Source of the DNA: Candidatus Saccharimonadales bacterium
GTDB taxonomy: Bacteria > Patescibacteriota > Saccharimonadia > Saccharimonadales > UBA4665
Reading direction: 5' to 3'
Length of the DNA stretch: 64,000 bases
Assembly: GCA_035479475.1 (NCBI GenBank)
Contig: DATIIP010000033.1
Span: 2,449 to 66,448 of the forward strand
Below are positions 1-64,000 of the stretch, in pieces. The number at the start of each line of letters is the position of its first letter. The first letter of the stretch is position 1. The translations under genes were made by a program, and so were the position numbers. The notes beneath the pieces were generated by a model that was given only the letters and a program-made list of their open reading frames with translations, did no database searches and was not told the origin of the DNA.

Positions 1-720
1 AAAAAAGCCGCCCGCTGCGCCCTCACCGATAACGCTGGCGAACTCATCACCGTACTCATTAGTTTGGCCGCTACAGCCATCTGGGGTATCCCGGCCGCCA
101 TCACTGCCATCCAGATTCTGGCGGTCGACATCGTGGCCGAAATGTTCCCTATCACCGCACTCGGCTGGGACCCAGCGGTGGGACGGCTGATGCGCGAACA
201 CCCGCGCAATCAGGCAGACCACCTCATCAACCGCAAAACCGTCTTCGAATTCGTGGGCTTTGGCCTGCTAGCGGCCTGCCTGAGCTACGCCAACTTCTTG
301 CTCTTTTTTGCCCGCAACCACCTGAGTCCACTGCACGTTGCCACTCACGCCGCGCCCTATTTGCAAGCCAGCATCCTCACCTACGTCACGCTGGTACTTT
401 GCCAGTTTATGAACCTGCTGCTGGTGCGCTCTCAAGGCCAGCCGCTGTTTAGTAGCTACCTGTGGAGCAACAAAAAATTGCTCAGCGCCTTTGCCATCTC
501 GCTGTTTTGTATTCTGAACATTGTCTATAACCCGCTGGTACAGCCTTATTTTGGCGCCCACAGCCTGAGCCCTGCCGATTGGCTCACCGCCATTGCTGCC
601 GCCACACTCTACACGCTGGCCCGACTCTTTCACCGCCACACCAAGGCTACCAGCCGGAAAGAACTACTTAAGAAGAGCGGCGCACACGGCCACTTAAAAC
701 ACGTCCTAGCCAATCACTAA
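1..720 (+). CDS. P-type cation-transporting ATPase, C-terminal transmembrane part (5' end lies outside the window; frame is open back to nt 1)
   Basis: Frame 1 is open from nt 1. 'ILAVDIVAEMFPITALGWDP' followed by several hydrophobic helices matches the conserved C-terminal TM region of type II P-type ATPases. Confidence 0.8.
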   Translation, partial: KKAARCALTDNAGELITVLISLAATAIWGIPAAITAIQILAVDIVAEMFPITALGWDPAVGRLMREHPRNQADHLINRKTVFEFVGFGLLAACLSYANFLLFFARNHLSPLHVATHAAPYLQASILTYVTLVLCQFMNLLLVRSQGQPLFSSYLWSNKKLLSAFAISLFCILNIVYNPLVQPYFGAHSLSPADWLTAIAAATLYTLARLFHRHTKATSRKELLKKSGAHGHLKHVLANH

Positions 721-2092
721 TGAGCCGCCTGCGCCTACCCTCTGCCGGTATCTGCGGCGCCTCCACAGTAGGCTGGTCGTCTTGCTGGATTACAGGTGGT
801 TCCTCGGGCGGCCGCTGTAGTTCCTGCAGTCGGGTCAACTCTGCCCGATTACTCTCGTACCGAGCCAAAAGGTCATCGTAAGCCGGCCCACGCAGCCGTC
901 GATCGGCGTACAGGTGCTGCATACTCGACAGCTGACCGGCCAGCGTACCTTCTAGGCTAGTAATTGCAAGCTCGCGCTCGTACTGTTCCCGCGCAGCCAA
1001 CTCGGCTTTGTAGTTCGTGCGTACGTCTTTGTCGATCATCCGGGCGATCTCACCCAGGTAGAGCTGCATGGTGGCGGTTTCTGACGCACTCGTGGCAGCG
1101 ACCGTAACTTGTATATCACCCCGGCCCAACTGCTGCAGCGTCAGCAAGAAATCGCGTGTCATCCGATCGGCATGCGGGTTGCTGGTCACAAAGAGCACCC
1201 GTGCGCCGGGCCGCACATCGCAGGTCGCCAGCCATTCTGCTGCCGTGCTCTTGGTATCCGGACGCGCATCTCCTTGGCGACGTTCAACTGCCGGCGCATT
1301 CATAATCTTAAACGCCCTGCCGTCGGGCGTGGTGTATTCATAACTCGTTACCAGTCGGGATGGCACACCCGGGAACACAGGCTGCAAAGTGTCATGAGGA
1401 TTCTGTAGATCGGTGAGTTGCAGGTTGATCCGGCGCGGCTGGAGTGCACCGGCGACCCGCTTGCCCAATGCAATGCGTGCTTGTTCTGTCTCAGTCAAAC
1501 CCCATTGGTTGTCTTCGCCCCACCTGCCGTCTTTCTGTGATTTCTGTACCCATGAGTCAGCCGTAATGTCGAAGCCAGCAAGGCGCCCCCCTGTCGAAAG
1601 CAGCTCCTCGTCTGTACCATCACGCTCCTCGCGCGGCCGTTGGCCGACAGCGATGTTCACTTCACCAATCTGCACACCATGCTCTCGCACAGCCGTTTCC
1701 TCGGTGCCAATCCTGCGGTACAGCGCTGTTGTGGTGCCACCGGCAACAAAGGCGTGGTCGAAAACCGCGCCATCCGGCGGCAGCTTTTCGTCTACCAAAC
1801 CAAATTGTCGAAAGTATGGCAAGGCGGCGGCAAATTCTTCGGGGGTAAATTTGTCTTTCTTCGCACGGTCGCCATGCTCCACACCAATCAGCCCCTGGCG
1901 CAGGTACTGCAAGAACGCTGGATCAGTTGGATCGTCCGACCACCTATCAGCCCGGCCCATGGCGGTAAACATATCGCGCAAGGCAGTGTGATTGGGGGCG
2001 TAGAAATCGCCGGTTTCAATAAAACGCTCAGTGTTCGCAACGGCTACAGCCGTTTTCCAGTCGTCCCAACTGCAATTAACCTGCTCACTCAT
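668..2092 (-). CDS. Hypothetical protein; possible DUF218/YdcF-like core with a coiled-coil and Pro-rich C-terminus
   Basis: 474-aa ORF. 'VAGGTTT' and 'VLFVTSNPHADRM' resemble the GG and VTSxxHxxR motifs of DUF218 (weak, from memory). The 3' end overlaps the ATPase 3' end by 53 nt. Confidence 0.55.
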   Translation of the reverse strand: MSEQVNCSWDDWKTAVAVANTERFIETGDFYAPNHTALRDMFTAMGRADRWSDDPTDPAFLQYLRQGLIGVEHGDRAKKDKFTPEEFAAALPYFRQFGLVDEKLPPDGAVFDHAFVAGGTTTALYRRIGTEETAVREHGVQIGEVNIAVGQRPREERDGTDEELLSTGGRLAGFDITADSWVQKSQKDGRWGEDNQWGLTETEQARIALGKRVAGALQPRRINLQLTDLQNPHDTLQPVFPGVPSRLVTSYEYTTPDGRAFKIMNAPAVERRQGDARPDTKSTAAEWLATCDVRPGARVLFVTSNPHADRMTRDFLLTLQQLGRGDIQVTVAATSASETATMQLYLGEIARMIDKDVRTNYKAELAAREQYERELAITSLEGTLAGQLSSMQHLYADRRLRGPAYDDLLARYESNRAELTRLQELQRPPEEPPVIQQDDQPTVEAPQIPAEGRRRRLISDWLGRVLSGRVRRSS

Positions 2093-2224
2093 AAATCAAA
2101 ACTTCTCCGCGGTATATCAATCAATACTAAGCATCATATTATACAACTTTTTCCTCCCTGATACAATCACAAGGCCTCCTGCTGCACTTCGGTAAATGGC
2201 CGGAGTGCGGTACAATACCCACCA

Positions 2225-2791
2225 ATGAGTGGACAAAACGTGAAAGTAATCTGCCTGCTAGGCATGCCCGGCGCCGGTAAAAGCTCCTGTGTGACGCATT
2301 TGGAGCAAAAGGGCTGGCCATCGGTCTACTTCGGCGGCATTACCATCGACGAGGTCAAAGCCCGCGGCCTGGAAGTAAACGAAGCCAACGAGAAGTTAGT
2401 ACGCGAAGATATCCGCGCCAAAGAAGGCATCGGCGCCTATGCAGTGCGCATCGTTGCCAAAATTGATGCATTGGTAGCCGAAGGTCAGCAGGTTGTAATT
2501 GCCGACGGCCTGTACGGCTGGACCGAATACAAGACCTTCAAGGAAAAATACGGTGACAATGCGGTGATGATTGCCATCGTTGCCCCGCGGCACTTGCGCC
2601 ACGAGCGTTTAGCGCGCCGTCCAGTGCGGCCCCTTAGCGAGGCCGACGCCACTGCCCGCGATTACGCCGAAATCGAAAAGCTGGAAAAGGGCGGTCCGAT
2701 TGCCAACGCCGACTACACTATCGTCAACGATGGCACAGTTGAGACCATGCTAACCAAGCTCGATGGTATCTTGGGCGAGTTCTTAGCCTAA
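2225..2791 (+). CDS. P-loop nucleotide/nucleoside kinase-like protein
   Basis: Walker A 'GMPGAGKS' at the N-terminus; 188 aa, small kinase-fold size; family not resolved. Confidence 0.7.
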   Translation: MSGQNVKVICLLGMPGAGKSSCVTHLEQKGWPSVYFGGITIDEVKARGLEVNEANEKLVREDIRAKEGIGAYAVRIVAKIDALVAEGQQVVIADGLYGWTEYKTFKEKYGDNAVMIAIVAPRHLRHERLARRPVRPLSEADATARDYAEIEKLEKGGPIANADYTIVNDGTVETMLTKLDGILGEFLA

Positions 2792-2798
2792 TAGAGCG

Positions 2799-3949
<1,151 letters not shown>

Positions 3950-3950
<1 letters not shown>

Positions 3951-5707
3951 TAGTGTTCTCCTCTTAGATTATCGCGTAATAGTTTGTCGAGTTCGGCCGA
4001 GCGCTTGAGTAGCGCATAAGCTTCTTCGGGATTGGCGGTTTGTTGTAGTGCAGATAGTCGACTTTTCTCCGTATCTACATATTTTTTGATAATTTTGAAT
4101 TGTAATTCAGCGGCTGCGTAGCCAAGCTCTGTAAGATCGTTGTCTTGATAGAGCGTCTCGTAGACTAATGACAATATTTTAGCATAGTCTGCAAACTTTT
4201 GCAGCATCTCTTTATCGCCGCCGTCGTAGTCTGGGTGGGCTTGCAAAAAGCTGAATACTTTTTCGGCTTGGTCGTTCACAAACATGTCGGTGTTTAGCGA
4301 ATATAAATACTGCCTGAGCTTGGGCTGGAGCAATGCGATAGCCATCAGATGCTCCTCATTACGACCCCGTTCAAACAGATCACGATCCATGGTTTGAGCT
4401 TGCTGCTGCACGCTGCGGCGACGCACTGGCTGGGTCTCGTCCTCTACGCCAGATAGTTTTGTACTCAAGGCCGCTTTATTCACGCTCAGCAGTTCAGCCA
4501 GTTTGCCAATGTAGTGGTCTTGCTCCACGCTATCGGGCAGTTGGCGCACCACGCGCAGCACCACGTCGCTCAGTTCTTTTTTGCCCTGGGCAGTTCCTAG
4601 ATCTAGCTGCTGCACGTAGCGGTCAATCAGCCAATCCACCGCATATTGGGGTTTGGTAATGATATCTTGCCAAATTCTGACATCCTGCTTGATGAGCTCA
4701 TCGGGGTCTTTGCCGCTGGGGATGGTAATGACGCTCAGTTGCACACCCACCTTGGCCGCCAGCGGAATAGCCCGCTCGGTGGCAGCGATGCCGGCGCGGT
4801 CGGCGTCAAAGCTCAGGCGGATGTCGCCGGTGAGCCTGGACATGGCTTTGAGGTGCGGCTCGGTCAGCGCCGTCCCGGCGGTAGCCACCACCTGGCGTAC
4901 ACCGGCTTGGTGACTCTGAATCACATCCAGCTGGCCTTCCGTGAGCACCACAAACTTGCTTTTGCGAATGGCGTCTTTGGCCAAATGCAGACCAAACACA
5001 TGGCGGCTTTTATCGTAGAGCGGCGTGGCTGGTGTGTTGACGTATTTGGGTGCATCCGGGTTGTCTTCCAGCAGCCGTGCCGTAAAGCCCACCACCCGGC
5101 CGCTGGCATCGCACAGCGGCACCATCAGCCGTCCACGGAACATATCACCGCCCCGCTGGCCGCTTAGGCCTGCCAGCTTAATTTCCTGCGTCGTAAAACC
5201 CTTGTTCTGCAAAAACTGTACCAGTGCGCCACCGGTGTTCGGGCTGTAGCCCAGCCGCCATTCCAGCGCCGTAGCCTTGCTAAACGCCCGTTTTTTGAGC
5301 GCGTACTCCAGCGCCGTTTTGTTCTTGCTAAATTGCGTTTGATAAAAATGCGTGGCCAGCTCCAGCGCCTCATACAGGCGCTCTTTGCTTTTGCCGCTCG
5401 GTCCGCGTGCAGCTCCGGGCTGTTTGTACTGGTCCAGATCAATCCCGGCCCGCCGCGCTAGCAGCTCTAACGCAGCGCGAAAATCCAGGCCTTCCACTTC
5501 CATTACAAAGCTGAACATGTCACCACCGCGGCCCGAAGAAAAATCGTGCCAAATCTGCTTATCCGGGCTCACCACAAAGCTCGGCGTCCGCTCCGGGTTG
5601 AACGGGCTCAGCCCCTTCCAGCTGCGCCCCGCCCGTTTGAGCTGCACGTACTCGCCGATCACATCTTCGATGCTCAGGCGGTTTTTGATCTCTTCTTTGG
5701 GGTCCAT
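3950..5707 (-). CDS. dnaG: DNA primase DnaG (zinc-binding domain lacks the Cys/His ligands)
   Basis: '[31 protein letters not shown]' aligns to the CHC2 zinc-finger region. TOPRIM '[10 protein letters not shown]' and '[12 protein letters not shown]' are present. Lies directly upstream of rpoD. Confidence 0.93.
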
Positions 5708-5770
5708 CTCTGTTACCTATTGTACGGCCTTCATCTCTACCCCCCAAATCTGCTACTATTAACCATAAGC

Positions 5771-6592
5771 ATGCAGCCCAACCAACCGCAACCAATTCCG
5801 CCCCTCGGGCCCAATTCACAACCTCCCGTTCCAGGGCAGGAATACACCACCGACCCCCTGGCCGTTTTGGCCGAGGAACACGGGCCGCTCTTGCCCGGTC
5901 CCGGCCAGCGTCATTTTCGGCATGATGTAAAGCAGCACGAGAACGGCCAATACGAGGTTGTCCCCCCTATCAGCAATACCGGCAGCGCCAGTGGCCACAA
6001 CCCCTATGAGTTCATCATCAACCCAGACACCACTAAACGCCGTTCCGGGCCACTCTTGGGCAAGTTGTCGTTTACCAAACAAATCGGATTGTTAGTGGGC
6101 GGCGTGGCAGTTCTGCTGATTGTGGCGGCCGTCGTCATTTCGGCGCTGGGGCCCAAGAGCAGCTTGCCAGGGCTGATCAGCCTGGCTCAGCGCCAGCAGG
6201 AGATTATTCGCATTGCCACCATTAGCGCCGACAAAACCAGCAGCTCCACCACCAAGAACTTTGTGATCAATACCGAGCTGGCCATGCTCAGCAGCCAAAC
6301 GCAGATCCTTACCTATCTAGGCGATCACGGGACCAAATTGGGCACCAAAGTGTTGGCGCTAGACCAAGACCCCAAAACCGACCTGCTACTCACCAACGCC
6401 GCTGCTGCCAATAACTACGACTCGGCAGTCACCCAAGCCCTCACCTCGCAGCTCAACACCTACCTTTCGCTCCTGCAAACCACTTTTAAACAAGCCGCTA
6501 GCCCCACTACCAAAAAGCTCCTGCAGAACGATTTTAGCGCTGCGCACGATTTGCTCGACCAGGCCAAGAGCTTGTCGCCTGCCAGCAGCTAG
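5771..6592 (+). CDS. Hypothetical membrane-anchored protein (Pro/Gln-rich N-terminus, one TM, helical C-domain)
   Basis: First ATG that does not overlap dnaG. TM 'IGLLVGGVAVLLIVAAVVISAL'. No recognisable family. Confidence 0.6.
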   Translation: MQPNQPQPIPPLGPNSQPPVPGQEYTTDPLAVLAEEHGPLLPGPGQRHFRHDVKQHENGQYEVVPPISNTGSASGHNPYEFIINPDTTKRRSGPLLGKLSFTKQIGLLVGGVAVLLIVAAVVISALGPKSSLPGLISLAQRQQEIIRIATISADKTSSSTTKNFVINTELAMLSSQTQILTYLGDHGTKLGTKVLALDQDPKTDLLLTNAAAANNYDSAVTQALTSQLNTYLSLLQTTFKQAASPTTKKLLQNDFSAAHDLLDQAKSLSPASS

Positions 6593-6636
6593 TTACACCG
6601 CATCGCTCCTGTATTTAATGTAGCAGGCCTGATGCA

Positions 6637-6960
6637 CTAGCCAGCCACAACCAGATCGTAACTGTGGCGGATCAGCGTCTGCACCTCGTCCCATGGTAGC
6701 TCGCCGCTCAGCACCAGCGTGTTCCAGTGCTTTTTGTTCAGGTGGTAGCCCGGCATAACTGTCACGTACTTTTCGCGCAGCACATTGCTCAGCTGCGGGT
6801 CGCATTTTAGGCTGAGATTGATTGGCTCTTTCTTTTCAGAGATAAGCGCGAACATTTTGTCGCCCACCTTGTACACCGCCACGTCTTCGCCAAAGGGGTA
6901 ATCGAGGCGGGTGTTCGGCATGCTCAGCAGATATTCTTCTACCGTTTTGTGATCCATCAT
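6637..6960 (-). CDS. MmcQ/YjbR family DNA-binding protein
   Basis: 'DYPFGEDVAVYKVGDKMFALI...LKCDP...PGYHLNKKHWNTL' is typical of the YjbR fold family. Start moved to the internal ATG ATG (MMDHK). Confidence 0.75.
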   Translation of the reverse strand: MMDHKTVEEYLLSMPNTRLDYPFGEDVAVYKVGDKMFALISEKKEPINLSLKCDPQLSNVLREKYVTVMPGYHLNKKHWNTLVLSGELPWDEVQTLIRHSYDLVVAG

Positions 6961-7004
6961 AGATTTGATTGTACCAGATGGTGAACAGAGGTGGAAGCTA
7001 GGGC

Positions 7005-7271
7005 TTAACTCGGCAGCCGCCATTGACCGAGTTTCAGCGTCTGCCAAAATCGTCGCTTTGCTGACGTATTAATCCCCTGACGCTTCTGCCAACGTTTGTA
7101 CGCTCTGTCTAGAGCTTTTGCCATAACATGCACGTTGCGCCAGGTGTCAGCGATGTTGTAGGGCGCTTCGTACCGCCTGTCGTATTGGATGCCACGCAAC
7201 CGATGACCCGCGTGAAATAGATAGGTCTTCTCATAAGAATCACCTAGGAATCGAGCCACAGTGGGCTTCAT
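7005..7271 (-). CDS. Hypothetical ORF downstream of the RHS/immunity pair. The frame is open 5' to about nt 7340 without an ATG; possible orphan or remnant module.
   Basis: ORF only; low GC by eye. The upstream in-frame stretch 'ECKLITLPGKFFIEYADGKFLSDE' has no start codon. Confidence 0.3.
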   Translation of the reverse strand: MKPTVARFLGDSYEKTYLFHAGHRLRGIQYDRRYEAPYNIADTWRNVHVMAKALDRAYKRWQKRQGINTSAKRRFWQTLKLGQWRLPS

Positions 7272-7354
7272 TTCATCTGATAGAAATTTGCCGTCGGCAT
7301 ACTCTATAAAGAACTTACCGGGCAGTGTTATAAGCTTACATTCAAATCACGTCT

Positions 7355-7837
7355 CTAGCGTGTCGTAAAGACTATAATGACATTGACTATGGAGGCTACA
7401 ACTGTAAATGCGGAAAACATTCTGTAAAATACATGGTTCGTGTCTTCTCGATTGTCCTTGTAATAGGTTAATGCTATCGTTGATACACCAAAAACCACAG
7501 CCGGGAGCGAGAACCAGTAGACAAAGATGGAGAGCGTGGCAAATACCACCCCAAAAAGTGCAAAGTCGTTGAGACGTGTGCGTGCAGGCTCCTTTAATTC
7601 ATAGCGCTTATTCACTTTTCTTATCAAAAGCAAGAGACCAATCGAACAGCCAATTAGCAGAATTGCAATGCCGCCCAATAGAGCATCACTCAAAGGTATA
7701 AGCCCAGAGGAGTGTGTCCTATCTGCGTAGATTCCGTAATCGGTAATTCTTTTCAGGGCATACGTGAGTAGACTTAGGCCTATAATGCTCGCTGCCAATG
7801 CTAACCATGCAATTTTCTTAGCTTTTAGTCCTTCCAC
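7355..7837 (-). CDS. Small four-TM membrane protein; candidate immunity protein for the upstream RHS C-terminal module
   Basis: GTG start with AAGGAGG 6 nt upstream, 39 nt after the RHS stop. Four hydrophobic helices. Markedly AT-rich compared with the neighbourhood. Confidence 0.6.
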   Translation of the reverse strand: MEGLKAKKIAWLALAASIIGLSLLTYALKRITDYGIYADRTHSSGLIPLSDALLGGIAILLIGCSIGLLLLIRKVNKRYELKEPARTRLNDFALFGVVFATLSIFVYWFSLPAVVFGVSTIALTYYKDNREDTNHVFYRMFSAFTVVASIVNVIIVFTTR

Positions 7838-7876
7838 CGTATTCCTCCTTACATTCTCTTGGGGGGCCTTCTTATC

Positions 7877-10800
7877 TCACGGGTTACACTGCGCTGCAAC
7901 GGTTGACCAGTAGCCTACGTCCGGTCGGCTGCTATCCAGGTTCCAGCTCTCTTTGTTCGGTGCACGAAGTCTAACAAATTCCCAGTGACAGAAAAACTGA
8001 TCCTGCAGGTTTTTACGGTTGGCGGTTGGCGCTAGCGACTTAACTTGATTCCACGCTTCCAAACCATTTCTGGCATCTGTAACTCTACCCAATTTAGTCG
8101 GATATACCCTCAGTGTATCACCTCTTTTTATGACCTTATCAATATATCTGGGTGGCCGTGGTGTTGTATGCTTGCCAGTAAAGAAATGGACGTTCTTAAA
8201 GAGGTTCTTCCAGCTTATACTGTTTTGCCCACTCAAATCATTATCATTCACTGGATCCTGGGGATATACATAGTCATTGGTATTGCCGCCTTCTACTGGG
8301 TCTATCTGGGCGAATAATCCAAGATGAGAGCTGTACAAGCGACTACCCATTTGGATATAGCCGTGGTCTACGGTATTGCTAAAGGTAAACATTTCGCTGG
8401 AGCCCTTGTAGCCGAAGAAGTCACCGTCGGCATTGGAGGGGTTGGGTGTGGTTATGATGTTGCCGAATGGATCGTACTCATATGTCCAGGCACCGGCACT
8501 GCCGTCCCCATTTGCAACGGCAAAGATATCTCCGTTCATATCAGGCAGCGAGTAAACGTTACTAAAGCTGCTCGGGTTACTAATCTGACTGCCCTGTATG
8601 GTTAAAATGACATTTCCTGGCAATTGAACATATCGTGCGGTTAAGCTAGAGCCCGAGAAATAGGAAGCTATTGGTGTACTAGTAGAGTCCGCATACACAC
8701 GATAGGCAGACGCGTTGCTGCTGTAAGTCTGACGATTTATGGCATCAAACGTCTGCTTAGTACTGAATTCGCTCATGTAGACCGCGCGATCTGACGAATC
8801 GTATTCGATACCAGTTTGCGAGCTGCTGCCTTTGGAAAGGTTCCCGTGCGCATCATAGGTCTCGGTGGTGTAGTCGCTGTCGTTGGACTTGATGAGCCGA
8901 TCTGCATAGTCGTAGCAGTATGTGGTACTCGTGATGCCGTTGATGGACTGTGAAGTGCGGTCGCCGTCTTTGCCAGCATTGGTGTTGTATGTTCCTGTGC
9001 AGCCTGTCGGGGTGCCATAGTTGTATCCAAAGGTCGTCGCACCAAGCCTAGCCGAGGTCAGCCTACTGGCCTTGTCGTATGTATAGGTTTTAGCCATAGC
9101 ATTTTCTGTGCCTGATACGACTTGCCCGGACTGGCTGAGCGTCACCGCATCGGCAATAGTTGTGCCAGGAGCGCTTGTGCCTCTAGTATAGGTAACACCA
9201 CTCTGGCTACCTAAGGTGTCATACGACACAGTCAGCTTCAGCACACCAGCGGCATTGTATGCAACCGCACTAAGTCTACCGTAGGCGTCATAGGTGGGCG
9301 TGGCAATGGTAATTCCTGCCAGTTTTTGCGTCGCCAGTCGGTTGTAATTATCGTATGTATAGCTTTCTGTACCGACGCCCGATTTAGTAATTAGTCTGCC
9401 AAGATTATCATAGACATAGGTAGTGCCATACAAATTATGGGTTGTACCGATGATCTGTTCATCGGTGTAAGCCGTTAGTCGCCCTAGCAGGTCATTGGTG
9501 CTTGTTAGCGTACCGCTGCCGTCAGCTACTGTGTTCACTAGCGGGTTACCGAGGTAAGCATAGTTGGAGGTTATAGTTCGTGCAGAGCGTGTAACGTGAG
9601 TGGTATTTGCAAGCGCCGGATATGTTTGCTGCGTGACTCTGCCCCGGCTATCGTAGGTCGTACATTTCCAGGGGTCGGTATTGATGCGAGCTGCAACTAT
9701 GCGGCCGGCGTTATCATAGACATTCTCTGTTGTAACTGGAGTCTGCGAACCTGCACCATCGGGGTCAGGGCCGGTTGTAATCTTGAGCATGCCGGCCTGC
9801 GAGAACGTCTGGCTAACATTGCACGGGTTTTGTCGGGTTTCGGTGGCGCCGTAATAGCTGTAGTTTGTAGTTACCCCGCCTGGAAGTGCCTTAGAGAGTT
9901 GTCTGAGGAAGCTACCGGTCGCCCCTTGCGTTTCATAGGTGTAGCTCGTGGTTAGTGCCAGGCCAGACGGATCAACCGTATCGGATTGCACTAAACCTAG
10001 TTCTGGGTGAGTACCATAATTGTGCGTCGTTACTTGGTTGCCCACGCTGGCGCTGGAATCGTACGTGGTGTCGGTGGTATCCAGACCGTACAGCGGCGTC
10101 AGCAAACTGCCCAGCGAACTGGTTTCGCTGCCGCCGGGAGGCGTCATGTAGAGCTCCAGGCGGGCGTTGGTGTCGCCCAGCTTGTTGTAGTAATCTAGGC
10201 GCACACGATGCCAGTTTTGGGTGTCGTCGCCTGCGTTGTAGGTAGCAGCAAACGTACCGGTGGGGTGCGAACGCTGCGCGCCGTCGGTCCAATCGTTGAC
10301 GATCAGGTTGTCATCGATCCACAGCCGTACGCCATCGTTGGAGAACACACGGAAGTTGTACGTACCAGTGGTGGTTAAGTGAATATCGCCGGTCAGGCTG
10401 GCGCCCCAGCCGTCGCCGCTGTCGGGCGTGAACGGCGGCGTGCCGTTCCAGGTTTGCAGAACATCGCCGTTACTCGGACCGATGCCGGTAGCATGACTCT
10501 TAGGCGCGCCGAACAACACAGCGGTGCTGCCGCCGGTGCCGTTGGTGGCGCTGACTTCGTTGTAATAGGCGGTGGCCAGGCCGTTAATGCCTTGATCGTA
10601 CCCAGTCTGGTCGTGCGGTACCTGCGGCGTGTAGTCGGTGGGCGTAGTGAGCGGTTTGCGGTCGGTGCCAAACCAAGTGGATGGAGCCGGGCCGTAGGTG
10701 TCGGTCAGGCGGCTGGCGTAATCGTAGAGGTACGTGGTTTCCAAGCCAGTCGGCTCGGTGCTTGAAAGTGTTAGGTCTTTTTTGGCATCCCACACCGTGG

Positions 10801-13800
10801 TTGTGGTGAGGTTGGCTACGTCGGTATCAGTCAGGGTGCGGAAGGTGCCATCGTACGTTACTTTGCGGGTAAAGCCATTCGGCTCGGTGGCGTTGGTAAC
10901 GTGCATGAGCGCGGTATTGTTGGGCAAATACGTGTAGGTGTGTGCCAACGGCGTAGCGCCAGCGGTGGCAGCTGGCAACGTTACACCAACTGCTCGGCCC
11001 AGAGCGTCGTAGGATATAGCCGTATAGGTAGTGGCATCATCCGCGCGAACACCGGCGCTAACTGCATCGTAGGCCAGACTATCTCGTACCTGCACAATGC
11101 GCCCGGCAGTGTCATAGCCGTAATCGGTAGTTTCGGAACCCGGCGCCACGATGCGCGACAAACGGGGGTTACCATTGCCATCGGCCTTGTAAAAGAAGCT
11201 AGTGGTGTTGCCGTCGGAAGTAGTGGCGGCACAAACGTACTGCGTAGACGTAGCGGCCAAGAAGCCAGATGGCGCAGTCGGACAACTATTGGGCGAATCG
11301 CTGCCGTAGTACACCTTAAGCCAGCGCGAACCGCTGACCGGGTCGCTGATTTGCGTTAAATGCACCGGTGAGCCATTGGACGTGCCGTAGGTGTATTGCA
11401 ACGCAGCCGGGTGTAAGTCGTCGGTGGCGGATGTAACCGAGCGGATGGTGCCATCGGTGTTAAAGACGTACGTTTGGCCATCGCTATCTTGCAGTGTTAC
11501 CGTGCCATCACCATTCCGGATCATTTGTCCGACCTCACCCGCTGGCGGTGTAAAACCGCCGTTCACATAGGTGTATTCATGCGATTGACCCTGAGAATCG
11601 TACAGCGTGACTGCCGATGGGTTGATGACTGCGTAATCATAGTTGGCGGTGCCATCGGCGTCCAAGCTCAAGTTCCAGCCATCGGGCAACACTTGGGTGC
11701 CGGGCGACAATGAGGTTGAGCTGACCGGCACACCTTGGGCGTTGCCCTGATTCCCCTGCTCCACGTACAGCCCCATTTGGGCATTACCCGTGTTCTCGTA
11801 ATATTCAACGGTGATGGGCACGGTTTGACCGGCGCTCAGCGTTGTGCCGCTGGCGGCATAGACCAGCGGGCTCGGACCATGATCGGACCAACTGTCCACA
11901 ATCTTGGTGCCGTTTAGGTAAATGCGCACGCCATCGTCACTGCCCGCCCCAAAGGTGTAAGTATCGGCAATCGGTGCGGTAAAGTAGCCGGTCCAGCGCA
12001 CCATAAAATGGTCGGCTGGTGCGCCCGGTGCTGGGGCATTCGCGCCCCAGTTCAGGTTTAAGCTGGGGTCGGTGCGTACCAAAAAGACGCGCGTTGGGTC
12101 GGCCGCGTCGGTGGGAAAATTGTGTGAGCCGTCGTCGGTGTAATAGTGGCCAGCCAGCCCGTGCGCCGTCGCGATGGGCTGAATGCCAGTTTGCAGCCAG
12201 GTGGTTGGGATGGCCTGCGATGCAATGGTGCCGTCGGTGGTTTTTACCAGCATCTGTGCCGAAGCGTTGCCGGTGATCTCGGCGAATTCATAGGTGATTT
12301 GTTCAACCTGGCCGGCCGTAAGCATAACCCCGGTGCCAAACTGAGCCGTGGGGTTGACGCTCCAGCCGTCCACATAGGCCGTGCCAGAACCGTTCAAAAA
12401 GATGCGCGAGCGATCGTCACTGGTAGTACCAAACTGGTAGGTGCCGTTTTGCGGTGCTACAAAGTAACCGGTGTAGCGCGCCAAAAAGTGATCATTATTC
12501 ACTACTCCGGAATACGGGCTGCCGCTACCCCAATCAAAGCTGACGTTGGGATCGGTGCGCGTGATGAGCGGAGCACTCGATGGAAACACCAATGTCCCGC
12601 CCGGATCATTCCAATATTGGCCAATCAGTCCGGCACTCGAGCGCTGCGGCGAGTTATAATCAAGCCCTAGCCCAAGCGTGCCACCCAGCGCAGCCACCGA
12701 ATTAGTCTGATTGCTAGTGGTTACATTACCGGTAGCCATATCAACATCTACCGGACCCATGCTGTCCAGGCTTTGTGTACTGTCGCGGCCATTGCGCAGA
12801 TCCACCCGGAACGAATAGACCGGCCCATACACCTGCGGCGCCCCGCTGTAGCTATCCCACACCACTGGCTGCCAGTAGTAGGTGGTACCGTCGTGCAAGA
12901 CATTGGCCGGCAGCGTCCATTGAGCCTGGTTAAGCAAACCAGAATCAGCAATCACTCCGGTGACGCCTTGTTGAATGTGGAACGGATCGTTTTGCGGCAG
13001 GTTTTTGCCCATGCCGACGATATAGCGATATTGCAGTGGCCCCGGACCATCCGGGTCGCTCGGCGTGGTAGAACCCAGCGTGGGCTGCAACGACGCTGTG
13101 CTGCCACCGTCGACCGGTGCCGGAATGCAGGGAGAGGCTGTGCAGATGGTGCTCTGTGCGGGCAGTGTCTCGTAGGTAAAGGTGACGCTAGTTTGCGTGT
13201 TATCGAAGAATTTGTAAGTATCGGCCGAGGTCTCTTCGCCTCTCACAATCATCCAGGGGCTGGTATCGCTAGCGGCTACTGCCGCTCGGTACATCGAAGC
13301 CATTTCGATGTCGCCACTCGTCGCAATAACGCTACTTGCTTCACCATAGGTACCTGCCGGATCAACGCAGTTGAACCCATTGGTACAGCTGGCGTGGTCC
13401 ACCGTAATAGTCTCGTTGCCGGTGGTGCCGTAATCGTTGCCGTCAGGCGTGGGCATTTGCAGGTGCAGCTTGGCACTCACCAGATATTGCCCAGGTGAAG
13501 CTGGCACAGCCGCCTGGTACACAAACCGCCAATAATCATCTGCGATGGCATCATGGCCCACACTGTTGCCGCAGCCCTGCCCAGGCCCGCACGATAGCCC
13601 AAAGTCACTCTCGAAATTGTTATAATTGCTGCCCTCCGGCACTGTAAACACTGTGGGGTCGATTACCAACGGGAAGGCTTTTTTGGGCTGTGCAGACAGC
13701 CAATCCTGGTCAACCACCACGCTTAGCACATTGCCCGAGGCGCTTTGCGTAACCGGTGAATCTTTAGCCACAATGCTGCCAGCAGCAGTACGCACAGTGG

Positions 13801-14674
13801 GCGCGGCCAGCACAAAGCCGCTAAATGCACCGTCTAACGCATACGCGCCATCTTGCCCGCTGACCGGTGTTAAATGAGCACCGGAAACCGCAAAACCATA
13901 CTGCGGCACAGCGTTCTTGTTGTGCAGCACGATGCTTTCCTTTACCTGCGAACCGCTGACGTTGTAGCGCAGGTCTACGCCGTTCCACAAATTGGCGTAG
14001 GTAACGGTTTGGGCCGAGCCCCTGCCCGATACAGTTGGATTCACAGCATTGGCGTCTACTGGCAGCATGCGAAAGGTTTGGCCGTCTTTGGCCAGTGCCA
14101 CGCCATAGGTTTTGGCATTGCCAAAGCTAGCTTGCCAGGCATTGGCCCGGGTACGCCACACACCGTCCGAGCCTTTTACGAGCGATGAATCAACATTTTG
14201 CCACTTGCCATTAGCGTCTTGATAGCTCGTGGCCTGGGCGGTATACACCACCGATGTTGTGCCATCGGCGTTGCGGTATTCCCGGCTATTGGCCGTCCGG
14301 CCAGTACTGAGTAATTGTACGTGTGTAAAGTTTTCACTCTTGCCCTTGGCGGCCGCGGCTTGCTGAGCAGCCAGCTGTGCGCTGAGTTTGGAAGAAAACG
14401 GCGCGCCAGCAGCCAGGCCCGAGCCACTAGCGGCCGGGGCGTACTGCAAGGCAGCATCGCTGGTAAGCGCTTGCGGCGTATGGCCACGTTTCGCCAAATA
14501 GTGCTCGATGTAGCTATAGAGCCCCGACGGGCCCGCGCTAGCAAACAGCAGCACCAGCAAAGAAAAAACACTGAACGTTCGGTAGCTCAGTGTTTTTACC
14601 CTTTTGGCTGGCCCCGTGCCGGTCCGAATACTATAGAGTTTTCTTCTGTTACCCCACGTTTTTATAAGCCGCAT
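7877..14674 (-). CDS. RHS/YD-repeat protein with N-terminal signal anchor, three PA14 domains and a short C-terminal variable module (polymorphic-toxin architecture)
   Basis: YD repeats ('YTYDNYNRL', 'YDAYGRL', 'YTYDKASRL', 'YEYDPFGN'). RHS core end '[41 protein letters not shown]'. ATG at 14674 has AGGAGG 4 nt upstream; the track start at 14692 is less likely. Confidence 0.9.
7880..8224 (-). other. C-terminal variable module of the RHS protein (115 aa after the core-terminal motif)
   Basis: Sequence after '...[11 protein letters not shown]'. It ends '[44 protein letters not shown]', which I recall as resembling DUF2599-type proteins (memory only). Confidence 0.6.
10140..10585 (-). other. 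PA14 domain 3, inserted within the YD-repeat region (approximate bounds)
   Basis: '[11 protein letters not shown]...[26 protein letters not shown]...RLDYYN'. Confidence 0.7.
11760..12161 (-). other. PA14 domain 2 of the RHS protein (approximate bounds)
   Basis: '[16 protein letters not shown]...[35 protein letters not shown]'; tandem to domain 1. Confidence 0.8.
12230..12635 (-). other. PA14 domain 1 of the RHS protein (approximate bounds)
   Basis: '[12 protein letters not shown]...[35 protein letters not shown]'. Confidence 0.8.
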
Positions 14675-14805
14675 AGTGCCTCCTTCAGTCAATCCTAAGC
14701 AAGCTCATACTCCCACGCTACGCTCAAAAGCATTGGTGAATTTTCTTACAATAGTTTGTTCATTTTTGTATATTTCAGACGCTTTTAAGCTTTCTAGATC
14801 GCAGC

Positions 14806-14834
14806 AAAAAAACCACCGACATGGTGGTTTTTTT
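14806..14834. terminator. Bidirectional rho-independent terminator between the sipW-like operon and the RHS gene
   Basis: 'AAAAAAACCACC gaca TGGTGGTTTTTTT': perfect stem flanked by an A-run and a T-run. Confidence 0.8.
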
Positions 14835-14854
14835 GCAGACAGGTCTACCCCTGT

Positions 14855-15730
14855 TTAACAGCCGTTGACGGTAATCGAGATATTACTGTTGTTCGTATTC
14901 GTAACACTGCCGCTAGTAGTAGATCCGCCGCCCGTGTTGCCCGATGATGTTGCGCCACCACTCTGCCCAGTTTGGCTTGACGAATTGCTGACATTGACGT
15001 TAGTGTTGCTGGTGCAATTACCGGTGCCACCTCCACCACCGGTGGGTGTACTGGCAACCGACAAATTGTTCGGCCCAAGTGTTACCGTATTGCTGGTACC
15101 GAGTAGCGCAGAGGCAGAGCTCCAGCCCACGCCCATTACCAGCACGGCAAACGCGCCGGTCGCCATGGCAAGCTTAGGCCGAACGTTTGGCTTGCGGTGC
15201 GGCCGCGCCAACTCCCACAATCGATATGGCTTAATCTTGCGCAAGTACGCTGCCAAACGCCGCGTTTCTTCAGTCATGATCAGCAGCGCCGGCAAGTAGA
15301 CCAGTAGGGTAATCCCCGGCCAGGTTTTAGCCCACATCAGCCATGTTCCAACATACGGCACATGCCAGACCATCTTGCCCCGCACCAAGCCGCCTACCAC
15401 CGGCAAATCCGGGCTAGGGTTGGCATCACCTTTGGTGATATAAGCCGGTATGCCATGTAGTTTATACACTTTAATGATGCGGTGCGTCAGCGTACTGTGC
15501 ATCGTGAGCGGATTGGTGTGAGTGATGACGTCCCCAACTCGTAGCGATGAGTAAGGGACGCGGTGCACTAGCACCAACGATCCAGGCGACATAGTGGGAC
15601 GCATGCTGCCGGTCGGCACACTCAAAGCCTGCCAGCCCAGTGTCTGCCTGTTGAATAGCAGCACAGTGGCAGCGCACAGCAAGAATCCCGCTATGCCCAA
15701 AGTTATGAGTGTGCGTCGCAGCAGCTTCAT
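14855..15730 (-). CDS. SipW-like (S26B-type) signal peptidase I with a C-terminal extension carrying a second TM and a Gly/Ser/Thr/Asn-rich tail
   Basis: 'VPTGSMRPTMSPGSLVLV' (catalytic Ser motif) and 'ITKGDANPSPD' (TKGDxN motif of the SipW/archaeal type). The tail copies the neighbour's signal region. Confidence 0.8.
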   Translation of the reverse strand: MKLLRRTLITLGIAGFLLCAATVLLFNRQTLGWQALSVPTGSMRPTMSPGSLVLVHRVPYSSLRVGDVITHTNPLTMHSTLTHRIIKVYKLHGIPAYITKGDANPSPDLPVVGGLVRGKMVWHVPYVGTWLMWAKTWPGITLLVYLPALLIMTEETRRLAAYLRKIKPYRLWELARPHRKPNVRPKLAMATGAFAVLVMGVGWSSASALLGTSNTVTLGPNNLSVASTPTGGGGGTGNCTSNTNVNVSNSSSQTGQSGGATSSGNTGGGSTTSGSVTNTNNSNISITVNGC

Positions 15731-15745
15731 GCGTTATGTCCTAAA

Positions 15746-16300
15746 CTAACTCGCGGACTGTGTCCCTACGAATTGAATGTCGAAAGGATTCACTGTAGTA
15801 CCGGGACCGGTAAAGCTCGATGACAACTCTGCCGTAGCATTGCAGTCTACCGTAGCCCCTGCGGCCAATGTGCCCAACGGTGTTCCACCAGTATACTGAT
15901 CGAGCGTTCCGCTAGAGTTACTGCTGCCACAAGTCATGTCTAACGTGACATCTGCCGGTGGAATCGGCGAGCCCACTAAGGCTGCCTGTGGAATAGCTGT
16001 AGTAAGATCAAGTGACACGTCACCAGTGTTCTTTAGACAGAAGAGATATTGAGTCGAGGGCACGCCTGGCGTAAGCTTAACGGTCATGCCAGGTTTTGAT
16101 GTGCTTGATAAATCTGTACAGTTTCCACCGTTGCCCAGGCCGATTTGCAATGCTGCCGTGGCTGACGTAAGTGTGTTTTGAGTCAATGCAACCGTGTTCG
16201 ACGTCAGCGCCGCAAACGTAATTCCGCCCACTAACGCTCCCACAGCCCCCATAGTTCCAACAGCCCGAACCATTGGATTAATTTTTCTAATACTAAACAT
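15746..16300 (-). CDS. Secreted TasA/camelysin-like protein with a SipW-type signal peptide
   Basis: ATG at 16300 with GGAGG upstream. 'AVGALVGGITFAALTSNTVAL' resembles the GGT(F/Y)A-type SipW-dependent signal. Adjacent to the sipW-like gene. Confidence 0.65.
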   Translation of the reverse strand: MFSIRKINPMVRAVGTMGAVGALVGGITFAALTSNTVALTQNTLTSATAALQIGLGNGGNCTDLSSTSKPGMTVKLTPGVPSTQYLFCLKNTGDVSLDLTTAIPQAALVGSPIPPADVTLDMTCGSSNSSGTLDQYTGGTPLGTLAAGATVDCNATAELSSSFTGPGTTVNPFDIQFVGTQSAS

Positions 16301-16425
16301 ACGCACCCCTCCTTGCTCAATTAGTAAGGCCCATTTTAGGCGCGGCTGAGCATGAGCGGTATACAAATTTTCACAAACGAGTGCTAGCCAAACGGGGCTA
16401 TTTTGCACTGTTTTACAGAGAGGGC

Positions 16426-17121
16426 TTAGCCCGCAATAACAATCCCGCGCCCGCTATAAAACCGAGCAAAATCTTTCCCACCCACAGCCGCATAGGCTTG
16501 TGATTCCACCGACCCGCCCGACGGATTATGCATATAGAACACCGCTGTCCCACGATCGTACCCAACCACCAGTACTAGATGCCCGCCTTTGGCCTGGGGC
16601 ACAGACTCAGGGTCACGAATCGCCGGGCTCACCGAAGCAATCACATAATTACCCCGCGCCAGTTCATACACAATCTGCACCGGTGGCAAAACCGGCACCG
16701 CTCGTGCCATCAGCCCAAATTCCTCACGCACAAATGGTACGAATGGTGCATAGTTGAGTCCAATCGAGCTTTCGAGCGGCATGTCGTAACACCCGTAGCG
16801 CACCGCCATCTTGCAAAGCGTTACCAGGGGCACAATCTGGCCCCGATGCGCCAGCACCATCCGCAGGCAGGCCATACCGCAAGCGTTCCAGCTCCACTCG
16901 GCATATTCGGCCCGTGTCGCCGCACCCGAGTGCTTCCACGCCGGGTCATCCTCGGCCCGCACCGTGCCATCCAGAATCTGCCGCACCAACCCGCGCGATT
17001 CCCACTGCGCAAAATAGGGCACGCCCTTGTGCACAGACCGCTTGGGCAAGCCCAGCCCAACCGCGCCATACCACACGGCTTTTACAACCGTTAGCGTTCC
17101 AAGCAAATACCGCTTAACCAT
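16426..17121 (-). CDS. Peptidase C39-like (papain-fold) domain protein
   Basis: 'YFAQWES...NACGMACLRMVL' (catalytic Cys context) and 'GGHLVLVVGYD' (His). Start overlaps the ddl stop (TGATG). Confidence 0.7.
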   Translation of the reverse strand: MVKRYLLGTLTVVKAVWYGAVGLGLPKRSVHKGVPYFAQWESRGLVRQILDGTVRAEDDPAWKHSGAATRAEYAEWSWNACGMACLRMVLAHRGQIVPLVTLCKMAVRYGCYDMPLESSIGLNYAPFVPFVREEFGLMARAVPVLPPVQIVYELARGNYVIASVSPAIRDPESVPQAKGGHLVLVVGYDRGTAVFYMHNPSGGSVESQAYAAVGGKDFARFYSGRGIVIAG

Positions 17122-18164
17122 CAGGAATGGGTCGTCAGCAAACCTCGACGCTCCCCAAAACGCTCCAGCGCCAGCTCAATCAACTGCGTAATCAGCTCCC
17201 GATATCCCAGCCCGCTGGCCTCCCACAACTGCGGATACATACTAATGCTCGTAAAGCCGGGAATGGTGTTGACCTCGTTCACCACCACCTCACTCACGGG
17301 CGTCACAAACATATCCACCCGCGCCATGCCCTCGCAGCCCAGCGCCCGGTAGGTCTTAAGCGCCGTAGCTTGTACCTGTTTGGTCAGCCCATCTGTCAGC
17401 TTGGCCGGAATTTCCAGATCGGTCGTATCATCAATGTATTTGGCTTCGTAGGTATAAAAATCGGCCTTCACGATCAACCGGCCGGGCACTGAAACCTGCG
17501 GCTGGTCATTCCCCAGCACCGCGCACTCCACTTCGTCGCCCACTACCGCCTTTTCGATCAGAACTTTGCGGTCATATTGGAACGCCCGGTCGAGCGCCGC
17601 CGCCAAGCTGGCTTGGTCCACGGCTTTACTCACCCCCACCGAAGAGCCCATGTTAGCCGGTTTGACAAACAGCGGTGTTCCTAGGGTTTTTATAACCTCC
17701 GGCAGGTCGCACGCAGCGCGTTCAGCCGCGGTAAGCACGATGAACTCCGCCACCGTCACCCCCACCTCGCGCAGCAGCCGTTTGGTAACCTCTTTGTCCA
17801 TGCCAGCCGCCGACGCCAAAATGCCACAGCCCACATACGGCACGCCCGCCAACTCCAAGAGCCCTTGCATGCTGCCGTCTTCGCCAAACGGTCCGTGCAA
17901 CACCGGGAACACCACATCAACCCGCTTGAGCAGCTGGTCTTTATTGGCCTGGTCGCTGCCAGCCGCCACCTCTGTGCCCAGCTGTTGCAGTTCGTGCCAG
18001 CCACCACGGCGGTCAATGCCGATCAGCACCGGCTCAAACTTAGCAGTATCAAGCGCGTCTAGGACGTTTTTGGCTGACCGCATCGACACCTCGTGCTCGG
18101 CCGACTGGCCGCCGCAAATGATGCCGATGCGTAGTTTAGCAGGTTTGGAATTGGTCTGTTTCAT
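17121..18164 (-). CDS. ddl: D-alanine--D-alanine ligase
   Basis: 'IGIICGGQSAEHEVS', 'VFPVLHGPFGEDGSMQGLLE', 'EVNTIPGFTSISMYPQLW'. Confidence 0.95.
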   Translation of the reverse strand: MKQTNSKPAKLRIGIICGGQSAEHEVSMRSAKNVLDALDTAKFEPVLIGIDRRGGWHELQQLGTEVAAGSDQANKDQLLKRVDVVFPVLHGPFGEDGSMQGLLELAGVPYVGCGILASAAGMDKEVTKRLLREVGVTVAEFIVLTAAERAACDLPEVIKTLGTPLFVKPANMGSSVGVSKAVDQASLAAALDRAFQYDRKVLIEKAVVGDEVECAVLGNDQPQVSVPGRLIVKADFYTYEAKYIDDTTDLEIPAKLTDGLTKQVQATALKTYRALGCEGMARVDMFVTPVSEVVVNEVNTIPGFTSISMYPQLWEASGLGYRELITQLIELALERFGERRGLLTTHS

Positions 18165-18216
18165 GCTCCTATCGTACCCTAATGCAACATACTTCTGAAC
18201 TTTTTGGAAATTGTGA

Positions 18217-18271
18217 TAGATTGCCTAATCTGTTCATAATCTGTAAGATAATTGTTGTCCAATCAGATTAG
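18217..18271. promoter_or_regulatory. Cluster of TAATCTG/CAGATTA heptamers and an AGATT-N4-AATCT palindrome in the ddl / trmB-like divergent region (candidate operator)
   Basis: TAATCTG at 18226-32 and 18238-44. Its complement CAGATTA at 18264-70. 'AGATTgcctAATCT' at 18217-30. Confidence 0.35.
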
Positions 18272-18289
18272 ACATCTTTAGCAATTCCA

Positions 18290-18298
18290 TGCTATAGT
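18290..18298 (+). promoter_or_regulatory. Extended -10 box (TGcTATAGT) 9 nt upstream of the trmB-like ATG (leaderless-type arrangement)
   Basis: Sequence match to TGnTATAAT; no Shine-Dalgarno sequence between it and the ATG at 18308. Confidence 0.45.
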
Positions 18299-18307
18299 TG
18301 AGAGCCT

Positions 18308-19063
18308 ATGGACAGAGCCCTGGCGAACGCCCTGCTGCAGCTCGGCTGCAGCGAAAAGCACATCCGCTTTTACCGGGCCAATTTAGAATTGGGTGCGGCT
18401 ACCCTCATGGAGATTGCCAAAAAGGCACGACTGCAGCGCTCCACTGCCTACCTGATCGCCACCGAGCTGATCGAAAAAGGGCTCATCATCGGCGATCACA
18501 AAGCCTACAAAGAATCGTTCTCGGCCGCCGAGCCCGATGTCATCCTGCAGAAGCTAGAAGCCAAGCAACGCCAAGTGGGCCGCAGCAGCCTGGCCTTTAA
18601 AGAAGCACTGCCAGAGCTAAGGGCCGCTCATCAAACTACCCTGACCCGGCCGCGCGTGCGGACGTTCGAAGGCAAGGCCGGGCTACTGGGCGTCTGGAAA
18701 AACATCATGACCACCACAGACGAGATTCTACTGTGGACCAACCAGGAGTCTGAGCGCCAAGTTTTCGGCGATGGCACGCACGATTTGTTCATTCGCGAGC
18801 GTTTGTCCAAGAGAATCCCCATCCGAGTACTGGCCGTGAACAATTCCGAAGCAGAGCGGCTGGTGGCCGCCGATGCCGCCTGCCTGCGCCAGACCAAGCT
18901 CCTGCCGCCAGATACATCCTTCACCAGCGAAACGTACATTTACGGCAACAAGGTTGCGGTGCTAGACATCGGCAAAAGCATCTTTGGCGTCATCACCGAA
19001 AACGAGCAGATCGCCGCCTCGCAGCGGGCACTGTTTGAGCTGGTGTGGTCGGCGCGACCCTAA
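18308..19063 (+). CDS. TrmB-family transcriptional regulator
   Basis: N-terminal wHTH 'FYRANLELGAATLMEIAKKARLQRSTAYLIATELIEKGLI' plus a C-terminal TrmB-like domain. Confidence 0.7.
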   Translation: MDRALANALLQLGCSEKHIRFYRANLELGAATLMEIAKKARLQRSTAYLIATELIEKGLIIGDHKAYKESFSAAEPDVILQKLEAKQRQVGRSSLAFKEALPELRAAHQTTLTRPRVRTFEGKAGLLGVWKNIMTTTDEILLWTNQESERQVFGDGTHDLFIRERLSKRIPIRVLAVNNSEAERLVAADAACLRQTKLLPPDTSFTSETYIYGNKVAVLDIGKSIFGVITENEQIAASQRALFELVWSARP

Positions 19064-19614
19064 GCTTCATGGTCGCGGAACCACTCCAGGTAGTATTGCA
19101 GTTCGGCAATACTGGCCTGAATGTCGTCGAACGCCCGGTGCATGTCATTTTTATCGAACGCCACACCGTATTTGCCCTGCATCACCAGTTTCCAGGCGCT
19201 GACATCGAGCATACGGTAGTGCAGCAGCTGGTCCACTTCGGGCCACCATTGTTTGATAAAAACACGGTCGTTGTGGATGCTATTCCCCGCTAGCACCGCC
19301 GGTTCGTCACCAAACTGCGCCTGTATAAAACCCACCAGCTCGTGGATCACCTCTTGCTCCGGCCGGCCTTCGGTGCGTACTCGCTCGGTCAATCCGCTCT
19401 TGGCGTGCTGGTCTTTGGCCCACTGATTACCCTTTTCCAGCACATCGTCCGGTTGCTTGATGACCGCCTCGTAGCTGGCCAGCGTTTTAAACGACCAATC
19501 GGTTACCTCGGCCGCCACCTCAATGATCACATGTTGCTCCGGGTCCAGCCCGGTCATCTCCAAATCTATCCAGAGCAACTTAGTGCTTGGTGCTTTCTTG
19601 TCTATTTCAGGCAT
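19060..19614 (-). CDS. orn: Oligoribonuclease
   Basis: 'LLWIDLEMTGLDPEQHVIIEVAA', 'LAGNSIHNDRVFI', 'HRAFDDIQASIAEL' (DEDDh exonuclease motifs). Confidence 0.9.
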   Translation of the reverse strand: MPEIDKKAPSTKLLWIDLEMTGLDPEQHVIIEVAAEVTDWSFKTLASYEAVIKQPDDVLEKGNQWAKDQHAKSGLTERVRTEGRPEQEVIHELVGFIQAQFGDEPAVLAGNSIHNDRVFIKQWWPEVDQLLHYRMLDVSAWKLVMQGKYGVAFDKNDMHRAFDDIQASIAELQYYLEWFRDHEA

Positions 19615-20434
19615 CTATCTGCTCCTGTAGCCATTTTCCTGTTTTCTTATATAATTCCCAACGCTTTTCTTCGGTCTCATCGAATTGGTGCCCTGCATCT
19701 ATTGTCACCAACTTAACTGAGGTCCCGGCAGCTGTGGCTGCAGCCGCATATCTCCTATTATACTTAGAAAGGCTTGCATCTCGACCTATGGCGCTAGCAA
19801 TAAACAAAGGATACGGCTTTCCAGCTAGTGTAGAGGTATCGCCGAGTGCATAATCAGCCTCTACCATAGCTCTTCCGAGCGGAAGATCTTCAGCGTCATA
19901 GGGGATCCACTCTTCAGCGTCATACGGGATCCACAAATCGCCCACCCAATACCCATTCAACTCCGCCACTCGGTGGTCGCGCCAAAACGATCCATGCGAC
20001 GGATCCCACAGTGCCGCTCCAGCCAGCCTTTCTGTGGACTTTAGGATGGTAAGGCCGCCATAACTGTGACCTACAGCAAAGATTTGTGAAACACCTACCA
20101 CCCCTCGCAGGTATCCAACTACCGTCTCGAAATCATCAACATGGGTTTCTAGCGTGCAGTCCACGAGTCTACGCGTCCCTGGCTCATCAACGTAATTGTT
20201 ATACATTGCGAGGCGTAGGCTAGCCAACCCCAGCTGATTGTACAAGTAGTTGGCTCCGTTGATTTGCAGCGGCTCCAGGGGATCTCCCGGCCTGCCGTGC
20301 ATCATAACTACTATAGGCTGGTCAGGGTCAAGCGCGCCGTACAGCTGACCACTTATGTGCAGTCCGTCGGTATCTGGCAAAGCAATCTCAACCGTCCCCT
20401 GTTTGTCGACAGCTCCGTAACCCATTTCAGCCAT
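19607..20434 (-). CDS. Alpha/beta-fold hydrolase
   Basis: Nucleophile elbow 'GHSYGG'; 'VVMMHGRPG' oxyanion region. Confidence 0.75.
   Translation of the reverse strand: MAEMGYGAVDKQGTVEIALPDTDGLHISGQLYGALDPDQPIVVMMHGRPGDPLEPLQINGANYLYNQLGLASLRLAMYNNYVDEPGTRRLVDCTLETHVDDFETVVGYLRGVVGVSQIFAVGHSYGGLTILKSTERLAGAALWDPSHGSFWRDHRVAELNGYWVGDLWIPYDAEEWIPYDAEDLPLGRAMVEADYALGDTSTLAGKPYPLFIASAIGRDASLSKYNRRYAAAATAAGTSVKLVTIDAGHQFDETEEKRWELYKKTGKWLQEQIDA
19887..19934. repeat. Tandem 24-bp duplication (1 mismatch) inside the hydrolase gene
   Basis: 'tcttcagcgtcataggggatccac' / 'tcttcagcgtcatacgggatccac'; encodes 'WIPYDAEEWIPYDAED'. Confidence 0.95.
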
Positions 20435-20471
20435 GTGGGCAGTATTATACCCGCTTTACCAAAAGATTTGG

Positions 20472-21050
20472 CTACTTTCTAGCAACCCCGAGAGCGTCGG
20501 CGTACCACTTCAGTGTTTTGGCCAGCGTCTGCAGATTGGTCTGCGGGCCGTACGGTTTTTCGGCCAGTTCAGCGGCCAGGATGCCGGCGTCATCAATCGC
20601 CTCACCCACGCGGTCGGTAAAGAACAGCGCCTGCGGAATCGTGACCGCGCCCACGCCGGGGAGTGCCATGCGCAAACTGGCAATTGCCTGTGCGCCACCA
20701 CTCGTGCCATGGCCTACGAGTGCCACCGGCTTGTCATCTATTTCGTGCGCCAATACATCGATGGCGTTTTTGAGCACGGCGCTGGTACTGCGGTTGTACT
20801 CCGGCGTTACGAACACATAGCCGTCAAATTCGGCAATTTTGTCGAGCCACTTTTGTACCTCTGGCGCCGGCGTACGATTGGGATTGTAGCGCGGGCTGAT
20901 CGCTTCATCCAAGAACGGCATGGGGTAGTCGCGCAGATCCAACAGTTCTACGTCGTTCTCCTTGGCAGCTTCGGCGGCTACCCATTTGGCCAGCTTATCC
21001 GTGGAACGGCCCTCGCGGGTGGAACCAATAATTACGGCAATTTTCGTCAT
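20472..21050 (-). CDS. NAD(P)H-dependent FMN reductase family protein
   Basis: 'MTKIAVIIGSTREGRSTDKLAKWV...FVTPEYNRSTSAVLKNAID'. ATG at 21050 with AGGAGG upstream. Confidence 0.85.
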   Translation of the reverse strand: MTKIAVIIGSTREGRSTDKLAKWVAAEAAKENDVELLDLRDYPMPFLDEAISPRYNPNRTPAPEVQKWLDKIAEFDGYVFVTPEYNRSTSAVLKNAIDVLAHEIDDKPVALVGHGTSGGAQAIASLRMALPGVGAVTIPQALFFTDRVGEAIDDAGILAAELAEKPYGPQTNLQTLAKTLKWYADALGVARK

Positions 21051-21130
21051 ACACCCTCCTTTACGCAGTGTGCTATACTTTTTATAGTTGATACTAACCA
21101 GTATAAGTCCATTACTATACAAAGTAAAGC

Positions 21131-21475
21131 ATGAAAATAACAGATACAACTCTCGCCTTGGAGCCCAAAGTGGGCTGTATTGCCAGCGCCATGGAAATCA
21201 TCGGCAGCAAGTGGACAGCGCTCATTTTGCGTGATTTGGCCGACGGCCCCAAACGCTTTAGCGAGCTCGAAAAGTCGGTGGGTGCCATCAACCCCCGCAC
21301 GCTTTCACAGCGGCTCGACGATCTGGAAAAACACGCCATCGTCACCAAACGCTCATACGCCGAGACTCCGCCCCGCATCGAATACACCTTGACTGCAAAG
21401 GGCAAAGACCTAGTACCCGTGCTCAAAGCCATGTCGGCCTGGGGCGATAAGTATTACGATATGAGCAGCTGTTAG
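21131..21475 (+). CDS. HxlR-family transcriptional regulator
   Basis: 'IIGSKWTALILRDLADGPKRFSELEKSV..INPRTLSQRLDDLEKHAIV...YTLTAKGKDL'. Divergent from the FMN reductase gene. Confidence 0.9.
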   Translation: MKITDTTLALEPKVGCIASAMEIIGSKWTALILRDLADGPKRFSELEKSVGAINPRTLSQRLDDLEKHAIVTKRSYAETPPRIEYTLTAKGKDLVPVLKAMSAWGDKYYDMSSC

Positions 21476-21499
21476 CGCTACGGCGCTCACCTGTCTTTC

Positions 21500-21898
21500 T
21501 TAATCTTTCCTAAATTCCAATGCTGCTGAATTGATGCAGTAATGTTTGCCGTTAGGCGAGCTGGGATCGTCAAAATAGTGGCCCAGGTGACTGCCACAGG
21601 TGGCGCAGCGGACTGCCGTGCGGTGCATTCCAAAGGTAGTGTCGTCCACAAGTTCCAGCGCATCGTTGGTAGCAGCCTCGCTAAAGCTGGGCCAACCGAT
21701 CAGCCCCGGTACGGTCGACTCGTATTTGGTATCACTTGTAAACAGCAGCGAGCCGCAGACCGGGCAACGGTACTCACCTTTTTCCTCGTTGTACAGCAGC
21801 TGGCCGGTGCCCGGTGCCTCGGTGCCGTTTTCACGCAACACGTGGAACTGCTCAGGGGTCAGACGAGCACGCAGCTCGTTGTCATCAAACTGCTGCAT
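21500..21898 (-). CDS. msrB: Peptide-methionine (R)-S-oxide reductase
   Basis: Two CxxC pairs ('CPVCGS', 'CATCGS'), 'GWPSF' and 'HLGHYFDD'. Confidence 0.92.
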   Translation of the reverse strand: MQQFDDNELRARLTPEQFHVLRENGTEAPGTGQLLYNEEKGEYRCPVCGSLLFTSDTKYESTVPGLIGWPSFSEAATNDALELVDDTTFGMHRTAVRCATCGSHLGHYFDDPSSPNGKHYCINSAALEFRKD

Positions 21899-21900
21899 AG

Positions 21901-22371
21901 CTACTGCTGCGACTCCTTTTTCTTTTTGAGCTTATCTAGCCGCAGTAGTTTTACTGCCAGATACATAATCACCACTACGAATACAAATTCGATGACCGCG
22001 TACACAAACGCACCCCATGGCACAGTGACTGGCACATTGCCATGATGCCAATAGGCAACCCGGGAGGCCAGGTTCTGACCGAACAGCACCTCGATCCATG
22101 GTTCAATAAAACTGGCCACAATCTGTTTGACCACGGCATTGGCCTGCTGGCCCACAATAAAACCAATCGCTAGTCCAATCACCGCATATTCGCGCAAAAA
22201 CTTAGCAAAGCCGCCCACCTGCTCGCGCACCAGCTCATCCGGCTCCAATAAGATAGTAACACCATGGTGTTTGTGCCCCTTTGGCTGGGTGATTTTGACG
22301 CTGCCATCAGCGGTTTCGGTGACTTTAGTTTGGGCCTGAGGTTTAGGAGTCTCTTTGGGTGTATCTGCCAT
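21901..22371 (-). CDS. mscL: Large-conductance mechanosensitive channel with an N-terminal extension
   Basis: 'GFAKFLREYAVIGLAIGFIVGQQANAVVKQIVASFIEPWI' followed by a second TM. Confidence 0.8.
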   Translation of the reverse strand: MADTPKETPKPQAQTKVTETADGSVKITQPKGHKHHGVTILLEPDELVREQVGGFAKFLREYAVIGLAIGFIVGQQANAVVKQIVASFIEPWIEVLFGQNLASRVAYWHHGNVPVTVPWGAFVYAVIEFVFVVVIMYLAVKLLRLDKLKKKKESQQ

Positions 22372-22375
22372 ATGC

Positions 22376-23086
22376 TTATTTTACTCCTTTTAGCCCCATA
22401 TAATATGTACGCTGTTGCGGACTGAAATGCTCAATGGCATAGCGCAAGGTGGTGCGCGGCATGGTGGCCGCGTGTTTATCCAAAAACTGCAGTAACAGCT
22501 TGCGATCCACTCGCTTGCCGATCTCGCGCAGCATCCAACCGACCGCCTTTTGGATGAGGTCGTGTTGGTCGTGCAGCAATCGCTCGGCAATGACCAGTGC
22601 CTCGTCAGCACGATGCTTAGTACGAATGTAATCGAATGTGGCCAGCATGGCGATACGCCGTTCCCACAGGTTGGTCGAAGCCGCCAGTTTTTGCAACACC
22701 AGCATCTTCTCGGGCCGGTTTTCTAGATATGGCCCAACGATGTATTCGGCACTAGCATCTACCAGGTCCCAGTTATTGATGTGTGCCGTGTGCGTTATAT
22801 AAAAATCATAAATTGCTTTTTGCTGTGCTGCGCTGGCGCGCGGATATTGCAGTACCAAAATGAATAACGCACAGAGGCGCTCATCGTGCCACTCGCTGGT
22901 CATCAGCTGCTCCAGGTCACGTAGCGGTAAATCACGGAATAGCTTGGAGACTAGACGAGTTTTTGGCACCGTGACACCTAGGAATTTGTCGTATTCGGCA
23001 TACTCGCCCGGCCCGGCTTTGAAGACACGCGGCTCGTGGTCGATATACTGGCGCAGCGCATGCTGTACTTGGAGAACTGCGTTCAT
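22376..23086 (-). CDS. DNA alkylation repair protein (AlkD-like HEAT-repeat family)
   Basis: 'YAEYDKFLGVTVPKTR', 'NNWDLVDASA', 'WERRIAM', 'VGWMLREIGKR'. Confidence 0.8.
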   Translation of the reverse strand: MNAVLQVQHALRQYIDHEPRVFKAGPGEYAEYDKFLGVTVPKTRLVSKLFRDLPLRDLEQLMTSEWHDERLCALFILVLQYPRASAAQQKAIYDFYITHTAHINNWDLVDASAEYIVGPYLENRPEKMLVLQKLAASTNLWERRIAMLATFDYIRTKHRADEALVIAERLLHDQHDLIQKAVGWMLREIGKRVDRKLLLQFLDKHAATMPRTTLRYAIEHFSPQQRTYYMGLKGVK

Positions 23087-24763
23087 CTACATCCGTTCGG
23101 GGGCGGCGATGCCGAGCAGTTCTAGGCCATTCCGCAGCGTGTCTGCATAGTGGCGCACCAGCGTTAGCCGCGGGGCCTCGCGTTCGCCCGAGCCGATCAC
23201 CCGATTATGCTCGTAAAACTGGTTGAACTTCTGCGCCAATTCATACAGATAGGTGCAGATGTGGTGCGGCATGAGCTCGTTGGTGGCCCGCTCTACCACC
23301 TCGGTATATTCGGTGACCTTGCGCAGTAAGCTGCGTTCGTCGGGCTCCAGGCCAGTTAGTTCTGCTCCCGCCTGCTCGCCGGCCTTGGCCAAAATGCTTC
23401 GCGCCCGGGCATGGGCATATTGCAGATACGGCCCACTGTTGCCTTCCAGGGCAACCGATTCCTTGGGGTCATAGGCGATGTCACCGCCAATCCGGTTCTT
23501 TGCAAAAGCATATTTTACGGCCGCCAAGATGGTCTCTTCGGATGGGTTAGTGCCCGTTTCTGCTCCGGCGTCGCGGGCAGCCTGCAAAATATCCAGGGCG
23601 GTGATTATATTGCCCTTTCTGGAGCTCATCTTGATTCCGCCCTGTAGCTTAACCAAACCGTGAACAAGGTGGGCACTGCGGTTCACCAGTTCTGGCTCAA
23701 ACTGCTCAATACTTTTGTAGACAACCGCCATATACTGCTCGATTTCGTTGGCCGTAATAATGATCGAACGATCAAACTGATAATCGCGCCATTTTGTAAG
23801 GATCAACCCCACTTCCTTAGCTTCGTAAGTGGGTAGCCCGTGGCCGTTAATAAAGACTCGGGTATGCAGACCATAGGGCTCGCCTTTAAAAACCACCGCT
23901 CCATCGCTTTCTTCGTAGACACCCTTGGCAAGCTGCTCAGTAACAGCTTGGATACCCGGCGGCGTAATTTCGCTCTCTGGAATGTATCGATCAAATTGCT
24001 TTACTTTTAGCTGCTTATAGAGCTCCGGAAAGTAGTCATAACTCCATTGCCGACAAGTCCAGTAGATTTGTGCAAAGGGTGATTCGTGGTCATTATCGGC
24101 GTGCACTTGATAAACCCGCTTGTTCATGGCTATCACTTCATCATGCGTTGTTCTGCCGTCTTCATCGGCAGTCGTACCCTCTACATAGCGTGCACCCATC
24201 CAGGACGGCCGTTCAGCTTCCGGGATATTAGCTAGTTTTTCGGGCAATTCCCCACCAAGATTATTGACGATACCCCACATACTCCGGCCCACATGCAGCC
24301 CTACATCACCGCCGTAGTTAATACGAATGGTTTCAGCACCAGCGCGCTCCACTAGGCGCGAGATAGTATCGCCAACTAGCGTGGTGTAGAGATGCCCGGC
24401 ATGGAGCGGCTTGAACGGATTTGGATCGGAATATTCCAGTACCCATTTTTGGCCGGTCAGCGGTTTGGGCAAATCAGCCTTTGCAGCAGCCAGCAACGCC
24501 GACTCCGTGAGCGTCAGATTCAGAAAGCCGGGCCCCGCAACAGATACACTCGCCACTTTCTCGGCCAAGCTGTCACGGATTCTCACCGCCAGGCCTTCAG
24601 CTACCTCACGTGGATTCTTACCCGCCTGTTTGCTTAACTGCAGCGCCACATTCGTAGCGTAATCACCGAATTGTTCTTCGGGACGTGTCAGCTCCACTGA
24701 CACGTCCAGCCCGAACAATTCCTTAACCGAGGCGGTAATCGCCTGTTCCAACTCTGTTTTCAT
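23087..24763 (-). CDS. argS: Arginine--tRNA ligase
   Basis: HIGH-type 'PLHAGHLYTT' and KMSK-type 'KMSSRKG'. Start placed at ATG 24763 (MKTELEQ), 8 nt downstream of a TATAAT box; the track start at 24772 is a TTG. Confidence 0.95.
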   Translation of the reverse strand: MKTELEQAITASVKELFGLDVSVELTRPEEQFGDYATNVALQLSKQAGKNPREVAEGLAVRIRDSLAEKVASVSVAGPGFLNLTLTESALLAAAKADLPKPLTGQKWVLEYSDPNPFKPLHAGHLYTTLVGDTISRLVERAGAETIRINYGGDVGLHVGRSMWGIVNNLGGELPEKLANIPEAERPSWMGARYVEGTTADEDGRTTHDEVIAMNKRVYQVHADNDHESPFAQIYWTCRQWSYDYFPELYKQLKVKQFDRYIPESEITPPGIQAVTEQLAKGVYEESDGAVVFKGEPYGLHTRVFINGHGLPTYEAKEVGLILTKWRDYQFDRSIIITANEIEQYMAVVYKSIEQFEPELVNRSAHLVHGLVKLQGGIKMSSRKGNIITALDILQAARDAGAETGTNPSEETILAAVKYAFAKNRIGGDIAYDPKESVALEGNSGPYLQYAHARARSILAKAGEQAGAELTGLEPDERSLLRKVTEYTEVVERATNELMPHHICTYLYELAQKFNQFYEHNRVIGSGEREAPRLTLVRHYADTLRNGLELLGIAAPERM

Positions 24764-24813
24764 CTGGAACAATTATACATCCTTTCTTAGGCCACGTTAC
24801 TGGCAAAACTTAC

Positions 24814-25650
24814 TTATGCAGGAATCCCGACTCGACCCATAGCCGCTACACTCGGCGTGAGCTTACCAATCGCTCGCAACGCGGCAAACCGTTCAGTGTA
24901 CACGGGCAGACCATGCTCGCCCACCAGCTCAGGTATCTTACAGTCGAATGCCAGATAGCTCAAAGCTAGCCAATATGCCTTTTCGTGGCCAAAAGCGCTC
25001 ACCAATTGCCGAATTATTTTTTTCGTCGGCTTGTTACTCTCATTAAGCTCGGTTGCTATCCCTAGTCCTTGACAGGCAGTGTTCAGCGCCTCGATGACGT
25101 CGGCGGTTTGGCAGCCCAGTGAGTGATCCTCATCGATGTACTTCCCCGGTATGGCTATATCTGGGTTCACAAATGAGGGCAGCGGCACCGCCAGATCGCC
25201 GTATGTTACGAATTGTGAAGCAACGCCATGGCTCGCACAAAAGTCTGCAAACACTTGCCGATAGGCGTCCTCATGCTGTGCTAGCTGCGTAGCATGCTTA
25301 TCGTGCCCTGCATTACCGCCGTTGTACCCGCTTAGTAACACTCCTTTGTCGGCAAACACCGCCGTCACCTGTACCGGAGCAGCCTGGTCTGCAGCATGCA
25401 ACACCGTGGCGCCGAGCACCTGCTGCAGCGCTCCCCATTTGTTACCCAAAGCCGCATCTAGGTCAGCGGCAGACTCTACGGTCACCAGTTTAGATAGCCC
25501 TGGATCCTCCCAGGTAGCCTTTTGGTACACAGGCCCAAAGGTAACGAGTAGGTGCAACGGGTCAAAACCAACTTTTTCTGAATTCTCAACAGTCGCGCCC
25601 GGATAAGCCGCGCCAACAACTTCACAAATTCCGTTTTCTATAGTAGACAT
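24814..25650 (-). CDS. Hypothetical protein
   Basis: 278-aa ORF with GGAG upstream; no recognisable motif. Confidence 0.6.
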   Translation of the reverse strand: MSTIENGICEVVGAAYPGATVENSEKVGFDPLHLLVTFGPVYQKATWEDPGLSKLVTVESAADLDAALGNKWGALQQVLGATVLHAADQAAPVQVTAVFADKGVLLSGYNGGNAGHDKHATQLAQHEDAYRQVFADFCASHGVASQFVTYGDLAVPLPSFVNPDIAIPGKYIDEDHSLGCQTADVIEALNTACQGLGIATELNESNKPTKKIIRQLVSAFGHEKAYWLALSYLAFDCKIPELVGEHGLPVYTERFAALRAIGKLTPSVAAMGRVGIPA

Positions 25651-25663
25651 GATTATTCTCCAA

Positions 25664-25694
25664 TTAAAAAGCTCCCGGGTTGTTTGCGGGAGCT
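25664..25694 (-). terminator. Rho-independent terminator
   Basis: Minus strand reads 'AGCTCCCG caaacaacc CGGGAGCT TTTTT'. Confidence 0.7.
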
Positions 25695-25820
25695 GTCTGG
25701 AGCCTAGTTATTAGTTTTTAGCAATTACAAGGACAACTCCCGGTGGTACGTGAGCTGCGGCGGCGAACAGAAATAATTGCATATGTTGTGTGCATAGCGG
25801 TAACAATACTATAAATAAGT

Positions 25821-26519
25821 TCACTCTGCAAGTCTGTAGTGATCTGCTCCGTCATGCATAGCCTCGCCTAGTTGCCAGCCCACCACGTACAGACTGCCGA
25901 GCAGCACAAAAAAGCTGAGCGTCATGCTAAACATGGCAAAGTGCTGCAACGGATGCAGTAGATGGTCGGAGACATCAAACAAAATGCCGGCCGGGTTCAC
26001 CAACACATCCCAGCTGTTCCAGCGCAAATCCCGCCCCAGGTAAATCGCAAAGCTGCACAACAGCAGAACTGCAGCGATCAGCAAGCTAGAGCTACGCAGG
26101 CTGAGTCGTTTACGCAGCTCGGTGTGCACCAAATACAGGCTGCAGAAGCCAACCAGCGCGGCCGTAAAGATAAACGAGGTGAACATCACCACGTCATACA
26201 GCAGATTGTGACGCGGCACGTCCTGGATATGCACAAAATCGCTGACCATGTAAAAACTGTTGGGCAAAAAGATAAGCCACAGCAATGTCAGCGAGAGCGG
26301 CCACCAGTCCGACCAACGTTGCACGGGCAGACTACGCAGGAGCAAGCCGGCGAACACCAGTGGCAACCAGGCTAAAAACAGATTCTGCACTAGATAGTTA
26401 AACTGCAAACTATGGTTGGTTAGCGCTCCAACCACAAACAGGCAGCCGCTCACCACGGTTAACCCCCCAAGGCTTGCCACCACCCGCTCGCGTGGGCTCA
26501 GTTGCCTCCGCTTTCGCAT
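25821..26519 (-). CDS. Polytopic membrane protein, DUF1361-like
   Basis: About 6 TM helices; 'NLFLAWLPLVFA' resembles the DUF1361 signature (from memory). Confidence 0.55.
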   Translation of the reverse strand: MRKRRQLSPRERVVASLGGLTVVSGCLFVVGALTNHSLQFNYLVQNLFLAWLPLVFAGLLLRSLPVQRWSDWWPLSLTLLWLIFLPNSFYMVSDFVHIQDVPRHNLLYDVVMFTSFIFTAALVGFCSLYLVHTELRKRLSLRSSSLLIAAVLLLCSFAIYLGRDLRWNSWDVLVNPAGILFDVSDHLLHPLQHFAMFSMTLSFFVLLGSLYVVGWQLGEAMHDGADHYRLAE

Positions 26520-26548
26520 GTCTTTAGTATAGCGTACTGCGTTATTTG

Positions 26549-27589
26549 CTACGGCAGTAGCAATGTAAACAGCGCCCCGCCGTCAGGGTGATTCATCGCT
26601 TCCAGCTCTGCACCATGCACATCCGCAATTTGTTTTGCCAGGCTGAGGCCAATACCATGGCCGCTCACCTTGGCAGAGCGAGCTTTATCACCGCGGTACA
26701 TACGTTCGAAAATATGCGGCATATCCTGGGCCGTGATCCCCGGCCCTTGGTCACGCACTGCCAGAATGTAGCCATTGCTGCGCTTTTCCCCGCCTACCAC
26801 AATCTCACCGTCGGCCGGTCCGTACTTGGCTGCATTATCCAGTAAGATAGTGAGGAGCTCGGTTAGGCTTTCGCGGTCGGCTAGCACCTTGGCCGGGGCG
26901 ACTTTGAGCGTAAAGCGCGGCCGGACATCTTTCGGCAAGCGGCGTTGGCTGCGTTCCACGGCTTCGTCCACTATCTCTCGTACAGCAACCTGTTTTTTGG
27001 TAACACCGGCTTGCTCGTATTGATTCAGCGCCAGCAGGTTGGCAGCTAATCGCTCCAGCCGTTCCACTTCTTCCAAATTGCTGGTAATTTGTTCGCGCGC
27101 CGCGCCCTCGTCGAAGTGCTTTTGCCGCAAAAACACTTCGTTTTCCAGGCGCATACTGGCCAGCGGCGTCCGCAGTTCGTGGCTGGCGTCGGCCGTAAAG
27201 CGTTTTTGTTGAGCATGGGCCTCCTCGATGGGGCGTAACGTCCGGCCGGCATACCAATAGCTCAAAAACGCACCGGCTATCAGCAACACGATGTCGGTGT
27301 ACACGAAATCGCGATTCAAACGCGCCCGCGTTACTGCCGCTTGCTGCTCCTGAGCATTGGCAAAATAGCGAACTTCGCCATGCGGTGTAATAACGTCAGT
27401 CGGACCTTCGAGTGCATCGTAATATTTTTGGAACAGGCGGTAGGCCGCACTGCGCTGGGCGTCGTCGCCCCGCCCCAGTTCGTAATTGGTAAAGGCATGC
27501 ACACCCACCGTCAGCAGCAAACAAAACGCCACCAACACCGCAAAGTAGAAAGCAGTGAGTTTGAGCCGGGCCGAGTGAAAAATGTCCAT
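26549..27589 (-). CDS. Sensor histidine kinase
   Basis: H-box 'FTADASHELRTPLASM', N-box 'LLDNAAKY', G-box 'GHGIGLSLAKQI'; two N-terminal TM helices. Confidence 0.9.
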   Translation of the reverse strand: MDIFHSARLKLTAFYFAVLVAFCLLLTVGVHAFTNYELGRGDDAQRSAAYRLFQKYYDALEGPTDVITPHGEVRYFANAQEQQAAVTRARLNRDFVYTDIVLLIAGAFLSYWYAGRTLRPIEEAHAQQKRFTADASHELRTPLASMRLENEVFLRQKHFDEGAAREQITSNLEEVERLERLAANLLALNQYEQAGVTKKQVAVREIVDEAVERSQRRLPKDVRPRFTLKVAPAKVLADRESLTELLTILLDNAAKYGPADGEIVVGGEKRSNGYILAVRDQGPGITAQDMPHIFERMYRGDKARSAKVSGHGIGLSLAKQIADVHGAELEAMNHPDGGALFTLLLP

Positions 27590-27606
27590 TGGCTGTTCAC
27601 CCTATT

Positions 27607-28275
27607 CTACACGGCAGTATAGCCAAATCCGCGCACCGTTTTCACGATGTTCTCACCACCCGGTTTATCGATCTTCTTGCGTAAATTGGCCACAAATGTT
27701 TCCACCGTGTTGTGCTGCACCCGAGAATCATCGGCCCAGACATGGTCCAGCAACTGGTCTTTGCTGAGCACTTCCCCGCGCCGGGCGGCCAGATACTCTA
27801 GTAGCTGAAACTCCTTGGCGGTCAGATGCACTTCTTTGCCTGCCTTGGTAACCGATTTGTTGATGCTGTTGATAACCACATCACCGAGCGTATAGCTAGT
27901 ACCCTCACCGGCTGTCGGCCTCCGCAGCAGCGCCCGAATGCGCGCCAACAACTCATCAAAACTAAAGGGCTTGGGTAGATAATCATCCGCCCCGGCATCC
28001 AGGCCATGCACCCGATCGCCGATGCTGCCGCGAGCCGTCAGCATCAAAATAGGCATAAAATGTTTCTGATCGTGCCACAGTTTGATCAGCCCGGGGCCAT
28101 CGTGCTTGCCCGGAATCATCCAGTCTAGCAACACCAAATCGTAATCACCGGCGCCGGTGAGCGTCTCTGCCATATCACCGTCCACGGCGACATCAACCAC
28201 ATAGCCTTCGGCCTGCAAGCCACGTTGCAGGCTGGCGGCAATCTTCGGTTCGTCTTCTACTACCAATATCTTCAT
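27607..28275 (-). CDS. OmpR-family response regulator
   Basis: 'MKILVVEDEPKIA', 'LVLLDWMIPG', and a C-terminal winged helix 'TAKEFQLLEYL...VRGFGY'. Confidence 0.93.
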   Translation of the reverse strand: MKILVVEDEPKIAASLQRGLQAEGYVVDVAVDGDMAETLTGAGDYDLVLLDWMIPGKHDGPGLIKLWHDQKHFMPILMLTARGSIGDRVHGLDAGADDYLPKPFSFDELLARIRALLRRPTAGEGTSYTLGDVVINSINKSVTKAGKEVHLTAKEFQLLEYLAARRGEVLSKDQLLDHVWADDSRVQHNTVETFVANLRKKIDKPGGENIVKTVRGFGYTAV

Positions 28276-28340
28276 AGCAGCTTCCTTTCAAACGTACCTA
28301 TAGTTTGCCGGATCAAGCTGTAGGATTGCTGCAAGCTGTC

Positions 28341-29024
28341 CTACTCAGTTCTTAAAGCCTGCAGAACACTTTCGAGCTGTATAACATCAGGAATGATATG
28401 CTGCACTCCCAGTTCTTTAGCCTGCTGTTCGGTAAGGTGCCCCGTTAACACCACCACCGGCTTGACTCCTGCCGCTTGCGCCATCAGCACATCATTCTTG
28501 GCGTCGCCCACCACAATGGTTTCCGCCTGCTTAGCAGCGTGGGTTCGCATTATTTCTTCAACCATATAGGGTGACGGCTTTGCCTGACCTGGGTCATTAA
28601 AATCGTGGGATGACATAATTGTGCTGAACACATCAGGTACTTGAAACAGAGGAAAGATGCGCTGCACAAGCAGTTTGCGCTGTTGAGAGGTAGCAAGCGC
28701 CAGCGTGTAGTGTTGGGCTAGGTTCCGCAAAAATTCTTGGCCGCCCGACACAAACTGCAGCTTACTTAGAAAAACCTTGCTGTCTTTATAGGTTTGATAG
28801 CGTCCGACAGCGGCCGCCAAATCTGCTTTGTGCTCTGAGTCGAGCAATGCTTGGAAGATGACTTGGTGCGGCCGACCCCACAAATAGGTCACTGTCCGCT
28901 CAAGCTCGGCCTGGTCAGGCTCCATACCGATATCGACCAAAGCTTGTCGATAACACGCAAAATGGCCCTGGATTGCCCCCATAATGAACACGTCATCCCA
29001 GTCGAAAATAATCAACCGTATCAC
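28341..29024 (-). CDS. HAD-superfamily hydrolase
   Basis: Motif I 'LIIFDWDDV' and motif IV 'VGDAKNDVLMAQAAG'. Confidence 0.8.
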   Translation of the reverse strand: MIRLIIFDWDDVFIMGAIQGHFACYRQALVDIGMEPDQAELERTVTYLWGRPHQVIFQALLDSEHKADLAAAVGRYQTYKDSKVFLSKLQFVSGGQEFLRNLAQHYTLALATSQQRKLLVQRIFPLFQVPDVFSTIMSSHDFNDPGQAKPSPYMVEEIMRTHAAKQAETIVVGDAKNDVLMAQAAGVKPVVVLTGHLTEQQAKELGVQHIIPDVIQLESVLQALRTE

Positions 29025-29052
29025 TACCAGTTTGCCCTATGCGGTCCCTGGC

Positions 29053-30084
29053 TCAGGCGTTGAGTTCTGCCTTGAGCTTCTCTACCAAGTCCACCGGGGT
29101 TGGGTCGACGCCATTCAAAAACGCCAGATACAGACTGACAAAATCACCCATGTTCGATGCCCAGATCAGTTGCTTGATCACTGAATCGCCTTGAGCATTA
29201 ATCACATGCGCTGCCGGACGCAAGCCCGAAAGCAAACGGTTACTAACTTCAAACCGTTTCTGGACTCGCGGGTGCTCCAGCGTGGAGCGCAGCTCTACGA
29301 TGCCATAGGGTTTATCGACCGGATGACTACTCCAGCCGATGAATTCATTGTGATTAAATTCTGGTATCTGATTTCCCCAGGCCACATTTTTAGCGTTTTC
29401 ATTTAGGCAAATCCGAAACTTGTTGGCTGCCGGGAACATTTTTGGCCCGCCGTACACCACCACACTTTTGCCCATCAGCTCTTGCGCTAATTGCTTCGCT
29501 GGGTTGTTTCCCGTCGGCACCGTCACAGCCCAGGCACCCGTTTGGCCGCTCAGCCAATCACCCGCTTCGCGTAGTTCCTGCAGGCTTCCCTCCGGTACCA
29601 AGCCAAGCGGCTCAAGAAGCTGCACTAGGGCCGTCAGCATATAGAACGACGACATCCGCGGTTGAATACCTCCGGGTACCTGGTAGAGCGGATAGCCTGC
29701 CTCTTTGGCCCTATCCACCAGCTTGCCACCTGCCGCTACTACGCAAATTTGTGCCTTACGCTCTTCGGCCTCGGTTAGAGCCGACAACGACTCCTCGGTG
29801 TTACCCGAGTAGCTCGAGGCAATAAATAGAGTGTGCTCATCAATGTAGCGCGGGATGTTGTAATCGCGCACAATCTCGAACGGCACCGCTAGACCCGGCC
29901 ACGATTGCAAAAACATAGCATACCAGGCCGATCCACCCATCCCGCCTAACACTACGTTGCGGATTTCTGTTGTCGGCGTAAAAGTAATGCCGTAATCGTG
30001 TTGCAGCTGCTTCCACTGATCGCCGACTACCCCGAGCGCATCGCTTGGGTCCTTCTGGTGAATCAGTTTTAGATCGTCGAGCAT
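29053..30084 (-). CDS. Bifunctional phosphoglucose/phosphomannose isomerase (SIS-domain, archaeal/CPR type)
   Basis: 'VLGGMGGSA', 'FIASSYSGNTEE'; size and layout fit the PGI/PMI family. Confidence 0.75.
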   Translation of the reverse strand: MLDDLKLIHQKDPSDALGVVGDQWKQLQHDYGITFTPTTEIRNVVLGGMGGSAWYAMFLQSWPGLAVPFEIVRDYNIPRYIDEHTLFIASSYSGNTEESLSALTEAEERKAQICVVAAGGKLVDRAKEAGYPLYQVPGGIQPRMSSFYMLTALVQLLEPLGLVPEGSLQELREAGDWLSGQTGAWAVTVPTGNNPAKQLAQELMGKSVVVYGGPKMFPAANKFRICLNENAKNVAWGNQIPEFNHNEFIGWSSHPVDKPYGIVELRSTLEHPRVQKRFEVSNRLLSGLRPAAHVINAQGDSVIKQLIWASNMGDFVSLYLAFLNGVDPTPVDLVEKLKAELNA

Positions 30085-30195
30085 GCATCCTCCATTCTGC
30101 TATTGCTTATCCCCAAACTTTGATACTATACTTATTGTAAATTGTGTGGGCTACCTTTGTAAAATACTCGCACAACTGAATAACAGGGGGTAGGG

Positions 30196-30807
30196 ATGCT
30201 TTTCGGACACCAAAATGATGACGCCACTCAGCCGACACCAGATCCAGTAGCAGTGGCGGCGCCAACTGTAAATCCACTGGCGGTTGACCCCGATACAGGC
30301 GTGAGCTTGCCAGTGGCTACCGAGATAGCCTCTCCAGAGCCAAGCGCTCTCAACCAACCCGCCACACCACCCGTTCCGCCGCTACCCACTCCACCGTCAC
30401 CCACGGTAGACAGCACGGTGGTATCACCCGAACCTGCAGCCGCTCCCGAATTGCCACCTGTCCCAAGCCCGACCGAGCCCATTATGCCGCTTGATGACTC
30501 TACGATAGTTAGTAGTGATCCTATTACAGGCACCGATCCGGTTATTTCTCCTGTGGCAGATGACCTGATCGAGCTCAAACAGCAAGCCCTGGCCCAATTA
30601 AGCCCCCTGGTAGACCAGCTGGACCAGACACCCGAGGAAGAATTCCGCACCACCATGATGATGATTCAGAGCACCGATAACCAAATGCTCATCAAGAAAG
30701 CCTACGAGGCTGCCCAGAAAATCGTCGACGAGAAAACACGCGCCCAGGCGTTACTCGACGTCATCAACGAAATCAATTACTTCACCCAACCAAAACCCGA
30801 AGCCTGA
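30196..30807 (+). CDS. Hypothetical protein with a Pro/Thr-rich N-half and helical C-terminal domain
   Basis: ORF with a GGGGG SD-like run upstream; low-complexity P/T/V region. Confidence 0.6.
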   Translation: MLFGHQNDDATQPTPDPVAVAAPTVNPLAVDPDTGVSLPVATEIASPEPSALNQPATPPVPPLPTPPSPTVDSTVVSPEPAAAPELPPVPSPTEPIMPLDDSTIVSSDPITGTDPVISPVADDLIELKQQALAQLSPLVDQLDQTPEEEFRTTMMMIQSTDNQMLIKKAYEAAQKIVDEKTRAQALLDVINEINYFTQPKPEA

Positions 30808-30903
30808 AATCTTAAGATCTCATTAAAAACTGTAAGTTTTCTTACAAAAGCTCTCCCTGCTCTGGGGCTACTATTAAGGTACAAACGTAAGCGAAGGGGG
30901 ATT

Positions 30904-31395
30904 ATGGGAGCATTGTATAAGATTAAACAACACCTGCAGTGGTCACTCAGCACTATAGCAGCGAGCATCGCTTTAGCACTGGGCCTAGTGGCGGCGCCGC
31001 TCATGTCCGGCACTGCACTGGCCGACAGCTGCAAACATGATGTGTTTAACGCCGACTCAACTGATTGGTACCCTGGTACCTTTACGTTTGAAATCCTTGA
31101 CTACGGTCCGGCAACGGGAGTGTGGTCAAAGAGCAAACCGGCCGGTTATGACACGGCGTGTCACGACCTGAACGTCAGCAATTTTGCATACAACAATTCT
31201 AATAACAATGGCTTTTGCGCTGGATCATATTGGAACGGCTCGTACTGGATTTTCTCTAATGCTTTGTGGGGCGTTAATCACAACGACCCAGACCTTGTCA
31301 GCGTCTATTCATTTTTCCCAGACGGGGGACAATATCGGATATTCTGCTACAACTCTCTTCCCGGTCACACGCCACATATAGACGTCTGGTCGTAG
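30904..31395 (+). CDS. Small secreted protein (cleavable signal peptide)
   Basis: 'AASIALALGLVAAPLMSGTALA|DS' signal. GGGGGA SD upstream. Followed by a terminator. Confidence 0.6.
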   Translation: MGALYKIKQHLQWSLSTIAASIALALGLVAAPLMSGTALADSCKHDVFNADSTDWYPGTFTFEILDYGPATGVWSKSKPAGYDTACHDLNVSNFAYNNSNNNGFCAGSYWNGSYWIFSNALWGVNHNDPDLVSVYSFFPDGGQYRIFCYNSLPGHTPHIDVWS

Positions 31396-31417
31396 ACAGC
31401 TTCAATACTTCTCTCGT

Positions 31418-31457
31418 CAGGCGGTTCGTGGGGCTACCGGCGAACCGCCTGTTTGGT
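31418..31457 (+). terminator. Rho-independent terminator
   Basis: 'CAGGCGGTTCG ...12 nt... CGAACCGCCTG TTTGGT'. Confidence 0.75.
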
Positions 31458-31564
31458 ATTATCGCTCCGGCAGACAGAGCAATATGCTAGCTGGCATGCC
31501 TAATGATCGTTCCAAGCGAAAATCAGGATCCTAAAGACAATCGCTCGTATAGTATCCTAAACAT

Positions 31565-32170
31565 ATGCGTTTCACGCGAATTTCACTACGCCAGGCAAAC
31601 AACGTCCTGTTTGGGCTAATTGTAGCTATCAATCTTTATATTATTGCCGCGCCGTTGGTACCACAGCTTACCTATTGGTGGCAGGCCCACCACACCGGTC
31701 GGCGCGCCGAGCTCACGCAGATTATTCATAGAACTACGGTTGCTCAATCCCAAGTCGTTCGCCCCAATAGCCTCATCATTCCTGCCATGCTGCTCAATCA
31801 GCCCACACTCGAAGGCCCCGAAAGCAACTGGTTCAACCTCCTCAAACAAGGTGTTTGGCGCTGGCCGGCTAGCAGCACGCCCGACAAAGGCGGCAACACC
31901 GTCTTTCTGGCCCACCGTTTTTCCTACACCGGCCCGCACGGCGCCTTTTACTACCTAAATAAGCTCAAGATTGGCGATGAAATCGGCGTCATCTGGAACA
32001 ACAAAACCTACATCTACAGAGTTGTCAGCAGCACCGAGGTACCACCCACCGATACCGACATCGAAAACAATACGCCAGCTGCACAAATCACCCTGTTCAC
32101 CTGCACGCCACTCTGGCATCCGGTGAACCGGCTAGTAGTCGTAGCCAAATTGGAGACAAATCATGAGTGA
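31565..32170 (+). CDS. Sortase (class E-like)
   Basis: N-terminal TM, 'VFLAHR' (His), 'ITLFTCTP' (TLxTC Cys), 'RLVVVA' (Arg). Confidence 0.88.
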   Translation: MRFTRISLRQANNVLFGLIVAINLYIIAAPLVPQLTYWWQAHHTGRRAELTQIIHRTTVAQSQVVRPNSLIIPAMLLNQPTLEGPESNWFNLLKQGVWRWPASSTPDKGGNTVFLAHRFSYTGPHGAFYYLNKLKIGDEIGVIWNNKTYIYRVVSSTEVPPTDTDIENNTPAAQITLFTCTPLWHPVNRLVVVAKLETNHE

Positions 32171-32267
32171 GAAAACCAAGTTTTGGATACTGCTGGGACT
32201 GCTCGCCGCTAGCATTATCCTGCTAGTTTACCTCAACTACAGCAACGGTAAGCTGTTTATTGGCTAG
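32163..32267 (+). CDS. Possible 34-aa single-TM peptide overlapping the sortase stop (ATGAGTGA)
   Basis: 'MSEKTKFWILLGLLAASIILLVYLNYSNGKLFIG'. Below the track size cut-off; hand translated. Confidence 0.3.
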   Translation: MSEKTKFWILLGLLAASIILLVYLNYSNGKLFIG

Positions 32268-32493
32268 CGCTGCCCTGGTTATCATCGCGCTCAGACCTTT
32301 TGCTCGGTCGCCTCATAATCCGCACCACCATCGCCACCAGCAAAATAAGTGCCGCTGTGCCCACAATCAACCCAATGGCTATACCGGTGTTGCTCAAGCC
32401 ACCAGAACTCACGTTCGTTCCGTTGTAATTGCCGGTGTCGTACGGGTTTCTTCCGTAGCCCGAGGCCAAAAGTGCGTAGTAAAGGGTTGTCAT
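32257..32493 (-). CDS. Small protein ending in an LSNTG + TM + basic-tail cell-wall sorting signal
   Basis: 'GGLSNTG IAIGLIVGTAALILLVAMVV RIMRRPSKR'. Convergent with the sortase gene. Confidence 0.55.
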   Translation of the reverse strand: MTTLYYALLASGYGRNPYDTGNYNGTNVSSGGLSNTGIAIGLIVGTAALILLVAMVVRIMRRPSKRSERDDNQGSASQ

Positions 32494-32509
32494 TTTTATT
32501 TCGACTTGG

Positions 32510-32538
32510 TTGACGTATCCCGCTTATGATACCATAGT
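32510..32538 (+). promoter_or_regulatory. Sigma-70-type promoter for tatA
   Basis: TTGACG - 17 nt - CATAGT, about 36 nt upstream of the tatA ATG (SD GAGGG). Confidence 0.5.
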
Positions 32539-32574
32539 GGAGGCTAGTAGTAATAAGAAACGAGGGTTATCGAG

Positions 32575-32778
32575 ATGGTATCACAATTTGCATTCCTGGA
32601 TCTTTCGACTCCAGATTTGCTCATCATCTTGGCTATCGTACTGCTCCTGTTCGGCGCCAAGAAGCTGCCTGAACTGGCACGCGGTCTAGGTAGCTCAGCA
32701 CGTGAACTGCGCAAGGGTTTGAGTGGAGATGAAGCAAAGAGCAAAGAAGAAGCCAGCGCAAAGACTAGCGAAAGCTAA
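32575..32778 (+). CDS. tatA: Twin-arginine translocase subunit TatA/E
   Basis: '[34 protein letters not shown]'. Confidence 0.88.
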
Positions 32779-33775
32779 GTCCGAGCACGACAAGCTTCCA
32801 TTAATCGAACATCTACATGAGTTACGGCGGCGACTATTTTATGTCGCCGCTTCTGTTGCGGTGGGAAGCGCGATTGCCTATGGGTTAGAGCAAAAACTCA
32901 TAGCAGTTTTGTTGCGGCCCAGCCACGGCCAAAAGTTTATCTACACCTCGCCGCTTGGCGGCATGAACTTTCTCTTTAGCGTCTGTTTAGACTTGGGCCT
33001 CGTCGTTTCAACACCGATTATTATCTATCAAATCCTGGCCTTTATGCAGCCGCTGATGCGCGACACCACGCGCAAGTTTCTATTGCTTGCATCAGGCGCC
33101 ACTGGCCTAGTGGCTATCGGCGGAGTGATTTTTGGCTATTTTGTGGGCCTGCCCAGCGCCCTGCACTTTCTACTGCACCAGTTTACTAGCGTGCAGATCC
33201 GGCCGCTCATCACCATTCAGTCGTACATGCAGTTTGTGGCGCTCTATTTGTTCGGCTCCGCTTTGATGTTCCAGCTGCCGCTGATTTTGCTGTTTATAAA
33301 CCGTATCAAGCCGCTCAAGCCCAGCAAGCTGTTTAAGTACGAGCGTCACCTGATTGCCGGTTCGTTCATCATTGCCTTCATCATGAATCCCACGCCGAAT
33401 ATCATCGGCCAGCTAACCGTGGTCGTGCCCATGATCCTGACCTACCAGTTTGGCATTCTGCTCGTATGGCTCGTCAACCGCACCCACCAGCCCAACTGGC
33501 TCGAGCAGCTCCGTCGGGCCGATGCCGAGCGCCAGGCCGAGCGGGCAGCCCGACAGCTCATTCCCCTTGCCCCCGCTGTCTTAACACCAGAGTATGCAGT
33601 GGCCGATGATGCCGAGACCGCACAACCACCACTTGAGCCAGACACCACCCAGGCCGCCGCCCCTGCTGCCCTCCCTATTTCCCTCACCACACTTCCACCT
33701 CGCACCCACGGCGCACGCGCCGGCAATCCCACTCGCCGTAGCTACGTACCGCTCCGCGGCCAACTTATCCAATAA
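32723..33775 (+). CDS. tatC: Twin-arginine translocase subunit TatC with a Pro/Ala-rich C-terminal tail
   Basis: '[15 protein letters not shown]' and six TM helices. The only in-frame starts (GTG 32723, ATG 32729) lie inside tatA, giving a 50-56 nt overlap. Confidence 0.85.
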
Positions 33776-33884
33776 CCCAGCTCGGCTCATCACTATTGAC
33801 AGACGTGCATGAGCGCATTACAATCGCGCATAGAACGATCCAAACCAAAAATCGTACAAAATAAAAAACAAAAAGGAAATCAAC

Positions 33885-34082
33885 ATGACACAGCATCTCT
33901 CCGAGCTGATGGAGAAAGAAGTCTCCCGAAAAGAGTTTTTGGGCATGGCCGGCTTGGCCGCCGCCTCGATCTTCGGATTCGGCACCGTTGTAAAGCTCCT
34001 CACCGGCAAGTCTTTGGGGACCAGTCACGCCGTCAGCCACGGCTATGGTGCCCTGCCCTACGGCGGTTATAGGGAGCAATAA
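33885..34082 (+). CDS. 65-aa protein with a Tat-like (RK-variant) signal motif
   Basis: 'SRKEFLGMAGLAAASIFGFG' against the S/T-R-R-x-F-L-K consensus. AAGGA SD upstream. Lies directly after tatC. Confidence 0.5.
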   Translation: MTQHLSELMEKEVSRKEFLGMAGLAAASIFGFGTVVKLLTGKSLGTSHAVSHGYGALPYGGYREQ

Positions 34083-34126
34083 CCTATGTTCGGCCAAAAC
34101 TCCTGCCCCTAGTTTGAATTTAGATT

Positions 34127-34162
34127 AAAAATAACCTTGGATTTACTCCAAGGTTATTTTTT
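34127..34162. terminator. Bidirectional terminator between the small Tat-motif gene and groEL
   Basis: 'AAAAATAACCTTGG atttact CCAAGGTTATTTTT'. Confidence 0.8.
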
Positions 34163-34258
34163 ACATTTCCCGCAGCCCCAGGAAGGAGCAGCCCGACAAA
34201 ATGCATTCCATTTTGCCGGCGCGATGAGGAAACCTATCCCGGTTCCCTCATTACTGTC

Positions 34259-35905
34259 TTACATCATTCCCATGCCACCCATGTCAGGTGCCCCGCCCGC
34301 CGCAGCCTTCGGCTCCGGTACATCCACCACCAGCGCACCCATGGTCATACTGGTTCCGGCAATGCTGACTGCATTTTGTACCGCCTGCTTGGTCACAGCC
34401 ACTGGGTCCACGATGCCCGCAGTCTTCATGTCAACCAGCTTGCTGGCATCGTTCACATTCACACCCTGCCCGGCCTTGGCCTTCTTAACCTGAGGTAGCC
34501 ACTCGTCAGCATTTAGACCAGAGTTGTCGAGCAAAATGCGAAACGGTTGCTCCAGCGCCTTCACCAGCACCGTGCGGCCAGCACTCACCGAGTCATCATC
34601 ATCGTCGGTGGAAACAGCCGTAGCCAAGTTCACCAACGTCACACCACCACCAGGCACCACACCCTCAGCCAGAGCCGCTTTCACGGCAGCAACGGCATCA
34701 TCTACCCGATATTTTTTCTCTTCGATTTCGGTCTCAGTGGCGCCACCAACCTTGATCACGGCGACTTTACCTTCCAGTGCCGCGCGGCGCTTTTCCAAGT
34801 TCTCTTTGTCGTACTCGCTGGTCGCCGCCTGCGTTTGCGTCACAATCTGCCGCACGCGAGCAGTTACTTCGGTAGCCGCACCGGCACCCTCGATGATCGT
34901 CGTCTCATCCTTGGTCACGATCACCTTACGGGCCGTACCTACCACTTCTAGGCCAACGTTCTCGAACGTCATGCCACGGTCTTCGGTGATCACCTCGGCG
35001 CCCGTCAAAATGGCGATGTCGTTCAAAATGTCCTTGCGGCGGTCACCAAAACTCGGTGCCTTCACGGCCACGGTGTTAAACACACCCTTCAGCCGGTTCA
35101 GAATCAAGGTCCCCAGCGCCTCACCTTCCACATCCTCGGCAATCAGCACTAGATCCTTTTTCCCAGCTTGCGCCAGCTTCTCCAGAATGGGCAGAAACTC
35201 CTGGACCGAAGAAATCTTCTTATCAGTGATCACAATGGCTGGCTTGTCGTAGACCGCTTCCATCCGCGACGTATCGGTCACCATATATGGGCTGGCAAAG
35301 CCGCGGTCGAAGGTAAAGCCTTCCACCACTTCGCTTTCTAGTGTCAAGCCCTTGCCCTCTTCCACCGTCACGACGCCTTCGCGGCCGACTTTTTCGATCA
35401 CATTAGCAATCAAGTCGCCAATCGCCCCGTCGCCAGCACTGATCGTGGCTACTTCGGCCACCCGCTTCTTGTCGCCCTGAATGTCTTCAGCTAGAGCATC
35501 GAGTTGTGCTTCCACTTCGGCTGCCGCCGCCTCAAGCCCCTTGCGCAGCGCCATCGGGTTGTGACCGGCCGCAATCAGCTTGTTGGCTTCGTTCAGGATG
35601 TGGTACGTCAGTACCGTTACCGTGGTGGTGCCATCACCAGCCACATCGTTCATCTTGTTAGCAGCCTGCTTGATGAGCTCCGCGCCCACCTTGTAGCCCA
35701 AGGTTTCGTCGTCCACATCGGCGATCTCCACGCCCTTGGCCACCGTCACGCCATCATGCGTCACGCTCGGGCCACCATAGCTCTTGCCGATCACCACATT
35801 GCGGCCCTTCGGCCCCATGGTGGTTTTTACCGCTTTGTATAAAATCTCTGCTCCGCCCAAGACCCGGCGGCGCGCATCGTCATCATAAAAAACTTTCTTC
35901 GCCAT
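34259..35905 (-). CDS. groL: Chaperonin GroEL
   Basis: 'AKKVFYDDDARRRVL...TMGPKGRNVVI', 'AVKAPSFGDRRK', C-terminal 'GGMGMM'. Confidence 0.97.
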   Translation of the reverse strand: MAKKVFYDDDARRRVLGGAEILYKAVKTTMGPKGRNVVIGKSYGGPSVTHDGVTVAKGVEIADVDDETLGYKVGAELIKQAANKMNDVAGDGTTTVTVLTYHILNEANKLIAAGHNPMALRKGLEAAAAEVEAQLDALAEDIQGDKKRVAEVATISAGDGAIGDLIANVIEKVGREGVVTVEEGKGLTLESEVVEGFTFDRGFASPYMVTDTSRMEAVYDKPAIVITDKKISSVQEFLPILEKLAQAGKKDLVLIAEDVEGEALGTLILNRLKGVFNTVAVKAPSFGDRRKDILNDIAILTGAEVITEDRGMTFENVGLEVVGTARKVIVTKDETTIIEGAGAATEVTARVRQIVTQTQAATSEYDKENLEKRRAALEGKVAVIKVGGATETEIEEKKYRVDDAVAAVKAALAEGVVPGGGVTLVNLATAVSTDDDDDSVSAGRTVLVKALEQPFRILLDNSGLNADEWLPQVKKAKAGQGVNVNDASKLVDMKTAGIVDPVAVTKQAVQNAVSIAGTSMTMGALVVDVPEPKAAAGGAPDMGGMGMM

Positions 35906-36045
35906 TATTTCTTGCTCCCTTTCTCACTTGCCAATAATTTCTCAATTCGTTGCAAAGTTTCGGCAGTTCTTGCGGTGTTAATCTCAATCCGAAACGCCCA
36001 CACCAACGCCACAATAAACCCTAAAACCCCAAATAAACTACCCAT
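35905..36045 (-). CDS. 46-aa single-TM ORF that exactly fills the groES-groEL spacer
   Basis: Hand translation: 'MGSLFGVLGFIVALVWAFRIEINTARTAETLQRIEKLLASEKGSKK'. ATG is 1 nt after the groES TAA. Its TAA overlaps the groEL ATG (TAATG). Confidence 0.4.
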   Translation of the reverse strand: MGSLFGVLGFIVALVWAFRIEINTARTAETLQRIEKLLASEKGSKK

Positions 36046-36046
36046 C

Positions 36047-36313
36047 TTAGGCCACCGTCGCCAAGACGTCCTCTTCCTTAACCAGCAAGTATTCCGTGGC
36101 GTCCACCTTGACCTCAGTTTGTGAGTAGCTCTTGTAGATGATCTTGTCGCCCACCTTCAGCCCACGCACTTCTTTACCCACAGCTACCACCTTGGCAACT
36201 TTAGGCTTTTCCTGCGCACCGCCCGGCAAATACAAGCCACTGGCCGTCTTAGTAGCCACTTCCTCAGTTTGCGCCACCACGTAATCGCCCAGGGGCGTGA
36301 TCGGTACACTCAT
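36047..36313 (-). CDS. groS: Co-chaperonin GroES
   Basis: 'ITPLGDYVVAQ...SGLYLPG...KVAKVVAVG...KVGDKIIY'. ATG at 36313 preceded by GGAGGAG. Confidence 0.95.
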   Translation of the reverse strand: MSVPITPLGDYVVAQTEEVATKTASGLYLPGGAQEKPKVAKVVAVGKEVRGLKVGDKIIYKSYSQTEVKVDATEYLLVKEEDVLATVA

Positions 36314-36343
36314 GCTTTTCTCCTCCATTAATCTAGTCAAGCA

Positions 36344-36370
36344 TTAGCATTCTCGGGCAGAGACTGCCAA
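36344..36370 (-). promoter_or_regulatory. Second, degenerate CIRCE-like inverted repeat
   Basis: 'TTAGCATTC-N9-GACTGCCAA' against the consensus TTAGCACTC-N9-GAGTGCTAA (15 of 18 positions). Confidence 0.5.
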
Positions 36371-36374
36371 CGCA

Positions 36375-36401
36375 TCAGCACTCACTATAGCCGAGTGCTA
36401 A
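36375..36401 (-). promoter_or_regulatory. CIRCE operator (HrcA binding site)
   Basis: 'TCAGCACTC-ACTATAGCC-GAGTGCTAA' (17 of 18 positions match the consensus). Confidence 0.88.
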
Positions 36402-36412
36402 CTCTCCGTCAA
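36384..36412 (-). promoter_or_regulatory. groES promoter overlapping CIRCE
   Basis: Minus strand: TTGACG (36412-36407) - 17 nt - TATAGT (36389-36384). The -10 box sits in the CIRCE spacer. Confidence 0.65.
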
Positions 36413-36421
36413 CACCCCCGA

Positions 36422-37717
36422 TTACTTTACACGTTCTCGCAGTACCTGCCGCGCCACTTCCCGCTCGTCCCACGGCAGTTTCTCACCGCCCATCGCCCGA
36501 TAATCTTGGTGCCCAATCCCAGCCAACAGCACCGTATCGCCCGGCCGCGCCGCCTGAAACGCCGCGCGAATCGCCTCCAGCCGGTCCGCAATCACCTGCG
36601 TCTTACCTTCTCCACCCCCGTTCACGATCCCCTGATACACCGCCTCGCGAATCGCCAGCGGATCTTCGGTATACGTTTCGTCGTCGGTCAAATACACCAC
36701 ATCGCTCAAACGCGCCGCCACCTCGCCCATCGGCTCGCGCTTGCTCTTGTCGCGGTCTCCCGTCGCCCCAAACACCACGGCCAATTTCCCACGCGTTGAT
36801 CCTTGTAGGGCTCGCAGCACGTTTTCCAGCGCATCCGGCGTGTGCGCATAATCCACAATCACCGCAAACTTCTGCCCCTCGTCCACCGGCTCCATCCGCC
36901 CAGCCACGCCCTGCAGAGCCGCAATCCCCTGCTCAATCTGCTTCTTACTCAGCCCCACGGCCCGCCCCACACAGACCGCCGCCAAGCTGTTATACACGTT
37001 AAAACTCCCTGGCAACTTGCTGGTGATGTGATACGTCTCGTCCGGCGCGACCGCGTCGTAGCGAATGCCAGCCGCGTCCATCTCCACCTTATGCGCCCGA
37101 ACCTCGCCCGCCTCCTGCCCATACAAAATAGAATTTTGTGTCACCGAGGCAAAGCTCGCCCCGTTCTGGTCGTCGGCATTGGCAATCCCCATTTGCAGGC
37201 CCCGCGTGTTAGCCTGCGCCAGCGCAAACAACCGCTGCTTGGCCGCCACATACCGCTCAAACGTCTTGTGATAATCCAAATGCTCATGGGTAATGTTCGT
37301 CAGCACCGCCACGCTATACGGCACACCCCACGTCCGGTACTGCGCCAGCGCATGGCTGGTCGTCTCCAGCACCAGCCACCCCACGCCAGCCCTGCGCATC
37401 TGTGCCAGCCGCTTCATCAGCAGTGGCACCGGCACATTCGTCATATGCTGCGTTTGGCTGTGGATGTCGCCGCCGATCCCCCACGCAACAGTGGTCATCA
37501 GCCCAGCCTTGTAGCCTGCCTCATGCAGCATCCGGTGAATCATAAAACAGGTCGTGGTTTTGCCGTTGGTACCCGTCACCCCCACCACCTTCATCCCCCG
37601 TGCCGGAAACCAGTACACGCAGTTATATAGCACCGCTTCCAGCAGATGCCCATACGGTGCCACCGCCGTAAACAACCGCCGGGGCACCACCGCCTTCACT
37701 ATAGATCGCACACTCAT
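36422..37717 (-). CDS. murE: Mur ligase, MurE-type (UDP-MurNAc-L-Ala-D-Glu : diamino acid ligase), short N-terminus
   Basis: 'VVGVTGTNGKTTT', 'VDYAHTPDALENVL', 'VFGATGDRDKSKR', 'LTDDETYTEDP' (at the position of the DNPR motif). Confidence 0.8.
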   Translation of the reverse strand: MSVRSIVKAVVPRRLFTAVAPYGHLLEAVLYNCVYWFPARGMKVVGVTGTNGKTTTCFMIHRMLHEAGYKAGLMTTVAWGIGGDIHSQTQHMTNVPVPLLMKRLAQMRRAGVGWLVLETTSHALAQYRTWGVPYSVAVLTNITHEHLDYHKTFERYVAAKQRLFALAQANTRGLQMGIANADDQNGASFASVTQNSILYGQEAGEVRAHKVEMDAAGIRYDAVAPDETYHITSKLPGSFNVYNSLAAVCVGRAVGLSKKQIEQGIAALQGVAGRMEPVDEGQKFAVIVDYAHTPDALENVLRALQGSTRGKLAVVFGATGDRDKSKREPMGEVAARLSDVVYLTDDETYTEDPLAIREAVYQGIVNGGGEGKTQVIADRLEAIRAAFQAARPGDTVLLAGIGHQDYRAMGGEKLPWDEREVARQVLRERVK

Positions 37718-37749
37718 ACCCTCCAGTATACCCGCGCACCTTACCCCGC

Positions 37750-37785
37750 CAAAACAAAACCGACCACCTTACTTGGTGGCCGGTT
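37750..37785 (-). terminator. Rho-independent terminator upstream of murE
   Basis: Minus strand: 'AACCGGCCACC aagtaa GGTGGTCGGTT TTGTTTT'. Confidence 0.75.
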
Positions 37786-37803
37786 CCTAAGCTGCGAGTA
37801 TAG

Positions 37804-38073
37804 CTACTTCATGTCGTCAGTGAGCTTATCAAGCTCTTCCTGGCACATTTGAGCGTAGTTTGGGTAGACGCGGTTGAGCGTATCTACTCCTTCTTGTTCG
37901 CCCCGAGCCGAAGCGGCTTCAACCTCTTTCATTTGCTCGGGGGTCAACTCTTGTGAGAGCCGCAGGCCGATCCTCCCTTGCAGTGTCTTGAACATTTCCT
38001 GTAGTATCTGCTGCTGCTCAGCCTCGGGCAGCTGATCGATACCCAGTTCTTTGATGTATCTGCTAAAATCCAT
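37804..38073 (-). CDS. Small acidic helical hypothetical protein
   Basis: 89-aa ORF, terminator downstream; family not recognised with confidence. Confidence 0.6.
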   Translation of the reverse strand: MDFSRYIKELGIDQLPEAEQQQILQEMFKTLQGRIGLRLSQELTPEQMKEVEAASARGEQEGVDTLNRVYPNYAQMCQEELDKLTDDMK

Positions 38074-38134
38074 TGTCTTCTTCTCTTTCTGTTTTATTTA
38101 CGTTTTAATTATCTACCTAGAGTATACCCTAAGC

Positions 38135-41100
38135 CTAGCGGCGGGGGCGCAGAACACCCGCAACCACTTCACCCCTAGTGAGGCCATTCGCTTCAGCAAA
38201 CGGAGTGAGCTCATCGATCATCCCTTCGCGCACACTAATGGCACTAGCGGTGTTCATGTAATTCCAAGCTGCCTGGTTGGTAGCATCGGTCTTCAGAGCA
38301 TTGAACTGTTCGTCAAAGATCCTCAGGATGTTATCTGGAGTCCGCTCTGCAGCCGGTAGTGCGTCGATCTGGCTTTGAACCTCAGTTCTAAAGCTGCCTA
38401 CCATCCGGGTGCGGGCAGTCGTAGCCTCGGCACGCTCAGCATCCATACGAGCAGTCCGTTCAGCGGGTGTTTCTGCTACTGGTGCAGGGGCTGCTGGGGC
38501 GTCACCAGGAGCGGGAGGCGTACCGGGAGCTGGAGGGGTGGTGCCAGGGACGGGAATCGGAGCACCACCACGAACGCCAGGAACTGTAACCGAAAGCGGG
38601 TTATCGCGGCGAATGGCAGCAGCGGCACCGGCACCGTGCCTAAAGTCTGCACTCACAGCAGCATCAGCGGCAACAGTAGCCATACCGGCTAAACCGCCCA
38701 GATACGGATAGTTATCGTAGAAGAAGCTACTCTCGCTTGGGTAAGCCGTGTGGGTTACCGATTCGTGGCCAGCTGGCGTAGTGCCGTGGATGAACTGGTC
38801 AATTACATTGTTTGGCACCACAGCAACGTGGGCGTTGTTACCGGCAGCCAGCTTCATGTACAGCGTCTGTTGGGCATTGTCCATTACACCGTGGAATGTC
38901 TCGTCGATGTGAACTACATTTGAACCATCAATATGATAGACGGCCATAGTGTGACCATCTGGAACTTCCAGGCCGCTGTGACCGTTAACCTTGTCGCCAA
39001 GATACCAGGTTGAACTGGTTGGGTGAATTTGGCCATTGTGACCAACGGCTAAGCCGTGAGTGACATCAACATGAGCGCCTGCGGCGTGGGCCTTAGAGGC
39101 ACCAGCAAGAATAGTCTGTTGTGCGTGAACCTCAGTACCTTGTGGAGCATTGTTCCAACCAGTACCGTCGGCATTAGTGTGCTGCATGTGCTGAATGAGC
39201 GTGTGGTGCGGGTTGGTACCAGCCACCTGATGAGACAGATCGCCCCAGTGAGCAGCATTCGAAGTATCGACATTGCCAACACCAGGAATATTGTGCGTAC
39301 CACTCGTATCAGGAGTAACGCTAGCACCTGCATGTTCAACGTGTCCGCTAGCTAGTGAATGAAGACCACCGGCTGCAGCACCACCAAAGAAGCCACCAAG
39401 CGCACCGAAGCCAATACCACGTGCAGTACGCCTAGCGCGTTCCTCGGTGTTAGCCTGGAAAACATCACCACTATGCGTGTCCATAATTCGGGCCACTTCA
39501 GTAGTGAAGCCATCGTAATCATCACCATACCGGCCGCGAGCTTCCTCGATACGAGCCAGCTGATCTTGAATACGAGTACGGAGCACGTCAGACCCCTGAG
39601 CGTTGGCTGAGCCACGGGAAAGGTTGGCAAACCACCGACCCATTACGCCACCACCAACGGCACCAGTAGCCGCACCCTTGCCAGCACCAATAAGTGCAGC
39701 CCACAATACAGCCGTTGAGCCACCAGAGGCAGCGAAACTTACGCCTACTGCAGCGGTCATGGCACCATATAGGAGGACCTTCCCTGCGGGACGTGACAGG
39801 AAGCGGAGGAAGCGGTTGCGGCCGACTCTTTCAGCAATGCGTTGACCACGTGTCTTCTCTTCGGCCACTTCGGTCTGCTGACGCTCGCCTACCATAGTCC
39901 AAGCAGTTTGCTTGTTGAGAATCCTTTGACCACCACTACCTGGCTCAGCGGCCAGTGCAGCATCAAATGCTCGGCGGGCAAGTAGGTAATCGCGTTCTAG
40001 CTCGGCACGATTGCCTGCGCCGGCACCGCTTTCCAAGGCGTGCTTGGCACGAGCCAGGTCCACGATAGCCCGTTGGGTATCTGCAGAGAAGGTATCGAAT
40101 TCAGGCGTGCGCAGTGGAGTCGGCTCTGGTTCTGGATCACCAGTTTCAGCAGGTGCAGCGGGAGCATCGGCTGGGCGCGTTACACCCGGCACATCGGCTG
40201 GAGCGAGGGCGCTAGGATCATTACCAACCAAGCGACGAACAGCTGCAGCAGTAAGCGCAGTGCGAAGGCCGTTCATGTGACGGTCACGGACAGCGGCGAA
40301 ACGGGCCTGAGCATCAGCAAGCTGGGCTTCTAGAGCAGTGACGGCTAGGGCGTCGCCTCGACGGCGTGCTGCCTCGAGGTCGCTCTCTAGAGTAGCAATC
40401 TGCGCTTCGTGGCGAGCGTTGATTGAAGGCTCGTCACCTGCCTCGCCTTGTCCACGAGTGCGGGCCAATTCTGCACGGGCAGCCTGCTGCATAGCAGTCA
40501 GCTCTGTGCCATTGATGTTGGCGTTTGCAATAAACCGCTCCAGACGTGCTCGATCAGCATCAGACAAGTCTGCAGGATCAGCGCCGAACAGCTCTACGTT
40601 CCTTAAGGCTAGTTGCATCTTGCGGTTGACGCCGTTATTGACATCGCGCAGAGCTTCGATGGTACCACGAGTAAAGTCGATGGAGCCAGTGGCCAGCGCC
40701 CATTGGTCTGAAGTTAGACCAGGAATAACACCGGCATCTGGTACGGCTTCGTCACGTGTACGAGTACGGCGATCACCAGGTGCTACGCCAGTAACTCCTT
40801 CGGCTCGGGCGATAGCGTCTTCACGGGCTTCAATACGGCGATCTAGCAGGGTTGGGGGGCGCCCCTCTTGGGCACGCATAAAGTTGTTATAAAACCAGCG
40901 CTCTTCGGGATCTAGAGCTGCGATAGCTCGGGCAACGTCTACACCAGTGTGAGGGCCACCCCCAGCAACTCCTACGCGGGCATGTACCGGGCCGGTTGCA
41001 CGATAGTGACCGATGGCACTTTCAATCAAACCCATCCGCTCGGTTATCTGATCGGGAGTCATTGCTAGTACTCCCTGCAAGCGGCGCATGCTTTGCTCAC

Positions 41101-41308
41101 CTTCTGTACCAGGGCGAGCAGCGTCAGACAAAACATCGGCCGCTATAGGAGCAACCATGTTTTCGGCAATTGCGGTTTGTACGTTGCGATTAAGCAGGAA
41201 TTCGTTGCGGTCTCGGTTCACTGGAACACCAGCTACGCGAGCAGCCCTGTCCGCCTCGTCTTGAGCCGCGCGTGCCTGGTCCATTGCTTGTACGATTCGT
41301 TCACTCAT
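38135..41308 (-). CDS. 1057-aa orphan membrane protein: Ala/Arg/Glu-rich N-half, Gly-zipper TM segments, His-rich domain, Pro-rich linker, helical C-terminus
   Basis: Long ORF with no strong competing frame. TM candidates 'VLLYGAMTAAVGVSFAA', 'AVLWAALIGAGKGAATGAVGGGVMG', 'GIGFGALGGFFGGAAAGGL'. Confidence 0.75.
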   Translation of the reverse strand: MSERIVQAMDQARAAQDEADRAARVAGVPVNRDRNEFLLNRNVQTAIAENMVAPIAADVLSDAARPGTEGEQSMRRLQGVLAMTPDQITERMGLIESAIGHYRATGPVHARVGVAGGGPHTGVDVARAIAALDPEERWFYNNFMRAQEGRPPTLLDRRIEAREDAIARAEGVTGVAPGDRRTRTRDEAVPDAGVIPGLTSDQWALATGSIDFTRGTIEALRDVNNGVNRKMQLALRNVELFGADPADLSDADRARLERFIANANINGTELTAMQQAARAELARTRGQGEAGDEPSINARHEAQIATLESDLEAARRRGDALAVTALEAQLADAQARFAAVRDRHMNGLRTALTAAAVRRLVGNDPSALAPADVPGVTRPADAPAAPAETGDPEPEPTPLRTPEFDTFSADTQRAIVDLARAKHALESGAGAGNRAELERDYLLARRAFDAALAAEPGSGGQRILNKQTAWTMVGERQQTEVAEEKTRGQRIAERVGRNRFLRFLSRPAGKVLLYGAMTAAVGVSFAASGGSTAVLWAALIGAGKGAATGAVGGGVMGRWFANLSRGSANAQGSDVLRTRIQDQLARIEEARGRYGDDYDGFTTEVARIMDTHSGDVFQANTEERARRTARGIGFGALGGFFGGAAAGGLHSLASGHVEHAGASVTPDTSGTHNIPGVGNVDTSNAAHWGDLSHQVAGTNPHHTLIQHMQHTNADGTGWNNAPQGTEVHAQQTILAGASKAHAAGAHVDVTHGLAVGHNGQIHPTSSTWYLGDKVNGHSGLEVPDGHTMAVYHIDGSNVVHIDETFHGVMDNAQQTLYMKLAAGNNAHVAVVPNNVIDQFIHGTTPAGHESVTHTAYPSESSFFYDNYPYLGGLAGMATVAADAAVSADFRHGAGAAAAIRRDNPLSVTVPGVRGGAPIPVPGTTPPAPGTPPAPGDAPAAPAPVAETPAERTARMDAERAEATTARTRMVGSFRTEVQSQIDALPAAERTPDNILRIFDEQFNALKTDATNQAAWNYMNTASAISVREGMIDELTPFAEANGLTRGEVVAGVLRPRR

Positions 41309-41448
41309 GATTGATTACTACCTATATCTTTCCTTGGATAAGTTTTAATTTTTTTGTTTGATCGTGCATATAGTAGCAAAAAAGCAGTGTTTTGTCAATT
41401 ACTTTTATGCTTTATGGCGGTTATGTCAAATAAATGTACCATAGGGTT

Positions 41449-41457
41449 TGATACAAT
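41449..41457 (+). promoter_or_regulatory. Extended -10 box (TGaTACAAT) 8 nt upstream of the tsaD ATG
   Basis: Match to TGnTATAAT; no SD sequence before the ATG at 41466. Confidence 0.45.
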
Positions 41458-41465
41458 AGGTGTAA

Positions 41466-42527
41466 ATGATTGTTTTGGGCATTGAAAGTAGTTGTGATGA
41501 GACGGCGGCGGCCGTGGTGGAAGACGGTTATAAGCTGCACGGCAACGTAGTAGCGAGCAGTATGGATTTGCACGCGACCTATGGCGGCGTGGTGCCGGAG
41601 ATCGCGGCGCGCAGCCATATTGAGTCTATCACCCCTGTTATATCGAGCACTCTGACGCAGGCACAGATGACGTGGGACGATATTGACGCCATTGCGGTCA
41701 CCTATGGCGCAGGCCTGGGCGGCTCCTTGCTTATCGGCGTTTTGGCGGCCCGGACGCTGGCGATTACCAAGGGCAAGCCGCTGTACGCCATCAACCATGT
41801 GGAGGGGCATGTGTATGCCAACTTTTTGACGAGCACTTCCCTGCCCGGCTTTGTTTTGCCGGCTGCGCAGCCGGAGTTCCCGCTGCTGGCGTTGATTGTA
41901 TCTGGTGGACACTCGCAGTTGGTGCTGTTTCGTGACCATTTTGATTACACCCTGCTCGGGCAGACTCAGGATGATGCGATTGGCGAGGCCTTTGACAAGG
42001 TGGCTAAAATCATCGGGCTTCCCTACCCTGGCGGGCCGAGTGTCAGCAAGAAAGCGCTTGAGGGTAATGCGCAGGCGTTTACCTTTCCCAAGGCGCGTAT
42101 GACCGATAAGTACGACTTTAGCTTTAGCGGGCTCAAAACGGCTGTTTTGCGCACGGCACAAGAGATTATTGGAGAGGACTTCACTTTTTCGAGCAAAGGC
42201 CTGCCAGAGCGGCTCAGTGAGACTCAGAAAGCCGATATTGCGGCCAGCTTTCAGCGGATAGCGGTTGAAACGGTGGTGGATAAGGCTCTGACGGCGTTCG
42301 AGGAGTTTGGGCCGAAGAGTGTGGTGATTGCCGGCGGTGTGGCGGCCAACAGCGAGCTGCGGCGGCAGATGGCGGAACGCTTGCCTGCTCCGATTGCCTA
42401 CACCGATATCAAGCTCTGTACCGATAATGGCGCGATGATTGCCACGCTTGGCTGTTTTACAGCGATGCATGGCCGGCTGGCGGCTGATCCGTACGGTTTG
42501 GATATTGCACCGAACCTGTCGATGTAG
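41466..42527 (+). CDS. tsaD: tRNA N6-adenosine threonylcarbamoyltransferase
   Basis: 'ILGIESSCDETAAAVV', 'VNHVEGH', 'ALIVSGGHSQL', 'VIAGGVAAN'. Confidence 0.95.
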   Translation: MIVLGIESSCDETAAAVVEDGYKLHGNVVASSMDLHATYGGVVPEIAARSHIESITPVISSTLTQAQMTWDDIDAIAVTYGAGLGGSLLIGVLAARTLAITKGKPLYAINHVEGHVYANFLTSTSLPGFVLPAAQPEFPLLALIVSGGHSQLVLFRDHFDYTLLGQTQDDAIGEAFDKVAKIIGLPYPGGPSVSKKALEGNAQAFTFPKARMTDKYDFSFSGLKTAVLRTAQEIIGEDFTFSSKGLPERLSETQKADIAASFQRIAVETVVDKALTAFEEFGPKSVVIAGGVAANSELRRQMAERLPAPIAYTDIKLCTDNGAMIATLGCFTAMHGRLAADPYGLDIAPNLSM

Positions 42528-42724
42528 GCATGGTTCACGTGAAAGTTGTCGAGCTATAGCGCCCGCCTAACAGAGGTGGTATACTGATTGGTAATTATGC
42601 GCGTTTTAGTGGTTATTGGTTCGGTACGCAGCGCCGGAGGTGGAACAGTGAAAGATGGTGTCCCTAGGGGACTATAATTTCTCTTTACCTGCACTTTTAC
42701 TACCGTTAACTAAGGATACTGATC

Positions 42725-45370
42725 ATGCAATTACCCAAAACATATGAACCCGGGAATTACGAAGCAGATATTTACGCTCTGTGGGAGAAGAGCGGGGCAT
42801 TTACGGCCGATCCGTCGAGCAATAAAGAACGCTTTTCTATAGCCATGCCGCCACCGAATGAAACGGGCACTTTGAGCCTTGGCCATGCGCTGTTTTTGAC
42901 ACTGCAGGACATTGCGGCGCGTTACAACCGCTTGAAAGGGAAAGATGTGCTGTGGCTGCCGGGGACCGATCACGCCGCGCTGCCAGTGAATGCCATCATC
43001 GAAAAAAAGCTGGCCGACGAGGGCACTGATAAGCATGCTATCGGCCGCGACGAGTTCTTACGCCGGACGCGGGAGTTTGTGGCCGAGAGCAGGGGAACTA
43101 TGCTGGGGCAGATGCGGGCGATGGGAGCGAGCTGCGACTGGTCGCGTCTGCGTTACACGCTTGATCCGTCATTAAGCCGAACAGTGGCCGAAGTCTTTAC
43201 CAAAATGTACCACGACGGGCTGATTTACAGAGGTAGCCGGATTGTAAACTGGGATCCGAACCTGCAGACCAACATTAGCGACGACGAGGTGGAATATGAG
43301 GAAGAGACAACCAAGTTTTACACCTTTAAGTATGGCCCGTTTGAGATTGGTACGTCGCGGCCGGAGACGAAATTTGGCGATAAATATGTGGTGATGCACC
43401 CAGACGACAAACGCTACAAGAAGTACAAGCATGGTGATACCTTCACGGCGGAGTGGATCAACGGGCCGATTACGGCGACGGTGATTAAAGACAAGGTGGT
43501 TGACCCCAAATTTGGCACCGGCGTGATGACGATTACGCCATGGCACAGCATGGTGGACTTTGAGATTGCTGAGCGGCATGGTTTAGACAAAGAGCAGGTG
43601 ATTGATTTTCACGGGAAACTTTTGCCGATTGCGGGTGAGTTTGCCGGTATGGGCATCGCCGAGGCCCGAGACAAGATGGTGGAGAAGCTGAAAGCTAAGG
43701 GACTGCTGGTAAAGATCGACGACAACTACGTGCACAACCTGGCTCGGAACGAGCGCGGGAAGGGGGTGATTGAGCCACAGATCCGGTTGCAGTGGTTTAT
43801 TGACGTCAACAAGCCGGTGGTAGAGTGGCAAGGCAAGAAGCGCAGCCTAAAAGAGGTACTGCAGAGCGTGATCCGTGACGGCGATATTGAGCTGATGCCG
43901 AAGCGGTTCGAGAAGATTTACTTTCACTGGATCGACAACTTGCGCGACTGGTGCGTCAGCCGGCAGATTTGGTGGGGGCACCGGATTCCGGCGTGGTACC
44001 GGACGCACACTGATGGGACAGTAGAGACATATGTGGGCGTGCAGCCGCCAGTGGATGATGAGAGTGAAGGCTGGAACGCTTGGGAACAGGACCCGGATAC
44101 GCTCGATACGTGGTTTAGCAGCGCGCTCTGGACGTGGAGTACGCTGATTGATCCGGCGCTGGCGGAAGACTACTCGTTGAACCTCGATGACCTACTGCGG
44201 ATGAGCCCGGATTATCAGGCCTACCACCCCACCACGCTGATGGAAACCGGCTGGGACATCTTGTTCTTTTGGGTGGCGCGGATGATTCTTTCGACCACGT
44301 ATGCTACCGGGCAGATTCCGTTTAAGACCGTGTACTTGCACGGCATGGTCCGGGCAGCCGACGGCAAAAAGATGAGTAAGAGCCGGCCGGAAAGCATCAT
44401 CGACCCGGTGACAGTCTTGTCTAAATACGGGACTGACGCGCTACGCATGGCGCTGATTATGGGTGTAACGCCAGGTAACGATCAGAACTGGGCTCAGGGC
44501 AAGATTGAAGCCAACCGCAACTTCTGTAACAAGCTTTGGAACATTGCCCGTTACTGCGAGGGCGTTCTGGGCGAGGGGTACGTGCCGGGCACGGTGGCCG
44601 AGCCGCAAACCATGGCTGACCACTGGGCGCTGCGAAAGCTACAACAGGCAGCGGACAAGATTGGCAAACATCTGGATGCCTATCGATTTAGTGAAGCCTA
44701 CGAGGTGCTGTATCACTTTGTGTGGGATGACGTGGCCGACTGGTACATTGAGGCCAGTAAAAGCCAAGAGAGCAGGGAAGTGCTGGGCTATGTGCTGGAG
44801 AACGTGCTGAAGCTAGCGCATCCGTTTGCACCGTTTGTGACCGAAACGATTTGGCAGACGTTGTACGCGAACACCGATAGTTTGTTGATTGCTGCCGAGT
44901 GGCCAAAGGTGGCCAAGGCCGACGCTAAGCAAGTCAAACAGTTTGAAGAGATTCAGGCCATGGTGACAGAGGCCCGAGCACTGGTGAAAGCTCTGGGTCT
45001 CAGCAAGCCGGGGCTGTACTACACGAACGTGCCATTCCTTGGCGAGAATGGAGCGCTGCTGGCGCGTTTAGCCGGGCTCGGTGAAGTAAAAGAGGTGACA
45101 GGCGGCACAGGGCTGCAACTGACCAGCATTTCCTACACCTGCTGGTTGGAGGTGGAGAGTGATGAGATTAAAGCCTACACCGATAAGTTGGCGGCGCAAA
45201 TCGCCGACGCTGAGCGACTGGTGGCGCAGTTTAAGGGTCGGTTGGATAATAAGAATTACGTGCAGAATGCACCAAAAGCAATTGTAAACCAGACAAAAGA
45301 ACAACTGGCTGAGGTGGAGGCAGGGCTGGAACGATTGCAAGCCGAGCAGGCGCGATTTGCCGAGCACTAG
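42725..45370 (+). CDS. valS: Valine--tRNA ligase
   Basis: 'PPPNETGTLSLGHA', 'KMSKSRPE', and a C-terminal coiled coil. Confidence 0.97.
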   Translation: MQLPKTYEPGNYEADIYALWEKSGAFTADPSSNKERFSIAMPPPNETGTLSLGHALFLTLQDIAARYNRLKGKDVLWLPGTDHAALPVNAIIEKKLADEGTDKHAIGRDEFLRRTREFVAESRGTMLGQMRAMGASCDWSRLRYTLDPSLSRTVAEVFTKMYHDGLIYRGSRIVNWDPNLQTNISDDEVEYEEETTKFYTFKYGPFEIGTSRPETKFGDKYVVMHPDDKRYKKYKHGDTFTAEWINGPITATVIKDKVVDPKFGTGVMTITPWHSMVDFEIAERHGLDKEQVIDFHGKLLPIAGEFAGMGIAEARDKMVEKLKAKGLLVKIDDNYVHNLARNERGKGVIEPQIRLQWFIDVNKPVVEWQGKKRSLKEVLQSVIRDGDIELMPKRFEKIYFHWIDNLRDWCVSRQIWWGHRIPAWYRTHTDGTVETYVGVQPPVDDESEGWNAWEQDPDTLDTWFSSALWTWSTLIDPALAEDYSLNLDDLLRMSPDYQAYHPTTLMETGWDILFFWVARMILSTTYATGQIPFKTVYLHGMVRAADGKKMSKSRPESIIDPVTVLSKYGTDALRMALIMGVTPGNDQNWAQGKIEANRNFCNKLWNIARYCEGVLGEGYVPGTVAEPQTMADHWALRKLQQAADKIGKHLDAYRFSEAYEVLYHFVWDDVADWYIEASKSQESREVLGYVLENVLKLAHPFAPFVTETIWQTLYANTDSLLIAAEWPKVAKADAKQVKQFEEIQAMVTEARALVKALGLSKPGLYYTNVPFLGENGALLARLAGLGEVKEVTGGTGLQLTSISYTCWLEVESDEIKAYTDKLAAQIADAERLVAQFKGRLDNKNYVQNAPKAIVNQTKEQLAEVEAGLERLQAEQARFAEH

Positions 45371-45454
45371 TGGTATCCGGGCGCTCCAAAGAAGACAGTA
45401 TACCTGGCTACAGTGATTGCGCTAAGCGCAATAATGTGCTAATGTATAGTAACT

Positions 45455-46762
45455 ATGCCCCTCTTCCGCCGCGCTCGGCCAACACCAGCAGAACTACCAC
45501 CAATGGCGGAACCCGCAGCCGAATTGCCAGCCGGGCCGTCAGAGACAACTACTTCTCACGAATTGCCAGGAGGTGTGAGATTTGGAGTTGCCACCGGAAC
45601 CGGCCTTCGCCACATCCGCGCAGGCACCCCCACACAAGATGCTTATGGCTTCGGCCCCAACTGTGTAGTCATCGCCGACGGCGTAGGTATGTACCCCACC
45701 AGCCATTACGGCAGCAACTTAGTAGTTACGAGCTTTCCTAGCAGGCTTGCCGAGCAATTGGATGCCCCTGGCAGCGACTTGCTGCAGGCTACTCGCGGCG
45801 CCTTAGCGGCTGCCCGCCAAGATCTGCAAACCGCTAATCACAACAACCCCGCTGTCCCGTATTTCGATTCAAGAAAGCAAAGGAAAGTCTTAGGCCCCGC
45901 TTATGGTGACTCCACGCTGTCGGCAGTCTGTTTTAGGCTGGAGCCAGGTGGTGTATTCGAGTTTGCCGAAGCTCAGGTCGGTGACGGAGACATCCTGGAG
46001 ATACAAGAGGGCGGGGACCGCAAAGAACTAGCACCACATCAAGAGGTACATGGAGGCATGCTCACTAACTCCATGGCCGAGAACAACGACCAGTGGCGAG
46101 ATAGCGAATCATGGGCAGAACGCAAGCATCTTATTGAAGATGACGTAAAGTCCATATCACCCGAGCCTGTTACCTTGGCAGATGGTCGAAGGGTTAGGCG
46201 GCTGGTGCTTTCCAGCGATGGCGGTCGTAAAGGCTGGAAGCAGGCTTTACGCAGCGCAGCCTTCCATGCCAAAGGTGGCGAGGAAGCGGAATTGGCAGCT
46301 CAGTCTCAGGCACTAGAAGCCCAGCGGCAAGCCTTTCTCGAACCCGATCCCGGGGTGGCAGCCGGCAGGCTGCGTAACTGTGCAAGCTTGCAGAGGCAGT
46401 ACAGGAACGCACAAGGCCAGGAATATACGGTCGCAGAGTTTGAGGATGATGTCGTTATACTCGTACTGGACTTCCCGGTGGAGGACATGTCTGCCCCGGA
46501 GCTAGCTGAGGCCGACGTTCGCGTCGCCAATCCTACCGCTCAGGAGGGACCGAACGCGAATTTGGAATCCGCAGCCGCCACCCCAGATGCTGCACCGGCA
46601 CGGATTATTGGTAGGGCGGCTGTTGTTCCCGTTCGCCGCCCAGAAGAATTAGGTAGACAGCTACCGTCACAAACCCCGGGGGGTTATGAACGTATGTCTG
46701 ACCTTGATAGGCCTCGTGCGGTGGGGCGGGTAAGTATGGGCAGCGTGGGCCACCAGAACTAA
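45455..46762 (+). CDS. PP2C-like Ser/Thr phosphatase-fold protein with a long C-terminal tail
   Basis: 'TQDAYG', 'VVIADGVGM', 'AQVGDGDIL', 'LVLSSDGG', 'DDVVILVLD' occur in the order of the PP2C motifs. Start is uncertain. Confidence 0.55.
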   Translation: MPLFRRARPTPAELPPMAEPAAELPAGPSETTTSHELPGGVRFGVATGTGLRHIRAGTPTQDAYGFGPNCVVIADGVGMYPTSHYGSNLVVTSFPSRLAEQLDAPGSDLLQATRGALAAARQDLQTANHNNPAVPYFDSRKQRKVLGPAYGDSTLSAVCFRLEPGGVFEFAEAQVGDGDILEIQEGGDRKELAPHQEVHGGMLTNSMAENNDQWRDSESWAERKHLIEDDVKSISPEPVTLADGRRVRRLVLSSDGGRKGWKQALRSAAFHAKGGEEAELAAQSQALEAQRQAFLEPDPGVAAGRLRNCASLQRQYRNAQGQEYTVAEFEDDVVILVLDFPVEDMSAPELAEADVRVANPTAQEGPNANLESAAATPDAAPARIIGRAAVVPVRRPEELGRQLPSQTPGGYERMSDLDRPRAVGRVSMGSVGHQN

Positions 46763-46787
46763 GCTGAGGGGCCTTGAGATTTAATCT

Positions 46788-47690
46788 TTAATCGGCGGGC
46801 TGCAGAGCCGTGCTGACGGCCACGATTGATTCCTCGGGGTGGTAGGCATCGAAGCTCATAGTGTGCCATCCCAGGGCGGCAGCGCCACCTAGGTTTACCT
46901 TATCGTCATCTACTAACAGCAGCTCGCTTGGTGATACGCCAGCACGTTCGGCGGCGATTTCGTACATCCGGTTTTCGGGCTTGAGGGCGTGGACCTCTGA
47001 TGAGTCGACAATGGCGTTATAGTGCACCTGAGGCAAAATGCCGCGCTCCAGCATGGCGCTGGCTTGGCCGGGCATGGCATTGGTGAGGATCCCGATTTCG
47101 TAGTTTTCGGCCACCCATTCCACTAGCTCGTCCATGCCGGGCGTCTGTTCGATGGCTTGGAGATAGTACTTGTTCCAATCGACCATCATGTTGAGGCGCT
47201 CGGCCAACACGGTGTTGAGCTGGTCAATGCTGACATCACCGCGGCAGACGGCGTTGTTATGCTGCCAGTAGAGTGTTTCGACGGTCTCGAAGGGTACGCC
47301 GCTTTCTTCGGACAGTAGGGTAAAGGCGCGGGTGGTGGCGCCACGGACCAGGCAGCCGTTCATATCGAAGTAGACAAAACGGACGCCATTTTTGGAGACT
47401 TTCTTGCTTGGTTCTACCGGGGTGTGCGATTCGGCAGCTAGTGGCAATGGTTTGCCGGTGATGACGTCCCGTAGCAGCTCGTCGAGGCTGACGCCAAGGG
47501 TAGCTGCCAGGTGTTTGATGGTAAAAACTGACGGTGCACGAATGGCACCCCGCTCGATTTTGGCGAGCGTGGAATAACTAAGGCCGGATTTTTGACACAA
47601 CCCTTGCTGTGTTAGCCCGGCCCGCTTGCGGGCGAGCTGCAATACGCGCCCCAGGCGCATTTCCTCGGTGAGCACTCCACCCGTGTCCAT
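46788..47690 (-). CDS. XRE-family HTH domain fused to a HAD-like hydrolase domain
   Basis: 'LARKRAGLTQQGLCQKSGLSYSTLAKIERG' plus 'VYFDMNGCLV ... ILTNA ... LLVDDDKVNLGGA'. Confidence 0.75.
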   Translation of the reverse strand: MDTGGVLTEEMRLGRVLQLARKRAGLTQQGLCQKSGLSYSTLAKIERGAIRAPSVFTIKHLAATLGVSLDELLRDVITGKPLPLAAESHTPVEPSKKVSKNGVRFVYFDMNGCLVRGATTRAFTLLSEESGVPFETVETLYWQHNNAVCRGDVSIDQLNTVLAERLNMMVDWNKYYLQAIEQTPGMDELVEWVAENYEIGILTNAMPGQASAMLERGILPQVHYNAIVDSSEVHALKPENRMYEIAAERAGVSPSELLLVDDDKVNLGGAAALGWHTMSFDAYHPEESIVAVSTALQPAD

Positions 47691-47755
47691 GGCCGTATTG
47701 TACCAGCCTGAGAGCGCTTACGCTAGCATTTGTAGCCGGAAATGGTTACTTTTGG

Positions 47756-47935
47756 CTATTTGTGGAGGAGGCTGTGGGCGATGGTGAAGACCAGAATAAA
47801 GGCAACGATAAAGACCACGACTGTGGCTTTGATGGCGCTGCCGTTATTGCCTGCGCCGGTGCGGTTTTGCAACTTGGTAAAAACCCAGGTGCTAGCGCCC
47901 AAGGACACTAAGAAAGCCAGCAGTAGGGAACTCAC
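47756..47935 (-). CDS. 59-aa two-TM protein coupled to the HIT gene (GTGA overlap)
   Basis: GTG start with GGAGGA 6 nt upstream. 'SSLLLAFLVSLGASTWVF...ATVVVFIVAFILVFTIA'. Hand translated. Confidence 0.45.
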   Translation of the reverse strand: MSSLLLAFLVSLGASTWVFTKLQNRTGAGNNGSAIKATVVVFIVAFILVFTIAHSLLHK

Positions 47936-48357
47936 AGATTATCCTCCAGCCGAAGCTTGGCAGCTAGGGCGGCCTGCTCCTGTCTAGTGGGCTGGTAAGG
48001 GTAGGGCTCATTCTTGAGGTGATTGGCGGCCGCCTGAAAGAACTGTTTGCTTTCATTGGCTGGCATGATGTGAACGTGAGCATGAGGGACATCAAAGCCA
48101 AAGATCTGTACGATGACTCGCTTGGTACCGAGCGTACTCCTGAGGTGTTTAGCAACTTTTTGCACCGTCTGAAAGAGTGCCCGGTAGTCTTCGGAAGGCA
48201 GATCATCGAATTGGTCTACCTGTATCTTGGGAACCACTAGCGTGTGACCCGGGAAGAACGGCTTAATATCGAGGAAGGCAATGGTCTTGGTATCTTCGTA
48301 AATCTTGTCGCAGGGAATCTCACCTTTAATAATTCTAGTAAAAATGGAATCTTCCAT
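47932..48357 (-). CDS. HIT-family nucleotide hydrolase/transferase
   Basis: 'IFTRIIKGEIPCDKIYED...AFLDI.P..PGHTLVVPK' and the histidine triad 'HAHVHIMP'. Confidence 0.9.
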   Translation of the reverse strand: MEDSIFTRIIKGEIPCDKIYEDTKTIAFLDIKPFFPGHTLVVPKIQVDQFDDLPSEDYRALFQTVQKVAKHLRSTLGTKRVIVQIFGFDVPHAHVHIMPANESKQFFQAAANHLKNEPYPYQPTRQEQAALAAKLRLEDNL

Positions 48358-48362
48358 GAGGG

Positions 48363-48566
48363 CTACACCTTTTGATATTCGATAAAGTAATAGACGATAG
48401 CAACAACGGGGTGGATGACGAGCATACCCAAGCACCAGAGGAGGCGCTCGGTGTCGGTCAGGCGCGGATTTTTAACGGCCTCCACAAACATCCAGATCTC
48501 GAAGGCGAGCACCAGTAGCAGCACTAGTGCAATAAGAGAACCGAACCCAACCCCTAGTCGAAGCAT
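48363..48566 (-). CDS. Small two-TM protein, PLD-N-terminal-domain-like
   Basis: 'IWMFVEAVKNPRL....RLLWCLGMLVIHPVVAIVYYF'. Confidence 0.6.
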   Translation of the reverse strand: MLRLGVGFGSLIALVLLLVLAFEIWMFVEAVKNPRLTDTERLLWCLGMLVIHPVVAIVYYFIEYQKV

Positions 48567-48601
48567 ACTTTTATGATACCACGCTGGACAGACAGCTCTG
48601 T

Positions 48602-49111
48602 CTACTTACCGGCAGCTTGTAGCGCCAGATCAAGATCCTCAAAGAAGCCATCGACAAACGTTAGTTCGCGGTGCTGCTGGGCGGCTTTGAGCTCAGCTGG
48701 CGATCGCCAGCCAGCCCAGGCTACTTCTGTTGGGTCCAGGTGAGTGCCAGGCACTTCATCTGATTCGCCCACCAAAAGATGGCAGTACCGCTTATAAGAA
48801 TTAAGCCCCTGCCGAACGATGCGTAGGCCCTTTGGGGTGAGCCCCGTTTCTTCCTGAGCTTCACGCACGGCGGCGTCCATTGGCGTTTCGCCAGCCACCA
48901 TGCCGCCACATACCAGATCAACATCGCCAGGATTGACCCGCTTTTGGGCAGATCGTTCGTGCACCAGCACTTGGCCCGCGCTGTTGCGAACTACTACGAT
49001 TACTATTTGCATGTAGCGACCCTCGTGATGGGCCGCATCATCGCGCGGTACGTCGCGCTCAACGACGTTACCTTCGGCGTCTACAAGATCAACCATTTCT
49101 GTCATAGCCAT
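48602..49111 (-). CDS. NUDIX hydrolase
   Basis: Nudix box 'GGMVAGETPMDAAVREAQEETGL'. Start placed after the tRNA-Ser terminator. Confidence 0.85.
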   Translation of the reverse strand: MAMTEMVDLVDAEGNVVERDVPRDDAAHHEGRYMQIVIVVVRNSAGQVLVHERSAQKRVNPGDVDLVCGGMVAGETPMDAAVREAQEETGLTPKGLRIVRQGLNSYKRYCHLLVGESDEVPGTHLDPTEVAWAGWRSPAELKAAQQHRELTFVDGFFEDLDLALQAAGK

Positions 49112-49120
49112 AGCATAGCA

Positions 49121-49146
49121 AAACAGAGGCATGAATGCCTCTGTTT
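49121..49146 (-). terminator. Terminator hairpin after tRNA-Ser(CGA)
   Basis: Minus strand: 'AAACAGAGGCA ttca TGCCTCTGTTT TGC'. Confidence 0.65.
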
Positions 49147-49160
49147 GTAGCGGTGCGATT

Positions 49161-49250
49161 TGGCGGAGAGGGAGGGATTCGAACCCTCGATAGGTTTGAC
49201 CCTACACACGATTTCGAGTCGTGCGCCTTCAACCACTCGGCCACCTCTCC
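49161..49250 (-). tRNA. tRNA-Ser (anticodon CGA), long variable arm, CCA encoded
   Basis: 'GGAGAGGTGGCCGAGTGGTTGAAGGCGCACGACTCGAAATCGTG...GGTTCGAATCCCTCCCTCTCCGCCA'; cloverleaf checked by hand. Confidence 0.9.
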
Positions 49251-49357
49251 ATACCCGCCTATTTTAACAGATTAGGCCGCGAATAGGGCAGGCTAGCTTT
49301 TTTGGACTGTCTGTGCTAGAATTACCCCTGTTGCACGTATTGTATCGCGCCAGATGT

Positions 49358-49434
49358 GCACCCGTAGCTCAGCTGGATAGAGCGTTGGCTTGCGGAGCCA
49401 AAGGTCGTAGGTTCGAATCCTGTCGGGTGTACCA
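49358..49434 (+). tRNA. tRNA-Arg (anticodon GCG), CCA encoded
   Basis: 'GCACCCGTAGCTCAGCTGGATAGAGCG TTGGC TTGCGGA GCCAA ...GGTTCGAATCC...CGGGTGTACCA'. Confidence 0.88.
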
Positions 49435-49454
49435 ATTGATACTATTCAAGCTCT

Positions 49455-49487
49455 AAACAGAGGCCATTCGCGGCCTCTGTTTTTGTT
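49455..49487 (+). terminator. Terminator hairpin after tRNA-Arg
   Basis: 'AAACAGAGGCC attcgc GGCCTCTGTTT TTGTTT'. Confidence 0.7.
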
Positions 49488-49555
49488 TGGCCTCTTTATT
49501 TGGTGGTGCGCTTGTCGCTCATGGTTATACGCAGCGAGCGGTTTACTATGGAGGT

Positions 49556-50224
49556 ATGGCTGAGAAGGACTCTACAGGCTACACTCCCGAGAAACCGGCT
49601 AATGGTACATTCAAAATGCCCATCGGCCTCCTACAGGCCCATGTGGCGGTCCGGCAGTTAGAAAGGTATATGGCGCTCGTTACCCTGTATATGGAGCGCT
49701 TTTTGGACGATACATCCCTAGACACCGCACCACCGATTGGAAAGCTTATTAAAAACTACGACGAGAAAAAACGCCGGAATCTGCTGCGACGAGAGCTCTG
49801 TAAGCTTTCTGACGCAGTCAACAAGTCTGCCAAACGCGCCGGCGTCCAAGTGCGATATCGCAGGGGAGAGGGAGAGAAAGAGGTAGGTATAAATATCTTT
49901 CTGGACTTCTTTAATGTTCCGGAATCCGAACGGCATATCCAATACAACACTACCCGCACTACGGTATATCGAGCTATTGGGGTGTACCAACGAGAGCGTC
50001 TAAAGGGGCTCTGGAATATCATCAATCCTGTCTATTGGCTATCTGTTATTCTGAACGTGCCCGTCCATATTCTTTCGAGGGCAGGGATAGATGTAGAGAC
50101 CAGCCGGACATACAAAATGCACTACTGGATACTGCAATCACTCATGGCTATACTACTAATCTTCTTGATCTACAAGATAGGGGTGCCCACCAACTTTCTG
50201 ACTATGGTGCAGAGCGCTCTGTAA
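49556..50224 (+). CDS. Hypothetical protein with C-terminal TM helices (start uncertain)
   Basis: ORF in a lower-GC stretch after tRNA-Arg. The track start (TTG at 49487) lies inside the terminator T-run. Confidence 0.45.
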   Translation: MAEKDSTGYTPEKPANGTFKMPIGLLQAHVAVRQLERYMALVTLYMERFLDDTSLDTAPPIGKLIKNYDEKKRRNLLRRELCKLSDAVNKSAKRAGVQVRYRRGEGEKEVGINIFLDFFNVPESERHIQYNTTRTTVYRAIGVYQRERLKGLWNIINPVYWLSVILNVPVHILSRAGIDVETSRTYKMHYWILQSLMAILLIFLIYKIGVPTNFLTMVQSAL

Positions 50225-50444
50225 TAGAAGCCCCTTAAAGCAGGGGTGTACCTGACTGAAATCTTACAGACAAAGGCGGCGATATGTTGCTACGATGGGC
50301 TTGTCATAGGAGGCTACATATGGCGAATAGAACCAAGCGAGTCCCAAACATCGAAGAGGTGTTTGCAAACGACGATTTGAGTATCAACGAGCAGTAGGCT
50401 AGTCTTGCCGATGCCTAGCGAAACGCATCGTTTATAATTGGAAC

Positions 50445-52019
50445 ATGCGGACAGGGGAGCGATGGCAATGGTTTTGGGCACAGCAGCGATTACTCGCCTA
50501 TGGATGCGGGACATTGCTGGTGAGCACGTGGACACTGCTGCGATTTTTCACCACTCGCACCACGTTCGACCTGGTGAGCCAACAGGTAATTGTGCATCAG
50601 TGGCTGCAGGGCGCTATGACGCCAGCACACATGGGACAAACGGCCTACGTGCTGAAGATGCTGGTTTTGTACGTACCGCTCGATCTACTGCCCGGCTCGC
50701 CGCGCCTCAAGCTGATAGCAATAACGCTGGCAATTAATATTGCAACGTTTGTATTGCTTGGCGTGGTGCTGGAACGGCTGCTGCGCGAATTTGGTGGACG
50801 GGTACGCAGTGTGCTGTATGCAGCGCTGGTAGGGTTGAGTGCCATTGCCGGGTCGGTGTTTTGGATTGGCTTTGCCAATTCCCGCAATTTAGAGGTGGTC
50901 GGCGGCGTCTTGTGGATGTACTTGGGGCTGCGTTATATATGGCGGCAAAGCTGGCGGCTGGCGATAAGCTTGGTGATCTTGGGCGGTTTGCTGTTTTTCG
51001 ACGACCCTTTGCAGTTTTATATGACGGCACTGCCGCTTTTGGTGTACGGCGTGGCGCTAGCAGCGGCAGGGCAGTACTCAATACGAGCAGCCGGTAAACT
51101 GCTGGGTCTAAGCCTGGCAGCTTGGGGATTAGCCCACTTGCTGGCGATAGCGATGGGTCACTGGTTGCAACTGAGCTTTACTGATACCGGTGGCCTAGCC
51201 TCACACTCATGGTCAGCGAGTTGGCTGGTACAAAGTGTGGCTGGAGTGGCAAAAGCAGTTCTAAGCCTGTTCGCCGGAGGAGCCGACGCTGGCAGGGCGC
51301 GCGAGCTTGCCAATATTGGCCTGTTGGGGTTAGGCCTTGCCGCCCTGGTGTATAACGCGGTAAAACGGTTGGTGCCGAGGCGGCTGATTGCATTCTTGGC
51401 ATGCTGGGTCGCGGTCGATCTGGCAGTGTATGCCGCTAGTGGACAAGCCGTGCACGGTGCGGCTACCTCACGCTACCTCATCATGCTGGCCCCGGCGGCT
51501 CTAGTGGGCCTGGGGATGATGCGTTGGCCACGACACCCCTGGAGTATTAAATTGGCGGTAACGGTGATGGTAGCAGGCCTGGCTCTGAATGTAGGAGCAC
51601 TGGGTAGTAGCCTGCTGCGTCACTGGGACGGTAGCTTTCCGGCTGACGCGCAGCAGGCCAGCGTCTATCGATATGCGCAGGCGCATCCGAAGCTGCATGT
51701 TTATACCAGCATTGATACGGCCATGGCAGTGCTTTATCTGCACAACCTACCAGCACAACGCAGCCTCCCGGTAGGATGTCTGGATGGAAAACTAGTACGC
51801 ACTCACTATTCGATGGACCGCGCCTTTGCTGATAGTAGTCGAACGCCAGGTGCCGTAGCGGCAATCGTCTTGGACGGTACGAGCATCCAAAACAGCCCGA
51901 ATGTCTGTACGACGAGCAGTATCAGCTCAGAATTCGGCGCACCCATCAGGCTGGCGCACACCGACAATAGCAGCGTGGTATTGCTATATCGGCAGGCAGC
52001 TTTGAGGCTGCCCGACTAG
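50445..52019 (+). CDS. Polytopic membrane protein (about 12 TM) with a C-terminal soluble domain; possible GT-C-type glycosyltransferase
   Basis: Hydrophobicity pattern only, plus neighbourhood (GtrA, PIG-L fusion). Confidence 0.6.
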   Translation: MRTGERWQWFWAQQRLLAYGCGTLLVSTWTLLRFFTTRTTFDLVSQQVIVHQWLQGAMTPAHMGQTAYVLKMLVLYVPLDLLPGSPRLKLIAITLAINIATFVLLGVVLERLLREFGGRVRSVLYAALVGLSAIAGSVFWIGFANSRNLEVVGGVLWMYLGLRYIWRQSWRLAISLVILGGLLFFDDPLQFYMTALPLLVYGVALAAAGQYSIRAAGKLLGLSLAAWGLAHLLAIAMGHWLQLSFTDTGGLASHSWSASWLVQSVAGVAKAVLSLFAGGADAGRARELANIGLLGLGLAALVYNAVKRLVPRRLIAFLACWVAVDLAVYAASGQAVHGAATSRYLIMLAPAALVGLGMMRWPRHPWSIKLAVTVMVAGLALNVGALGSSLLRHWDGSFPADAQQASVYRYAQAHPKLHVYTSIDTAMAVLYLHNLPAQRSLPVGCLDGKLVRTHYSMDRAFADSSRTPGAVAAIVLDGTSIQNSPNVCTTSSISSEFGAPIRLAHTDNSSVVLLYRQAALRLPD

Positions 52020-54622
52020 AGCGGGACGCCCTGTTGGTATTCACGAGATAAGTAGAAGCTATAGGTGGTAGCTTGACACTGCAGCATAGAATGGCACGTG
52101 CCGCTATCATGCTGGCCATAGGCAAAGAAAGCGGCTATTTTTTGATTTAGTTCATCGCCAGTGACATTTGGAGCGTAGCCATGGATGGGATAGCCGATGT
52201 AGTGCTTAACCGGAATGGTGACGGCGCCGCCAAAATGCTGGAAATCGTACTGGTCGGCAGCCTCTTGGGTAAGCCGGCTGGTATTGATATGGTCGCTATG
52301 ATCGGGGTAGGGCGTGGGGACAGCATCCGCCTGGGTGTGGATTTCGGCCGGTTCGTAGATATCCATAAGAAGGACAAGTGCGGCCACTAACTGCTGGCGC
52401 GTATAGCTGGACTGGTTATCGACACTCCGAAGCCGTTCAATAACACCGGCCTGCAACTTGGCCATGCTCTGGTAATCGGAGCCTGGAAAGCCCTGGCCTT
52501 GCAAGTTGCCGTCTGGCAGGTTCAGAAAGACAAGCGAAACTTGGTTGCTATCCCGCGGGGTAGCAACCGTGAGATACTCGCCTGGAGCAACTTGTACCGT
52601 TTGATGATCCCAGACGTTTTTGATGTGCAGCATGGCACTATAGGCAGCCTCTGCGCCAAGCTGGCGGCCCAGCCAATAAAACTTATCTTGGCCATCGTCA
52701 CCGGCGGTCAGAAATACCGTACGCACACAGTAGCCAGCCTGTAGGGTATGGAGCAAGTCAGGGCTTAAGAAGAGTAGGTCATCGTCTTCGTGGGCAACAA
52801 AGTTCATGACAGTGGGCTGGGTGCAGTTGGTTTTGAGCAGCTGATCGGGTGCCACCGGGGCGAGAGTAACGTGAGCTAGAATGTCCGCCGCAGACCTAGG
52901 GTGGCTACCGGCGTCGTAAAAAAGCAGCGCACCTTTAGGGTGTGTGAGGGTGCCGGCAATGATTTGAGTGGCATTGGGCACGCCGTAGGCAGCGGTGACC
53001 TGTTGGAGCGTACAACTTGGATAGTTGGTTAGGCTGCCATCGAATGTGATGAGATAGGCAAAGCTGTGCCGCCTGAGATCTGGCTGCCAGGTCGTGCTGC
53101 TGAGGGCAGTCAGCGGTGTCGTACAGCTATAGAGCGGCATAACATTGAGCTTGCCGTGAGCAGCTAATTTTATGGGAAGTACACGCCAATAATCACCCAC
53201 CAACACATCAACGTGATGATGTTCAAGCGCCTGCGTCACGAGTTTGTTGCGGTACGAAACATCGTTCAAAGCGGCCGTTTGTGTACTGGCAACCGTACGT
53301 GCAGTCACGCTAGCGGCAAGGCTGCTGAGCATTAATCCCAAACCGATAAGTAGTAGCCATTTTGGCTGACGTACCACATGGCCACGAAGCACCGTAGTGG
53401 CACCAATCATCAACGCAAAGAAGCCGATGGTAAGATAGCGGGCATCGACCGCATAGTAATGCTTACTTACTACAAACAGCCCGAACGCGGCGGCAGTAGA
53501 ACAAAATAGCGTGAGTGACAGCTGGGTGGCAACCGGCAGAGCAGTGTGGCTATCGAAGTGATGGAGTGAGCCTCGAACTAGCCGCCAAATGAGCCATAGT
53601 CCTAGTAGCACCAGAACGACCGCGACAAGATAGAGTGCCCCGCTTGGATGAGTCAGGCTGGCCGCGAGCGCATGCGGTAATTGGGCGATTACCCGATTGT
53701 CGTAAACGGGGTTGGCACCGGCATTAGTAAGAAAGCCCAGCAGGCTATAGGCGACGCTGAGCAGTAAGTCTTTGCCGCCAATACCGGTACCATAAGGACT
53801 AACGCTGCCGCCGGTCAAATGGGTAAAATGCAGCCCTGTTACGAGCAGTGTGATCAATAGACAGATGATACCGGCACCAATGCTAGCAATCAGCCAGCGT
53901 ACGGCAAAAGCGACCATAGCCAGATTGGTAAACAGAGCGTACAACACCAGCGCCACCGCCGCTCCACCCAGGCTGAGACCTAGAAACAGGCGGTCACTGG
54001 CAATAAGAATGCCCAGCAGAATCACACCAAACAGGAACAACGGGCTGCGCAGCCTCCGACCACGAATAAAGAGCAGCAAGCACGCCAAGTAGACGATATA
54101 TTCTAGGTTACGCGTTGTGAGCATAGCCATATTGACCGGCAGAATACCACCGGCGTATGGCTGCGCCGGTACAAGAAGAAGCATCAGTGCGAGGGCCAGA
54201 TACAATGTACCGAGTACCAGTGGACGGCGTTCAATCTTGTGGAGTAGAAATGCCAGGGCGGCCACCGTCAGCACACTGACACTCACCGTAGCAATTAGAA
54301 GGTGTGCGCTTGTAACTCCAGCCAGGCCGAGCCACCAAAAGATAGGCCACTTAAGCAGTAGGCTATGGGCGCCGGGAAAGGTAGCCCCCTGAAACGTTTG
54401 CCAGTTGGTGAAAAGATATGGATCTGATAACTGATCGGCATTGTGAATTTGCAGCCGGGCACCGAGCACCGCCCAAAAAACGACGCTTGCGAACAATAGT
54501 ACAGTGGCTATACCGGCGTAGACTGCCGGAAGACGGGGTGGCCTAGCAAGACCACCCAACAGCGCCACCAACCGGTGCCACAGCTTGAGACAAAATGCAT
54601 TTAAGGGACTTAGTTCTTCCAC
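52016..54622 (-). CDS. Fusion protein: N-terminal polytopic membrane domain + central domain + C-terminal PIG-L/LmbE-type deacetylase
   Basis: 'VMNFVAHEDDDLLFLSPDL...VFLTAGDDG' matches AHPDDE...TxGD. 'YPDHSDH' matches the HPDH motif. More than 10 TM helices in the first ~450 aa. Confidence 0.8.
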   Translation of the reverse strand: MEELSPLNAFCLKLWHRLVALLGGLARPPRLPAVYAGIATVLLFASVVFWAVLGARLQIHNADQLSDPYLFTNWQTFQGATFPGAHSLLLKWPIFWWLGLAGVTSAHLLIATVSVSVLTVAALAFLLHKIERRPLVLGTLYLALALMLLLVPAQPYAGGILPVNMAMLTTRNLEYIVYLACLLLFIRGRRLRSPLFLFGVILLGILIASDRLFLGLSLGGAAVALVLYALFTNLAMVAFAVRWLIASIGAGIICLLITLLVTGLHFTHLTGGSVSPYGTGIGGKDLLLSVAYSLLGFLTNAGANPVYDNRVIAQLPHALAASLTHPSGALYLVAVVLVLLGLWLIWRLVRGSLHHFDSHTALPVATQLSLTLFCSTAAAFGLFVVSKHYYAVDARYLTIGFFALMIGATTVLRGHVVRQPKWLLLIGLGLMLSSLAASVTARTVASTQTAALNDVSYRNKLVTQALEHHHVDVLVGDYWRVLPIKLAAHGKLNVMPLYSCTTPLTALSSTTWQPDLRRHSFAYLITFDGSLTNYPSCTLQQVTAAYGVPNATQIIAGTLTHPKGALLFYDAGSHPRSAADILAHVTLAPVAPDQLLKTNCTQPTVMNFVAHEDDDLLFLSPDLLHTLQAGYCVRTVFLTAGDDGQDKFYWLGRQLGAEAAYSAMLHIKNVWDHQTVQVAPGEYLTVATPRDSNQVSLVFLNLPDGNLQGQGFPGSDYQSMAKLQAGVIERLRSVDNQSSYTRQQLVAALVLLMDIYEPAEIHTQADAVPTPYPDHSDHINTSRLTQEAADQYDFQHFGGAVTIPVKHYIGYPIHGYAPNVTGDELNQKIAAFFAYGQHDSGTCHSMLQCQATTYSFYLSREYQQGVPL

Positions 54623-54624
54623 GG

Positions 54625-55044
54625 CTAGTCTATGGCCACGAGCGCTTCGCTCTGTTTAAAGATATGCGTTTTATATAGATAAAAGTTCCAGACAGTGGTG
54701 ATGCCAAGCGCTAAAGTACGGGTAATCACCGCTGGCAAGTGCTGTTGGAGCAGCTTGGTTAGCAGTACCGAAAAGGTTAGGTTCCATACAATCAACAGGG
54801 CAGTGGCGACCATTTGCGGGATCAGAATACGGTGGTGCATTCGCTTATCCCCAAACGTCACCAGTTTCTGCAAAAAGAATGACACCAACGTACCCAAGCA
54901 GAAACTGATAGCCACCGCCCAGACGGCACTTGCCCCTAATCGCTGTGCCACTACAATGACAGCCAGCTCAAACAAATACACGCTACCGCCAATAATAAGA
55001 TAGCGGTAGCCGGGTCGTTTGAGTAATTGGGTAAGCTGTAGCAC
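54625..55044 (-). CDS. GtrA-family membrane protein
   Basis: 139 aa, four TM helices; 'YRYLIIGGSVYLFELAVIVV' and 'FSVLLTKLL'. Confidence 0.8.
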   Translation of the reverse strand: MLQLTQLLKRPGYRYLIIGGSVYLFELAVIVVAQRLGASAVWAVAISFCLGTLVSFFLQKLVTFGDKRMHHRILIPQMVATALLIVWNLTFSVLLTKLLQQHLPAVITRTLALGITTVWNFYLYKTHIFKQSEALVAID

Positions 55045-55148
55045 GCGGATTTATTTCTTGATTACGTATTGACGCTCTAGTTCTACCGGCAACCGCGGTA
55101 GTAGAGCTATCTGTTCAACTTCCAGTATAACGCACCCATGGCCGAGTT

Positions 55149-55505
55149 TCAGGTAGTATATTTCCGGCGAAGGCGAACTTGATAGAGCGTGATACCCCCA
55201 CCGACAGCCACCACGACGGGTACAACTACATCGCCAGCCCCGGTATTGGCCAGCCGCGAGGGAGTGGAAGGTGTGCCATTCGCGGGAGATGGGGTTGGAT
55301 TGGTAGGGCCTGGATTGCCATTCGTAGCTGGTGATGCAGACTCGTGGTGCTGCGTCTGCTTGGAGACAGGACCAACGGCCTTAGGAGAATGTGACCTAAA
55401 GAAGACGAGCGACAATAAAAGCCAGATTAGCAATACGGCCGCCACCAGCCATATGACGACTGGTAGTATTTGGCGGTACCGTGGGGTTTCAGTTGGTGCA
55501 AACAT
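55149..55505 (-). CDS. Surface protein with N-terminal TM/signal, Pro/Thr-rich stalk and an LANTG cell-wall sorting signal
   Basis: 'SRLANTG AGDVVVPVVVAVGGGITLY QVRLRRK'. ATG at 55505 with GGAGGAG upstream. Confidence 0.65.
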   Translation of the reverse strand: MFAPTETPRYRQILPVVIWLVAAVLLIWLLLSLVFFRSHSPKAVGPVSKQTQHHESASPATNGNPGPTNPTPSPANGTPSTPSRLANTGAGDVVVPVVVAVGGGITLYQVRLRRKYTT

Positions 55506-55574
55506 CGCTGACGTACTCCTCCAATCTACTATTATTATAGTACCGCTTTCTTGGAGACTGAGCAAAATACTTTA

Positions 55575-56228
55575 CTAATTGAGGATATTGACCGCTCGCG
55601 CCGCCACTAACGCTACTACCACCAGCGAGATGATCGACTGCACAAGCATCAGCATTTTGGCGCGACGACTGAGCGGTAGGGTATCAGTGGGACTAAAAGC
55701 GGTAGCATTGGTGCTGGAGACATATAGATAGTCGAGCGAAGTTGGGTGCCACTGTTTGAGCGCCGTCAGGCTGCTTTGTGGGAACAGGAAGTCACGCTCA
55801 ACATCGCGTGCCGCACGCCGGCTGCCTGGCCCGCCGCCATCCATCTCCCAGTAGAGCAGGGCAAAGACAATGACATTGGTAAGATAGAGGTTGATAGCCG
55901 TCAGGATAAGCTCACGACCATTCTGAACGCGGCCTTGCTGCAAAAGCTGGTGGACCACCTGTGTAAGGGCATACAGGTTGCCCAAGCCAACGGCTGCCAG
56001 CAGCAACACGACGTTGATACGGCGCTTAAGCGACTGAAAAACCCGCTGTTTGGGCGTAGTGGCGGCTAGGAGTGCCGCTAGAAGTATCTCAAGCGCCGGT
56101 AGCAGCCAGTGCACCCCGAGCACAAACCGATCGGGTAGCGCAAATTGCAACACCACCGCTGCCAGGACAATACACTCTACATGCCATATTGGGTCACGGT
56201 CGTGATGCTTATCGCGAAAGAAGGGCAT
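55575..56228 (-). CDS. Membrane protein, DUF1345-like
   Basis: Six TM helices; 'DYLYVSSTNATAFSPTD' (weak family recollection). Confidence 0.55.
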   Translation of the reverse strand: MPFFRDKHHDRDPIWHVECIVLAAVVLQFALPDRFVLGVHWLLPALEILLAALLAATTPKQRVFQSLKRRINVVLLLAAVGLGNLYALTQVVHQLLQQGRVQNGRELILTAINLYLTNVIVFALLYWEMDGGGPGSRRAARDVERDFLFPQSSLTALKQWHPTSLDYLYVSSTNATAFSPTDTLPLSRRAKMLMLVQSIISLVVVALVAARAVNILN

Positions 56229-56237
56229 GGTTTTAGC

Positions 56238-56978
56238 TTAAAAATGCAACCGGCGCATCAGGCTGTCGGTTGCATTAAATTTGAGATGCTCAAATGGCAG
56301 GAAGCTGCTCAAAAAGTTGATAACCGGCTCTTGAACATCAGGTACCACGTAAACGGTGAGTGGCGGCATAAAGCGTTTGAGCGGCATAAAGACGATGCTC
56401 ACTATGGTGTCTTCCTGGGCAATCGAGAATGTCTTAAAATCTCGAAAATCGTACCGCTTGCTGCCGATTTGTATGCCGTTGCGAGAAACTCGATACTCCT
56501 GCGTCTTTGGCCGCCGCGTGGCATAGAGCCCCAAACCAAAGGTTACCAAAAGTATCACGACAACCGAGAACTTATCTTTTGTTAGAAGGTAGATGAGTGC
56601 GGCAAACATAGATCCACCGAACGCCAGAGCTACATACCAACCCACGGTCTTGTGGTGCTCCACGAATTCAGCCGCAGTCCAGCTGATATCCGACTGCTGT
56701 ACCGGGTCGCCAGTTGCCCCTAGCGCTTCCACTGAATCGGTGTGGTACGCCCAGCCGGCCACAGGCGTTTCATCAGACGTCGTGGAAACTGCAACCTCAG
56801 TCTCTACAGCAGCCGGTTGCTGGAGAGCGGTGTTGGTTTCGGGTGCCGCCAAAGGAGCAGGTGTAGTTTCGGGATTTTCGGTCGGCACTGGCCGCTCAGG
56901 CTCGGGAATACCACCAGCAGGCGGCTTGGGGGTCTCGCTACGCGAAACGACAAGCGAGTCAGGCTGATCATTGTTCAT
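56238..56978 (-). CDS. Hypothetical membrane protein (Pro-rich N-terminus, two TM, possible bacterial PH-like C-domain)
   Basis: ORF and hydrophobicity pattern only. Confidence 0.6.
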   Translation of the reverse strand: MNNDQPDSLVVSRSETPKPPAGGIPEPERPVPTENPETTPAPLAAPETNTALQQPAAVETEVAVSTTSDETPVAGWAYHTDSVEALGATGDPVQQSDISWTAAEFVEHHKTVGWYVALAFGGSMFAALIYLLTKDKFSVVVILLVTFGLGLYATRRPKTQEYRVSRNGIQIGSKRYDFRDFKTFSIAQEDTIVSIVFMPLKRFMPPLTVYVVPDVQEPVINFLSSFLPFEHLKFNATDSLMRRLHF

Positions 56979-57069
56979 AAGCGTATTGTACTACATATCA
57001 AACGTGATGGTCGTGAACACAAAAAACCCAAAAATAAAACAGCCTGCCATAAGACAGACTGTTTTATTT

Positions 57070-57162
57070 TGGCGGAGAGAGAGGGATTCGAACCCTCGCA
57101 GGGACTCGCGCCCCTCTAACGATTTAGCAAACCGTCCCCTTCAGCCACTTGGGTACCTCTCC
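57070..57162 (-). tRNA. tRNA-Ser (anticodon GCT), CCA encoded
   Basis: 'GGAGAGGTACCCAAGTGGCTGAAGGGGACGGTTTGCTAAATCGT...GGTTCGAATCCCTCTCTCTCCGCCA'. Confidence 0.9.
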
Positions 57163-57315
57163 TTAAACTTGAGACACCCATTTCATGGGCTTCTCAATGC
57201 GCGGGGCCTTGGCAAAGCCAAGGTCTCCGGCTGCTCTTCCCGGCCAGTGGTAAGCCGTTTCCTTAAGCAATGGAAACTATTTTAACAGATAGTTTTCTCT
57301 GTTAAAACGGTTTTT
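57163..57315. ncRNA. Structured 153-nt spacer between two tRNA-Ser genes; candidate small RNA, family unassigned
   Basis: Several strong hairpins (GGCCTTGGC-aaa-GCCAAGGTC; GTTTCC-N9-GGAAAC; TTTTAACAGA-N8-TCTGTTAAAA). No ORF. Confidence 0.25.
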
Positions 57316-57405
57316 TGGCGGAGAGAGTGGGATTCGAACCCACGGTACCCTTGCGGGCACGACGGTTTTCAAGACCGTTACCTTCAACCGCTCGGTCATC
57401 TCTCC
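57316..57405 (-). tRNA. tRNA-Ser (anticodon TGA), CCA encoded
   Basis: 'GGAGAGATGACCGAGCGGTTGAAGGTAACGGTCTTGAAAACCGT...GGTTCGAATCCCACTCTCTCCGCCA'. Confidence 0.9.
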
Positions 57406-57435
57406 ACGCATAGCTAGGCGCTTAGAACAGAGGTG

Positions 57436-57444
57436 ATTATAGCA
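57436..57444 (-). promoter_or_regulatory. Extended -10 box (TGcTATAAT) about 30 nt upstream of tRNA-Ser(TGA)
   Basis: The minus strand reads 'TGCTATAAT'. Confidence 0.4.
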
Positions 57445-57461
57445 GCCAGCCCCAAAAAAGC

Positions 57462-58133
57462 CTAGGCCTGGGCAAAGACAATGGCATCAACGCGAGCAGC
57501 GCCGGCACGCCGCAACACGCGGGCAGCAGCCTCCAGCGTGGCACCGGTGGTGAGGACGTCATCGATCAATATAATGTGGCGACCGCGAATTTCGTTGACT
57601 TGCACAGGCCGAAAAGCTGCTTGCAGCTGTTCGAGCCGCTGACTGCGGCGCGATCCCACCTGATGCGCTTGACCGACGCGGCGGAGCACTATGCGGCGAG
57701 GTGTATTCGTCAACCGTGAAACCTCACGGGCGAGCAAGGCCGCGTGATCGTAACCGCGCGCACGAACTCGGGACGTAGCGGTTGGAACGGGTACTAGCAC
57801 CGCGTCGCCCGAAAAGCCAGCCAGTTGTCTGGCAAGCAAAAGTGCTATTTCAGCGACGCCCGCCTGCGCCCGCTCATATTTCATGCGGTGAATCAGCTCT
57901 TTAGCCAAGCCACGATATTGGACACACGCCATAACCTGATGTAGGGGGGTGTCCTTTCGACAATCGGCGCAAACTGCACCATCATTAGTCGCGGTTCTAC
58001 ACCGATAGCACCGAGAGGGAACAGGCTGAAGCAACTGCAAGCAATTTGCGCAAAGTAATCGGTCATCTTCGCTGCCACATCCCAAACAGATATGGGGTGC
58101 AATCAAGCGGACCAGCCTCTCTAAAATGCTCAT
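57462..58133 (-). CDS. comFC: ComF-family protein (ComFC-like phosphoribosyltransferase)
   Basis: N-terminal Cys clusters 'CLGCGS...CANC...CYRC...CADC' and the PRT motif 'ILIDDVLTTGAT'. Confidence 0.85.
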   Translation of the reverse strand: MSILERLVRLIAPHICLGCGSEDDRLLCANCLQLLQPVPSRCYRCRTATNDGAVCADCRKDTPLHQVMACVQYRGLAKELIHRMKYERAQAGVAEIALLLARQLAGFSGDAVLVPVPTATSRVRARGYDHAALLAREVSRLTNTPRRIVLRRVGQAHQVGSRRSQRLEQLQAAFRPVQVNEIRGRHIILIDDVLTTGATLEAAARVLRRAGAARVDAIVFAQA

Positions 58134-58171
58134 GTTGTATTTAATCCGTTGTAAATATGTATATCGTGGGC

Positions 58172-58201
58172 TTGCACGGTGTTATAAATTTCAGCTATAC
58201 T
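58172..58201 (+). promoter_or_regulatory. Candidate promoter for hsp20
   Basis: TTGCAC - 18 nt - TATACT; leaves a 5' UTR of about 75 nt. Confidence 0.35.
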
Positions 58202-58284
58202 GACTTTAACACAAAAAGGCAAGAAGCAACGTTAAGCCCCGCATCAAAAGAGCAGGGCGGAGGGTAACAACAGGTATATTTGAT

Positions 58285-58779
58285 ATGGCGCGACGTAACC
58301 GCGACGATGACCTACTACTGGAAGAAGACGAGCTGACTGCAGCATTTTTGGGTGACGATGATGGCGTAGTAGCTGCAGCGAGCGACGACCCGACTGCCAC
58401 ACAGCCGGCCACTATAACTGGCACCGACGAGTGGGATGAAGACGAAACGGTACTACCCGGCCAACTAGCTGTTGACGTTTATGAGACCAAGGAAAAGCTA
58501 GTCGTCAAAGCCCGCACCGCAGGTGTTAATAAGGGCGACCTAGACGTTAGCATTGCCGATAATACGCTCAGTATTCACGGTACGCTTTCTGCTGGCACCG
58601 ATGACGCGGTTGAGAATTACTTTGTGCAAGAGTGCTACTGGGGCGAGTTTAGCCGCAGCATTGCTTTGCCGGTCCCCGTCAAGGAAGAGGACATTGAAGC
58701 TGTGCTGAAGGACGGCGTACTGACCATCAGCTTTACCAAGGTCAAACAAGACACCGTTAAGAAGATCCAGGTCATTTAG
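58285..58779 (+). CDS. Hsp20/alpha-crystallin small heat-shock protein
   Basis: 'VDVYETKEKLVVKARTAGVNKGDLDVSI.DNTLSIHG...FSRSIALPVPV...AVLKDGVLTISF'. Confidence 0.92.
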   Translation: MARRNRDDDLLLEEDELTAAFLGDDDGVVAAASDDPTATQPATITGTDEWDEDETVLPGQLAVDVYETKEKLVVKARTAGVNKGDLDVSIADNTLSIHGTLSAGTDDAVENYFVQECYWGEFSRSIALPVPVKEEDIEAVLKDGVLTISFTKVKQDTVKKIQVI

Positions 58780-58801
58780 CCTCTTGGCAAGAACTGGCTA
58801 C

Positions 58802-58833
58802 AATCACCCTACAGGTTAGTAGGGTGATTTTTA
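58802..58833 (+). terminator. Rho-independent terminator of hsp20
   Basis: 'AATCACCCTAC aggtta GTAGGGTGATT TTT'. Confidence 0.8.
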
Positions 58834-58839
58834 TGCAAC

Positions 58840-58868
58840 AAAAAGCCCTTCTTTGCGAAGGGCTTTTT
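58840..58868. terminator. Bidirectional terminator at the end of the pilin-like operon
   Basis: 'AAAAAGCCCTTC tttgc GAAGGGCTTTTT'. Confidence 0.8.
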
Positions 58869-58894
58869 GCAGTCAAGCAGATTGCGATCTTGTA

Positions 58895-59311
58895 CTAAGG
58901 ACTCTGGGTTACACGGTTTAGAACGAACTGAACAATAAACTGTGCCAGCGCGACTACCACCAGGCCAATGAGGGCGTAGATGATAGTGTTTTTGGCACTT
59001 GATATATTGCTGCTTTCGCCACCTGAGGTAATGTAGCGGAAACCACCGACAATGATCATGATAACCGATACGACACCAACGACAAGCGAGAAGATGTTGA
59101 TGACGGTAGTAATGATGCTGTTGATTTTGTCGGTACCATTTGAGGTTGTGGAACAACCAGAAGTGTCACTAACACTCAAATTAGCTCCCTGACAAAGGTT
59201 ATCTTGAATGCTGGGAGCAGCTGACACAAGAGCAGGGACCGCTATTGGCACAGCGATAAGCGATACGGCGCTCACTAGGCCAACAACGAAGTTCTTAAGA
59301 TTCTTAAGCAT
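58895..59311 (-). CDS. T4SS-pilin-like small protein, paralog 6 of 6 (last in operon)
   Basis: Signal peptide, Cys pair 'CQGANLSVSDTSGC', core 'VVSVIMIIVGGFRYITSGGESSNISSAKNTIIYALIGLVVVALAQFIVQFV'. Confidence 0.8.
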   Translation of the reverse strand: MLKNLKNFVVGLVSAVSLIAVPIAVPALVSAAPSIQDNLCQGANLSVSDTSGCSTTSNGTDKINSIITTVINIFSLVVGVVSVIMIIVGGFRYITSGGESSNISSAKNTIIYALIGLVVVALAQFIVQFVLNRVTQSP

Positions 59312-59360
59312 ATAGCGTAGGTTCCTTCCTTTTTTGCTAGTACTTACTTGATTTATACCA

Positions 59361-59885
59361 TTAACTTAATGGGGATTTCAAGATATAGCGCTGATCAATG
59401 ACAGCGAATTCATTAATGCGTACCAAATTGGCGCCAACTTTAACACATTTATTCTTGTCGTTCAGGGTCTGGCCACTCGGGCAATCCGGTGCATTGACCT
59501 TGCCGAGTACAAACTGAACGATGACTTGGGCGAGCGCCACAATAACGAGCCCAACAATAGCATAGATCATGGTGTTCTTGGCGCTCGCAATCGCACTACT
59601 CTCACCACGAGAAGTTACATATTTAAAACCCGCCACAATGATCATGATAACGGACGCAATGGCGACGACGACACTCAGTAAGTTGATGATGACAGTTATA
59701 ACGTGGTCTATAGAAATGCCGTTACTTGGCTGCTGAGAACAGTCCGCATTACTGCCAAGCGCCGTACAGACGGTTGATTTCGGCGTTGCCGCCGCGACTG
59801 ACATGGGCGCTAACAAGCCACCAATACCCAGCCCTAGCAGCAGCGTAGTTAGTATGATCCCAATTCGCTTCATAATCTTCCTCAT
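59361..59885 (-). CDS. T4SS-pilin-like small protein, paralog 5, with an extra Cys-containing C-terminal extension
   Basis: Core 'IASVIMIIVAGFKYVTSRGESSAIASAKNTMIYAIVGLVIVALAQVIVQFV'. Tail 'CPSGQTLNDKNKC'. Confidence 0.8.
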   Translation of the reverse strand: MRKIMKRIGIILTTLLLGLGIGGLLAPMSVAAATPKSTVCTALGSNADCSQQPSNGISIDHVITVIINLLSVVVAIASVIMIIVAGFKYVTSRGESSAIASAKNTMIYAIVGLVIVALAQVIVQFVLGKVNAPDCPSGQTLNDKNKCVKVGANLVRINEFAVIDQRYILKSPLS

Positions 59886-60295
59886 AATTTACTTACTATC
59901 AGTATTACTGCGCCCTCGGCCACCGCGATAATCACTAGGCCTACCGTTGCACCAATCACCGCCTTGCGAGCACCGGCTGCTTTGTTGGCATCTCCGTTTG
60001 AAGTGACAAACTGAAAACCACCAACAATGATGATAATTACAGCCGCAATGCCGGCCAGGGTGGCAATTACCAGGGAAGCTTTTTTAAGAATACCGTTCGA
60101 CCCGGAAATAGGGTCTCCGGTGCCGGCAGAACAGGCTGTTGAATCACTGGAACCATTACCCGTGGTACAGGCGCAGGCTAAGGGGTTACTCGTAACGTTA
60201 CAGATCTGCCCCGCCGGTGCCGCGCTAACGGTCGCCAGTGGCCCGCTTATGGCAAGCAGTAAAACCAGCAGTAAGCCATACAGAAGTCGCCTCAT
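59882..60295 (-). CDS. T4SS-pilin-like small protein, paralog 4
   Basis: Signal peptide, 'CNVTSNPLACAC...ACS', core 'IIIIVGGFQFVTSNGDANKAAGARKAVIGATVGLVIIAV'. ATGA overlap with paralog 5. Confidence 0.75.
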   Translation of the reverse strand: MRRLLYGLLLVLLLAISGPLATVSAAPAGQICNVTSNPLACACTTGNGSSDSTACSAGTGDPISGSNGILKKASLVIATLAGIAAVIIIIVGGFQFVTSNGDANKAAGARKAVIGATVGLVIIAVAEGAVILIVSKL

Positions 60296-60604
60296 TTATC
60301 CAATTCCTTTCACTACAAATGTCACGATAGAATAAGCGGCCATGGTAACTACCAGACCGACAAGTGCGTACACAATGGTGCTCTTGGCCTGTGCGGTACC
60401 GTTGGGATCGCCGTGAGCCAGGATGTAGCGAAAGCCAGCGATTACTATAATGAGTACGCTGATAGACGCCGTGAAGGCAAAGATGATACCAAGAGCAGTG
60501 GGGATGGTGTTAGTGGTGGTGGTCTGCGGCAGACAGCTGGTATCGATGGGTGCACTGTTCGCGCCACACTCGCCAGCAGCTGCAAATAATCGTGGTATGA
60601 GCAT
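60296..60604 (-). CDS. T4SS-pilin-like small protein, paralog 3 (short N-terminus)
   Basis: 'CGANSAPIDTSC', core 'LIIVIAGFRYILAHGDPNGTAQAKSTIVYALVGLVVTMAAYSIVTFV'. Confidence 0.75.
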   Translation of the reverse strand: MLIPRLFAAAGECGANSAPIDTSCLPQTTTTNTIPTALGIIFAFTASISVLIIVIAGFRYILAHGDPNGTAQAKSTIVYALVGLVVTMAAYSIVTFVVKGIG

Positions 60605-60613
60605 ACTTTATCC

Positions 60614-61027
60614 TCAGCTCGTTCCTAGTTTATGGCCGATGAATGCAACTACCGAGGCAGCTATTAGTGCTATAGCCAGGCCGATCAAGGCATTGATGAT
60701 GGTCTGCTGAGCCTTCTTGGTAGCGTCTGGGGCACCCTGACTGGTCGTGTACTGAACACCACCGGCAATCACATACCCTACCGCTACATAGGCGGCTACT
60801 ATGATTAGATCGTTCAAGATGGCTAAGACAATTAGCAGAATCGCACTGTGTGCGCTGAATATACCTGGTTGTGTACCGTCGCTGACCGGGTCAAAGTTAA
60901 CAATACGACAGGAGCCGCCCTCGTCACGCAGTGTTAGATACTCATCCCAAGGTGCCAGGCCCAAAAACCTGGGCTTGGCGCAGGTTAATGCAAAAGTATT
61001 GAGATAGGGCAGTAGTAGTGAGAGCAT
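60614..61027 (-). CDS. T4SS-pilin-like small protein, paralog 2 (divergent N-terminal region)
   Basis: 'FLGLAPWDEYL', core 'YVIAGGVQYTTSQGAPDATKKAQQTIINALIGLAIALIAASVVAF'. Confidence 0.7.
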   Translation of the reverse strand: MLSLLLPYLNTFALTCAKPRFLGLAPWDEYLTLRDEGGSCRIVNFDPVSDGTQPGIFSAHSAILLIVLAILNDLIIVAAYVAVGYVIAGGVQYTTSQGAPDATKKAQQTIINALIGLAIALIAASVVAFIGHKLGTS

Positions 61028-61048
61028 TATTTTATTCTACTCCTTTCA

Positions 61049-61531
61049 TTAGAACAGATTGCCCCCCGGCACTAAGAACTTGAGCAGGCTGAACAGAAAT
61101 ATAAAGGTAACTAGAGCAATAAGGGCATTGCGAATGCGATTCTTGGCGGCCGTGACTTTCTGCGGATCGCCCCCTGAGCTACCGTACTGGATGCCGCCAT
61201 AGACGATGGATATTACCACCGCCACTCCAACCAAGGCAGCCAAGAAATCAATAAAGGGGTTCAGGTAATTCTTGAACAGGTCACACTGGGAAATATCCGC
61301 ACAGTTTCCTCCATTTGTGCCCGAGCCAACGGCACTACATTGGCTTAGGTTTGCCACCTTGGTGGTGCCATCGGGGCAGGTTACACAAGCCACAGGCTTA
61401 TGGGTAGTGGGGTCGGTGCAAGTTGGAGCGGCAGCAGCGGCTACCTTGAATTGGCTTACCACCAGCGTGGGCGCTAAGATGGAAACAATTAGGGCCAGGC
61501 AAGCAAACGTCAGTTTTAGTTTTTGTGACAT
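61049..61531 (-). CDS. T4SS-pilin-like small protein, paralog 1 (first in operon, Cys-rich head)
   Basis: Signal peptide, seven Cys in 'CTDPTTHKPVACVTCPDG...CSAVG...CADISQC', core 'ISIVYGGIQYGSSGGDPQKVTAAKNRIRNALIALV'. Confidence 0.75.
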   Translation of the reverse strand: MSQKLKLTFACLALIVSILAPTLVVSQFKVAAAAAPTCTDPTTHKPVACVTCPDGTTKVANLSQCSAVGSGTNGGNCADISQCDLFKNYLNPFIDFLAALVGVAVVISIVYGGIQYGSSGGDPQKVTAAKNRIRNALIALVTFIFLFSLLKFLVPGGNLF

Positions 61532-61602
61532 TTGAGACTAACTATACAGCCGTTCCTCTCGGTAATCAAGTTGCTGAGAGGAGGGGATTGGGAGGCGTCG
61601 GG

Positions 61603-64000
61603 GTGCCTTCAAAATTTTATTGAGACCTGATACACTTATGGTGAACGTAGCAAGAAGGCCGATACTTAAGGTGAAACCAAAAAGCAGTGTTAAGCGGTGG
61701 GGTTATTTAGCAATTCTGCTGCTTTTCTTGACCACCACTCTAACTAGTATGGTTAGCTTGTTTATGCCAGCCATTTTGTCGGCGGCGGCAACCGGTGCTC
61801 ACACAATTTATGGTGACAACACTACCTCTTGCGGTGCCTCATTGGCCTTACTTAACCCTGGCGATACGCAAGCCAAAACGGTTTTAGGAACCGGTGTTGG
61901 GGATCCGGCCAGTGAGCTATATAACCTGACCCAGGGCATTTCTGGTGAGAGTGCCGGTGCTATAGCCACATTTAAAGACGTTTACAACAAGCAGGGTGTG
62001 TTAAACCTTGGCTTTGCCGACGCCGGCGGCGGCGCCAACAACTACGTGGCCTGCAACAATTCAATTACGTTTTTCCGTAAGGTTGTAACATCGGACCAGA
62101 ATACATTCTATGGGGTATGGCGGTGTGTTCCACCGGGCGCTACCGGTAGCACGCTGTGCCCTTCGGGCGGCGGGTTAACGTACAAGCTGGTGACTGCCAC
62201 CATCAATCCGAGTGCCAAAACTATGACGTTTAGCTGGCCGGGGGGCAACAATGGGGCGACCACTACAGCCACCATCAACGTGGCCGACCCTGATGGCGAC
62301 TTTGCGAATAGCCAGTATTTTAGCAATGGCGCCAGTGGCGGCACCTCACAAACTGTGGCAACTTGTTTATCAGTTAATCAGCACAATGATATTTCACAGT
62401 GTTTAAAAGGTAAGACAGCACGCTTTGTCGATACGGCACACATATCATTTGATAACGTAAGTTATGTAGCGAGCAGTTGGGGTGGTAATGACATTTATTA
62501 CACTGCCGAAAACGACCCCACCCTTACGAACCTGGGCGCCAAGTTCGATGTAAAAACAAATCATACCGATACCGACCTGAACATCGATGACCCCAGCAAG
62601 ATTAGCGACCTGGCAGACCTGCGCAAAACCCTAGGCGGCGGTTACAGAGCGAGCGTCGAGTACGACATTATTGGGAATAGCGGCACCGTTCCGGTGGATG
62701 CCGGGACGGGCAACACCAGCATCAACCAGGTGGCAAACTATTATTCCAACAGCTCCGACCCCAGTAGCGACTCTATCCAATTAGTGTTCACTAATGGAGC
62801 CGGCACTAACGAGGGTAGATTCTACGGTGTTTACAGCCGGTCTGACGCTACTTCTACGACGTTTACCTATGCAAACGGTGGGTATTCCTGTGGCAGTAGT
62901 GAGAAACCGCGGTTTGTGCTGTCACACAACCCAACTGCTGGAGAGGAAGATGGCAGCCACACGCTTACCGCTACATGGTATATTCAAACTAATAACGCCC
63001 CCTGTGGTGAAGAGGCCATACCTGTCACGATTCTATTGGAGCCGGTGGATGCCATTCCTCCTGCACTCAATGGCACCTGTGCCGCCGGTACCGATGCCAA
63101 CGGCAACTGTACCGGTGATACTGATGTCGCCATTGACTGCGGTACGGGTACACTGAACTGGATTGTCTGTAGAGTAATTGAGGCCGCCCTGGGTACGGTC
63201 GAAAAGCTCGATAACTTCATCATGAACACCCTGGATATTGACGTTAAGCCCATTTTCGATAACGTCGATAGCAACACCTACTACACCGCCTGGAACTCCT
63301 TCCGGGTAATTGCCATCGCTCTGCTGATAGTAGCCGGTCTGATAATGGTTGCCTCACAGGCTCTGGGCTTTGAGTTTCTCGACGCCTACACCATACGAAA
63401 AACCCTGCCGCGCCTGATTGTAGCTATTATTGGCATTTCGCTTTCCTGGCCGCTGATGCGCTACTGCGTCAACCTGTTCGACGCGCTTGGGTTTGATGTT
63501 CGGGCGCTTATATATCATCCGTTCAAAGGGTTGAATAGCCACTTTTCGATCAGCGTCGGTCTATGGTCTATGGTTGGCACTTTTGCGGCTGTGTGGCTGC
63601 TGGGCTGGGCATCGTTAACCTTTGCACTGAGCATCGCCCTGGCTATGTTTATTGGCTTTGTGACGCTGGTAGCCCGCCAGGTTGTCATTATTGTGCTGGT
63701 TATCTTGGCACCGATTGGGATTGCCTGTTACATTTTGCCGAACACTCAGCGGGCGTGGCGTATGTGGCACGAAAACTTCTTGGGTATGCTGCTGCTGTTC
63801 CCGATCATATCGGCTCTGATGGCAGCCTGCGATGTGTTTACAGCCGTGGCATTGAGCCATGGTGGTACTTCTACGGCCATGCTGATGGGGCAGGTTGGTG
63901 GCCTACTAACTCACTTTTCGGCACATCGTTTTCACCTGGTGCTACACAGTTTTGCTAATAACACGGGTGGTTTGGTTGCCAGCGGCACCGCCATTGGCTT
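61603..64000 (+). CDS. VirB6/TrbL-like polytopic membrane protein with a ~560-aa Cys-containing N-terminal ectodomain (3' end outside window; not in the supplied ORF track)
   Basis: Hand translation of frame 1 shows no stop from before 61603 to nt 64000. GTG at 61603 has GGGAGG 7 nt upstream (alternative ATG at 61639). C-terminal TM block includes 'VVIIVLVILAPIGIACYILPNTQRAWRMWHENFLGMLLLFPI'. Confidence 0.75.

What the first reader, a model, noticed from the sequence alone, without database searches (positions are those of the whole stretch)
7877..14674. RHS/YD-repeat giant protein carrying three PA14 domains, one inserted inside the repeat shell
This 2265-aa secreted or anchored protein has a unique ~650-aa N-region followed by two tandem PA14 domains. 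These are about 60% identical around 'DHF(L/M)xR(Y/W)TGYFxAP...TYxFGxxSDDxxRI(F/Y)LNG'. YD repeats follow, then a third PA14 embedded among them. The protein ends with a canonical RHS core terminus ('[18 protein letters not shown]...[18 protein letters not shown]') and a 115-aa tail. PA14 domains are carbohydrate- or adhesin-type binding modules. Combining three of them with an RHS encapsulation shell suggests a contact- or glycan-targeted toxin-delivery protein. This is an unusual investment (over 10% of this window) for what looks like a reduced genome.
Basis: partly seen in the sequence, partly recalled or inferred. Interest (0 to 1): 0.66.

Follow-up and report, generated by a model that had tools for sequence, protein, structure and literature searches.

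The report
Lectin-decorated RHS toxin with membrane immunity
A tiny-genome epibiotic bacterium (Saccharimonadales) encodes a 2265-residue RHS "cocoon" toxin whose shell carries three sugar-binding-type PA14 domains, whose swappable cargo is the uncharacterised domain DUF2599, and which is followed by a small membrane protein that looks like its antidote. This is a known kind of bacterial weapon in an unusual build.

Summary
ORF 7877-14674 (-) encodes a 2265-aa protein with three PA14 domains, YD/RHS repeats, an Rhs core motif and a 116-aa tail. An identical protein is deposited from a Candidatus Saccharimonadales MAG.

New details:
- All three PA14 domains are insertions in the shell. PA14-1 and PA14-2 form a tandem dyad, like RsgI3, wedged between the plug hairpin and the first YD strand.
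- The N-terminal region is not unique. It is conserved in relatives from Saccharimonadales and Actinomycetota.
- The tail is Pfam DUF2599. A confident model (pLDDT 92) has no match in the PDB.

Seven orthologues (54-68% identical) keep the shell, but each has a different tail and a different downstream gene. GC drops from about 0.58 to 0.44 across the tail and the next ORF. That ORF (7355-7837, 160 aa, about four TM helices) belongs to a small family with a conserved G-x-YAD-x-T-x-S/T-G loop. Members of this family follow five or six of seven RHS-DUF2599 modules examined, including orphan cassettes behind other PA14-RHS genes.

Verdict: a polymorphic RHS toxin-immunity module. Its cargo probably acts on the outer face of the target membrane or envelope. 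A similar Saccharibacteria protein was mentioned in one sentence in 2018. I rate it a new variant of a known kind, of moderate interest.

The parts
7877..14674 (-). PA14-decorated RHS/YD-shell polymorphic toxin gene (2265 aa plus stop)
   Evidence: Open reading frame and translation. Identical to the NCBI Saccharimonadales MAG protein P0001. Pfam and NCBIfam domains.
14519..14575 (-). N-terminal hydrophobic helix (aa 34-52), a putative Sec signal or signal-anchor after a basic N-region
   Evidence: It is the only TM-like segment found by the hydropathy scan. The equivalent segment is conserved in orthologues P0002-P0008. Export itself is inferred.
13865..14287 (-). Conserved N-terminal region with a weak DUF7948 match (aa 130-270)
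   Evidence: PF25778 scores 28.1 bits against a cut-off of 27 when the segment is scanned alone. The region is conserved in all relatives.
12608..12757 (-). Plug hairpin, the start of the Rhs shell (aa 640-689, [11 protein letters not shown]...LGLDYNS); DUF6531-like
   Evidence: Weak PF20148 hit (14.9 bits). Collinear with the canonical plug of P0020 and P0022. Motif positions.
12230..12637 (-). PA14-1 (aa about 680-815), first half of a tandem PA14 dyad; DD at 753-754
   Evidence: PF07691 scores 57.8 bits. Aligns to the RsgI3 dyad 6QE7. Motif positions.
11759..12163 (-). PA14-2 (aa about 838-972), second half of the dyad; DD at 913-914, EYYENTGNA loop at 957-965
   Evidence: PF07691 scores 83.4 bits. 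Aligned to 6QE7 and 6QDI. 43% identical to PA14-1.
10580..11689 (-). YD/RHS shell, first part (aa 996-1365)
   Evidence: RHS_repeat hits. Beta-strand-rich model with pLDDT about 75-90. Foldseek hits to Rhs cocoons.
10085..10579 (-). PA14-3 (aa about 1366-1530), inserted in the middle of the shell; N1446-D1447 in place of DD
   Evidence: PF07691 hits on two overlapping segments (38.2 and 19.2 bits). Folded domain in the model, with pLDDT mostly 80-91 apart from one lower block. Matches PA14 dyads 6QDI and 6QE7 at E 1e-7. Present in all relatives, including actinobacterial ones.
8477..10084 (-). YD/RHS shell, second part (aa 1531-2066)
   Evidence: Six RHS_repeat stretches. TIGR01643 hit. Profile hits to 7Q97, 8H8A, 8UY4, 8QJC and 9PT5.
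8225..8476 (-). Rhs-associated core (aa 2067-2150) with the putative aspartyl autoprotease pair D2125 and D2146; cleavage predicted near G2149/Q2150
   Evidence: TIGR03696 scores 31.1 bits against a cut-off of 32.5. Motif found. Assignment of the Asp pair by alignment to the family consensus is my inference.
7880..8227 (-). Variable C-terminal cargo (aa 2150-2265); the DUF2599 domain is aa 2184-2265 (nt 7880-8125)
   Evidence: PF10783 scores 87-93 bits. The tail differs in every orthologue. The same domain follows the Rhs core motif in at least 8 of the top 150 DUF2599 clusters. AF2 model pLDDT 92.2 with no PDB or BFVD match. GC 0.44-0.47.
7355..7837 (-). Candidate cognate immunity gene: a 160-aa protein with about four TM helices and the loop GIYADRTHSSG after TM1. 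It starts 39 nt after the toxin stop codon.
   Evidence: ORF and TM scan. 31% identical (E 5e-14) to the ORF that follows another RHS-DUF2599 gene. The same loop motif follows RHS-DUF2599 modules in L003, L006, L030 and L032, with a variant in L007. Low GC, like the tail.

Best explanation
This is a two-gene polymorphic toxin-immunity module of the RHS/YD-shell type, carried by a Saccharimonadales (Patescibacteria) bacterium.

Proposed mechanism, step by step:
1. The 2265-aa protein is exported through Sec by its N-terminal hydrophobic segment and is displayed on, or released from, the cell surface (inferred).
2. Its YD repeats form a closed beta-cocoon that encloses the last 116 residues, which are a DUF2599 domain (shell shown by model and fold search; enclosure inferred from the family).
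3. The Rhs core aspartates D2125 and D2146 cut the cargo free inside the shell (inferred from the motif).
4. Three PA14 beta-sandwich domains are spliced into the shell sequence. A tandem dyad sits between the plug hairpin and the first YD strand. A single domain sits in mid-shell (shown).
5. The PA14 domains keep the Asp-Asp / Tyr / loop-2 signature used by RsgI and yeast PA14 lectins for calcium-dependent sugar binding. They most likely dock the cocoon onto glycans of a neighbouring cell's envelope (inferred).
6. The cargo is exchangeable by recombination at the core motif (shown by comparison with orthologues, the GC break and orphan cassettes).
7. DUF2599 probably acts at the extracytoplasmic face of the target's membrane or wall (inferred). 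Three observations point this way. It has an invariant Cys pair. Its free-standing relatives are Sec-secreted proteins or lipoproteins. Its partner is a small membrane protein whose conserved YAD loop lies outside by the positive-inside rule.
8. That partner (7355-7837) protects the producer and its kin (inferred from co-occurrence).
For: **Domains and fold**
- Domain architecture.
- Shell fold: AF2 model of aa 985-2150 has pLDDT 82.8 and pTM 0.77. Foldseek hits Rhs cocoons 8QJD, 8QJA, 8UY4, 7Q97 and 7PQ5 at E 1e-33 to 1e-37, plus the bacterial teneurin-like protein 9IFO, teneurins and TcB-TcC. The profile search hits the same set.

**PA14 domains as insertions**
- In P0020 the plug and the GW strand are adjacent. 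Here about 320 aa separate them.
- The PA14 dyad matches RsgI3 6QE7 at 4e-26 (2e-48 with the profile).
- RsgI dyads bind pectin or xylan through the DcisD motif and CBL2 (PMC6852018).

**Polymorphism**
- All tails differ after the core motif.
- Orthologues sit in unrelated neighbourhoods with unrelated downstream ORFs.
- GC is 0.57-0.63 in the shell and 0.44-0.47 over the tail and next ORF, the same as loci that carry related cassettes.
- Orphan core+DUF2599+TM-ORF cassettes lie downstream of full-length PA14-RHS genes in L030/L031 and L033. In L033 an Imm44 gene follows the main gene.

**Cargo and immunity**
- DUF2599 is always at the extreme C-terminus and recurs after Rhs cores.
- Invariant residues are Q2226, C2229, H2230, W2244, L2246, C2263 and N2264.
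- The closest genomic relatives are secreted proteins or lipoproteins of Actinomycetota.
- 9 of 22 of those loci have an overlapping or adjacent ORF with 2-4 TM helices.
- The immunity family is shown.
Against: - No toxicity, immunity, cleavage or sugar-binding assay exists.
- TIGR03696 is marginally below its cut-off.
- The DUF2599 fold matches nothing solved, so no activity can be assigned.
- DUF2599 also occurs in contexts that do not look like toxins:
  - at the C-terminus of P. aeruginosa HvnA behind a halovibrin domain (PMC3510237);
  - in three tandem copies in P0166;
  - as Nocardia and Mycobacterium lipoproteins with no membrane partner next to them.
- The membrane partner could be an anchor or receptor rather than an antidote.
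- No delivery route across a target envelope is known for monoderm RHS toxins.
Confidence: 0.75

Rival explanations
1. The protein is mainly an adhesin. The PA14 lectins and the rigid YD shell attach the epibiont to its actinobacterial host, as metazoan teneurins use the same fold for adhesion. On this view the C-terminal tail has no toxic role.
For: - Three PA14 domains keep the calcium/sugar signature.
- The shell resembles teneurins and bacterial teneurin-like proteins.
- Saccharibacteria live attached to Actinomycetota (PMC13622651).
- The family is shared with Actinomycetota.
Against: - Tails are hypervariable while the shell is conserved.
- Tail-specific downstream genes, an Imm44 gene and orphan cassettes are hallmarks of toxin-immunity turnover, not of adhesins.
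- The Rhs core motif is intact.
- Adhesion and toxicity are not mutually exclusive.
Confidence: 0.08
2. DUF2599 is not the toxic principle. It is an accessory module, for example wall or membrane binding, or activation. The small membrane protein is then its anchor, receptor or chaperone rather than an immunity protein.
For: - DUF2599 sits behind a bona fide toxin-type domain in HvnA.
- It occurs in tandem triplicate in P0166.
- It is expanded as stand-alone lipoproteins in mycobacteria and Nocardia without a partner gene.
- No catalytic fold was recognised.
Against: - In this protein nothing else follows the Rhs core. The 116-aa tail is the whole cargo.
- DUF2599 occupies exactly the slot that holds unrelated tails in the orthologues.
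- It travels as an orphan core+tail+TM cassette.
- It has invariant polar residues (Q, H, K, N, R) typical of an active site.
Confidence: 0.15
3. This is the same module, but its target is the actinobacterial host (killing or permeabilising the host to extract resources) rather than rival Saccharibacteria. The immunity gene then only prevents self-intoxication during export.
For: - Shell family and DUF2599 relatives are both found in Actinomycetota. Kribbella is 47% identical in the best BLASTP local alignment (54% of the query). The nearest DUF2599 relatives include Leifsonia, Streptomyces, Nocardia and Actinomyces. This suggests the weapon evolved against actinobacterial envelopes.
- Patescibacteria extract resources from host surfaces.
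Against: - Polymorphic tails with matched immunity genes and orphan arrays usually reflect competition between close relatives.
- Related cassettes lie on low-GC (0.44-0.47) contigs carrying the same PA14-RHS genes. One is an 898-kb contig, the size of a Saccharibacteria genome.
- No experiment bears on the target.
Confidence: 0.3

Closest known systems
Rhs/YD-repeat polymorphic toxins of monoderm bacteria (Bacillus subtilis WapA type; from my own knowledge of Koskiniemi et al. 2013) and structurally solved T6SS Rhs effectors (7Q97 RhsA, 7PQ5, 8H8A RhsP, 8UY4 Tse15, 8QJC)
   Same: - YD-repeat beta-cocoon.
- Rhs core with a DPxG...DxxG motif.
- Variable C-terminal toxin.
- Immunity gene directly downstream.
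- Orphan cassettes.

   Different: - No PAAR, VgrG or T6SS parts and no wall-binding repeats were found.
- Three PA14 domains are spliced into the shell.
- The cargo is DUF2599.
- The immunity candidate is an integral membrane protein.
- The host is a Patescibacterium.
The 2487-aa putative secreted toxin of Candidatus Teamsevenus rhizospherense (Saccharibacteria) mentioned by Starr et al. 2018 (PMC6031116)
   Same: A giant protein of a soil Saccharibacterium with polymorphic-toxin domains, RHS and YD repeats, a PA14 domain and a neighbouring immunity gene.
   Different: It is described in a single sentence, with no anatomy given. It is reported to have one PA14 plus a galactose-binding domain. 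Its tail and immunity types are not stated. I did not compare the sequences.
Bacterial teneurin-like proteins (Raoelijaona et al. 2026, PMC13018210; PDB 9IFO, 9PT5)
   Same: - Surface-exposed YD shell that holds a toxic C-terminus, with associated immunity genes.
- In Gram-positives, Sec/SPI export.
- A non-shell domain sits between the plug and the shell.

   Different: - Teneurin-like proteins are defined by FN-plug + NHL propeller + YD shell. No NHL domain is detected here, and a PA14 dyad occupies that position.
- That study lists six phyla, and Patescibacteria is not among them. It does not mention PA14.
Tandem PA14 dyads of clostridial anti-sigma factors RsgI3 and RsgI4 (6QE7, 6QDI; PMC6852018)
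   Same: Two consecutive PA14 modules with the Asp-Asp motif on strand 5 and a Tyr...N/E-x-T-G-N loop 2. Best PDB sequence match E 4e-26.
   Different: There the dyad is the extracellular sensor of a signalling protein that binds plant polysaccharides. Here it is an insertion in a toxin shell, and its ligand is unknown.
Pfam DUF2599 (PF10783) proteins: secreted proteins and lipoproteins of Actinomycetota, and the P. aeruginosa HvnA C-terminus
   Same: Same domain with the same invariant Q..CH...WNL..RP....CNP signature, always at the extreme C-terminus.
   Different: Here and in at least 8 other clusters it is the cargo of an Rhs shell. No function has been published in the library searched.

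Membership tests
RHS/YD-repeat polymorphic toxin | Multiple YD/RHS repeats (PF05593 / TIGR01643) | tested here: met
   PF05593 scores 48.5 bits overall, with hits in four separate segments. TIGR01643 scores 24.2 against a cut-off of 15.8.
RHS/YD-repeat polymorphic toxin | Rhs-associated core domain (TIGR03696) with the two-aspartate autoprotease motif | tested here: inconclusive
   The HMM scores 31.1 bits against a cut-off of 32.5. The motif [25 protein letters not shown] is present and conserved in all relatives. Cleavage was not tested.
RHS/YD-repeat polymorphic toxin | Closed beta-cocoon fold | tested here: met
   AF2 model pLDDT 82.8. Foldseek E 1e-33 to 1e-37 to solved Rhs cocoons, probability 1.0, but TM-scores are only 0.19-0.47.
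RHS/YD-repeat polymorphic toxin | C-terminal region varies between otherwise conserved orthologues | tested here: met
   Orthologues 54-68% identical over 94-97% of the length have unrelated tails of 85-133 aa where the motif was found.
RHS/YD-repeat polymorphic toxin | Tail-specific immunity gene directly downstream | tested here: met
   A YAD-loop membrane ORF follows DUF2599 tails in the window, L003, L006, L030 and L032, with a variant in L007. Other tails have other downstream ORFs. This is co-occurrence only; function is untested.
RHS/YD-repeat polymorphic toxin | Tail is toxic and is neutralised by the immunity protein | not testable with these tools
   Requires expression experiments.
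T6SS-delivered Rhs effector | PAAR, prePAAR or VgrG-binding N-terminus | tested here: not met
   No such Pfam family was hit in the N-terminal 640 aa. The N-terminus instead has one hydrophobic helix.
Bacterial teneurin-like protein | FN-plug + NHL beta-propeller + YD shell | tested here: not met
   The YD shell is present. There is no NHL hit, and a PA14 dyad lies between the plug and the shell. Definition taken from PMC13018210.
PA14 domain (PF07691) | HMM match above the gathering score | tested here: met
   Three stretches: 57.8, 83.4 and 38.2 bits against a cut-off of 24.
PA14 domain (PF07691) | Calcium/sugar-binding DcisD motif plus the loop-2 Tyr/Asn signature | tested here: inconclusive
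   DD at 753-754 and 913-914. ND at 1446-1447. Loops [19 protein letters not shown] and [11 protein letters not shown], compared with PMC6852018. Binding was not tested.
DUF2599 (PF10783) | HMM match above the gathering score and the family's invariant residues | tested here: met
   87.2 to 92.9 bits against a cut-off of 25. Invariant Q, C, H, W, L, C and N are all present.

The most novel reading that the evidence does not exclude
DUF2599 is a domain of unknown function that is expanded in mycobacteria and has no structural relative in the PDB. On this reading it is a new class of antibacterial effector that attacks the cell envelope from outside. It is neutralised by a mini membrane protein that exposes a YAD loop. 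Epibiotic Patescibacteria deliver it without any injection machine, by docking a lectin-studded RHS cocoon onto the glycan coat of actinobacterial hosts or rival epibionts.
Probability: 0.35. Interest if true: 0.72.

Novelty: new variant of a known kind. Interest (0 to 1): 0.5.

Why it matters
Patescibacteria (CPR bacteria) have tiny genomes, and almost nothing is known about how they fight or exploit other cells. This one spends more than 10% of this 64-kb window on a single weapon gene.

The finding provides three things:
1. A defined, testable toxin-immunity pair for a domain of unknown function that is widespread in Actinomycetota, including mycobacteria.
2. A conserved way of decorating an RHS shell with lectin modules, which suggests how a monoderm or epibiont RHS toxin finds its target.
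3. Evidence that the same weapon family is shared between Saccharimonadales and Actinomycetota, the phylum of known Saccharibacteria hosts.

It does not overturn any concept. The overall logic is the familiar RHS polymorphic toxin system.

Tried and rejected
- **Word-indexed homologue searches.** The tail returned a single hit and the 160-aa protein returned only itself. The exhaustive HMMER scan and context look-ups had to replace them.
- **The search for related loci.** The 33-sequence DUF2599 alignment had no conserved stretch to search with. The single tail found nothing in genomes. A tighter 8-sequence alignment worked.
- **PDB sequence search with the tail.** Only a chance 14-bit hit.
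- **Foldseek with the confident tail model.** Nothing below E 0.5 against the PDB or BFVD. No activity could be assigned. A papain-like Q/C/H arrangement was considered and dropped, because C2229 and H2230 are adjacent in mid-helix and a second invariant Cys suggests a disulfide.
- **Model coordinates.** They are not exposed to the script sandbox. I therefore could not check whether PA14-3 points outward or whether C2229 and C2263 are in contact.
- **Orphan Rhs cores in this window.** A search for further cores found none.
- **P0015.** Its tail looked DUF2599-like by eye, but its locus has no same-strand downstream ORF, so it was not used as evidence.
- **T6SS or T7SS delivery.** Considered and rejected for lack of any PAAR, VgrG, WXG or LXG signal.


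Full report
**1. The observation**

The minus strand is open from 14692 to 7877. From the ATG at 14674 it encodes 2265 residues. The same protein, residue for residue, is deposited from a Candidatus Saccharimonadales MAG under the automatic name "DUF2599 domain-containing protein" (P0001). The neighbours are housekeeping genes: rpoD, dnaG, ddl, murein ligase, groEL, tRNA synthetases and tatC.

Pfam finds the following:
- PA14 three times (168.7 bits in total; 57.8, 83.4 and 38.2 bits when segments are scanned separately).
- RHS_repeat on both sides of the third PA14.
- A weak DUF7948 match at aa 130-270.
- A weak DUF6531 match at aa 644-689.
- DUF2599 at aa 2184-2265 (87-93 bits against a cut-off of 25).

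NCBIfam gives YD_repeat_2x above its cut-off. The Rhs-associated core TIGR03696 covers aa 2067-2150 at 31.1 bits, just under its 32.5 cut-off. The core motif [25 protein letters not shown] ends at residue 2149 and leaves a 116-residue tail.

**2.

*The N-terminal 640 residues are not unique.* They align with every relative found, including proteins from Kribbella, Kitasatospora and Subtercola. The only hydrophobic segment is aa 34-52, after a basic N-region. It is conserved in the orthologues and is most simply read as a Sec signal or signal-anchor.

*The shell does not begin after PA14-2.* The plug hairpin ([11 protein letters not shown]...LGLDYNS, aa 640-675) lies before PA14-1. The next canonical element, LPDGWN, is at aa 996-1001. 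In an RHS relative without N-terminal PA14 domains (P0020), the two elements are separated by only nine residues. The query aligns to it in two blocks that flank the PA14 pair. PA14-1 and PA14-2 are therefore a roughly 320-residue insertion between the plug and the first shell strand.

Together the pair aligns with the crystallised tandem PA14 dyad of the clostridial anti-sigma factor RsgI3 (6QE7). The E-value is 4e-26 with the sequence and 2e-48 with the family profile. The two domains are 43% identical to each other and about 25% identical to PA14-3.

*PA14-3 (about aa 1366-1530) interrupts the YD repeats.* It is present at the same place in all relatives.

*The shell model.* An AlphaFold2 model of aa 985-2150, built on 19 sequences, reached pLDDT 82.8 and pTM 0.77. 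It matches solved Rhs cocoons with Foldseek E-values of 1e-33 to 1e-37:
- Salmonella bongori and Advenella Rhs, Tse15, RhsA, Tre23-Rhs, RhsP and Tse5;
- the bacterial teneurin-like protein 9IFO, metazoan teneurins and TcB-TcC.

Its inserted domain matches the PA14 dyads at 1e-7. TM-scores are modest (0.19-0.47), as expected for long beta-spirals with an extra domain. I could not read the coordinates. That PA14-3 projects outward therefore remains an inference.

*The sugar-binding signature.* According to the RsgI study, calcium-dependent sugar binding by PA14 modules depends on three elements: an Asp-cis-Asp pair on strand 5, a conserved Tyr, and a polar residue in loop 2 (PMC6852018). The corresponding residues here are:
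- PA14-1: D753-D754 and [10 protein letters not shown].
- PA14-2: D913-D914 and EYYENTGNA.
- PA14-3: N1446-D1447 and [11 protein letters not shown].

The signature is kept in the dyad and modified in the third domain. Binding is untested.

**3. Is it a polymorphic toxin?**

The opposite is found.
- Seven proteins of 2228-2290 residues are 54-68% identical over 94-97% of the query, two of them named as Saccharimonadales. Each carries an unrelated sequence in the tail position. In six the core motif was located and the tail is 85-133 residues. In the seventh (P0004) my pattern missed a variant motif, but the tail is again unrelated. The actinobacterial relatives behave the same way.
- Two orthologues lie in genomic neighbourhoods unrelated to this one. 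Each is followed by a different small soluble ORF. One is followed by a string of small DUF4279, DUF4288 and DUF2283 genes.
- In the window, GC falls from 0.57-0.63 in the shell to 0.44-0.47 over the tail and the next ORF, then recovers.
- No second Rhs core is present in the window.

**4. The cargo**

An exhaustive HMMER scan of 1.84 billion representatives with the tail found 418 clusters at E <= 1e-3. In the best 150 the matched domain ends at, or within about 20 residues of, the C-terminus, apart from the spurious Sushi-repeat hit P0158 and P0046. At least eight of the best 150 contain the Rhs core motif just upstream. Two more begin inside the Rhs core. The rest are mostly small proteins with signal peptides or lipoboxes.

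The nearest relatives in reference genomes are in Leifsonia, Streptomyces, Nocardia, Mycobacterium, Agromyces, Actinomyces and Arthrobacter. None of these is RHS-linked.

The alignment shows invariant or near-invariant P, R, W, Q, C, H, K, W, N, L, R, P, C and N. In protein numbering these include Q2226, C2229, H2230, K2241, W2244, L2246, R2250, C2263 and N2264.

The AlphaFold2 model of the tail is confident (pLDDT 92.2). Yet it has no match in the PDB (best E 1.1) or in BFVD (best E 0.58). Sequence search of the PDB also finds nothing.

The held literature mentions DUF2599 only in passing. It is listed as a family expanded in mycobacteria (PMC3388012) and as the C-terminus of P. aeruginosa HvnA (PMC3510237).

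**5. The partner gene**

An ORF of 160 residues with about four hydrophobic helices starts 39 nt after the toxin stop codon (7355-7837). It has no Pfam family above threshold and no word-index homologue.

Context look-ups of other RHS-DUF2599 genes show the same kind of gene in the same place:
- L003: a 158-residue ORF 22 nt downstream, 31% identical (E 5e-14).
- L006, L030 and L032: shorter ORFs with the same TM1 / loop / TM2 layout and the loop motif G-x-(Y/N)-A-D-x-(T/H)-x-(S/T)-G.
- L007: a variant.
- L033: a 94-residue TM protein without the motif.
(alignment A4 has invariant G35, D39 and G45.)

In L030/L031 and L033 the DUF2599 unit is an orphan cassette (end of Rhs core + tail + TM ORF). 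It lies downstream of a complete PA14-RHS gene of 2395 or 2384 residues that has its own immunity gene, Imm44 in L033. This is the classical rhs locus layout. It shows that the DUF2599 cassette belongs to the exchangeable repertoire of exactly this shell family. These loci have GC 0.44-0.47, like the cassette in the window.

By the positive-inside rule, the strongly basic loop after TM2 and the Lys-rich N-terminus place the YAD loop outside the cell. This is my inference from the sequences.

Among free-standing DUF2599 genes in Actinomycetota genomes, 9 of 22 are followed by a small ORF with 2-4 TM helices, often overlapping the stop codon. The Nocardia and Mycobacterium lipoprotein type is not.

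**6. Mechanism**

Best explanation (confidence 0.75 for the module, lower for the details): a Sec-exported, surface-exposed RHS cocoon that encloses a DUF2599 effector. The effector is freed by the core aspartyl protease (D2125 and D2146, by alignment to the family consensus). The cocoon is guided to target-cell glycans by PA14 lectin modules. The producer is protected by a membrane immunity protein.

I think DUF2599 most likely acts on the outer face of the membrane or on the wall, for four reasons:
- the invariant Cys pair;
- the secreted or lipoprotein nature of free-standing relatives;
- the outward-facing conserved loop of the partner;
- the absence of any injection apparatus.

An outside-acting effector would also remove the need to cross the target membrane.

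Shown: the domains, the insertions, the fold, the tail polymorphism, the GC break and the cassette co-occurrence. Inferred: export, enclosure, cleavage, sugar binding, site of action, and the identity of the target (rival epibionts or the actinobacterial host).

**7. Comparison with what is known**

The system works like Rhs polymorphic toxins of monoderm bacteria and like the recently described bacterial teneurin-like proteins (PMC13018210). It passes most RHS membership features. The core HMM is a borderline case.

It is not a teneurin-like protein as that family is defined (FN-plug, NHL, YD shell), because no NHL domain is found and a PA14 dyad takes that position. It is not a T6SS Rhs effector, because it has no PAAR or VgrG elements.

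A comparable 2487-residue protein with RHS, YD and PA14 domains and a neighbouring immunity gene was mentioned in one sentence for the soil Saccharibacterium Ca. Teamsevenus rhizospherense (PMC6031116). No other paper in the library links Saccharibacteria with Rhs or polymorphic toxins in this sense.

**8. Verdict**

The kind of system is known, and a close analogue has been noticed before. What is new is the anatomy (three PA14 insertions in the shell, conserved across two phyla) and the pairing of the uncharacterised DUF2599 domain with a YAD-loop membrane protein as a toxin-immunity cassette.

Novelty: new variant of a known kind. Interest: 0.5.

Noticed in passing
window 14855-15730 (-), 15746-16408 (-), 16426-17121 (-): Three ORFs lie directly upstream of the toxin gene on the same strand. 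One is 291 aa with a borderline signal-peptidase S26 match (22.8 bits against a cut-off of 22.9). One is 220 aa with no family. One is a 231-aa C39-like peptidase (42.8 bits). Whether they process or export the RHS protein is unknown.
   Followed up: no
window about 38000-42700: Cumulative GC skew reaches its minimum near 38-40 kb, and the predominant gene strand switches from minus to plus around 41-42.7 kb. This could be a replication origin or terminus. The 1057-aa ORF at 38135-41308 (-) has no Pfam match.
   Followed up: partly
window 52016-54622 (-): An 868-aa ORF whose only Pfam match is a C-terminal PIG-L (GlcNAc-PI de-N-acetylase type) domain at aa 606-788. The first 600 residues are unassigned.
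   Followed up: no
L030 1-4700 (898-kb contig), L031, L033 1-3700: Other PA14-RHS genes (2395 and 2384 aa) are followed by immunity genes (Imm44 in L033), a Y1 transposase-like ORF (L033), and orphan cassettes of Rhs-core end + DUF2599 + a small TM ORF. These are classical rhs orphan arrays in what look like Saccharibacteria-sized genomes.
   Followed up: partly
L008 2811-4114 (Leifsonia); also L009, L017, L020, L022, L024, L026, L027: Free-standing secreted DUF2599 proteins of Actinomycetota, about 320 aa. An unassigned N-domain precedes the DUF2599, and an ADPW motif was seen just before it in L008 and, as HPW, in L009. The stop codon overlaps or abuts a 100-160-aa ORF with 2-4 TM helices. 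Six of these ORFs share a W..A(D/N)...LP...W.AA.(A/T)S pattern. They look like stand-alone toxin-immunity pairs.
   Followed up: partly
L001 12718-15114: The orthologue P0002 is followed by five small same-strand ORFs, including two DUF4279, one DUF4288 and one DUF2283. This may be an array of immunity genes.
   Followed up: no
P0166, P0075: One DUF2599 protein carries three tandem copies of the domain (652 aa). Another combines a weak, below-cut-off PGRS-repeat match (23.6 bits against 27) with a C-terminal DUF2599. These architectures do not fit a simple one-toxin model.
   Followed up: no
window 5546-6592 (+): A 348-aa ORF with one hydrophobic segment and no Pfam match. It overlaps the 5' end (N-terminal coding region) of dnaG on the opposite strand by about 160 nt, so its real start is probably further downstream.
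   Followed up: no

Follow-up and report, generated by a model that had tools for sequence, protein, structure and literature searches.

A locus of Candidatus Saccharimonadales raises the question of what a large RHS protein carries at its C-terminus, and whether the small membrane-protein gene directly downstream belongs to the same system. The window, the whole stretch of 64,000 nucleotides that was analysed, was read from the sequence alone in the original prediction, which placed a payload module of 115 residues at positions 7880-8224 (residues 2151-2265). Translation from an ATG at 14674 on the minus strand yields exactly this position. The locus probably encodes a Sec-exported, WapA-like RHS system of Saccharibacteria (CPR) with an exchangeable cassette of a DUF2599 toxin and its immunity protein, the toxin acting on the outer face of the envelope.

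The RHS/YD-repeat polymorphic-toxin gene extends over positions 7877-14674 of the minus strand and codes for 2265 aa from the ATG at 14674, which is likely its start codon. The open frame as a whole (7877-14692) comprises 2271 codons and reaches a TTG at 14692; the stop codon is a TGA at 7877-7879. From the N- to the C-terminus, the protein consists of a basic region with a hydrophobic signal or anchor, a DUF7948-like region, three PA14 domains, a YD-repeat shell, the RHS core and the DUF2599 tip. The hydrophobic segment, 15 residues long, preceded by the basic N-region and encoded at 14534-14578 (minus strand), may function as a Sec signal peptide or as a signal anchor. In the Pfam scan, PA14 was found with an E-value of 9.5e-50, one of the three domains lying inside the repeat region, and RHS_repeat (PF05593) matched five stretches with 48.5 bits against a cut-off of 22. 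In the NCBIfam scan, TIGR01643 reached 24.2 bits (cut-off 15.8). The RHS-associated core family TIGR03696 aligned over its full profile (1-76 of 76) with residues 2073-2156, directly before the tip, at 31.1 bits against a cut-off of 32.5. Neither PAAR nor T6SS-coupling domains were found in the whole protein by the Pfam and NCBIfam scans.

The end of the RHS core is represented by 26 residues from D2131 to Q2156 (numbered in the 2271-aa frame), encoded at 8225-8302 on the minus strand and covered by lineage alignment A6. Its motif pair reads DPVEG-(16)-DLSGQ. The aspartates D2131 and D2152 (same frame) are candidates for the catalytic pair of the self-cleaving RHS protease, and the cut is predicted to occur after Q2156. 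Positions D46, P47, G50, G51, N54, Y56, Y58, P62, N64, D67 and G70 of A6 are invariant. Both core aspartates and the glycine are kept in all 11 lineage members, and the second proline and the final leucine of DPxGL are replaced throughout the lineage. The original prediction had noted that DNDLSGQ stands here in place of the usual DPxGL cleavage motif; the reading was accurate, but it reflects the norm of the lineage and not a peculiarity of this gene. Judged from the aligned sequences, DLSGQ corresponds to the second of the two DPxGL motifs of RHS cores, in the form usual for this lineage. Since this motif has neither the canonical proline nor the canonical leucine and TIGR03696 scores just below its cut-off, cleavage is not assured. 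When compared with the PDB, the lineage profile of the junction matched the solved Rhs core 8H8A (E 3.6e-5) and, more weakly, 7Q97 and 8CP6. A phmmer search of the PDB with the last 383 aa of the protein gave no match, so that the solved cores were reached by the lineage profile only.

The tip, the last 115 aa of the protein (7880-8224, minus strand), begins with a short linker of 33 residues (8126-8224), assigned from the alignment and a model of low confidence in this part, and continues with the DUF2599 domain (PF10783; 7880-8125), a candidate toxin recognised by Pfam, alignment and AlphaFold model. The family match is strong: 93.3 bits against a Pfam gathering threshold of 25 (E 1.4e-26), with tip residues 34-115 aligned to profile positions 11-93 of 94, and 93.7 bits in a six-frame search of the genome. 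A resemblance of the last ~45 aa to DUF2599 had been proposed before; the family was correctly named, but the domain is larger, about 82 aa. None of the 11 columns that are invariant in alignment A2 (40 sequences) is changed in the tip. The family motifs YPT..GR, W, QFxCHW, K..WNL(D/E), RP and CNP are complete; the P of YPT, the R of GR, W, Q-x-x-C-H, K, W-N-L and the terminal C-N do not vary, two cysteines among them. The protein terminates with AAQCNP followed by the stop codon, which leaves the domain at the extreme C-terminus.

As had also been predicted, the tip is unlike nuclease, deaminase or ADP-ribosyltransferase toxins, and Pfam and NCBIfam gave no match to these or other families besides DUF2599. 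AlphaFold models the domain with high confidence (pLDDT 96-98) as a small alpha/beta structure with a beta-hairpin, short helices, a long helix bearing QFFCHW, a strand bearing WNLD, and a C-terminal helix followed by CNP. Foldseek found no neighbour of this model in the PDB (best E 1.7, TM 0.25) or in BFVD (best E 0.66), and comparison of the domain profile with PDB sequences gave matches at chance level only (E 1.1). QFxCHW might be taken for a papain-like or NlpC/P60-like motif, but this interpretation was dropped: the cysteine lies within the long helix and not at its N-terminus, and a fold match is lacking. With its conserved R, Q, H, K, N and D/E residues, DUF2599 may be an enzyme and not a pore former.

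That the tip occupies the payload slot of an RHS protein, as originally proposed, is borne out by the alignment of the junction profile with solved Rhs cores and by orthologues that bear other tips at the same place. RHS orthologues were found in 8 of 40 relatives; the last 560 residues of the shell are about 50% identical in them, and the majority of these matches stop at the junction (query position 559-560). Behind this same junction, six unrelated tails of 28-197 aa were recovered from five of the eight relatives. One of them is Ntox33 (E 8.7e-17), and another is GIY-YIG-like, below cut-off (E 8e-4). Apart from Ntox33, none of the other RHS tails and none of the membrane proteins matched a curated family.

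The module was also found on other RHS proteins, as the original prediction had suggested searching for, mostly as orphan modules. In five metagenomic or MAG loci, a DUF2599 tip with an RHS core stub is such an orphan. Four of these modules follow an RHS gene, which is a PA14-RHS gene encoding 2384-2625 aa in three cases (L029/L030, L032 and L033) and is represented by its truncated 3' end in the fourth (L002). On the contig available for the fifth (L028), there is no RHS gene. Immunity families occur near two of these orphans, Imm44 in L032 and an Imm33-like protein together with a weak DUF4265 match in L002. Among the best 150 representative matches, at least 10 DUF2599 proteins are RHS-linked, and in the tree of the domain these copies cluster, with weak support, apart from two large actinobacterial clades. 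A word-indexed search with the tip returned two short proteins, and, among proteins of 1250-3970 aa, only the RHS protein itself; the RHS-linked relatives emerged in the exhaustive search of representatives. Many other DUF2599 tips have hydrophobic or basic linkers of 60-100 aa after the junction; the linker of this tip is short and not hydrophobic.

The 160-aa membrane protein that had been noticed downstream is present and conserved together with the DUF2599 tip. Its gene (7355-7837, minus strand) starts with GTG, is preceded at a distance of 6 nt by an AAGGAGG ribosome-binding site (7844-7850) and is separated from the RHS stop codon by a gap of 39 nt, in which no terminator-like site was found on the minus strand. 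With four transmembrane segments and homologues in other loci, the protein is a candidate immunity protein. No curated immunity (Imm*), Pfam or NCBIfam family exceeded its cut-off; the matches below threshold were to unrelated membrane families such as TctB, with 23.2 bits against a required 29.1. It defines a small family of its own, represented by alignment A4 and marked by a conserved G-x-Y/N-A-D loop. In this protein, the loop reads GIYADRTHSSG (7703-7735, minus strand) and connects TM1 with TM2; G35, A38, D39 and G45 are invariant among the six proteins of A4. The distribution of charges, read by the positive-inside rule, suggests that the loop faces outside.

The closest homologue, L027_158, matches over the full length (E 3.7e-13), followed by L028_62 (E 2e-8), L031_108 (E 1e-6) and L002_161 (E 3e-6); the N-half matches L029_74 (E 5e-9) and the C-half L029_88 (E 1.4e-8). 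In two other loci, the two halves are separate adjacent genes for proteins with two transmembrane segments. A small membrane ORF lies directly downstream in all nine RHS-type loci, for which a rough binomial estimate gives p 5e-9 against a background of 12%. It belongs to the G-x-Y/N-A-D family in six of the nine and to other small membrane proteins in three, and a soluble cytoplasmic immunity candidate was seen in none. The membrane proteins could instead be functional partners. A relationship of the G-x-Y/N-A-D family with an actinobacterial family of 2-TM proteins marked by 'NRAEEHGFDP' was rejected, since hhalign gave a probability of 0.7%; the 'aromatic-A-D' motif that both appear to have after TM1 is therefore no evidence of shared descent.

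A block of low GC content (43-50%, compared with 55-61% upstream) reaches from 7150 to 8950 on the minus strand and spans the last ~350 RHS codons, the tip and the membrane-protein gene. On the upstream side, the block ends at about residue 1915, just where module P0006, aligned to residues 1917-2271, begins. PF10783 is rare, occurring in 2 of 301 genomes of the class and 5 of 401 of the phylum, and the G-x-Y/N-A-D family likewise occurs in 2 of 301 genomes of the class. The coincidence of the GC drop with the start of P0006 and the rarity of both families in the class argue for cassette exchange. The block is likely the unit of this exchange, and the tip, the last ~240 shell and core residues and the membrane-protein gene appear to have been acquired jointly from a relative of lower GC content.

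DUF2599 extends beyond RHS proteins; the library searched contains 418 of its representative clusters at E <= 0.001. Most members are Actinobacteria-like secreted proteins and lipoproteins. The domain ends no more than 15 aa from the C-terminus in 142 of 148 matches, QxxCH and the terminal CN are both retained in 140 of 142, and 76 of the 105 longer non-RHS proteins have signal-like N-termini. Secreted members of ~320-350 aa adjoin small polytopic membrane proteins, unrelated to the RHS-type membrane family, in 7/7 actinobacterial loci and in at least four of six loci of another CPR family. A ~320-aa protein was predicted as a single compact model (pTM 0.84), in which the domain packs on an all-beta N-terminal domain. 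With a full 320-aa actinobacterial member, Foldseek matched beta-sandwich domains from the N-terminus of glycoside hydrolases, too weakly to be informative (best E 2e-3, TM <= 0.33).

Mycobacteria count PF10783 among their most expanded families, and Mycobacterium- and Nocardia-like genomes encode DUF2599 as a small conserved secreted protein or lipoprotein. At seven Nocardia loci, no membrane protein is adjacent; this type looks more like housekeeping than warfare. In HvnA of Pseudomonas aeruginosa, a DUF2599 domain follows the halovibrin domain (PMC3510237) and could be an accessory module. Four mentions of DUF2599 occur in the literature searched, which contains neither a functional account of nor a toxicity experiment on any such protein, and none of the titles and abstract openings found for Rv0477 describes its function.

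Taken together, the features of the RHS protein and its neighbour suggest the following course of action. The N-terminal signal or anchor would carry the protein across the membrane, and the three PA14 domains, going by their domain family, would bind glycans of a neighbouring cell. The YD-repeat shell would enclose the 115-aa tip, which the RHS aspartyl protease may free after DLSGQ, as the motif and both aspartates are present. The freed DUF2599 domain would then act on the target from outside, at the outer face of its cytoplasmic membrane or on wall precursors, and not in the cytoplasm. Outer-face action is favoured because of the two invariant cysteines, the signal-like N-termini of most other members and the membrane-embedded partners; the polytopic nature of the candidate immunity proteins in itself points to an envelope target. 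The 160-aa four-TM protein would shield the producer and its kin, possibly by binding or blocking the toxin via the outward G-x-Y/N-A-D loop.

A different role would follow if DUF2599 were a non-lethal envelope effector or adhesin, a copy of a domain secreted by Actinobacteria that serves in remodelling of or docking on the host, with the membrane protein as partner, anchor or self-protection. The predominance of Actinobacteria-like secreted proteins and lipoproteins in the family, its strong expansion in mycobacteria, the glycan binding suggested by PA14 and the compact two-domain model of the ~320-aa proteins are all compatible with such a role, and the rarity of PF10783 in the producer's class and phylum fits horizontal acquisition. 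However, orthologues fill the same slot with Ntox33 and a nuclease-like domain, orphan DUF2599 modules lie near Imm-family genes, and the RHS-type tip is accompanied by a cognate membrane protein that diverges fast, a combination typical of toxin and immunity. The position of the RHS-linked copies outside the two large actinobacterial clades also means that direct capture from a host is not established. A host effector is therefore rather unlikely, although it is the least improbable of the alternatives.

Most characterised RHS tips act in the cytoplasm, and DUF2599 could do likewise, for example as a translocated nuclease or NADase with a new fold, against whose entry into the target the membrane protein would protect. 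The long hydrophobic or basic linkers of many other DUF2599 tips could aid membrane passage. The linker of this tip has no such character, however, and the invariant cysteines, the frequent signal-like N-termini of the longer non-RHS members and the lack of soluble immunity candidates at all nine RHS-type loci make a cytoplasmic toxin improbable. Even slightly less credible is a tip that serves as an inactive structural plug or persists as a decayed remnant, the RHS protein being only an adhesin. The tip is indeed short, its cleavage motif is non-canonical, and Pfam and NCBIfam reveal no catalytic motif of a known family in it; yet all invariant residues are retained, the domain scores far over its threshold, the RHS frame is intact, and so is the downstream gene with its strong ribosome-binding site. 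Moreover, homologous pairs of tip and membrane protein are 40-57% identical across several metagenomes, which implies selection.

An exported toxin at the envelope thus remains the preferred reading for the RHS tip. Its extension to the whole DUF2599 family, as new-fold exported antibacterial toxins on the outer envelope face, each with a fast-evolving small polytopic membrane immunity protein, is tentative and would at present seem rather doubtful. If true, the ~320-aa secreted proteins of Actinomyces, Leifsonia, Streptomyces and Agromyces, the copies in the second CPR family and the RHS tips of Saccharibacteria would all be bacteriocin-like toxin-immunity modules. Saccharibacteria live attached to Actinobacteria, and the saccharibacterial version could then target the envelope of the actinobacterial host or rival epibionts on the same host. 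Actinobacteria are both the phylum richest in DUF2599 and the host of Saccharibacteria, whose competition as epibionts and handling of the host are little understood. In monoderm bacteria, few mechanisms of envelope-acting toxins are known. What is new here is a concrete, testable role for DUF2599 as a candidate envelope-acting antibacterial toxin, which, if toxic, would have a new toxin fold in view of its confident model without a solved-structure neighbour. New, too, are the families of polytopic membrane proteins proposed as immunity factors.

As an RHS polymorphic toxin, a well-known kind, the system as such is ordinary. Among the closest known systems are WapA of Bacillus subtilis and other Sec-dependent YD-repeat/RHS contact-dependent toxins of monoderms (reviewed in PMC4436062; for WapA of Streptococcus suis, see PMC12704120). 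Like WapA, the protein combines an N-terminal export signal, here a candidate, with surface- or carbohydrate-binding domains, a YD-repeat shell and an RHS core followed by a variable tip; an immunity gene, again a candidate here, lies directly downstream, orphan tip-immunity modules occur, and T6SS parts are absent. Unlike in WapA, the binding part consists of three PA14 domains, one of them within the repeats, a DUF2599 domain stands in place of a tRNase or DNase tip, D-(L/Y)-(S/N)-G replaces DPxGL as the second core motif, and the immunity candidate is polytopic and membrane-bound, whereas that of WapA is soluble and cytoplasmic. Starr et al. (2018, PMC6031116) described a 2487-aa RHS/YD/PA14 protein with a neighbouring immunity gene from 'Candidatus Teamsevenus rhizospherense', a Saccharibacterium of soil, and considered it a polymorphic toxin that may be secreted. 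It resembles the protein described here in phylum-level group, size class and PA14 plus YD/RHS architecture, as far as the published description goes; its tip family was not named, nor was its immunity protein analysed. No other report of Rhs or polymorphic toxins in Saccharibacteria was found in the literature searched.

The solved Rhs cocoons 8H8A/8H8B, 7Q97 and 8CP6 (Tse5), whose C-terminal cores cleave themselves, align with the protein at the core end, R-x-Y-x-P-x-(L/I)-G-R-F-x-x-x-D-P ... N-x-Y-x-Y ... P ... D, including both Asp positions. They are T6SS effectors of diderms with canonical DPxGL, however, and the similarity covers ~40 residues (best E 3.6e-5). With the actinobacterial secreted DUF2599 proteins and the C-terminus of HvnA, the tip shares all invariant residues and the extreme C-terminal place; those proteins are usually exported and often stand beside a small polytopic membrane protein. 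What sets the actinobacterial ones apart from the RHS tip is their size and their different N-terminal part: they are lipoproteins or Sec-secreted proteins of 130-400 aa. In envelope-acting systems such as the LXG toxin TelC with TipC, and TspA with TsaI, the toxin acts outside the cytoplasm and is countered by a membrane-anchored or polytopic immunity protein, sometimes in several copies; the DUF2599 system would follow the same logic, and no relationship in sequence or fold was found.

The RHS protein is encoded by a single uninterrupted open frame on the minus strand (7877..14692). Its translation ends in a 115-aa tip ([15 protein letters not shown]...AAQCNP; 7880-8224, minus strand), followed by a TGA stop (7877-7879, minus strand). 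The tip was numbered 2151-2265 in the original prediction because the public gene call (P0003) starts at an ATG six codons inside this frame and gives 2265 aa. The whole protein contains three PA14 domains (E 9.5e-50), RHS repeats (48.5 bits), a weak DUF7948 match and DUF2599; the NCBIfam model of the RHS-associated core, TIGR03696, scores just below its cut-off at residues 2073-2156 (31.1 against 32.5 bits). For the tip alone, DUF2599 (PF10783) is the sole match in Pfam and NCBIfam (93.3 bits, cut-off 25, E 1.4e-26); the match extends over tip residues 34-115 and over positions 11-93 of the 94-position profile. By profile comparison, the tip is a member of the DUF2599 family. The resemblance first noticed by eye is thus confirmed, but the ~45 aa assigned to it were too short, as about 82 aa are matched.

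The tip lies in the payload slot of the RHS protein. The RHS C-termini of related loci have a common junction, QMGARVY.P.LGRF...DP(V/I)EGGT.N.YVY..DP(V/I)N..D(L/Y)(S/N)G, after which the collected loci continue into mutually unrelated tails of 38-204 aa. Both aspartates, the glycines, N-x-Y-x-Y and P-x-N are invariant in an 11-sequence alignment. The junction profile matches the C-terminal core of the solved Rhs protein 8H8A (E 3.6e-5) and, more weakly, 8QJA, 7Q97 and 8CP6/Tse5; the D-L-S-G of the window is aligned to the chain-terminal D-P-T-(G-L) of 8H8A. The original prediction had correctly read DLSGQ in place of the usual DPxGL, but this is no oddity of the gene. Because D-(L/Y)-(S/N)-G recurs in the related junctions and aligns with the end of the 8H8A core, DLSGQ is, on these alignments, the lineage's ordinary form of the second DPxGL and no defect. 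When the last 560 residues of the shell were searched against 40 relatives, homologous RHS genes were recovered from eight (2236-2844 aa, about 50% identity), with most shell matches stopping at the junction (query position 559-560). Six tails, obtained from five of these relatives, share no relationship with each other or with DUF2599. The tail of one relative, a same-family genome (L046), is Ntox33 (PF15533, E 8.7e-17), and that of another has a GIY-YIG-like segment below the cut-off (E 8e-4). Polymorphic toxin systems are defined by the combination of a conserved delivery part and exchangeable tips, and, judged from their sequences, these RHS orthologues are polymorphic in their tips.

Recurrence of the module on other RHS C-termini had been suggested as a check, and at least 10 of the best 150 DUF2599 matches indeed start with RHS shell or core sequence (representative proteins P0004, 6, 9, 10, 20, 23, 31, 32, 89 and 104). 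The comparison loci L029/L030, L032 and L033 have a PA14-RHS gene (2384-2625 aa) that ends in a tail of its own and has small genes downstream; then comes an orphan module, in which a linker joins an RHS core stub to DUF2599, followed by a small ORF. The same kind of orphan module follows a truncated RHS 3' end with its own tail in L002, and a further one is found in L028, where an RHS gene is absent from the contig stretch examined. These orphan modules carry the same DUF2599 tip as the RHS protein of the window. L032 also encodes Imm44, and L002 an Imm33-like protein; a weak DUF4265 match is likewise present in L002. In another genome of the same class (L026, genome G130), an RHS 3' fragment precedes a separate 101-aa DUF2599 ORF and small membrane ORFs. 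At this locus (1498-3040, minus strand), the RHS frame stops 38 aa past the junction. The DUF2599 ORF, about 125 nt further downstream, lacks an RHS stub and is followed by four small membrane ORFs; it represents either a tip in decay or a gene in its own right. A maximum-likelihood tree of 122 domain sequences places the RHS-linked copies in one 19-row group, apart from two large actinobacterial clades; with weak support (80/73), this grouping is only suggestive.

The main tail and the orphan module share their first 30-60 post-junction residues in L033 (1-3161 and 4001-4783) and L002 (2-793 and 2722-3306), then differ in domain. The part shared in L033 reads QWSLW.AIVSVAK.VVKAVVA... and is a hydrophobic linker of helix-like character. 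Such a linker may be exchanged as a unit of its own and perhaps acts as a membrane-active helper. Y1 transposase-like genes (373-792 in L028 and 2152-2766 in L032; weak matches to PF01797) lie next to the orphan modules and hint at transposon-assisted movement of the cassettes.

The genome of the window has 1.19 Mb at 99% estimated completeness (sampled class members, 0.7-1.4 Mb). From about 8950 to 7150, the GC content drops from 55-61% to 43-50%, a block that takes in the last ~350 RHS codons, the tip and the membrane-protein gene and has its upstream edge near residue 1915. P0006, a 368-aa module, aligns to residues 1917-2271 of the 2271-codon frame with 42% identity overall and more over the tip. 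Among the sampled genomes, 2 of 301 from the class and 5 of 401 from the phylum contain PF10783; the immunity-like family is found in 2 of the 301, one of them borderline. The simplest reading is that a relative of lower GC content donated a tip-immunity module which replaced the RHS 3' end, as also occurs with orphan modules in other loci. The GC drop sets in where P0006 starts, about 240 residues ahead of the junction, and suggests a preferred recombination point there.

The candidate immunity gene (7355-7837, minus strand) starts 39 nt past the RHS stop, behind AAGGAGG, and no terminator-like site lies on the minus strand between the two. Its 160-aa product has four hydrophobic segments and belongs to no curated family in Pfam or NCBIfam. 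Relatives come after DUF2599 tips in other loci: L027_158 matches over the full length (E 3.7e-13), L029_74 (E 5e-9), L028_62 (E 2e-8) and L031_108 (E 1e-6) match the N-terminal half, L029_88 the C-terminal half (E 1.4e-8), and L002_161 from the N-terminal half to the full length (E 3e-6; 7e-9 without composition correction). An invariant loop in the N-terminal half, G-x-(Y/N)-A-D-x5-G between TM1 and TM2, would face outwards according to the positive-inside rule. The protein seems to have arisen by fusion of two 2-TM genes, which L029 and L028 still keep apart, unless the others were split; these adjacent genes lie at 4768-4992 and 5146-5412 in L029 and at 2682-2870 and 2915-3094 in L028.

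The pairing with membrane proteins is conserved. A small membrane ORF lies directly downstream in all nine loci with an RHS-linked DUF2599 tip, six of them with the 160-aa protein's family and L026, L032 and L033 with different proteins. A rough binomial p is 5e-9, taking the 12% share of small multi-TM ORFs in the window as a deliberately generous background. Beyond the membrane-protein gene, an 88-aa ORF (7005-7271, minus strand; no match noted) overlaps the frame of a YjbR-family gene (PF04237, public gene call; 6637-7047, minus strand) and may not be a gene.

Membrane neighbours also occur outside RHS loci. A genome scan for DUF2599 gave 22 loci, mostly in Actinobacteria. A small polytopic membrane gene overlaps the stop or lies within 10 nt of it in all seven loci with secreted DUF2599 proteins of ~250-350 aa (Leifsonia, Streptomyces, an Actinomycetes MAG, Ornithinibacter, Agromyces and two Actinomyces), some with frameshifted DUF2599 frames. 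Six of the seven neighbours form one 2-TM family with the loop ...NRAEEHGFDP..LLP, of which Actinomyces has additional paralogues. Two copies flank one secreted DUF2599 gene in Actinomyces acetigenes (L020, 2444-2767 and 4243-4578), and two surround another in Actinomyces israelii (L022, 4306-4710 and 4914-5312), where the DUF2599 frame is apparently split (hosts 263 and 117 aa). Paired copies in these oral Actinomyces resemble an immunity-gene expansion. By profile comparison (hhalign probability 0.7%), this family is unrelated to the RHS-type membrane family. In a second CPR family (GC about 30%), secreted DUF2599 proteins of 345-384 aa and shorter copies precede small 2-4-TM ORFs in at least four of six loci. 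Genomes of this family (f54, L034-L042) have 2-4 DUF2599 genes each, mostly for secreted proteins of 345-390 aa, with small 2-4-TM ORFs after each and some copies broken by stop codons.

Mycobacterium-like DUF2599 proteins of 139-165 aa have a 90-98-aa membrane protein immediately before them; no such neighbour is present at the seven Nocardia loci, several of which encode a lipobox-like N-terminus. The preceding protein, with the conserved sequence ...YAFVHAA.QR.DAYTAA.K.TKPVWL...VDVRPK.LEIQGKSR, is present in L011, L012, L014, L016 and L021 (Mycobacterium-like genomes and Actinomycetota MAGs, one labelled Chloroflexia). A DeoC-like ORF follows the DUF2599 gene in L016, and the arrangement is presumably similar to that of Rv0476-Rv0477-deoC in M. 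tuberculosis.

Among 1.84 billion representative proteins searched exhaustively with HMMER, 418 are related to DUF2599 at E <= 0.001. In a 40-sequence alignment, the P and R of YPT..GR, a Trp, Q-x-x-C-H, a Lys, the W-x-L of WNL(D/E) and the terminal C-N are invariant, and the tip has every one of them. The domain lies within 15 residues of the C-terminus in 142 of 148 good matches, QxxCH and the terminal CN are both retained in 140 of 142, and, of 105 longer non-RHS proteins, 76 begin with a hydrophobic, signal-like stretch. An enzyme is suggested by the conserved R, Q, H, K, N and D/E. An AlphaFold2 model from this alignment is confident throughout the domain (pLDDT 96-98); it has a beta-hairpin and short helices, QFFCHW in a long helix, WNLD in a short strand, and a helix at the C-terminus. 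Foldseek found no neighbour in the PDB (best E 1.7, TM 0.25) or among predicted viral structures (best E 0.66), and the sequence profile has no meaningful match in the PDB; within these libraries, the tip has no known toxin fold, as had been proposed. In a model of a 320-aa Leifsonia member (pLDDT 91, pTM 0.84; no convincing structural neighbour), an all-beta N-domain packs on DUF2599.

The best-supported reading of these sequences is a WapA-like, Sec-exported RHS toxin with DUF2599 as payload and the four-TM protein as immunity factor. The RHS protein would be exported and would cleave itself at DLSGQ. The DUF2599 domain would be toxic and, given its invariant cysteine pair, exported relatives and membrane-embedded partners, would act outside the cytoplasm; the G-x-Y/N-A-D loop would protect. 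A non-toxic envelope function of DUF2599 is kept alive as a rival by the copies in Mycobacterium and Nocardia, which look housekeeping, and by Pseudomonas HvnA, in which DUF2599 is appended to halovibrin (PMC3510237).

The literature searched seldom mentions DUF2599 and yielded no functional description; a toxin role would therefore be new, and the kind of system it extends is well known. For a soil Saccharibacterium, a PA14-RHS protein (2487 aa) is reported together with an immunity gene beside it (PMC6031116).

Follow-up and report, generated by a model that had tools for sequence, protein, structure and literature searches.

A tandem array of six T4SS pilin-family genes beside type IV secretion machinery in a Saccharimonadales genome

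Six paralogous pilin-like genes lie side by side at positions 58,895–61,531 of the window, the 64,000-nt stretch of DNA from a Candidatus Saccharimonadales bacterium that was analysed here. The original prediction allowed for either a heteropolymeric filament or a repertoire of surface-exposed variants.

Layout, family membership and genomic setting

The array consists of six minus-strand ORFs in tandem, numbered P1 to P6 from first to last, with sizes of 160, 137, 102, 137, 174 and 138 aa, spacers of 21, 9, 0, −4 and 49 nt, and 7, 2, 2, 4, 4 and 2 Cys residues, respectively; the back-to-back arrangement originally described agreed with the ORFs in coordinates, sizes and spacing. On the minus strand, the genes are located at 61049..61531 (P1), 60614..61027 (P2), 60296..60604 (P3), 59882..60295 (P4, whose start abuts the stop of P3), 59361..59885 (P5) and 58895..59311 (P6). 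NCBI begins P5 at its second ATG (170 aa) and already gives the array proteins the product name ‘pilin’.

The Pfam family T4SS_pilin (PF18895, gathering cut-off 26.6 bits) was the best match for all six proteins, with E values down to 1e-13, which upheld their earlier assignment as T4SS pilins. Four scored above the cut-off (P1 35.0, P3 39.7, P5 39.4 and P6 51.4 bits) and two just below it (P2 21.6 and P4 23.8 bits). A clade-specific HMM of the core matched only P1–P6 in the 64-kb window (E 3e-19 to 4e-31), with E values of 1.6e-23 for P2 and 3.2e-19 for P4. The additional label of TrbC/VirB2-like fell short on PF04956 (TrbC/VirB2), whose gathering cut-off of 27.9 bits was reached by none of the six: P5, P6 and P3 gave sub-threshold scores of 23.6, 23.4 and 17.4 bits, and P1, P2 and P4 no match. 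A PF04956 match is precomputed for most P6 orthologues, and a relationship to TrbC/VirB2 pilins is plausible from sequence. All six proteins also matched NCBIfam model NF045849 across the whole core at 22.2–35.9 bits (E 4e-9 to 8e-5), below its cut-off of 40 bits. The family had been named as one common in CPR genomes, and the source, a Candidatus Saccharimonadales MAG, is in keeping with this. A tblastn search of P6 against 72,556 plasmids, probing a conjugative-element origin, returned no match.

Alignment of the six proteins revealed a common, gap-free core of ~70 residues with two helices, and the invariant columns (V, G, G, A, A and L) fell inside the motif quoted for it originally, which bears out the shared two-helix core; overall identity of the paralogues to P1 was 21–30%. 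Two long hydrophobic helices with a short polar loop were supported by hydropathy and, for P1 and P6, by AF2 models. P1 was modelled with a leader helix at residues 3–23, a small beta head at 37–59 (pLDDT 74–88) and a hairpin H84–118/H123–153, and P6 with a hairpin H56–95/H100–135 (pLDDT >90). Foldseek comparison of both models with the PDB returned nothing at E ≤0.001. The best pilin match was the A. pernix conjugation pilus 8dfu, at rank 1 for P1 (E 2.1, TM 0.59 on target) and rank 28 for P6 (E 8.1), a helical hairpin being too simple to discriminate. A profile search of PDB sequences yielded only MacB/CydB transmembrane noise.

Divergent from the array lies a VirB6/TrbL_3-like gene (61638..64000, plus strand; first 787 aa in the window, with a weak TrbL match, E 9e-4), whose product on the source contig has 1279 aa and at full length carries PF19590 TrbL_3. 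Placed head-to-head with the array, it is the first gene of a T4SS machinery cluster that continues on the contig beyond the window with genes for PrgI, a TraC-like protein and a VirB4-like ATPase. The array–VirB6–VirB4 linkage was invariant in about 50 Saccharibacteria genomes or loci. On the far side of the array, an Hsp20 gene (58285..58779, plus strand; PF00011, 63.9 bits) was present beside it in 31 loci with a median identity of 78%; it is a synteny marker rather than a functional part.

This setting, with VirB6, PrgI, TraC-like and VirB4 genes adjoining the array, effectively refutes through its synteny the reading of the six as generic two-transmembrane proteins unrelated to type IV secretion, whose Pfam matches would stem from hydrophobic composition. 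Side matches to CydB, DctQ, MacB and other transmembrane families were indeed obtained (E 1e-3 to 1e-1), and JGI auto-annotation names many homologues ‘cytochrome bd-type quinol oxidase subunit 2’, but PF18895 was the best match for every member of the array and the gap-free core retains a conserved polar loop. We consider the chance that this reading is correct to be negligible.

Positional orthology and divergence of heads and cores

About 50 Saccharibacteria loci had an array at the same place, six being the most frequent gene count; two loci with seven genes and two with nine carried extra P6-like copies. When 27 genomes were compared, 156 of 162 best cross-genome matches kept their array position, with orthologues of the P2 position present in 27/27 genomes and positional orthology of P4 seen in 26/27. 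Judged by these sequence comparisons, the six paralogues are ancient positional orthologues with distinct lineages in a fixed order, and because of this orthology they are not recent duplicates. The same holds for P5 and P6, the closest pair, which had been described as near-identical in the core and recently duplicated: their identity is only 61% over 82 residues, and a recent duplication is rejected since each position keeps its own orthologue lineage.

Cores (69–70 aa) contained no indels and had a mean identity of 0.39–0.64 among orthologues, whereas heads varied in length and had an identity of 0.08–0.25. Of the head-versus-core dN/dS contrast suggested earlier, the dN part could be drawn and was higher in heads (0.16–0.67) than in cores (0.03–0.15); the ratio could not, since dS was saturated (>1.3 or undefined) already in the comparison with the nearest relative found (P6 88% identical), so that positive selection on the heads is inseparable from relaxed constraint. 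The number of head Cys was even in 93–100% of orthologues, and Cys made up 2.9–5.7% of head residues compared with a background of 0.53%, with almost none in the cores; these even counts are predicted to reflect disulfides. Heads do vary in length and sequence, as first described; the claim that they always contain paired Cys was correct for the source genome and failed for the position-3 class (93–119 aa), where head Cys are absent from 15 of 27 orthologues.

The individual pilins differ in recognisable ways. In P1, P4, P5 and P6, hydropathy pointed to leaders that combine a charged N-terminus with a hydrophobic stretch and an AxA-like site, while P2 and P3 were without a classical Sec leader by what is only a crude hydropathy test. 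In P1, a Sec-type leader is followed by the largest head and then the core; as one of its seven Cys sits in the signal peptide, the mature head has six. No other class in the array varies as much as that of P1, whose orthologue heads span 32–159 aa, and the best database homologue of P1 besides itself had 63% identity over 75% of the query. Between otherwise near-identical strains with identical P6, P1 heads differed by a module or indel of ~70 aa. P6, at the other extreme, is the most conserved pilin (core identity 0.64 among orthologues; 4446 homologues with identity up to 88%), and its two head Cys were found as exactly two in all 27 orthologues.

P2 has a short, uncharged, atypical leader and conserved Cys at C16 and C40, its class shares a conserved head motif, and 16 of 27 position-2 orthologues were without a strong N-terminal hydrophobic segment in the same crude test. 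A lipoprotein assignment for P2 was rejected: several orthologues have T or V directly before the conserved Cys, so that the class shows no consistent lipobox. P3 is almost headless, its N-terminus consisting of 11 leader-like residues, and cannot be extended N-terminally because of an in-frame stop two codons upstream. P4 combines a Sec-type leader with four head Cys. P5 carries two head Cys and, as had been noted for one paralogue, an added C-terminal Cys loop, here a 44-aa tail with two Cys; C-terminal 2-Cys tails were also present in three other position-5 orthologues and, more weakly, in two further ones, the tail of P5 being the longest among those seen.

Promoters, terminator and predicted expression of the array

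The single terminator placed at the end of the array by the original prediction was located after P6 (58838..58870, minus strand) as an intrinsic terminator with a 14-bp stem, a 5-nt loop and a U-tract, with a folding energy of −25.3 kcal/mol (z = −4.0; 0 of 200 shuffles as stable). This terminator and the promoter of P6 were missed by a consensus scanner and were found by RNA folding and cross-genome spacer comparison. The P6 promoter is internal to the array (59352..59381, minus strand; TTGAAA-18 nt-TG-n-TATAAA, with an extended −10), straddles the boundary between P5 and the spacer, and is followed downstream by the ribosome-binding site AAAGGAAGGAA. Of the 27 genomes, 18 had TGnTATAA at a distance of 35–49 nt upstream of the P6 start codon, with an expectation of 0.0115 per 150 nt, and GTAGTATAAGT was present in most of the remaining genomes without TGnTATAA upstream of P6. 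Across genomes, the P5–P6 spacer was always the longest (median 72 nt vs −4 to 9 nt for the other spacers).

The P1 promoter (61541..61569, minus strand; TTGATT-17 nt-TATAGT, 9/12 consensus positions) ends 9 nt before the P1 ATG with no Shine-Dalgarno sequence, so that the P1 transcript is probably leaderless. TTGnnn-17-TATAGT at the same distance from the P1 ATG was found in 15 of 27 genomes (14 relatives and the window).

Tight or overlapping spacers imply co-expression of P1–P5; the conserved promoter in the P5–P6 spacer means that the array is probably not a single simple operon. P6 is probably the bulk subunit, a candidate major pilin on account of the conserved promoter that serves it and of its sequence, the best conserved of the six.

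Such co-expression is one of several observations that sit poorly with the six being interchangeable variants of one subunit, matching host strains or varying the exposed surface, an idea proposed for Bartonella/Anaplasma VirB2 paralogues and suggested for Patescibacteria in PMC12102498. The separate lineage per position in fixed order is not what a turnover-prone repertoire would predict, stable class features (e.g. short P3, 2-Cys P6, the conserved P2 head motif) also speak against it, and all six genes were scored essential in Southlakia epibionticum. On the other hand, the low overall identity of the paralogues and their unrelated heads, the rapid divergence of heads between species, the modular difference in P1 heads between near-identical strains and the variation in array size through P6-like copies are what such a repertoire would look like. 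On balance we think it improbable.

Proposed assembly and comparison with known systems

Our preferred explanation, to which we assign a probability of roughly 0.6, is that the array specifies an obligate multi-pilin T4SS tube of a Saccharibacteria epibiont, with P6 as the major subunit; between the two possibilities raised at the outset, this favours a heteromeric structure and goes against interchangeable variants. The six genes would encode VirB2/TrbC-type pilins of a chromosomal monoderm (MPF-FATA-like) T4SS, the counterpart of the essential SEML1_0014–0019 array of S. epibionticum. Each pilin would enter the cytoplasmic membrane as a hairpin of two helices, with its conserved positively charged loop (TSxGD/E...AK) facing the cytoplasm and both termini facing outside, and the VirB4/VirB6 machine would pull the pilins out for polymerisation into a short tube. 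If solved conjugative pili are a guide, the tube wall and lumen may consist of the conserved helices and loop, while the disulfide-stabilised variable heads and the C-terminal Cys loop of P5 may decorate the exterior and meet the host surface. The six would then be non-redundant parts of one structure, with P1–P5 as specialised subunits at lower abundance; the strain-variable head of P1 makes it the leading candidate for a distal piece in contact with the host.

It is also conceivable that the hairpins stay in the cytoplasmic membrane as translocon or assembly parts, with the heads contacting the wall or the VirB6 ectodomain and no extended filament being formed. Other monoderm T4SSs are without a pilus according to PMC12102498, reports of a T4SS filament are lacking for Saccharibacteria, and the solved filaments of M. 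amalyticus are unrelated Ig-like Pam pili, described in a paper without mention of a T4SS. The structure search was non-specific, and VirB6 next door, a very large protein, diverges at the pace of the pilin heads (~32% identity). Homology to pilus-forming TrbC/VirB2, sub-threshold here and recorded for most P6 orthologues, nevertheless argues for a pilus, fast-evolving disulfide-rich heads fit exposed better than buried surfaces, and an unidentified tube of 8.6–9.0 nm has been imaged in a Saccharibacterium. We regard a purely membrane-resident role as unlikely.

The imaged tube (‘lance’ or ‘conduit’) was seen by cryo-ET between M. amalyticus and its host and is ~9 nm wide and 60–70 nm long, with a barbed tip (PMC11880426). 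A tentative extension of the multi-pilin tube, which we put forward as a possibility, is that this lance or conduit is a joint assembly of the six pilins, each in a fixed role, P6 supplying the shaft via its own conserved promoter and the strain-variable, disulfide-knotted head of P1 forming or decorating the tip and setting host specificity. Were the lance built from the pilins, it would be without precedent both as a heteromeric VirB2-type pilus and as a T4SS pilus of a monoderm. To date no Patescibacterium has been observed to make a filament of these proteins.

The T4SS belongs to a small group of systems with a known essential role in the epibiotic life of Saccharibacteria (PMC11665869). 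Finding the array alone changes nothing, because the window adds one more instance of a pilin array. The cross-genome comparison speaks for six separate parts that were fixed long ago, and against spare variants. It puts forward P6 as the candidate for the abundant subunit and P1 as the candidate for a host-facing subunit that varies between strains.

In a survey of Patescibacteria, Quinonero-Coronel et al. 2025 (PMC12102498) described 441 arrays of 2–11 tandem pilin genes, for which Saccharimonadia are enriched; within an array, identity averaged 25% and reached at most 54%. They proposed host-strain versatility for VirB2 arrays. The array in the window fits this description (21–30% identity to P1, 61% locally between P5 and P6) and is itself a further case of the published type; an array was also described in PMC12857230. 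Fixed positional orthology, even-Cys heads or a last-gene promoter were not found described in the available text of PMC12102498.

The same layout is seen in a different organism, S. epibionticum ML1 (Wang et al. 2023, Cell; PMC10633639; SEML1_0013–0022), where six tandem PF18895 pilins (SEML1_0014–0019) are divergent from a large VirB6-like gene; the source here is an environmental Saccharimonadales MAG. The third gene is short in both (103 aa in ML1, 102 aa here), the last encodes 138 aa in both, and an opposite-strand Hsp20 gene (SEML1_0020 in ML1), ComFC and tRNA-Ser follow the array in both. The ML1 pilins have 132, 185, 103, 126, 127 and 138 aa, so that the first two differ (160 and 137 aa here), as does the 44-aa Cys-loop tail of P5, a feature of the present array. 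Orthology with the ML1 array rests on layout and sizes. All six ML1 pilins were scored growth-defect/essential/essential by Tn-seq (PMC10633639). Each gene has only 11–15 insertion sites in that dataset, and the essentiality of the upstream genes may be due to polar effects.

Diderm TrbC/VirB2/TraA pilins share the small size, two-helix hairpin, short charged loop and, putatively, the N-terminal leader, and their genes likewise lie beside VirB4 and VirB6. Here, however, the host is monoderm and the machine MPF-FATA-like, a class normally without pilins; six non-redundant paralogues replace one, heads are long and Cys-rich, PF04956 scores stay below cut-off, and no structural match reached significance. 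A VirB5-type tip protein was not identified. The Mycoplasma ICE ‘Mbov_0395 family pilin-like conjugal transfer protein’ (NF045849), which all six proteins match below cut-off, belongs to a monoderm MPF-FATA-type element and is single-copy; the literature on this family offered nothing useful. The tandem VirB2 genes of Bartonella/Anaplasma, cited as precedent in PMC12102498, likewise comprise several divergent copies side by side in a host-associated bacterium. Those copies are thought to be variable alternatives, whereas the pilins described here belong to old, fixed lineages and form an array that was scored essential in a relative.

Array, protein family and neighbourhood

Six tandem minus-strand ORFs, P1 to P6 in transcription order, occupy positions 58895–61531 and encode proteins of 160, 137, 102, 137, 174 and 138 aa, respectively, with intervening spacers of 21, 9, 0, −4 and 49 nt. 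Multiple alignment revealed a shared C-terminal block (the core) in which V, G, G, A, A and L columns are invariant within the motif of the original prediction, and N-terminal parts unrelated in both length and sequence. An HMM built from the core block and iterated on relatives matched exactly P1–P6 (E = 3e-19 to 4e-31) and no other core-like ORF in the 64-kb window; ORF calls, alignment and HMM thus all confirmed the predicted array. The terminator expected at its end was also real and strong (58838–58870, minus strand, 3′ of P6; 14-bp stem plus U-tract, −25.3 kcal/mol, z = −4.0).

PF18895 (T4SS_pilin) was the best Pfam match for each protein: P1, P3, P5 and P6 scored above the curated cut-off of 26.6 bits, and P2 (21.6 bits) and P4 (23.8 bits) just below it. 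Matches to TrbC/VirB2 (PF04956) were all sub-threshold. Full-core matches to NF045849, the ‘Mbov_0395 family pilin-like conjugal transfer protein’ of Mycoplasma ICEs, were obtained for all six at 22–36 bits, below the cut-off of 40; together with the published view that monoderm MPF-FATA systems are without pilins, these bear on the origin of the Patescibacteria pilin. AlphaFold2 predicted a helical hairpin for both P6 (H56–95 and H100–135, pLDDT > 90, head disordered) and P1 (H84–118 and H123–153), the latter carrying a small beta-rich head (residues 37–59, pLDDT 74–88). Foldseek comparison with the PDB was uninformative, the top-ranked structure for P1 being the archaeal conjugation pilus 8dfu, albeit at an E value of 2.1.

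Divergent from the array, a weakly matching TrbL/VirB6-like ORF (plus strand) extends from 61638 off the window end at 64000. The exact P1 protein occurs on a 300,891-bp contig of the Candidatus Saccharimonadales MAG GCA_964506955.1, where the divergent gene encodes a 1279-aa TrbL_3 protein (positions 6055–9894 of locus L001, i.e. CAZDOB010000001.1, 278745–299227), followed by genes for PrgI, a TraC-like protein and a VirB4-like ATPase, and by a 1117-aa gene. Since this VirB6/T4SS gene cluster adjoins the array, a reading of P1–P6 as generic two-TM proteins found outside T4SS contexts fails, and their identification as pilins stands on family and neighbourhood together.

On the far side of the array lie an Hsp20 gene (58285–58779) and, beyond it, a ComF-type phosphoribosyltransferase gene (ComFC, 57462–58133). 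Three tRNA-Ser genes (cga, gct, tga) and one tRNA-Arg (gcg) are located at 49161–49434 and 57070–57405, and the remaining window is ordinary chromosome (GroEL, ValRS, ArgRS, DnaG, RpoD, Ddl, Mur ligase). A 2271-aa ORF (7877–14692, minus strand) combines three PA14 domains with GLEYA, RHS repeats and, at its C-terminus, DUF2599, and resembles a giant surface adhesin or a toxin-like protein. A 1057-aa ORF (38135–41308, minus strand) matched no Pfam family apart from a lone, weak and spurious hit to DEC-1_N. At 52016–55044 (minus strand), an 868-aa protein ending in a PIG-L deacetylase domain neighbours a GtrA-family membrane protein, a pair probably involved in cell-surface glycan modification and also kept near the array in two relatives (L086, L087); the same relatives share the fusion of an HTH_3 DNA-binding domain to a HAD hydrolase found at 46788–47690 (minus strand).

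Positional orthology and divergence of heads

A VirB4 protein scan, with one genome retained per species, yielded 80 Saccharibacteria loci (VirB4 84–95% identical). The pilin array was present at the same place in ~50 of these loci, most often with six genes; loci with fewer pilins were mostly cut at the flank. Seven pilin genes were found in L062 and L066 and nine in L067 and L073, the extra copies all being P6-like and at the distal array end, and expansion seems confined to the P4–P6 group. Among the window and 26 relatives whose six-gene arrays are clean, 156 of 162 best cross-genome matches shared the array position of the query pilin (exceptions: position 5 to position 6 five times, position 4 to position 6 once), which indicates that the six paralogues are old, separately retained lineages in a fixed order. 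This contradicts the proposed recent duplication of P5 and P6, whose supposed near-identity amounts to 61% over 82 residues.

Evolution of these proteins is fast: across loci, median identity to the window protein was 88% for VirB4, 81% for the TraC-like protein, 78% for Hsp20, 48% for PrgI and 39–51% for the pilins. VirB6-like proteins were about 32% identical, even between species with VirB4 85–95% identical; it has diverged as quickly as the pilin heads (the parts between leader and core), and its large extracellular portion may therefore be host-facing too. Within each orthologue class the core comprised 69–70 residues with zero indels and a mean pairwise identity of 0.39–0.64, versus 0.08–0.25 for heads of varying length (32–159 aa in P1). 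A head-versus-core dN/dS comparison could be realised in part: relative to the closest relative found, dN was higher in heads (0.16–0.67) than in cores (0.03–0.15), with dS saturated and the ratio therefore unobtainable.

The predicted two to seven Cys per copy hold as totals (7, 2, 2, 4, 4 and 2 from P1 to P6), one of the seven in P1 lying within the leader. Head Cys counts were even in 93–100% of orthologues at every array position, and Cys made up 2.9–5.7% of head residues versus 0.53% in window housekeeping proteins; with cores nearly Cys-free, this sequence pattern supports disulfide-bonded, extracytoplasmic heads. P6 orthologues always have exactly two head Cys, those of P3 are short and often without Cys, and in a crude hydropathy test most members of the P2 and P3 classes showed no strong hydrophobic segment at the N-terminus. 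Two-Cys tails at the C-terminus are found repeatedly in the P5 class, the window P5 tail being an extreme example. P1 was the most variable: its best non-self homologue covered 75% of the query at 63% identity, none of 5.8 billion proteins aligned with its distal head, and homologues were between 94 and 270 aa long. On two contigs that share an identical P6 and near-identical P2–P5, the P1 proteins are 223 and 153 aa long and differ by a ~70-residue module with four Cys.

Promoters of P1 and P6

The P5–P6 spacer was always the longest (median 72 nt; other spacers −4 to 9 nt), and sequence comparison placed in it a sigma-70 promoter that is conserved and has an extended −10. The element TGnTATAA occurred 35–49 nt before the P6 ATG in 18/27 genomes (expected 0.0115 per 150 nt), and most others have GTAGTATAAGT instead; a TTG-type −35 lies 17–18 nt upstream of the −10, and a AAGAAAGG ribosome-binding site downstream. 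In the window this promoter (TTGAAA-18-TG-n-TATAAA, 59381–59352, minus strand) overlaps the P5 end. A P1 promoter (TTGnnn-17-TATAGT, 61569–61541, minus strand) shows the same geometry in 15/27 genomes (14 relatives plus the window). As 9 nt separate its −10 from the P1 ATG (P1 start 61531) and a Shine-Dalgarno sequence is absent, P1 is probably translated from a leaderless mRNA. P1–P5 are therefore probably co-transcribed, and partly translationally coupled, with additional, dedicated expression of P6; the array is thus probably not one simple operon.

Tight co-expression weakens the repertoire model suggested by Quinonero-Coronel et al. 2025 (PMC12102498), as do the fixed positional orthology of the six pilins and, with a caveat for Tn-seq polarity, the essentiality of all six in Southlakia epibionticum.

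Proposed structure and comparison with described systems

A T4SS-dependent structure made of all six pilins is the best-supported reading. Solved F-type and T-type pili are the basis of analogy for its wall and lumen: hairpin loop and helices would form these, and the termini, with the heads and the P5 tail, would point outward. Outward heads with the core in the wall fit the pattern of conserved core and variable head. P6 is a likely candidate for the bulk subunit, and P1 for the host-facing, strain-variable element. A purely membrane-resident role of the pilins is less likely; in its favour, no T4SS pilus has been sighted for any Patescibacterium. Cryo-ET of the Saccharibacterium M. amalyticus showed a tube or ‘lance’ 8.6–9.0 nm wide and 61–70 nm long, with a barbed tip (PMC11880426); a link to pilins of the P1–P6 type is speculation.

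The feature is real and its original interpretation correct, yet already described and annotated: NCBI names P1 and P6 ‘pilin’. Quinonero-Coronel et al. (PMC12102498) catalogue 441 arrays, each of 2–11 VirB2-like pilin genes, from 383 assemblies of Patescibacteria, in which pilins of one array are on average 25% and at most 54% identical, and they refer to the ‘essential pilin array’ in S. epibionticum. Our additions are modest (positional orthology, even-Cys statistics, strain-level modularity of P1 and the conserved P6 promoter) and sharpen hypotheses that others can test.

In S. epibionticum (Wang et al. 2023, PMC10633639, Table S1), a minus-strand VirB6-like gene (SEML1_0013) precedes plus-strand pilins of 132, 185, 103, 126, 127 and 138 aa (SEML1_0014–0019), all six scored growth-defect/essential/essential by Tn-seq, followed by Hsp20, ComFC and tRNA-Ser; the two tRNA-Ser genes beside ComFC in the window match the latter. 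The window array is a further copy of this described system, with the same layout (VirB6, six pilins, Hsp20, ComF, tRNA-Ser), a short pilin third and a 138-aa pilin last in both.
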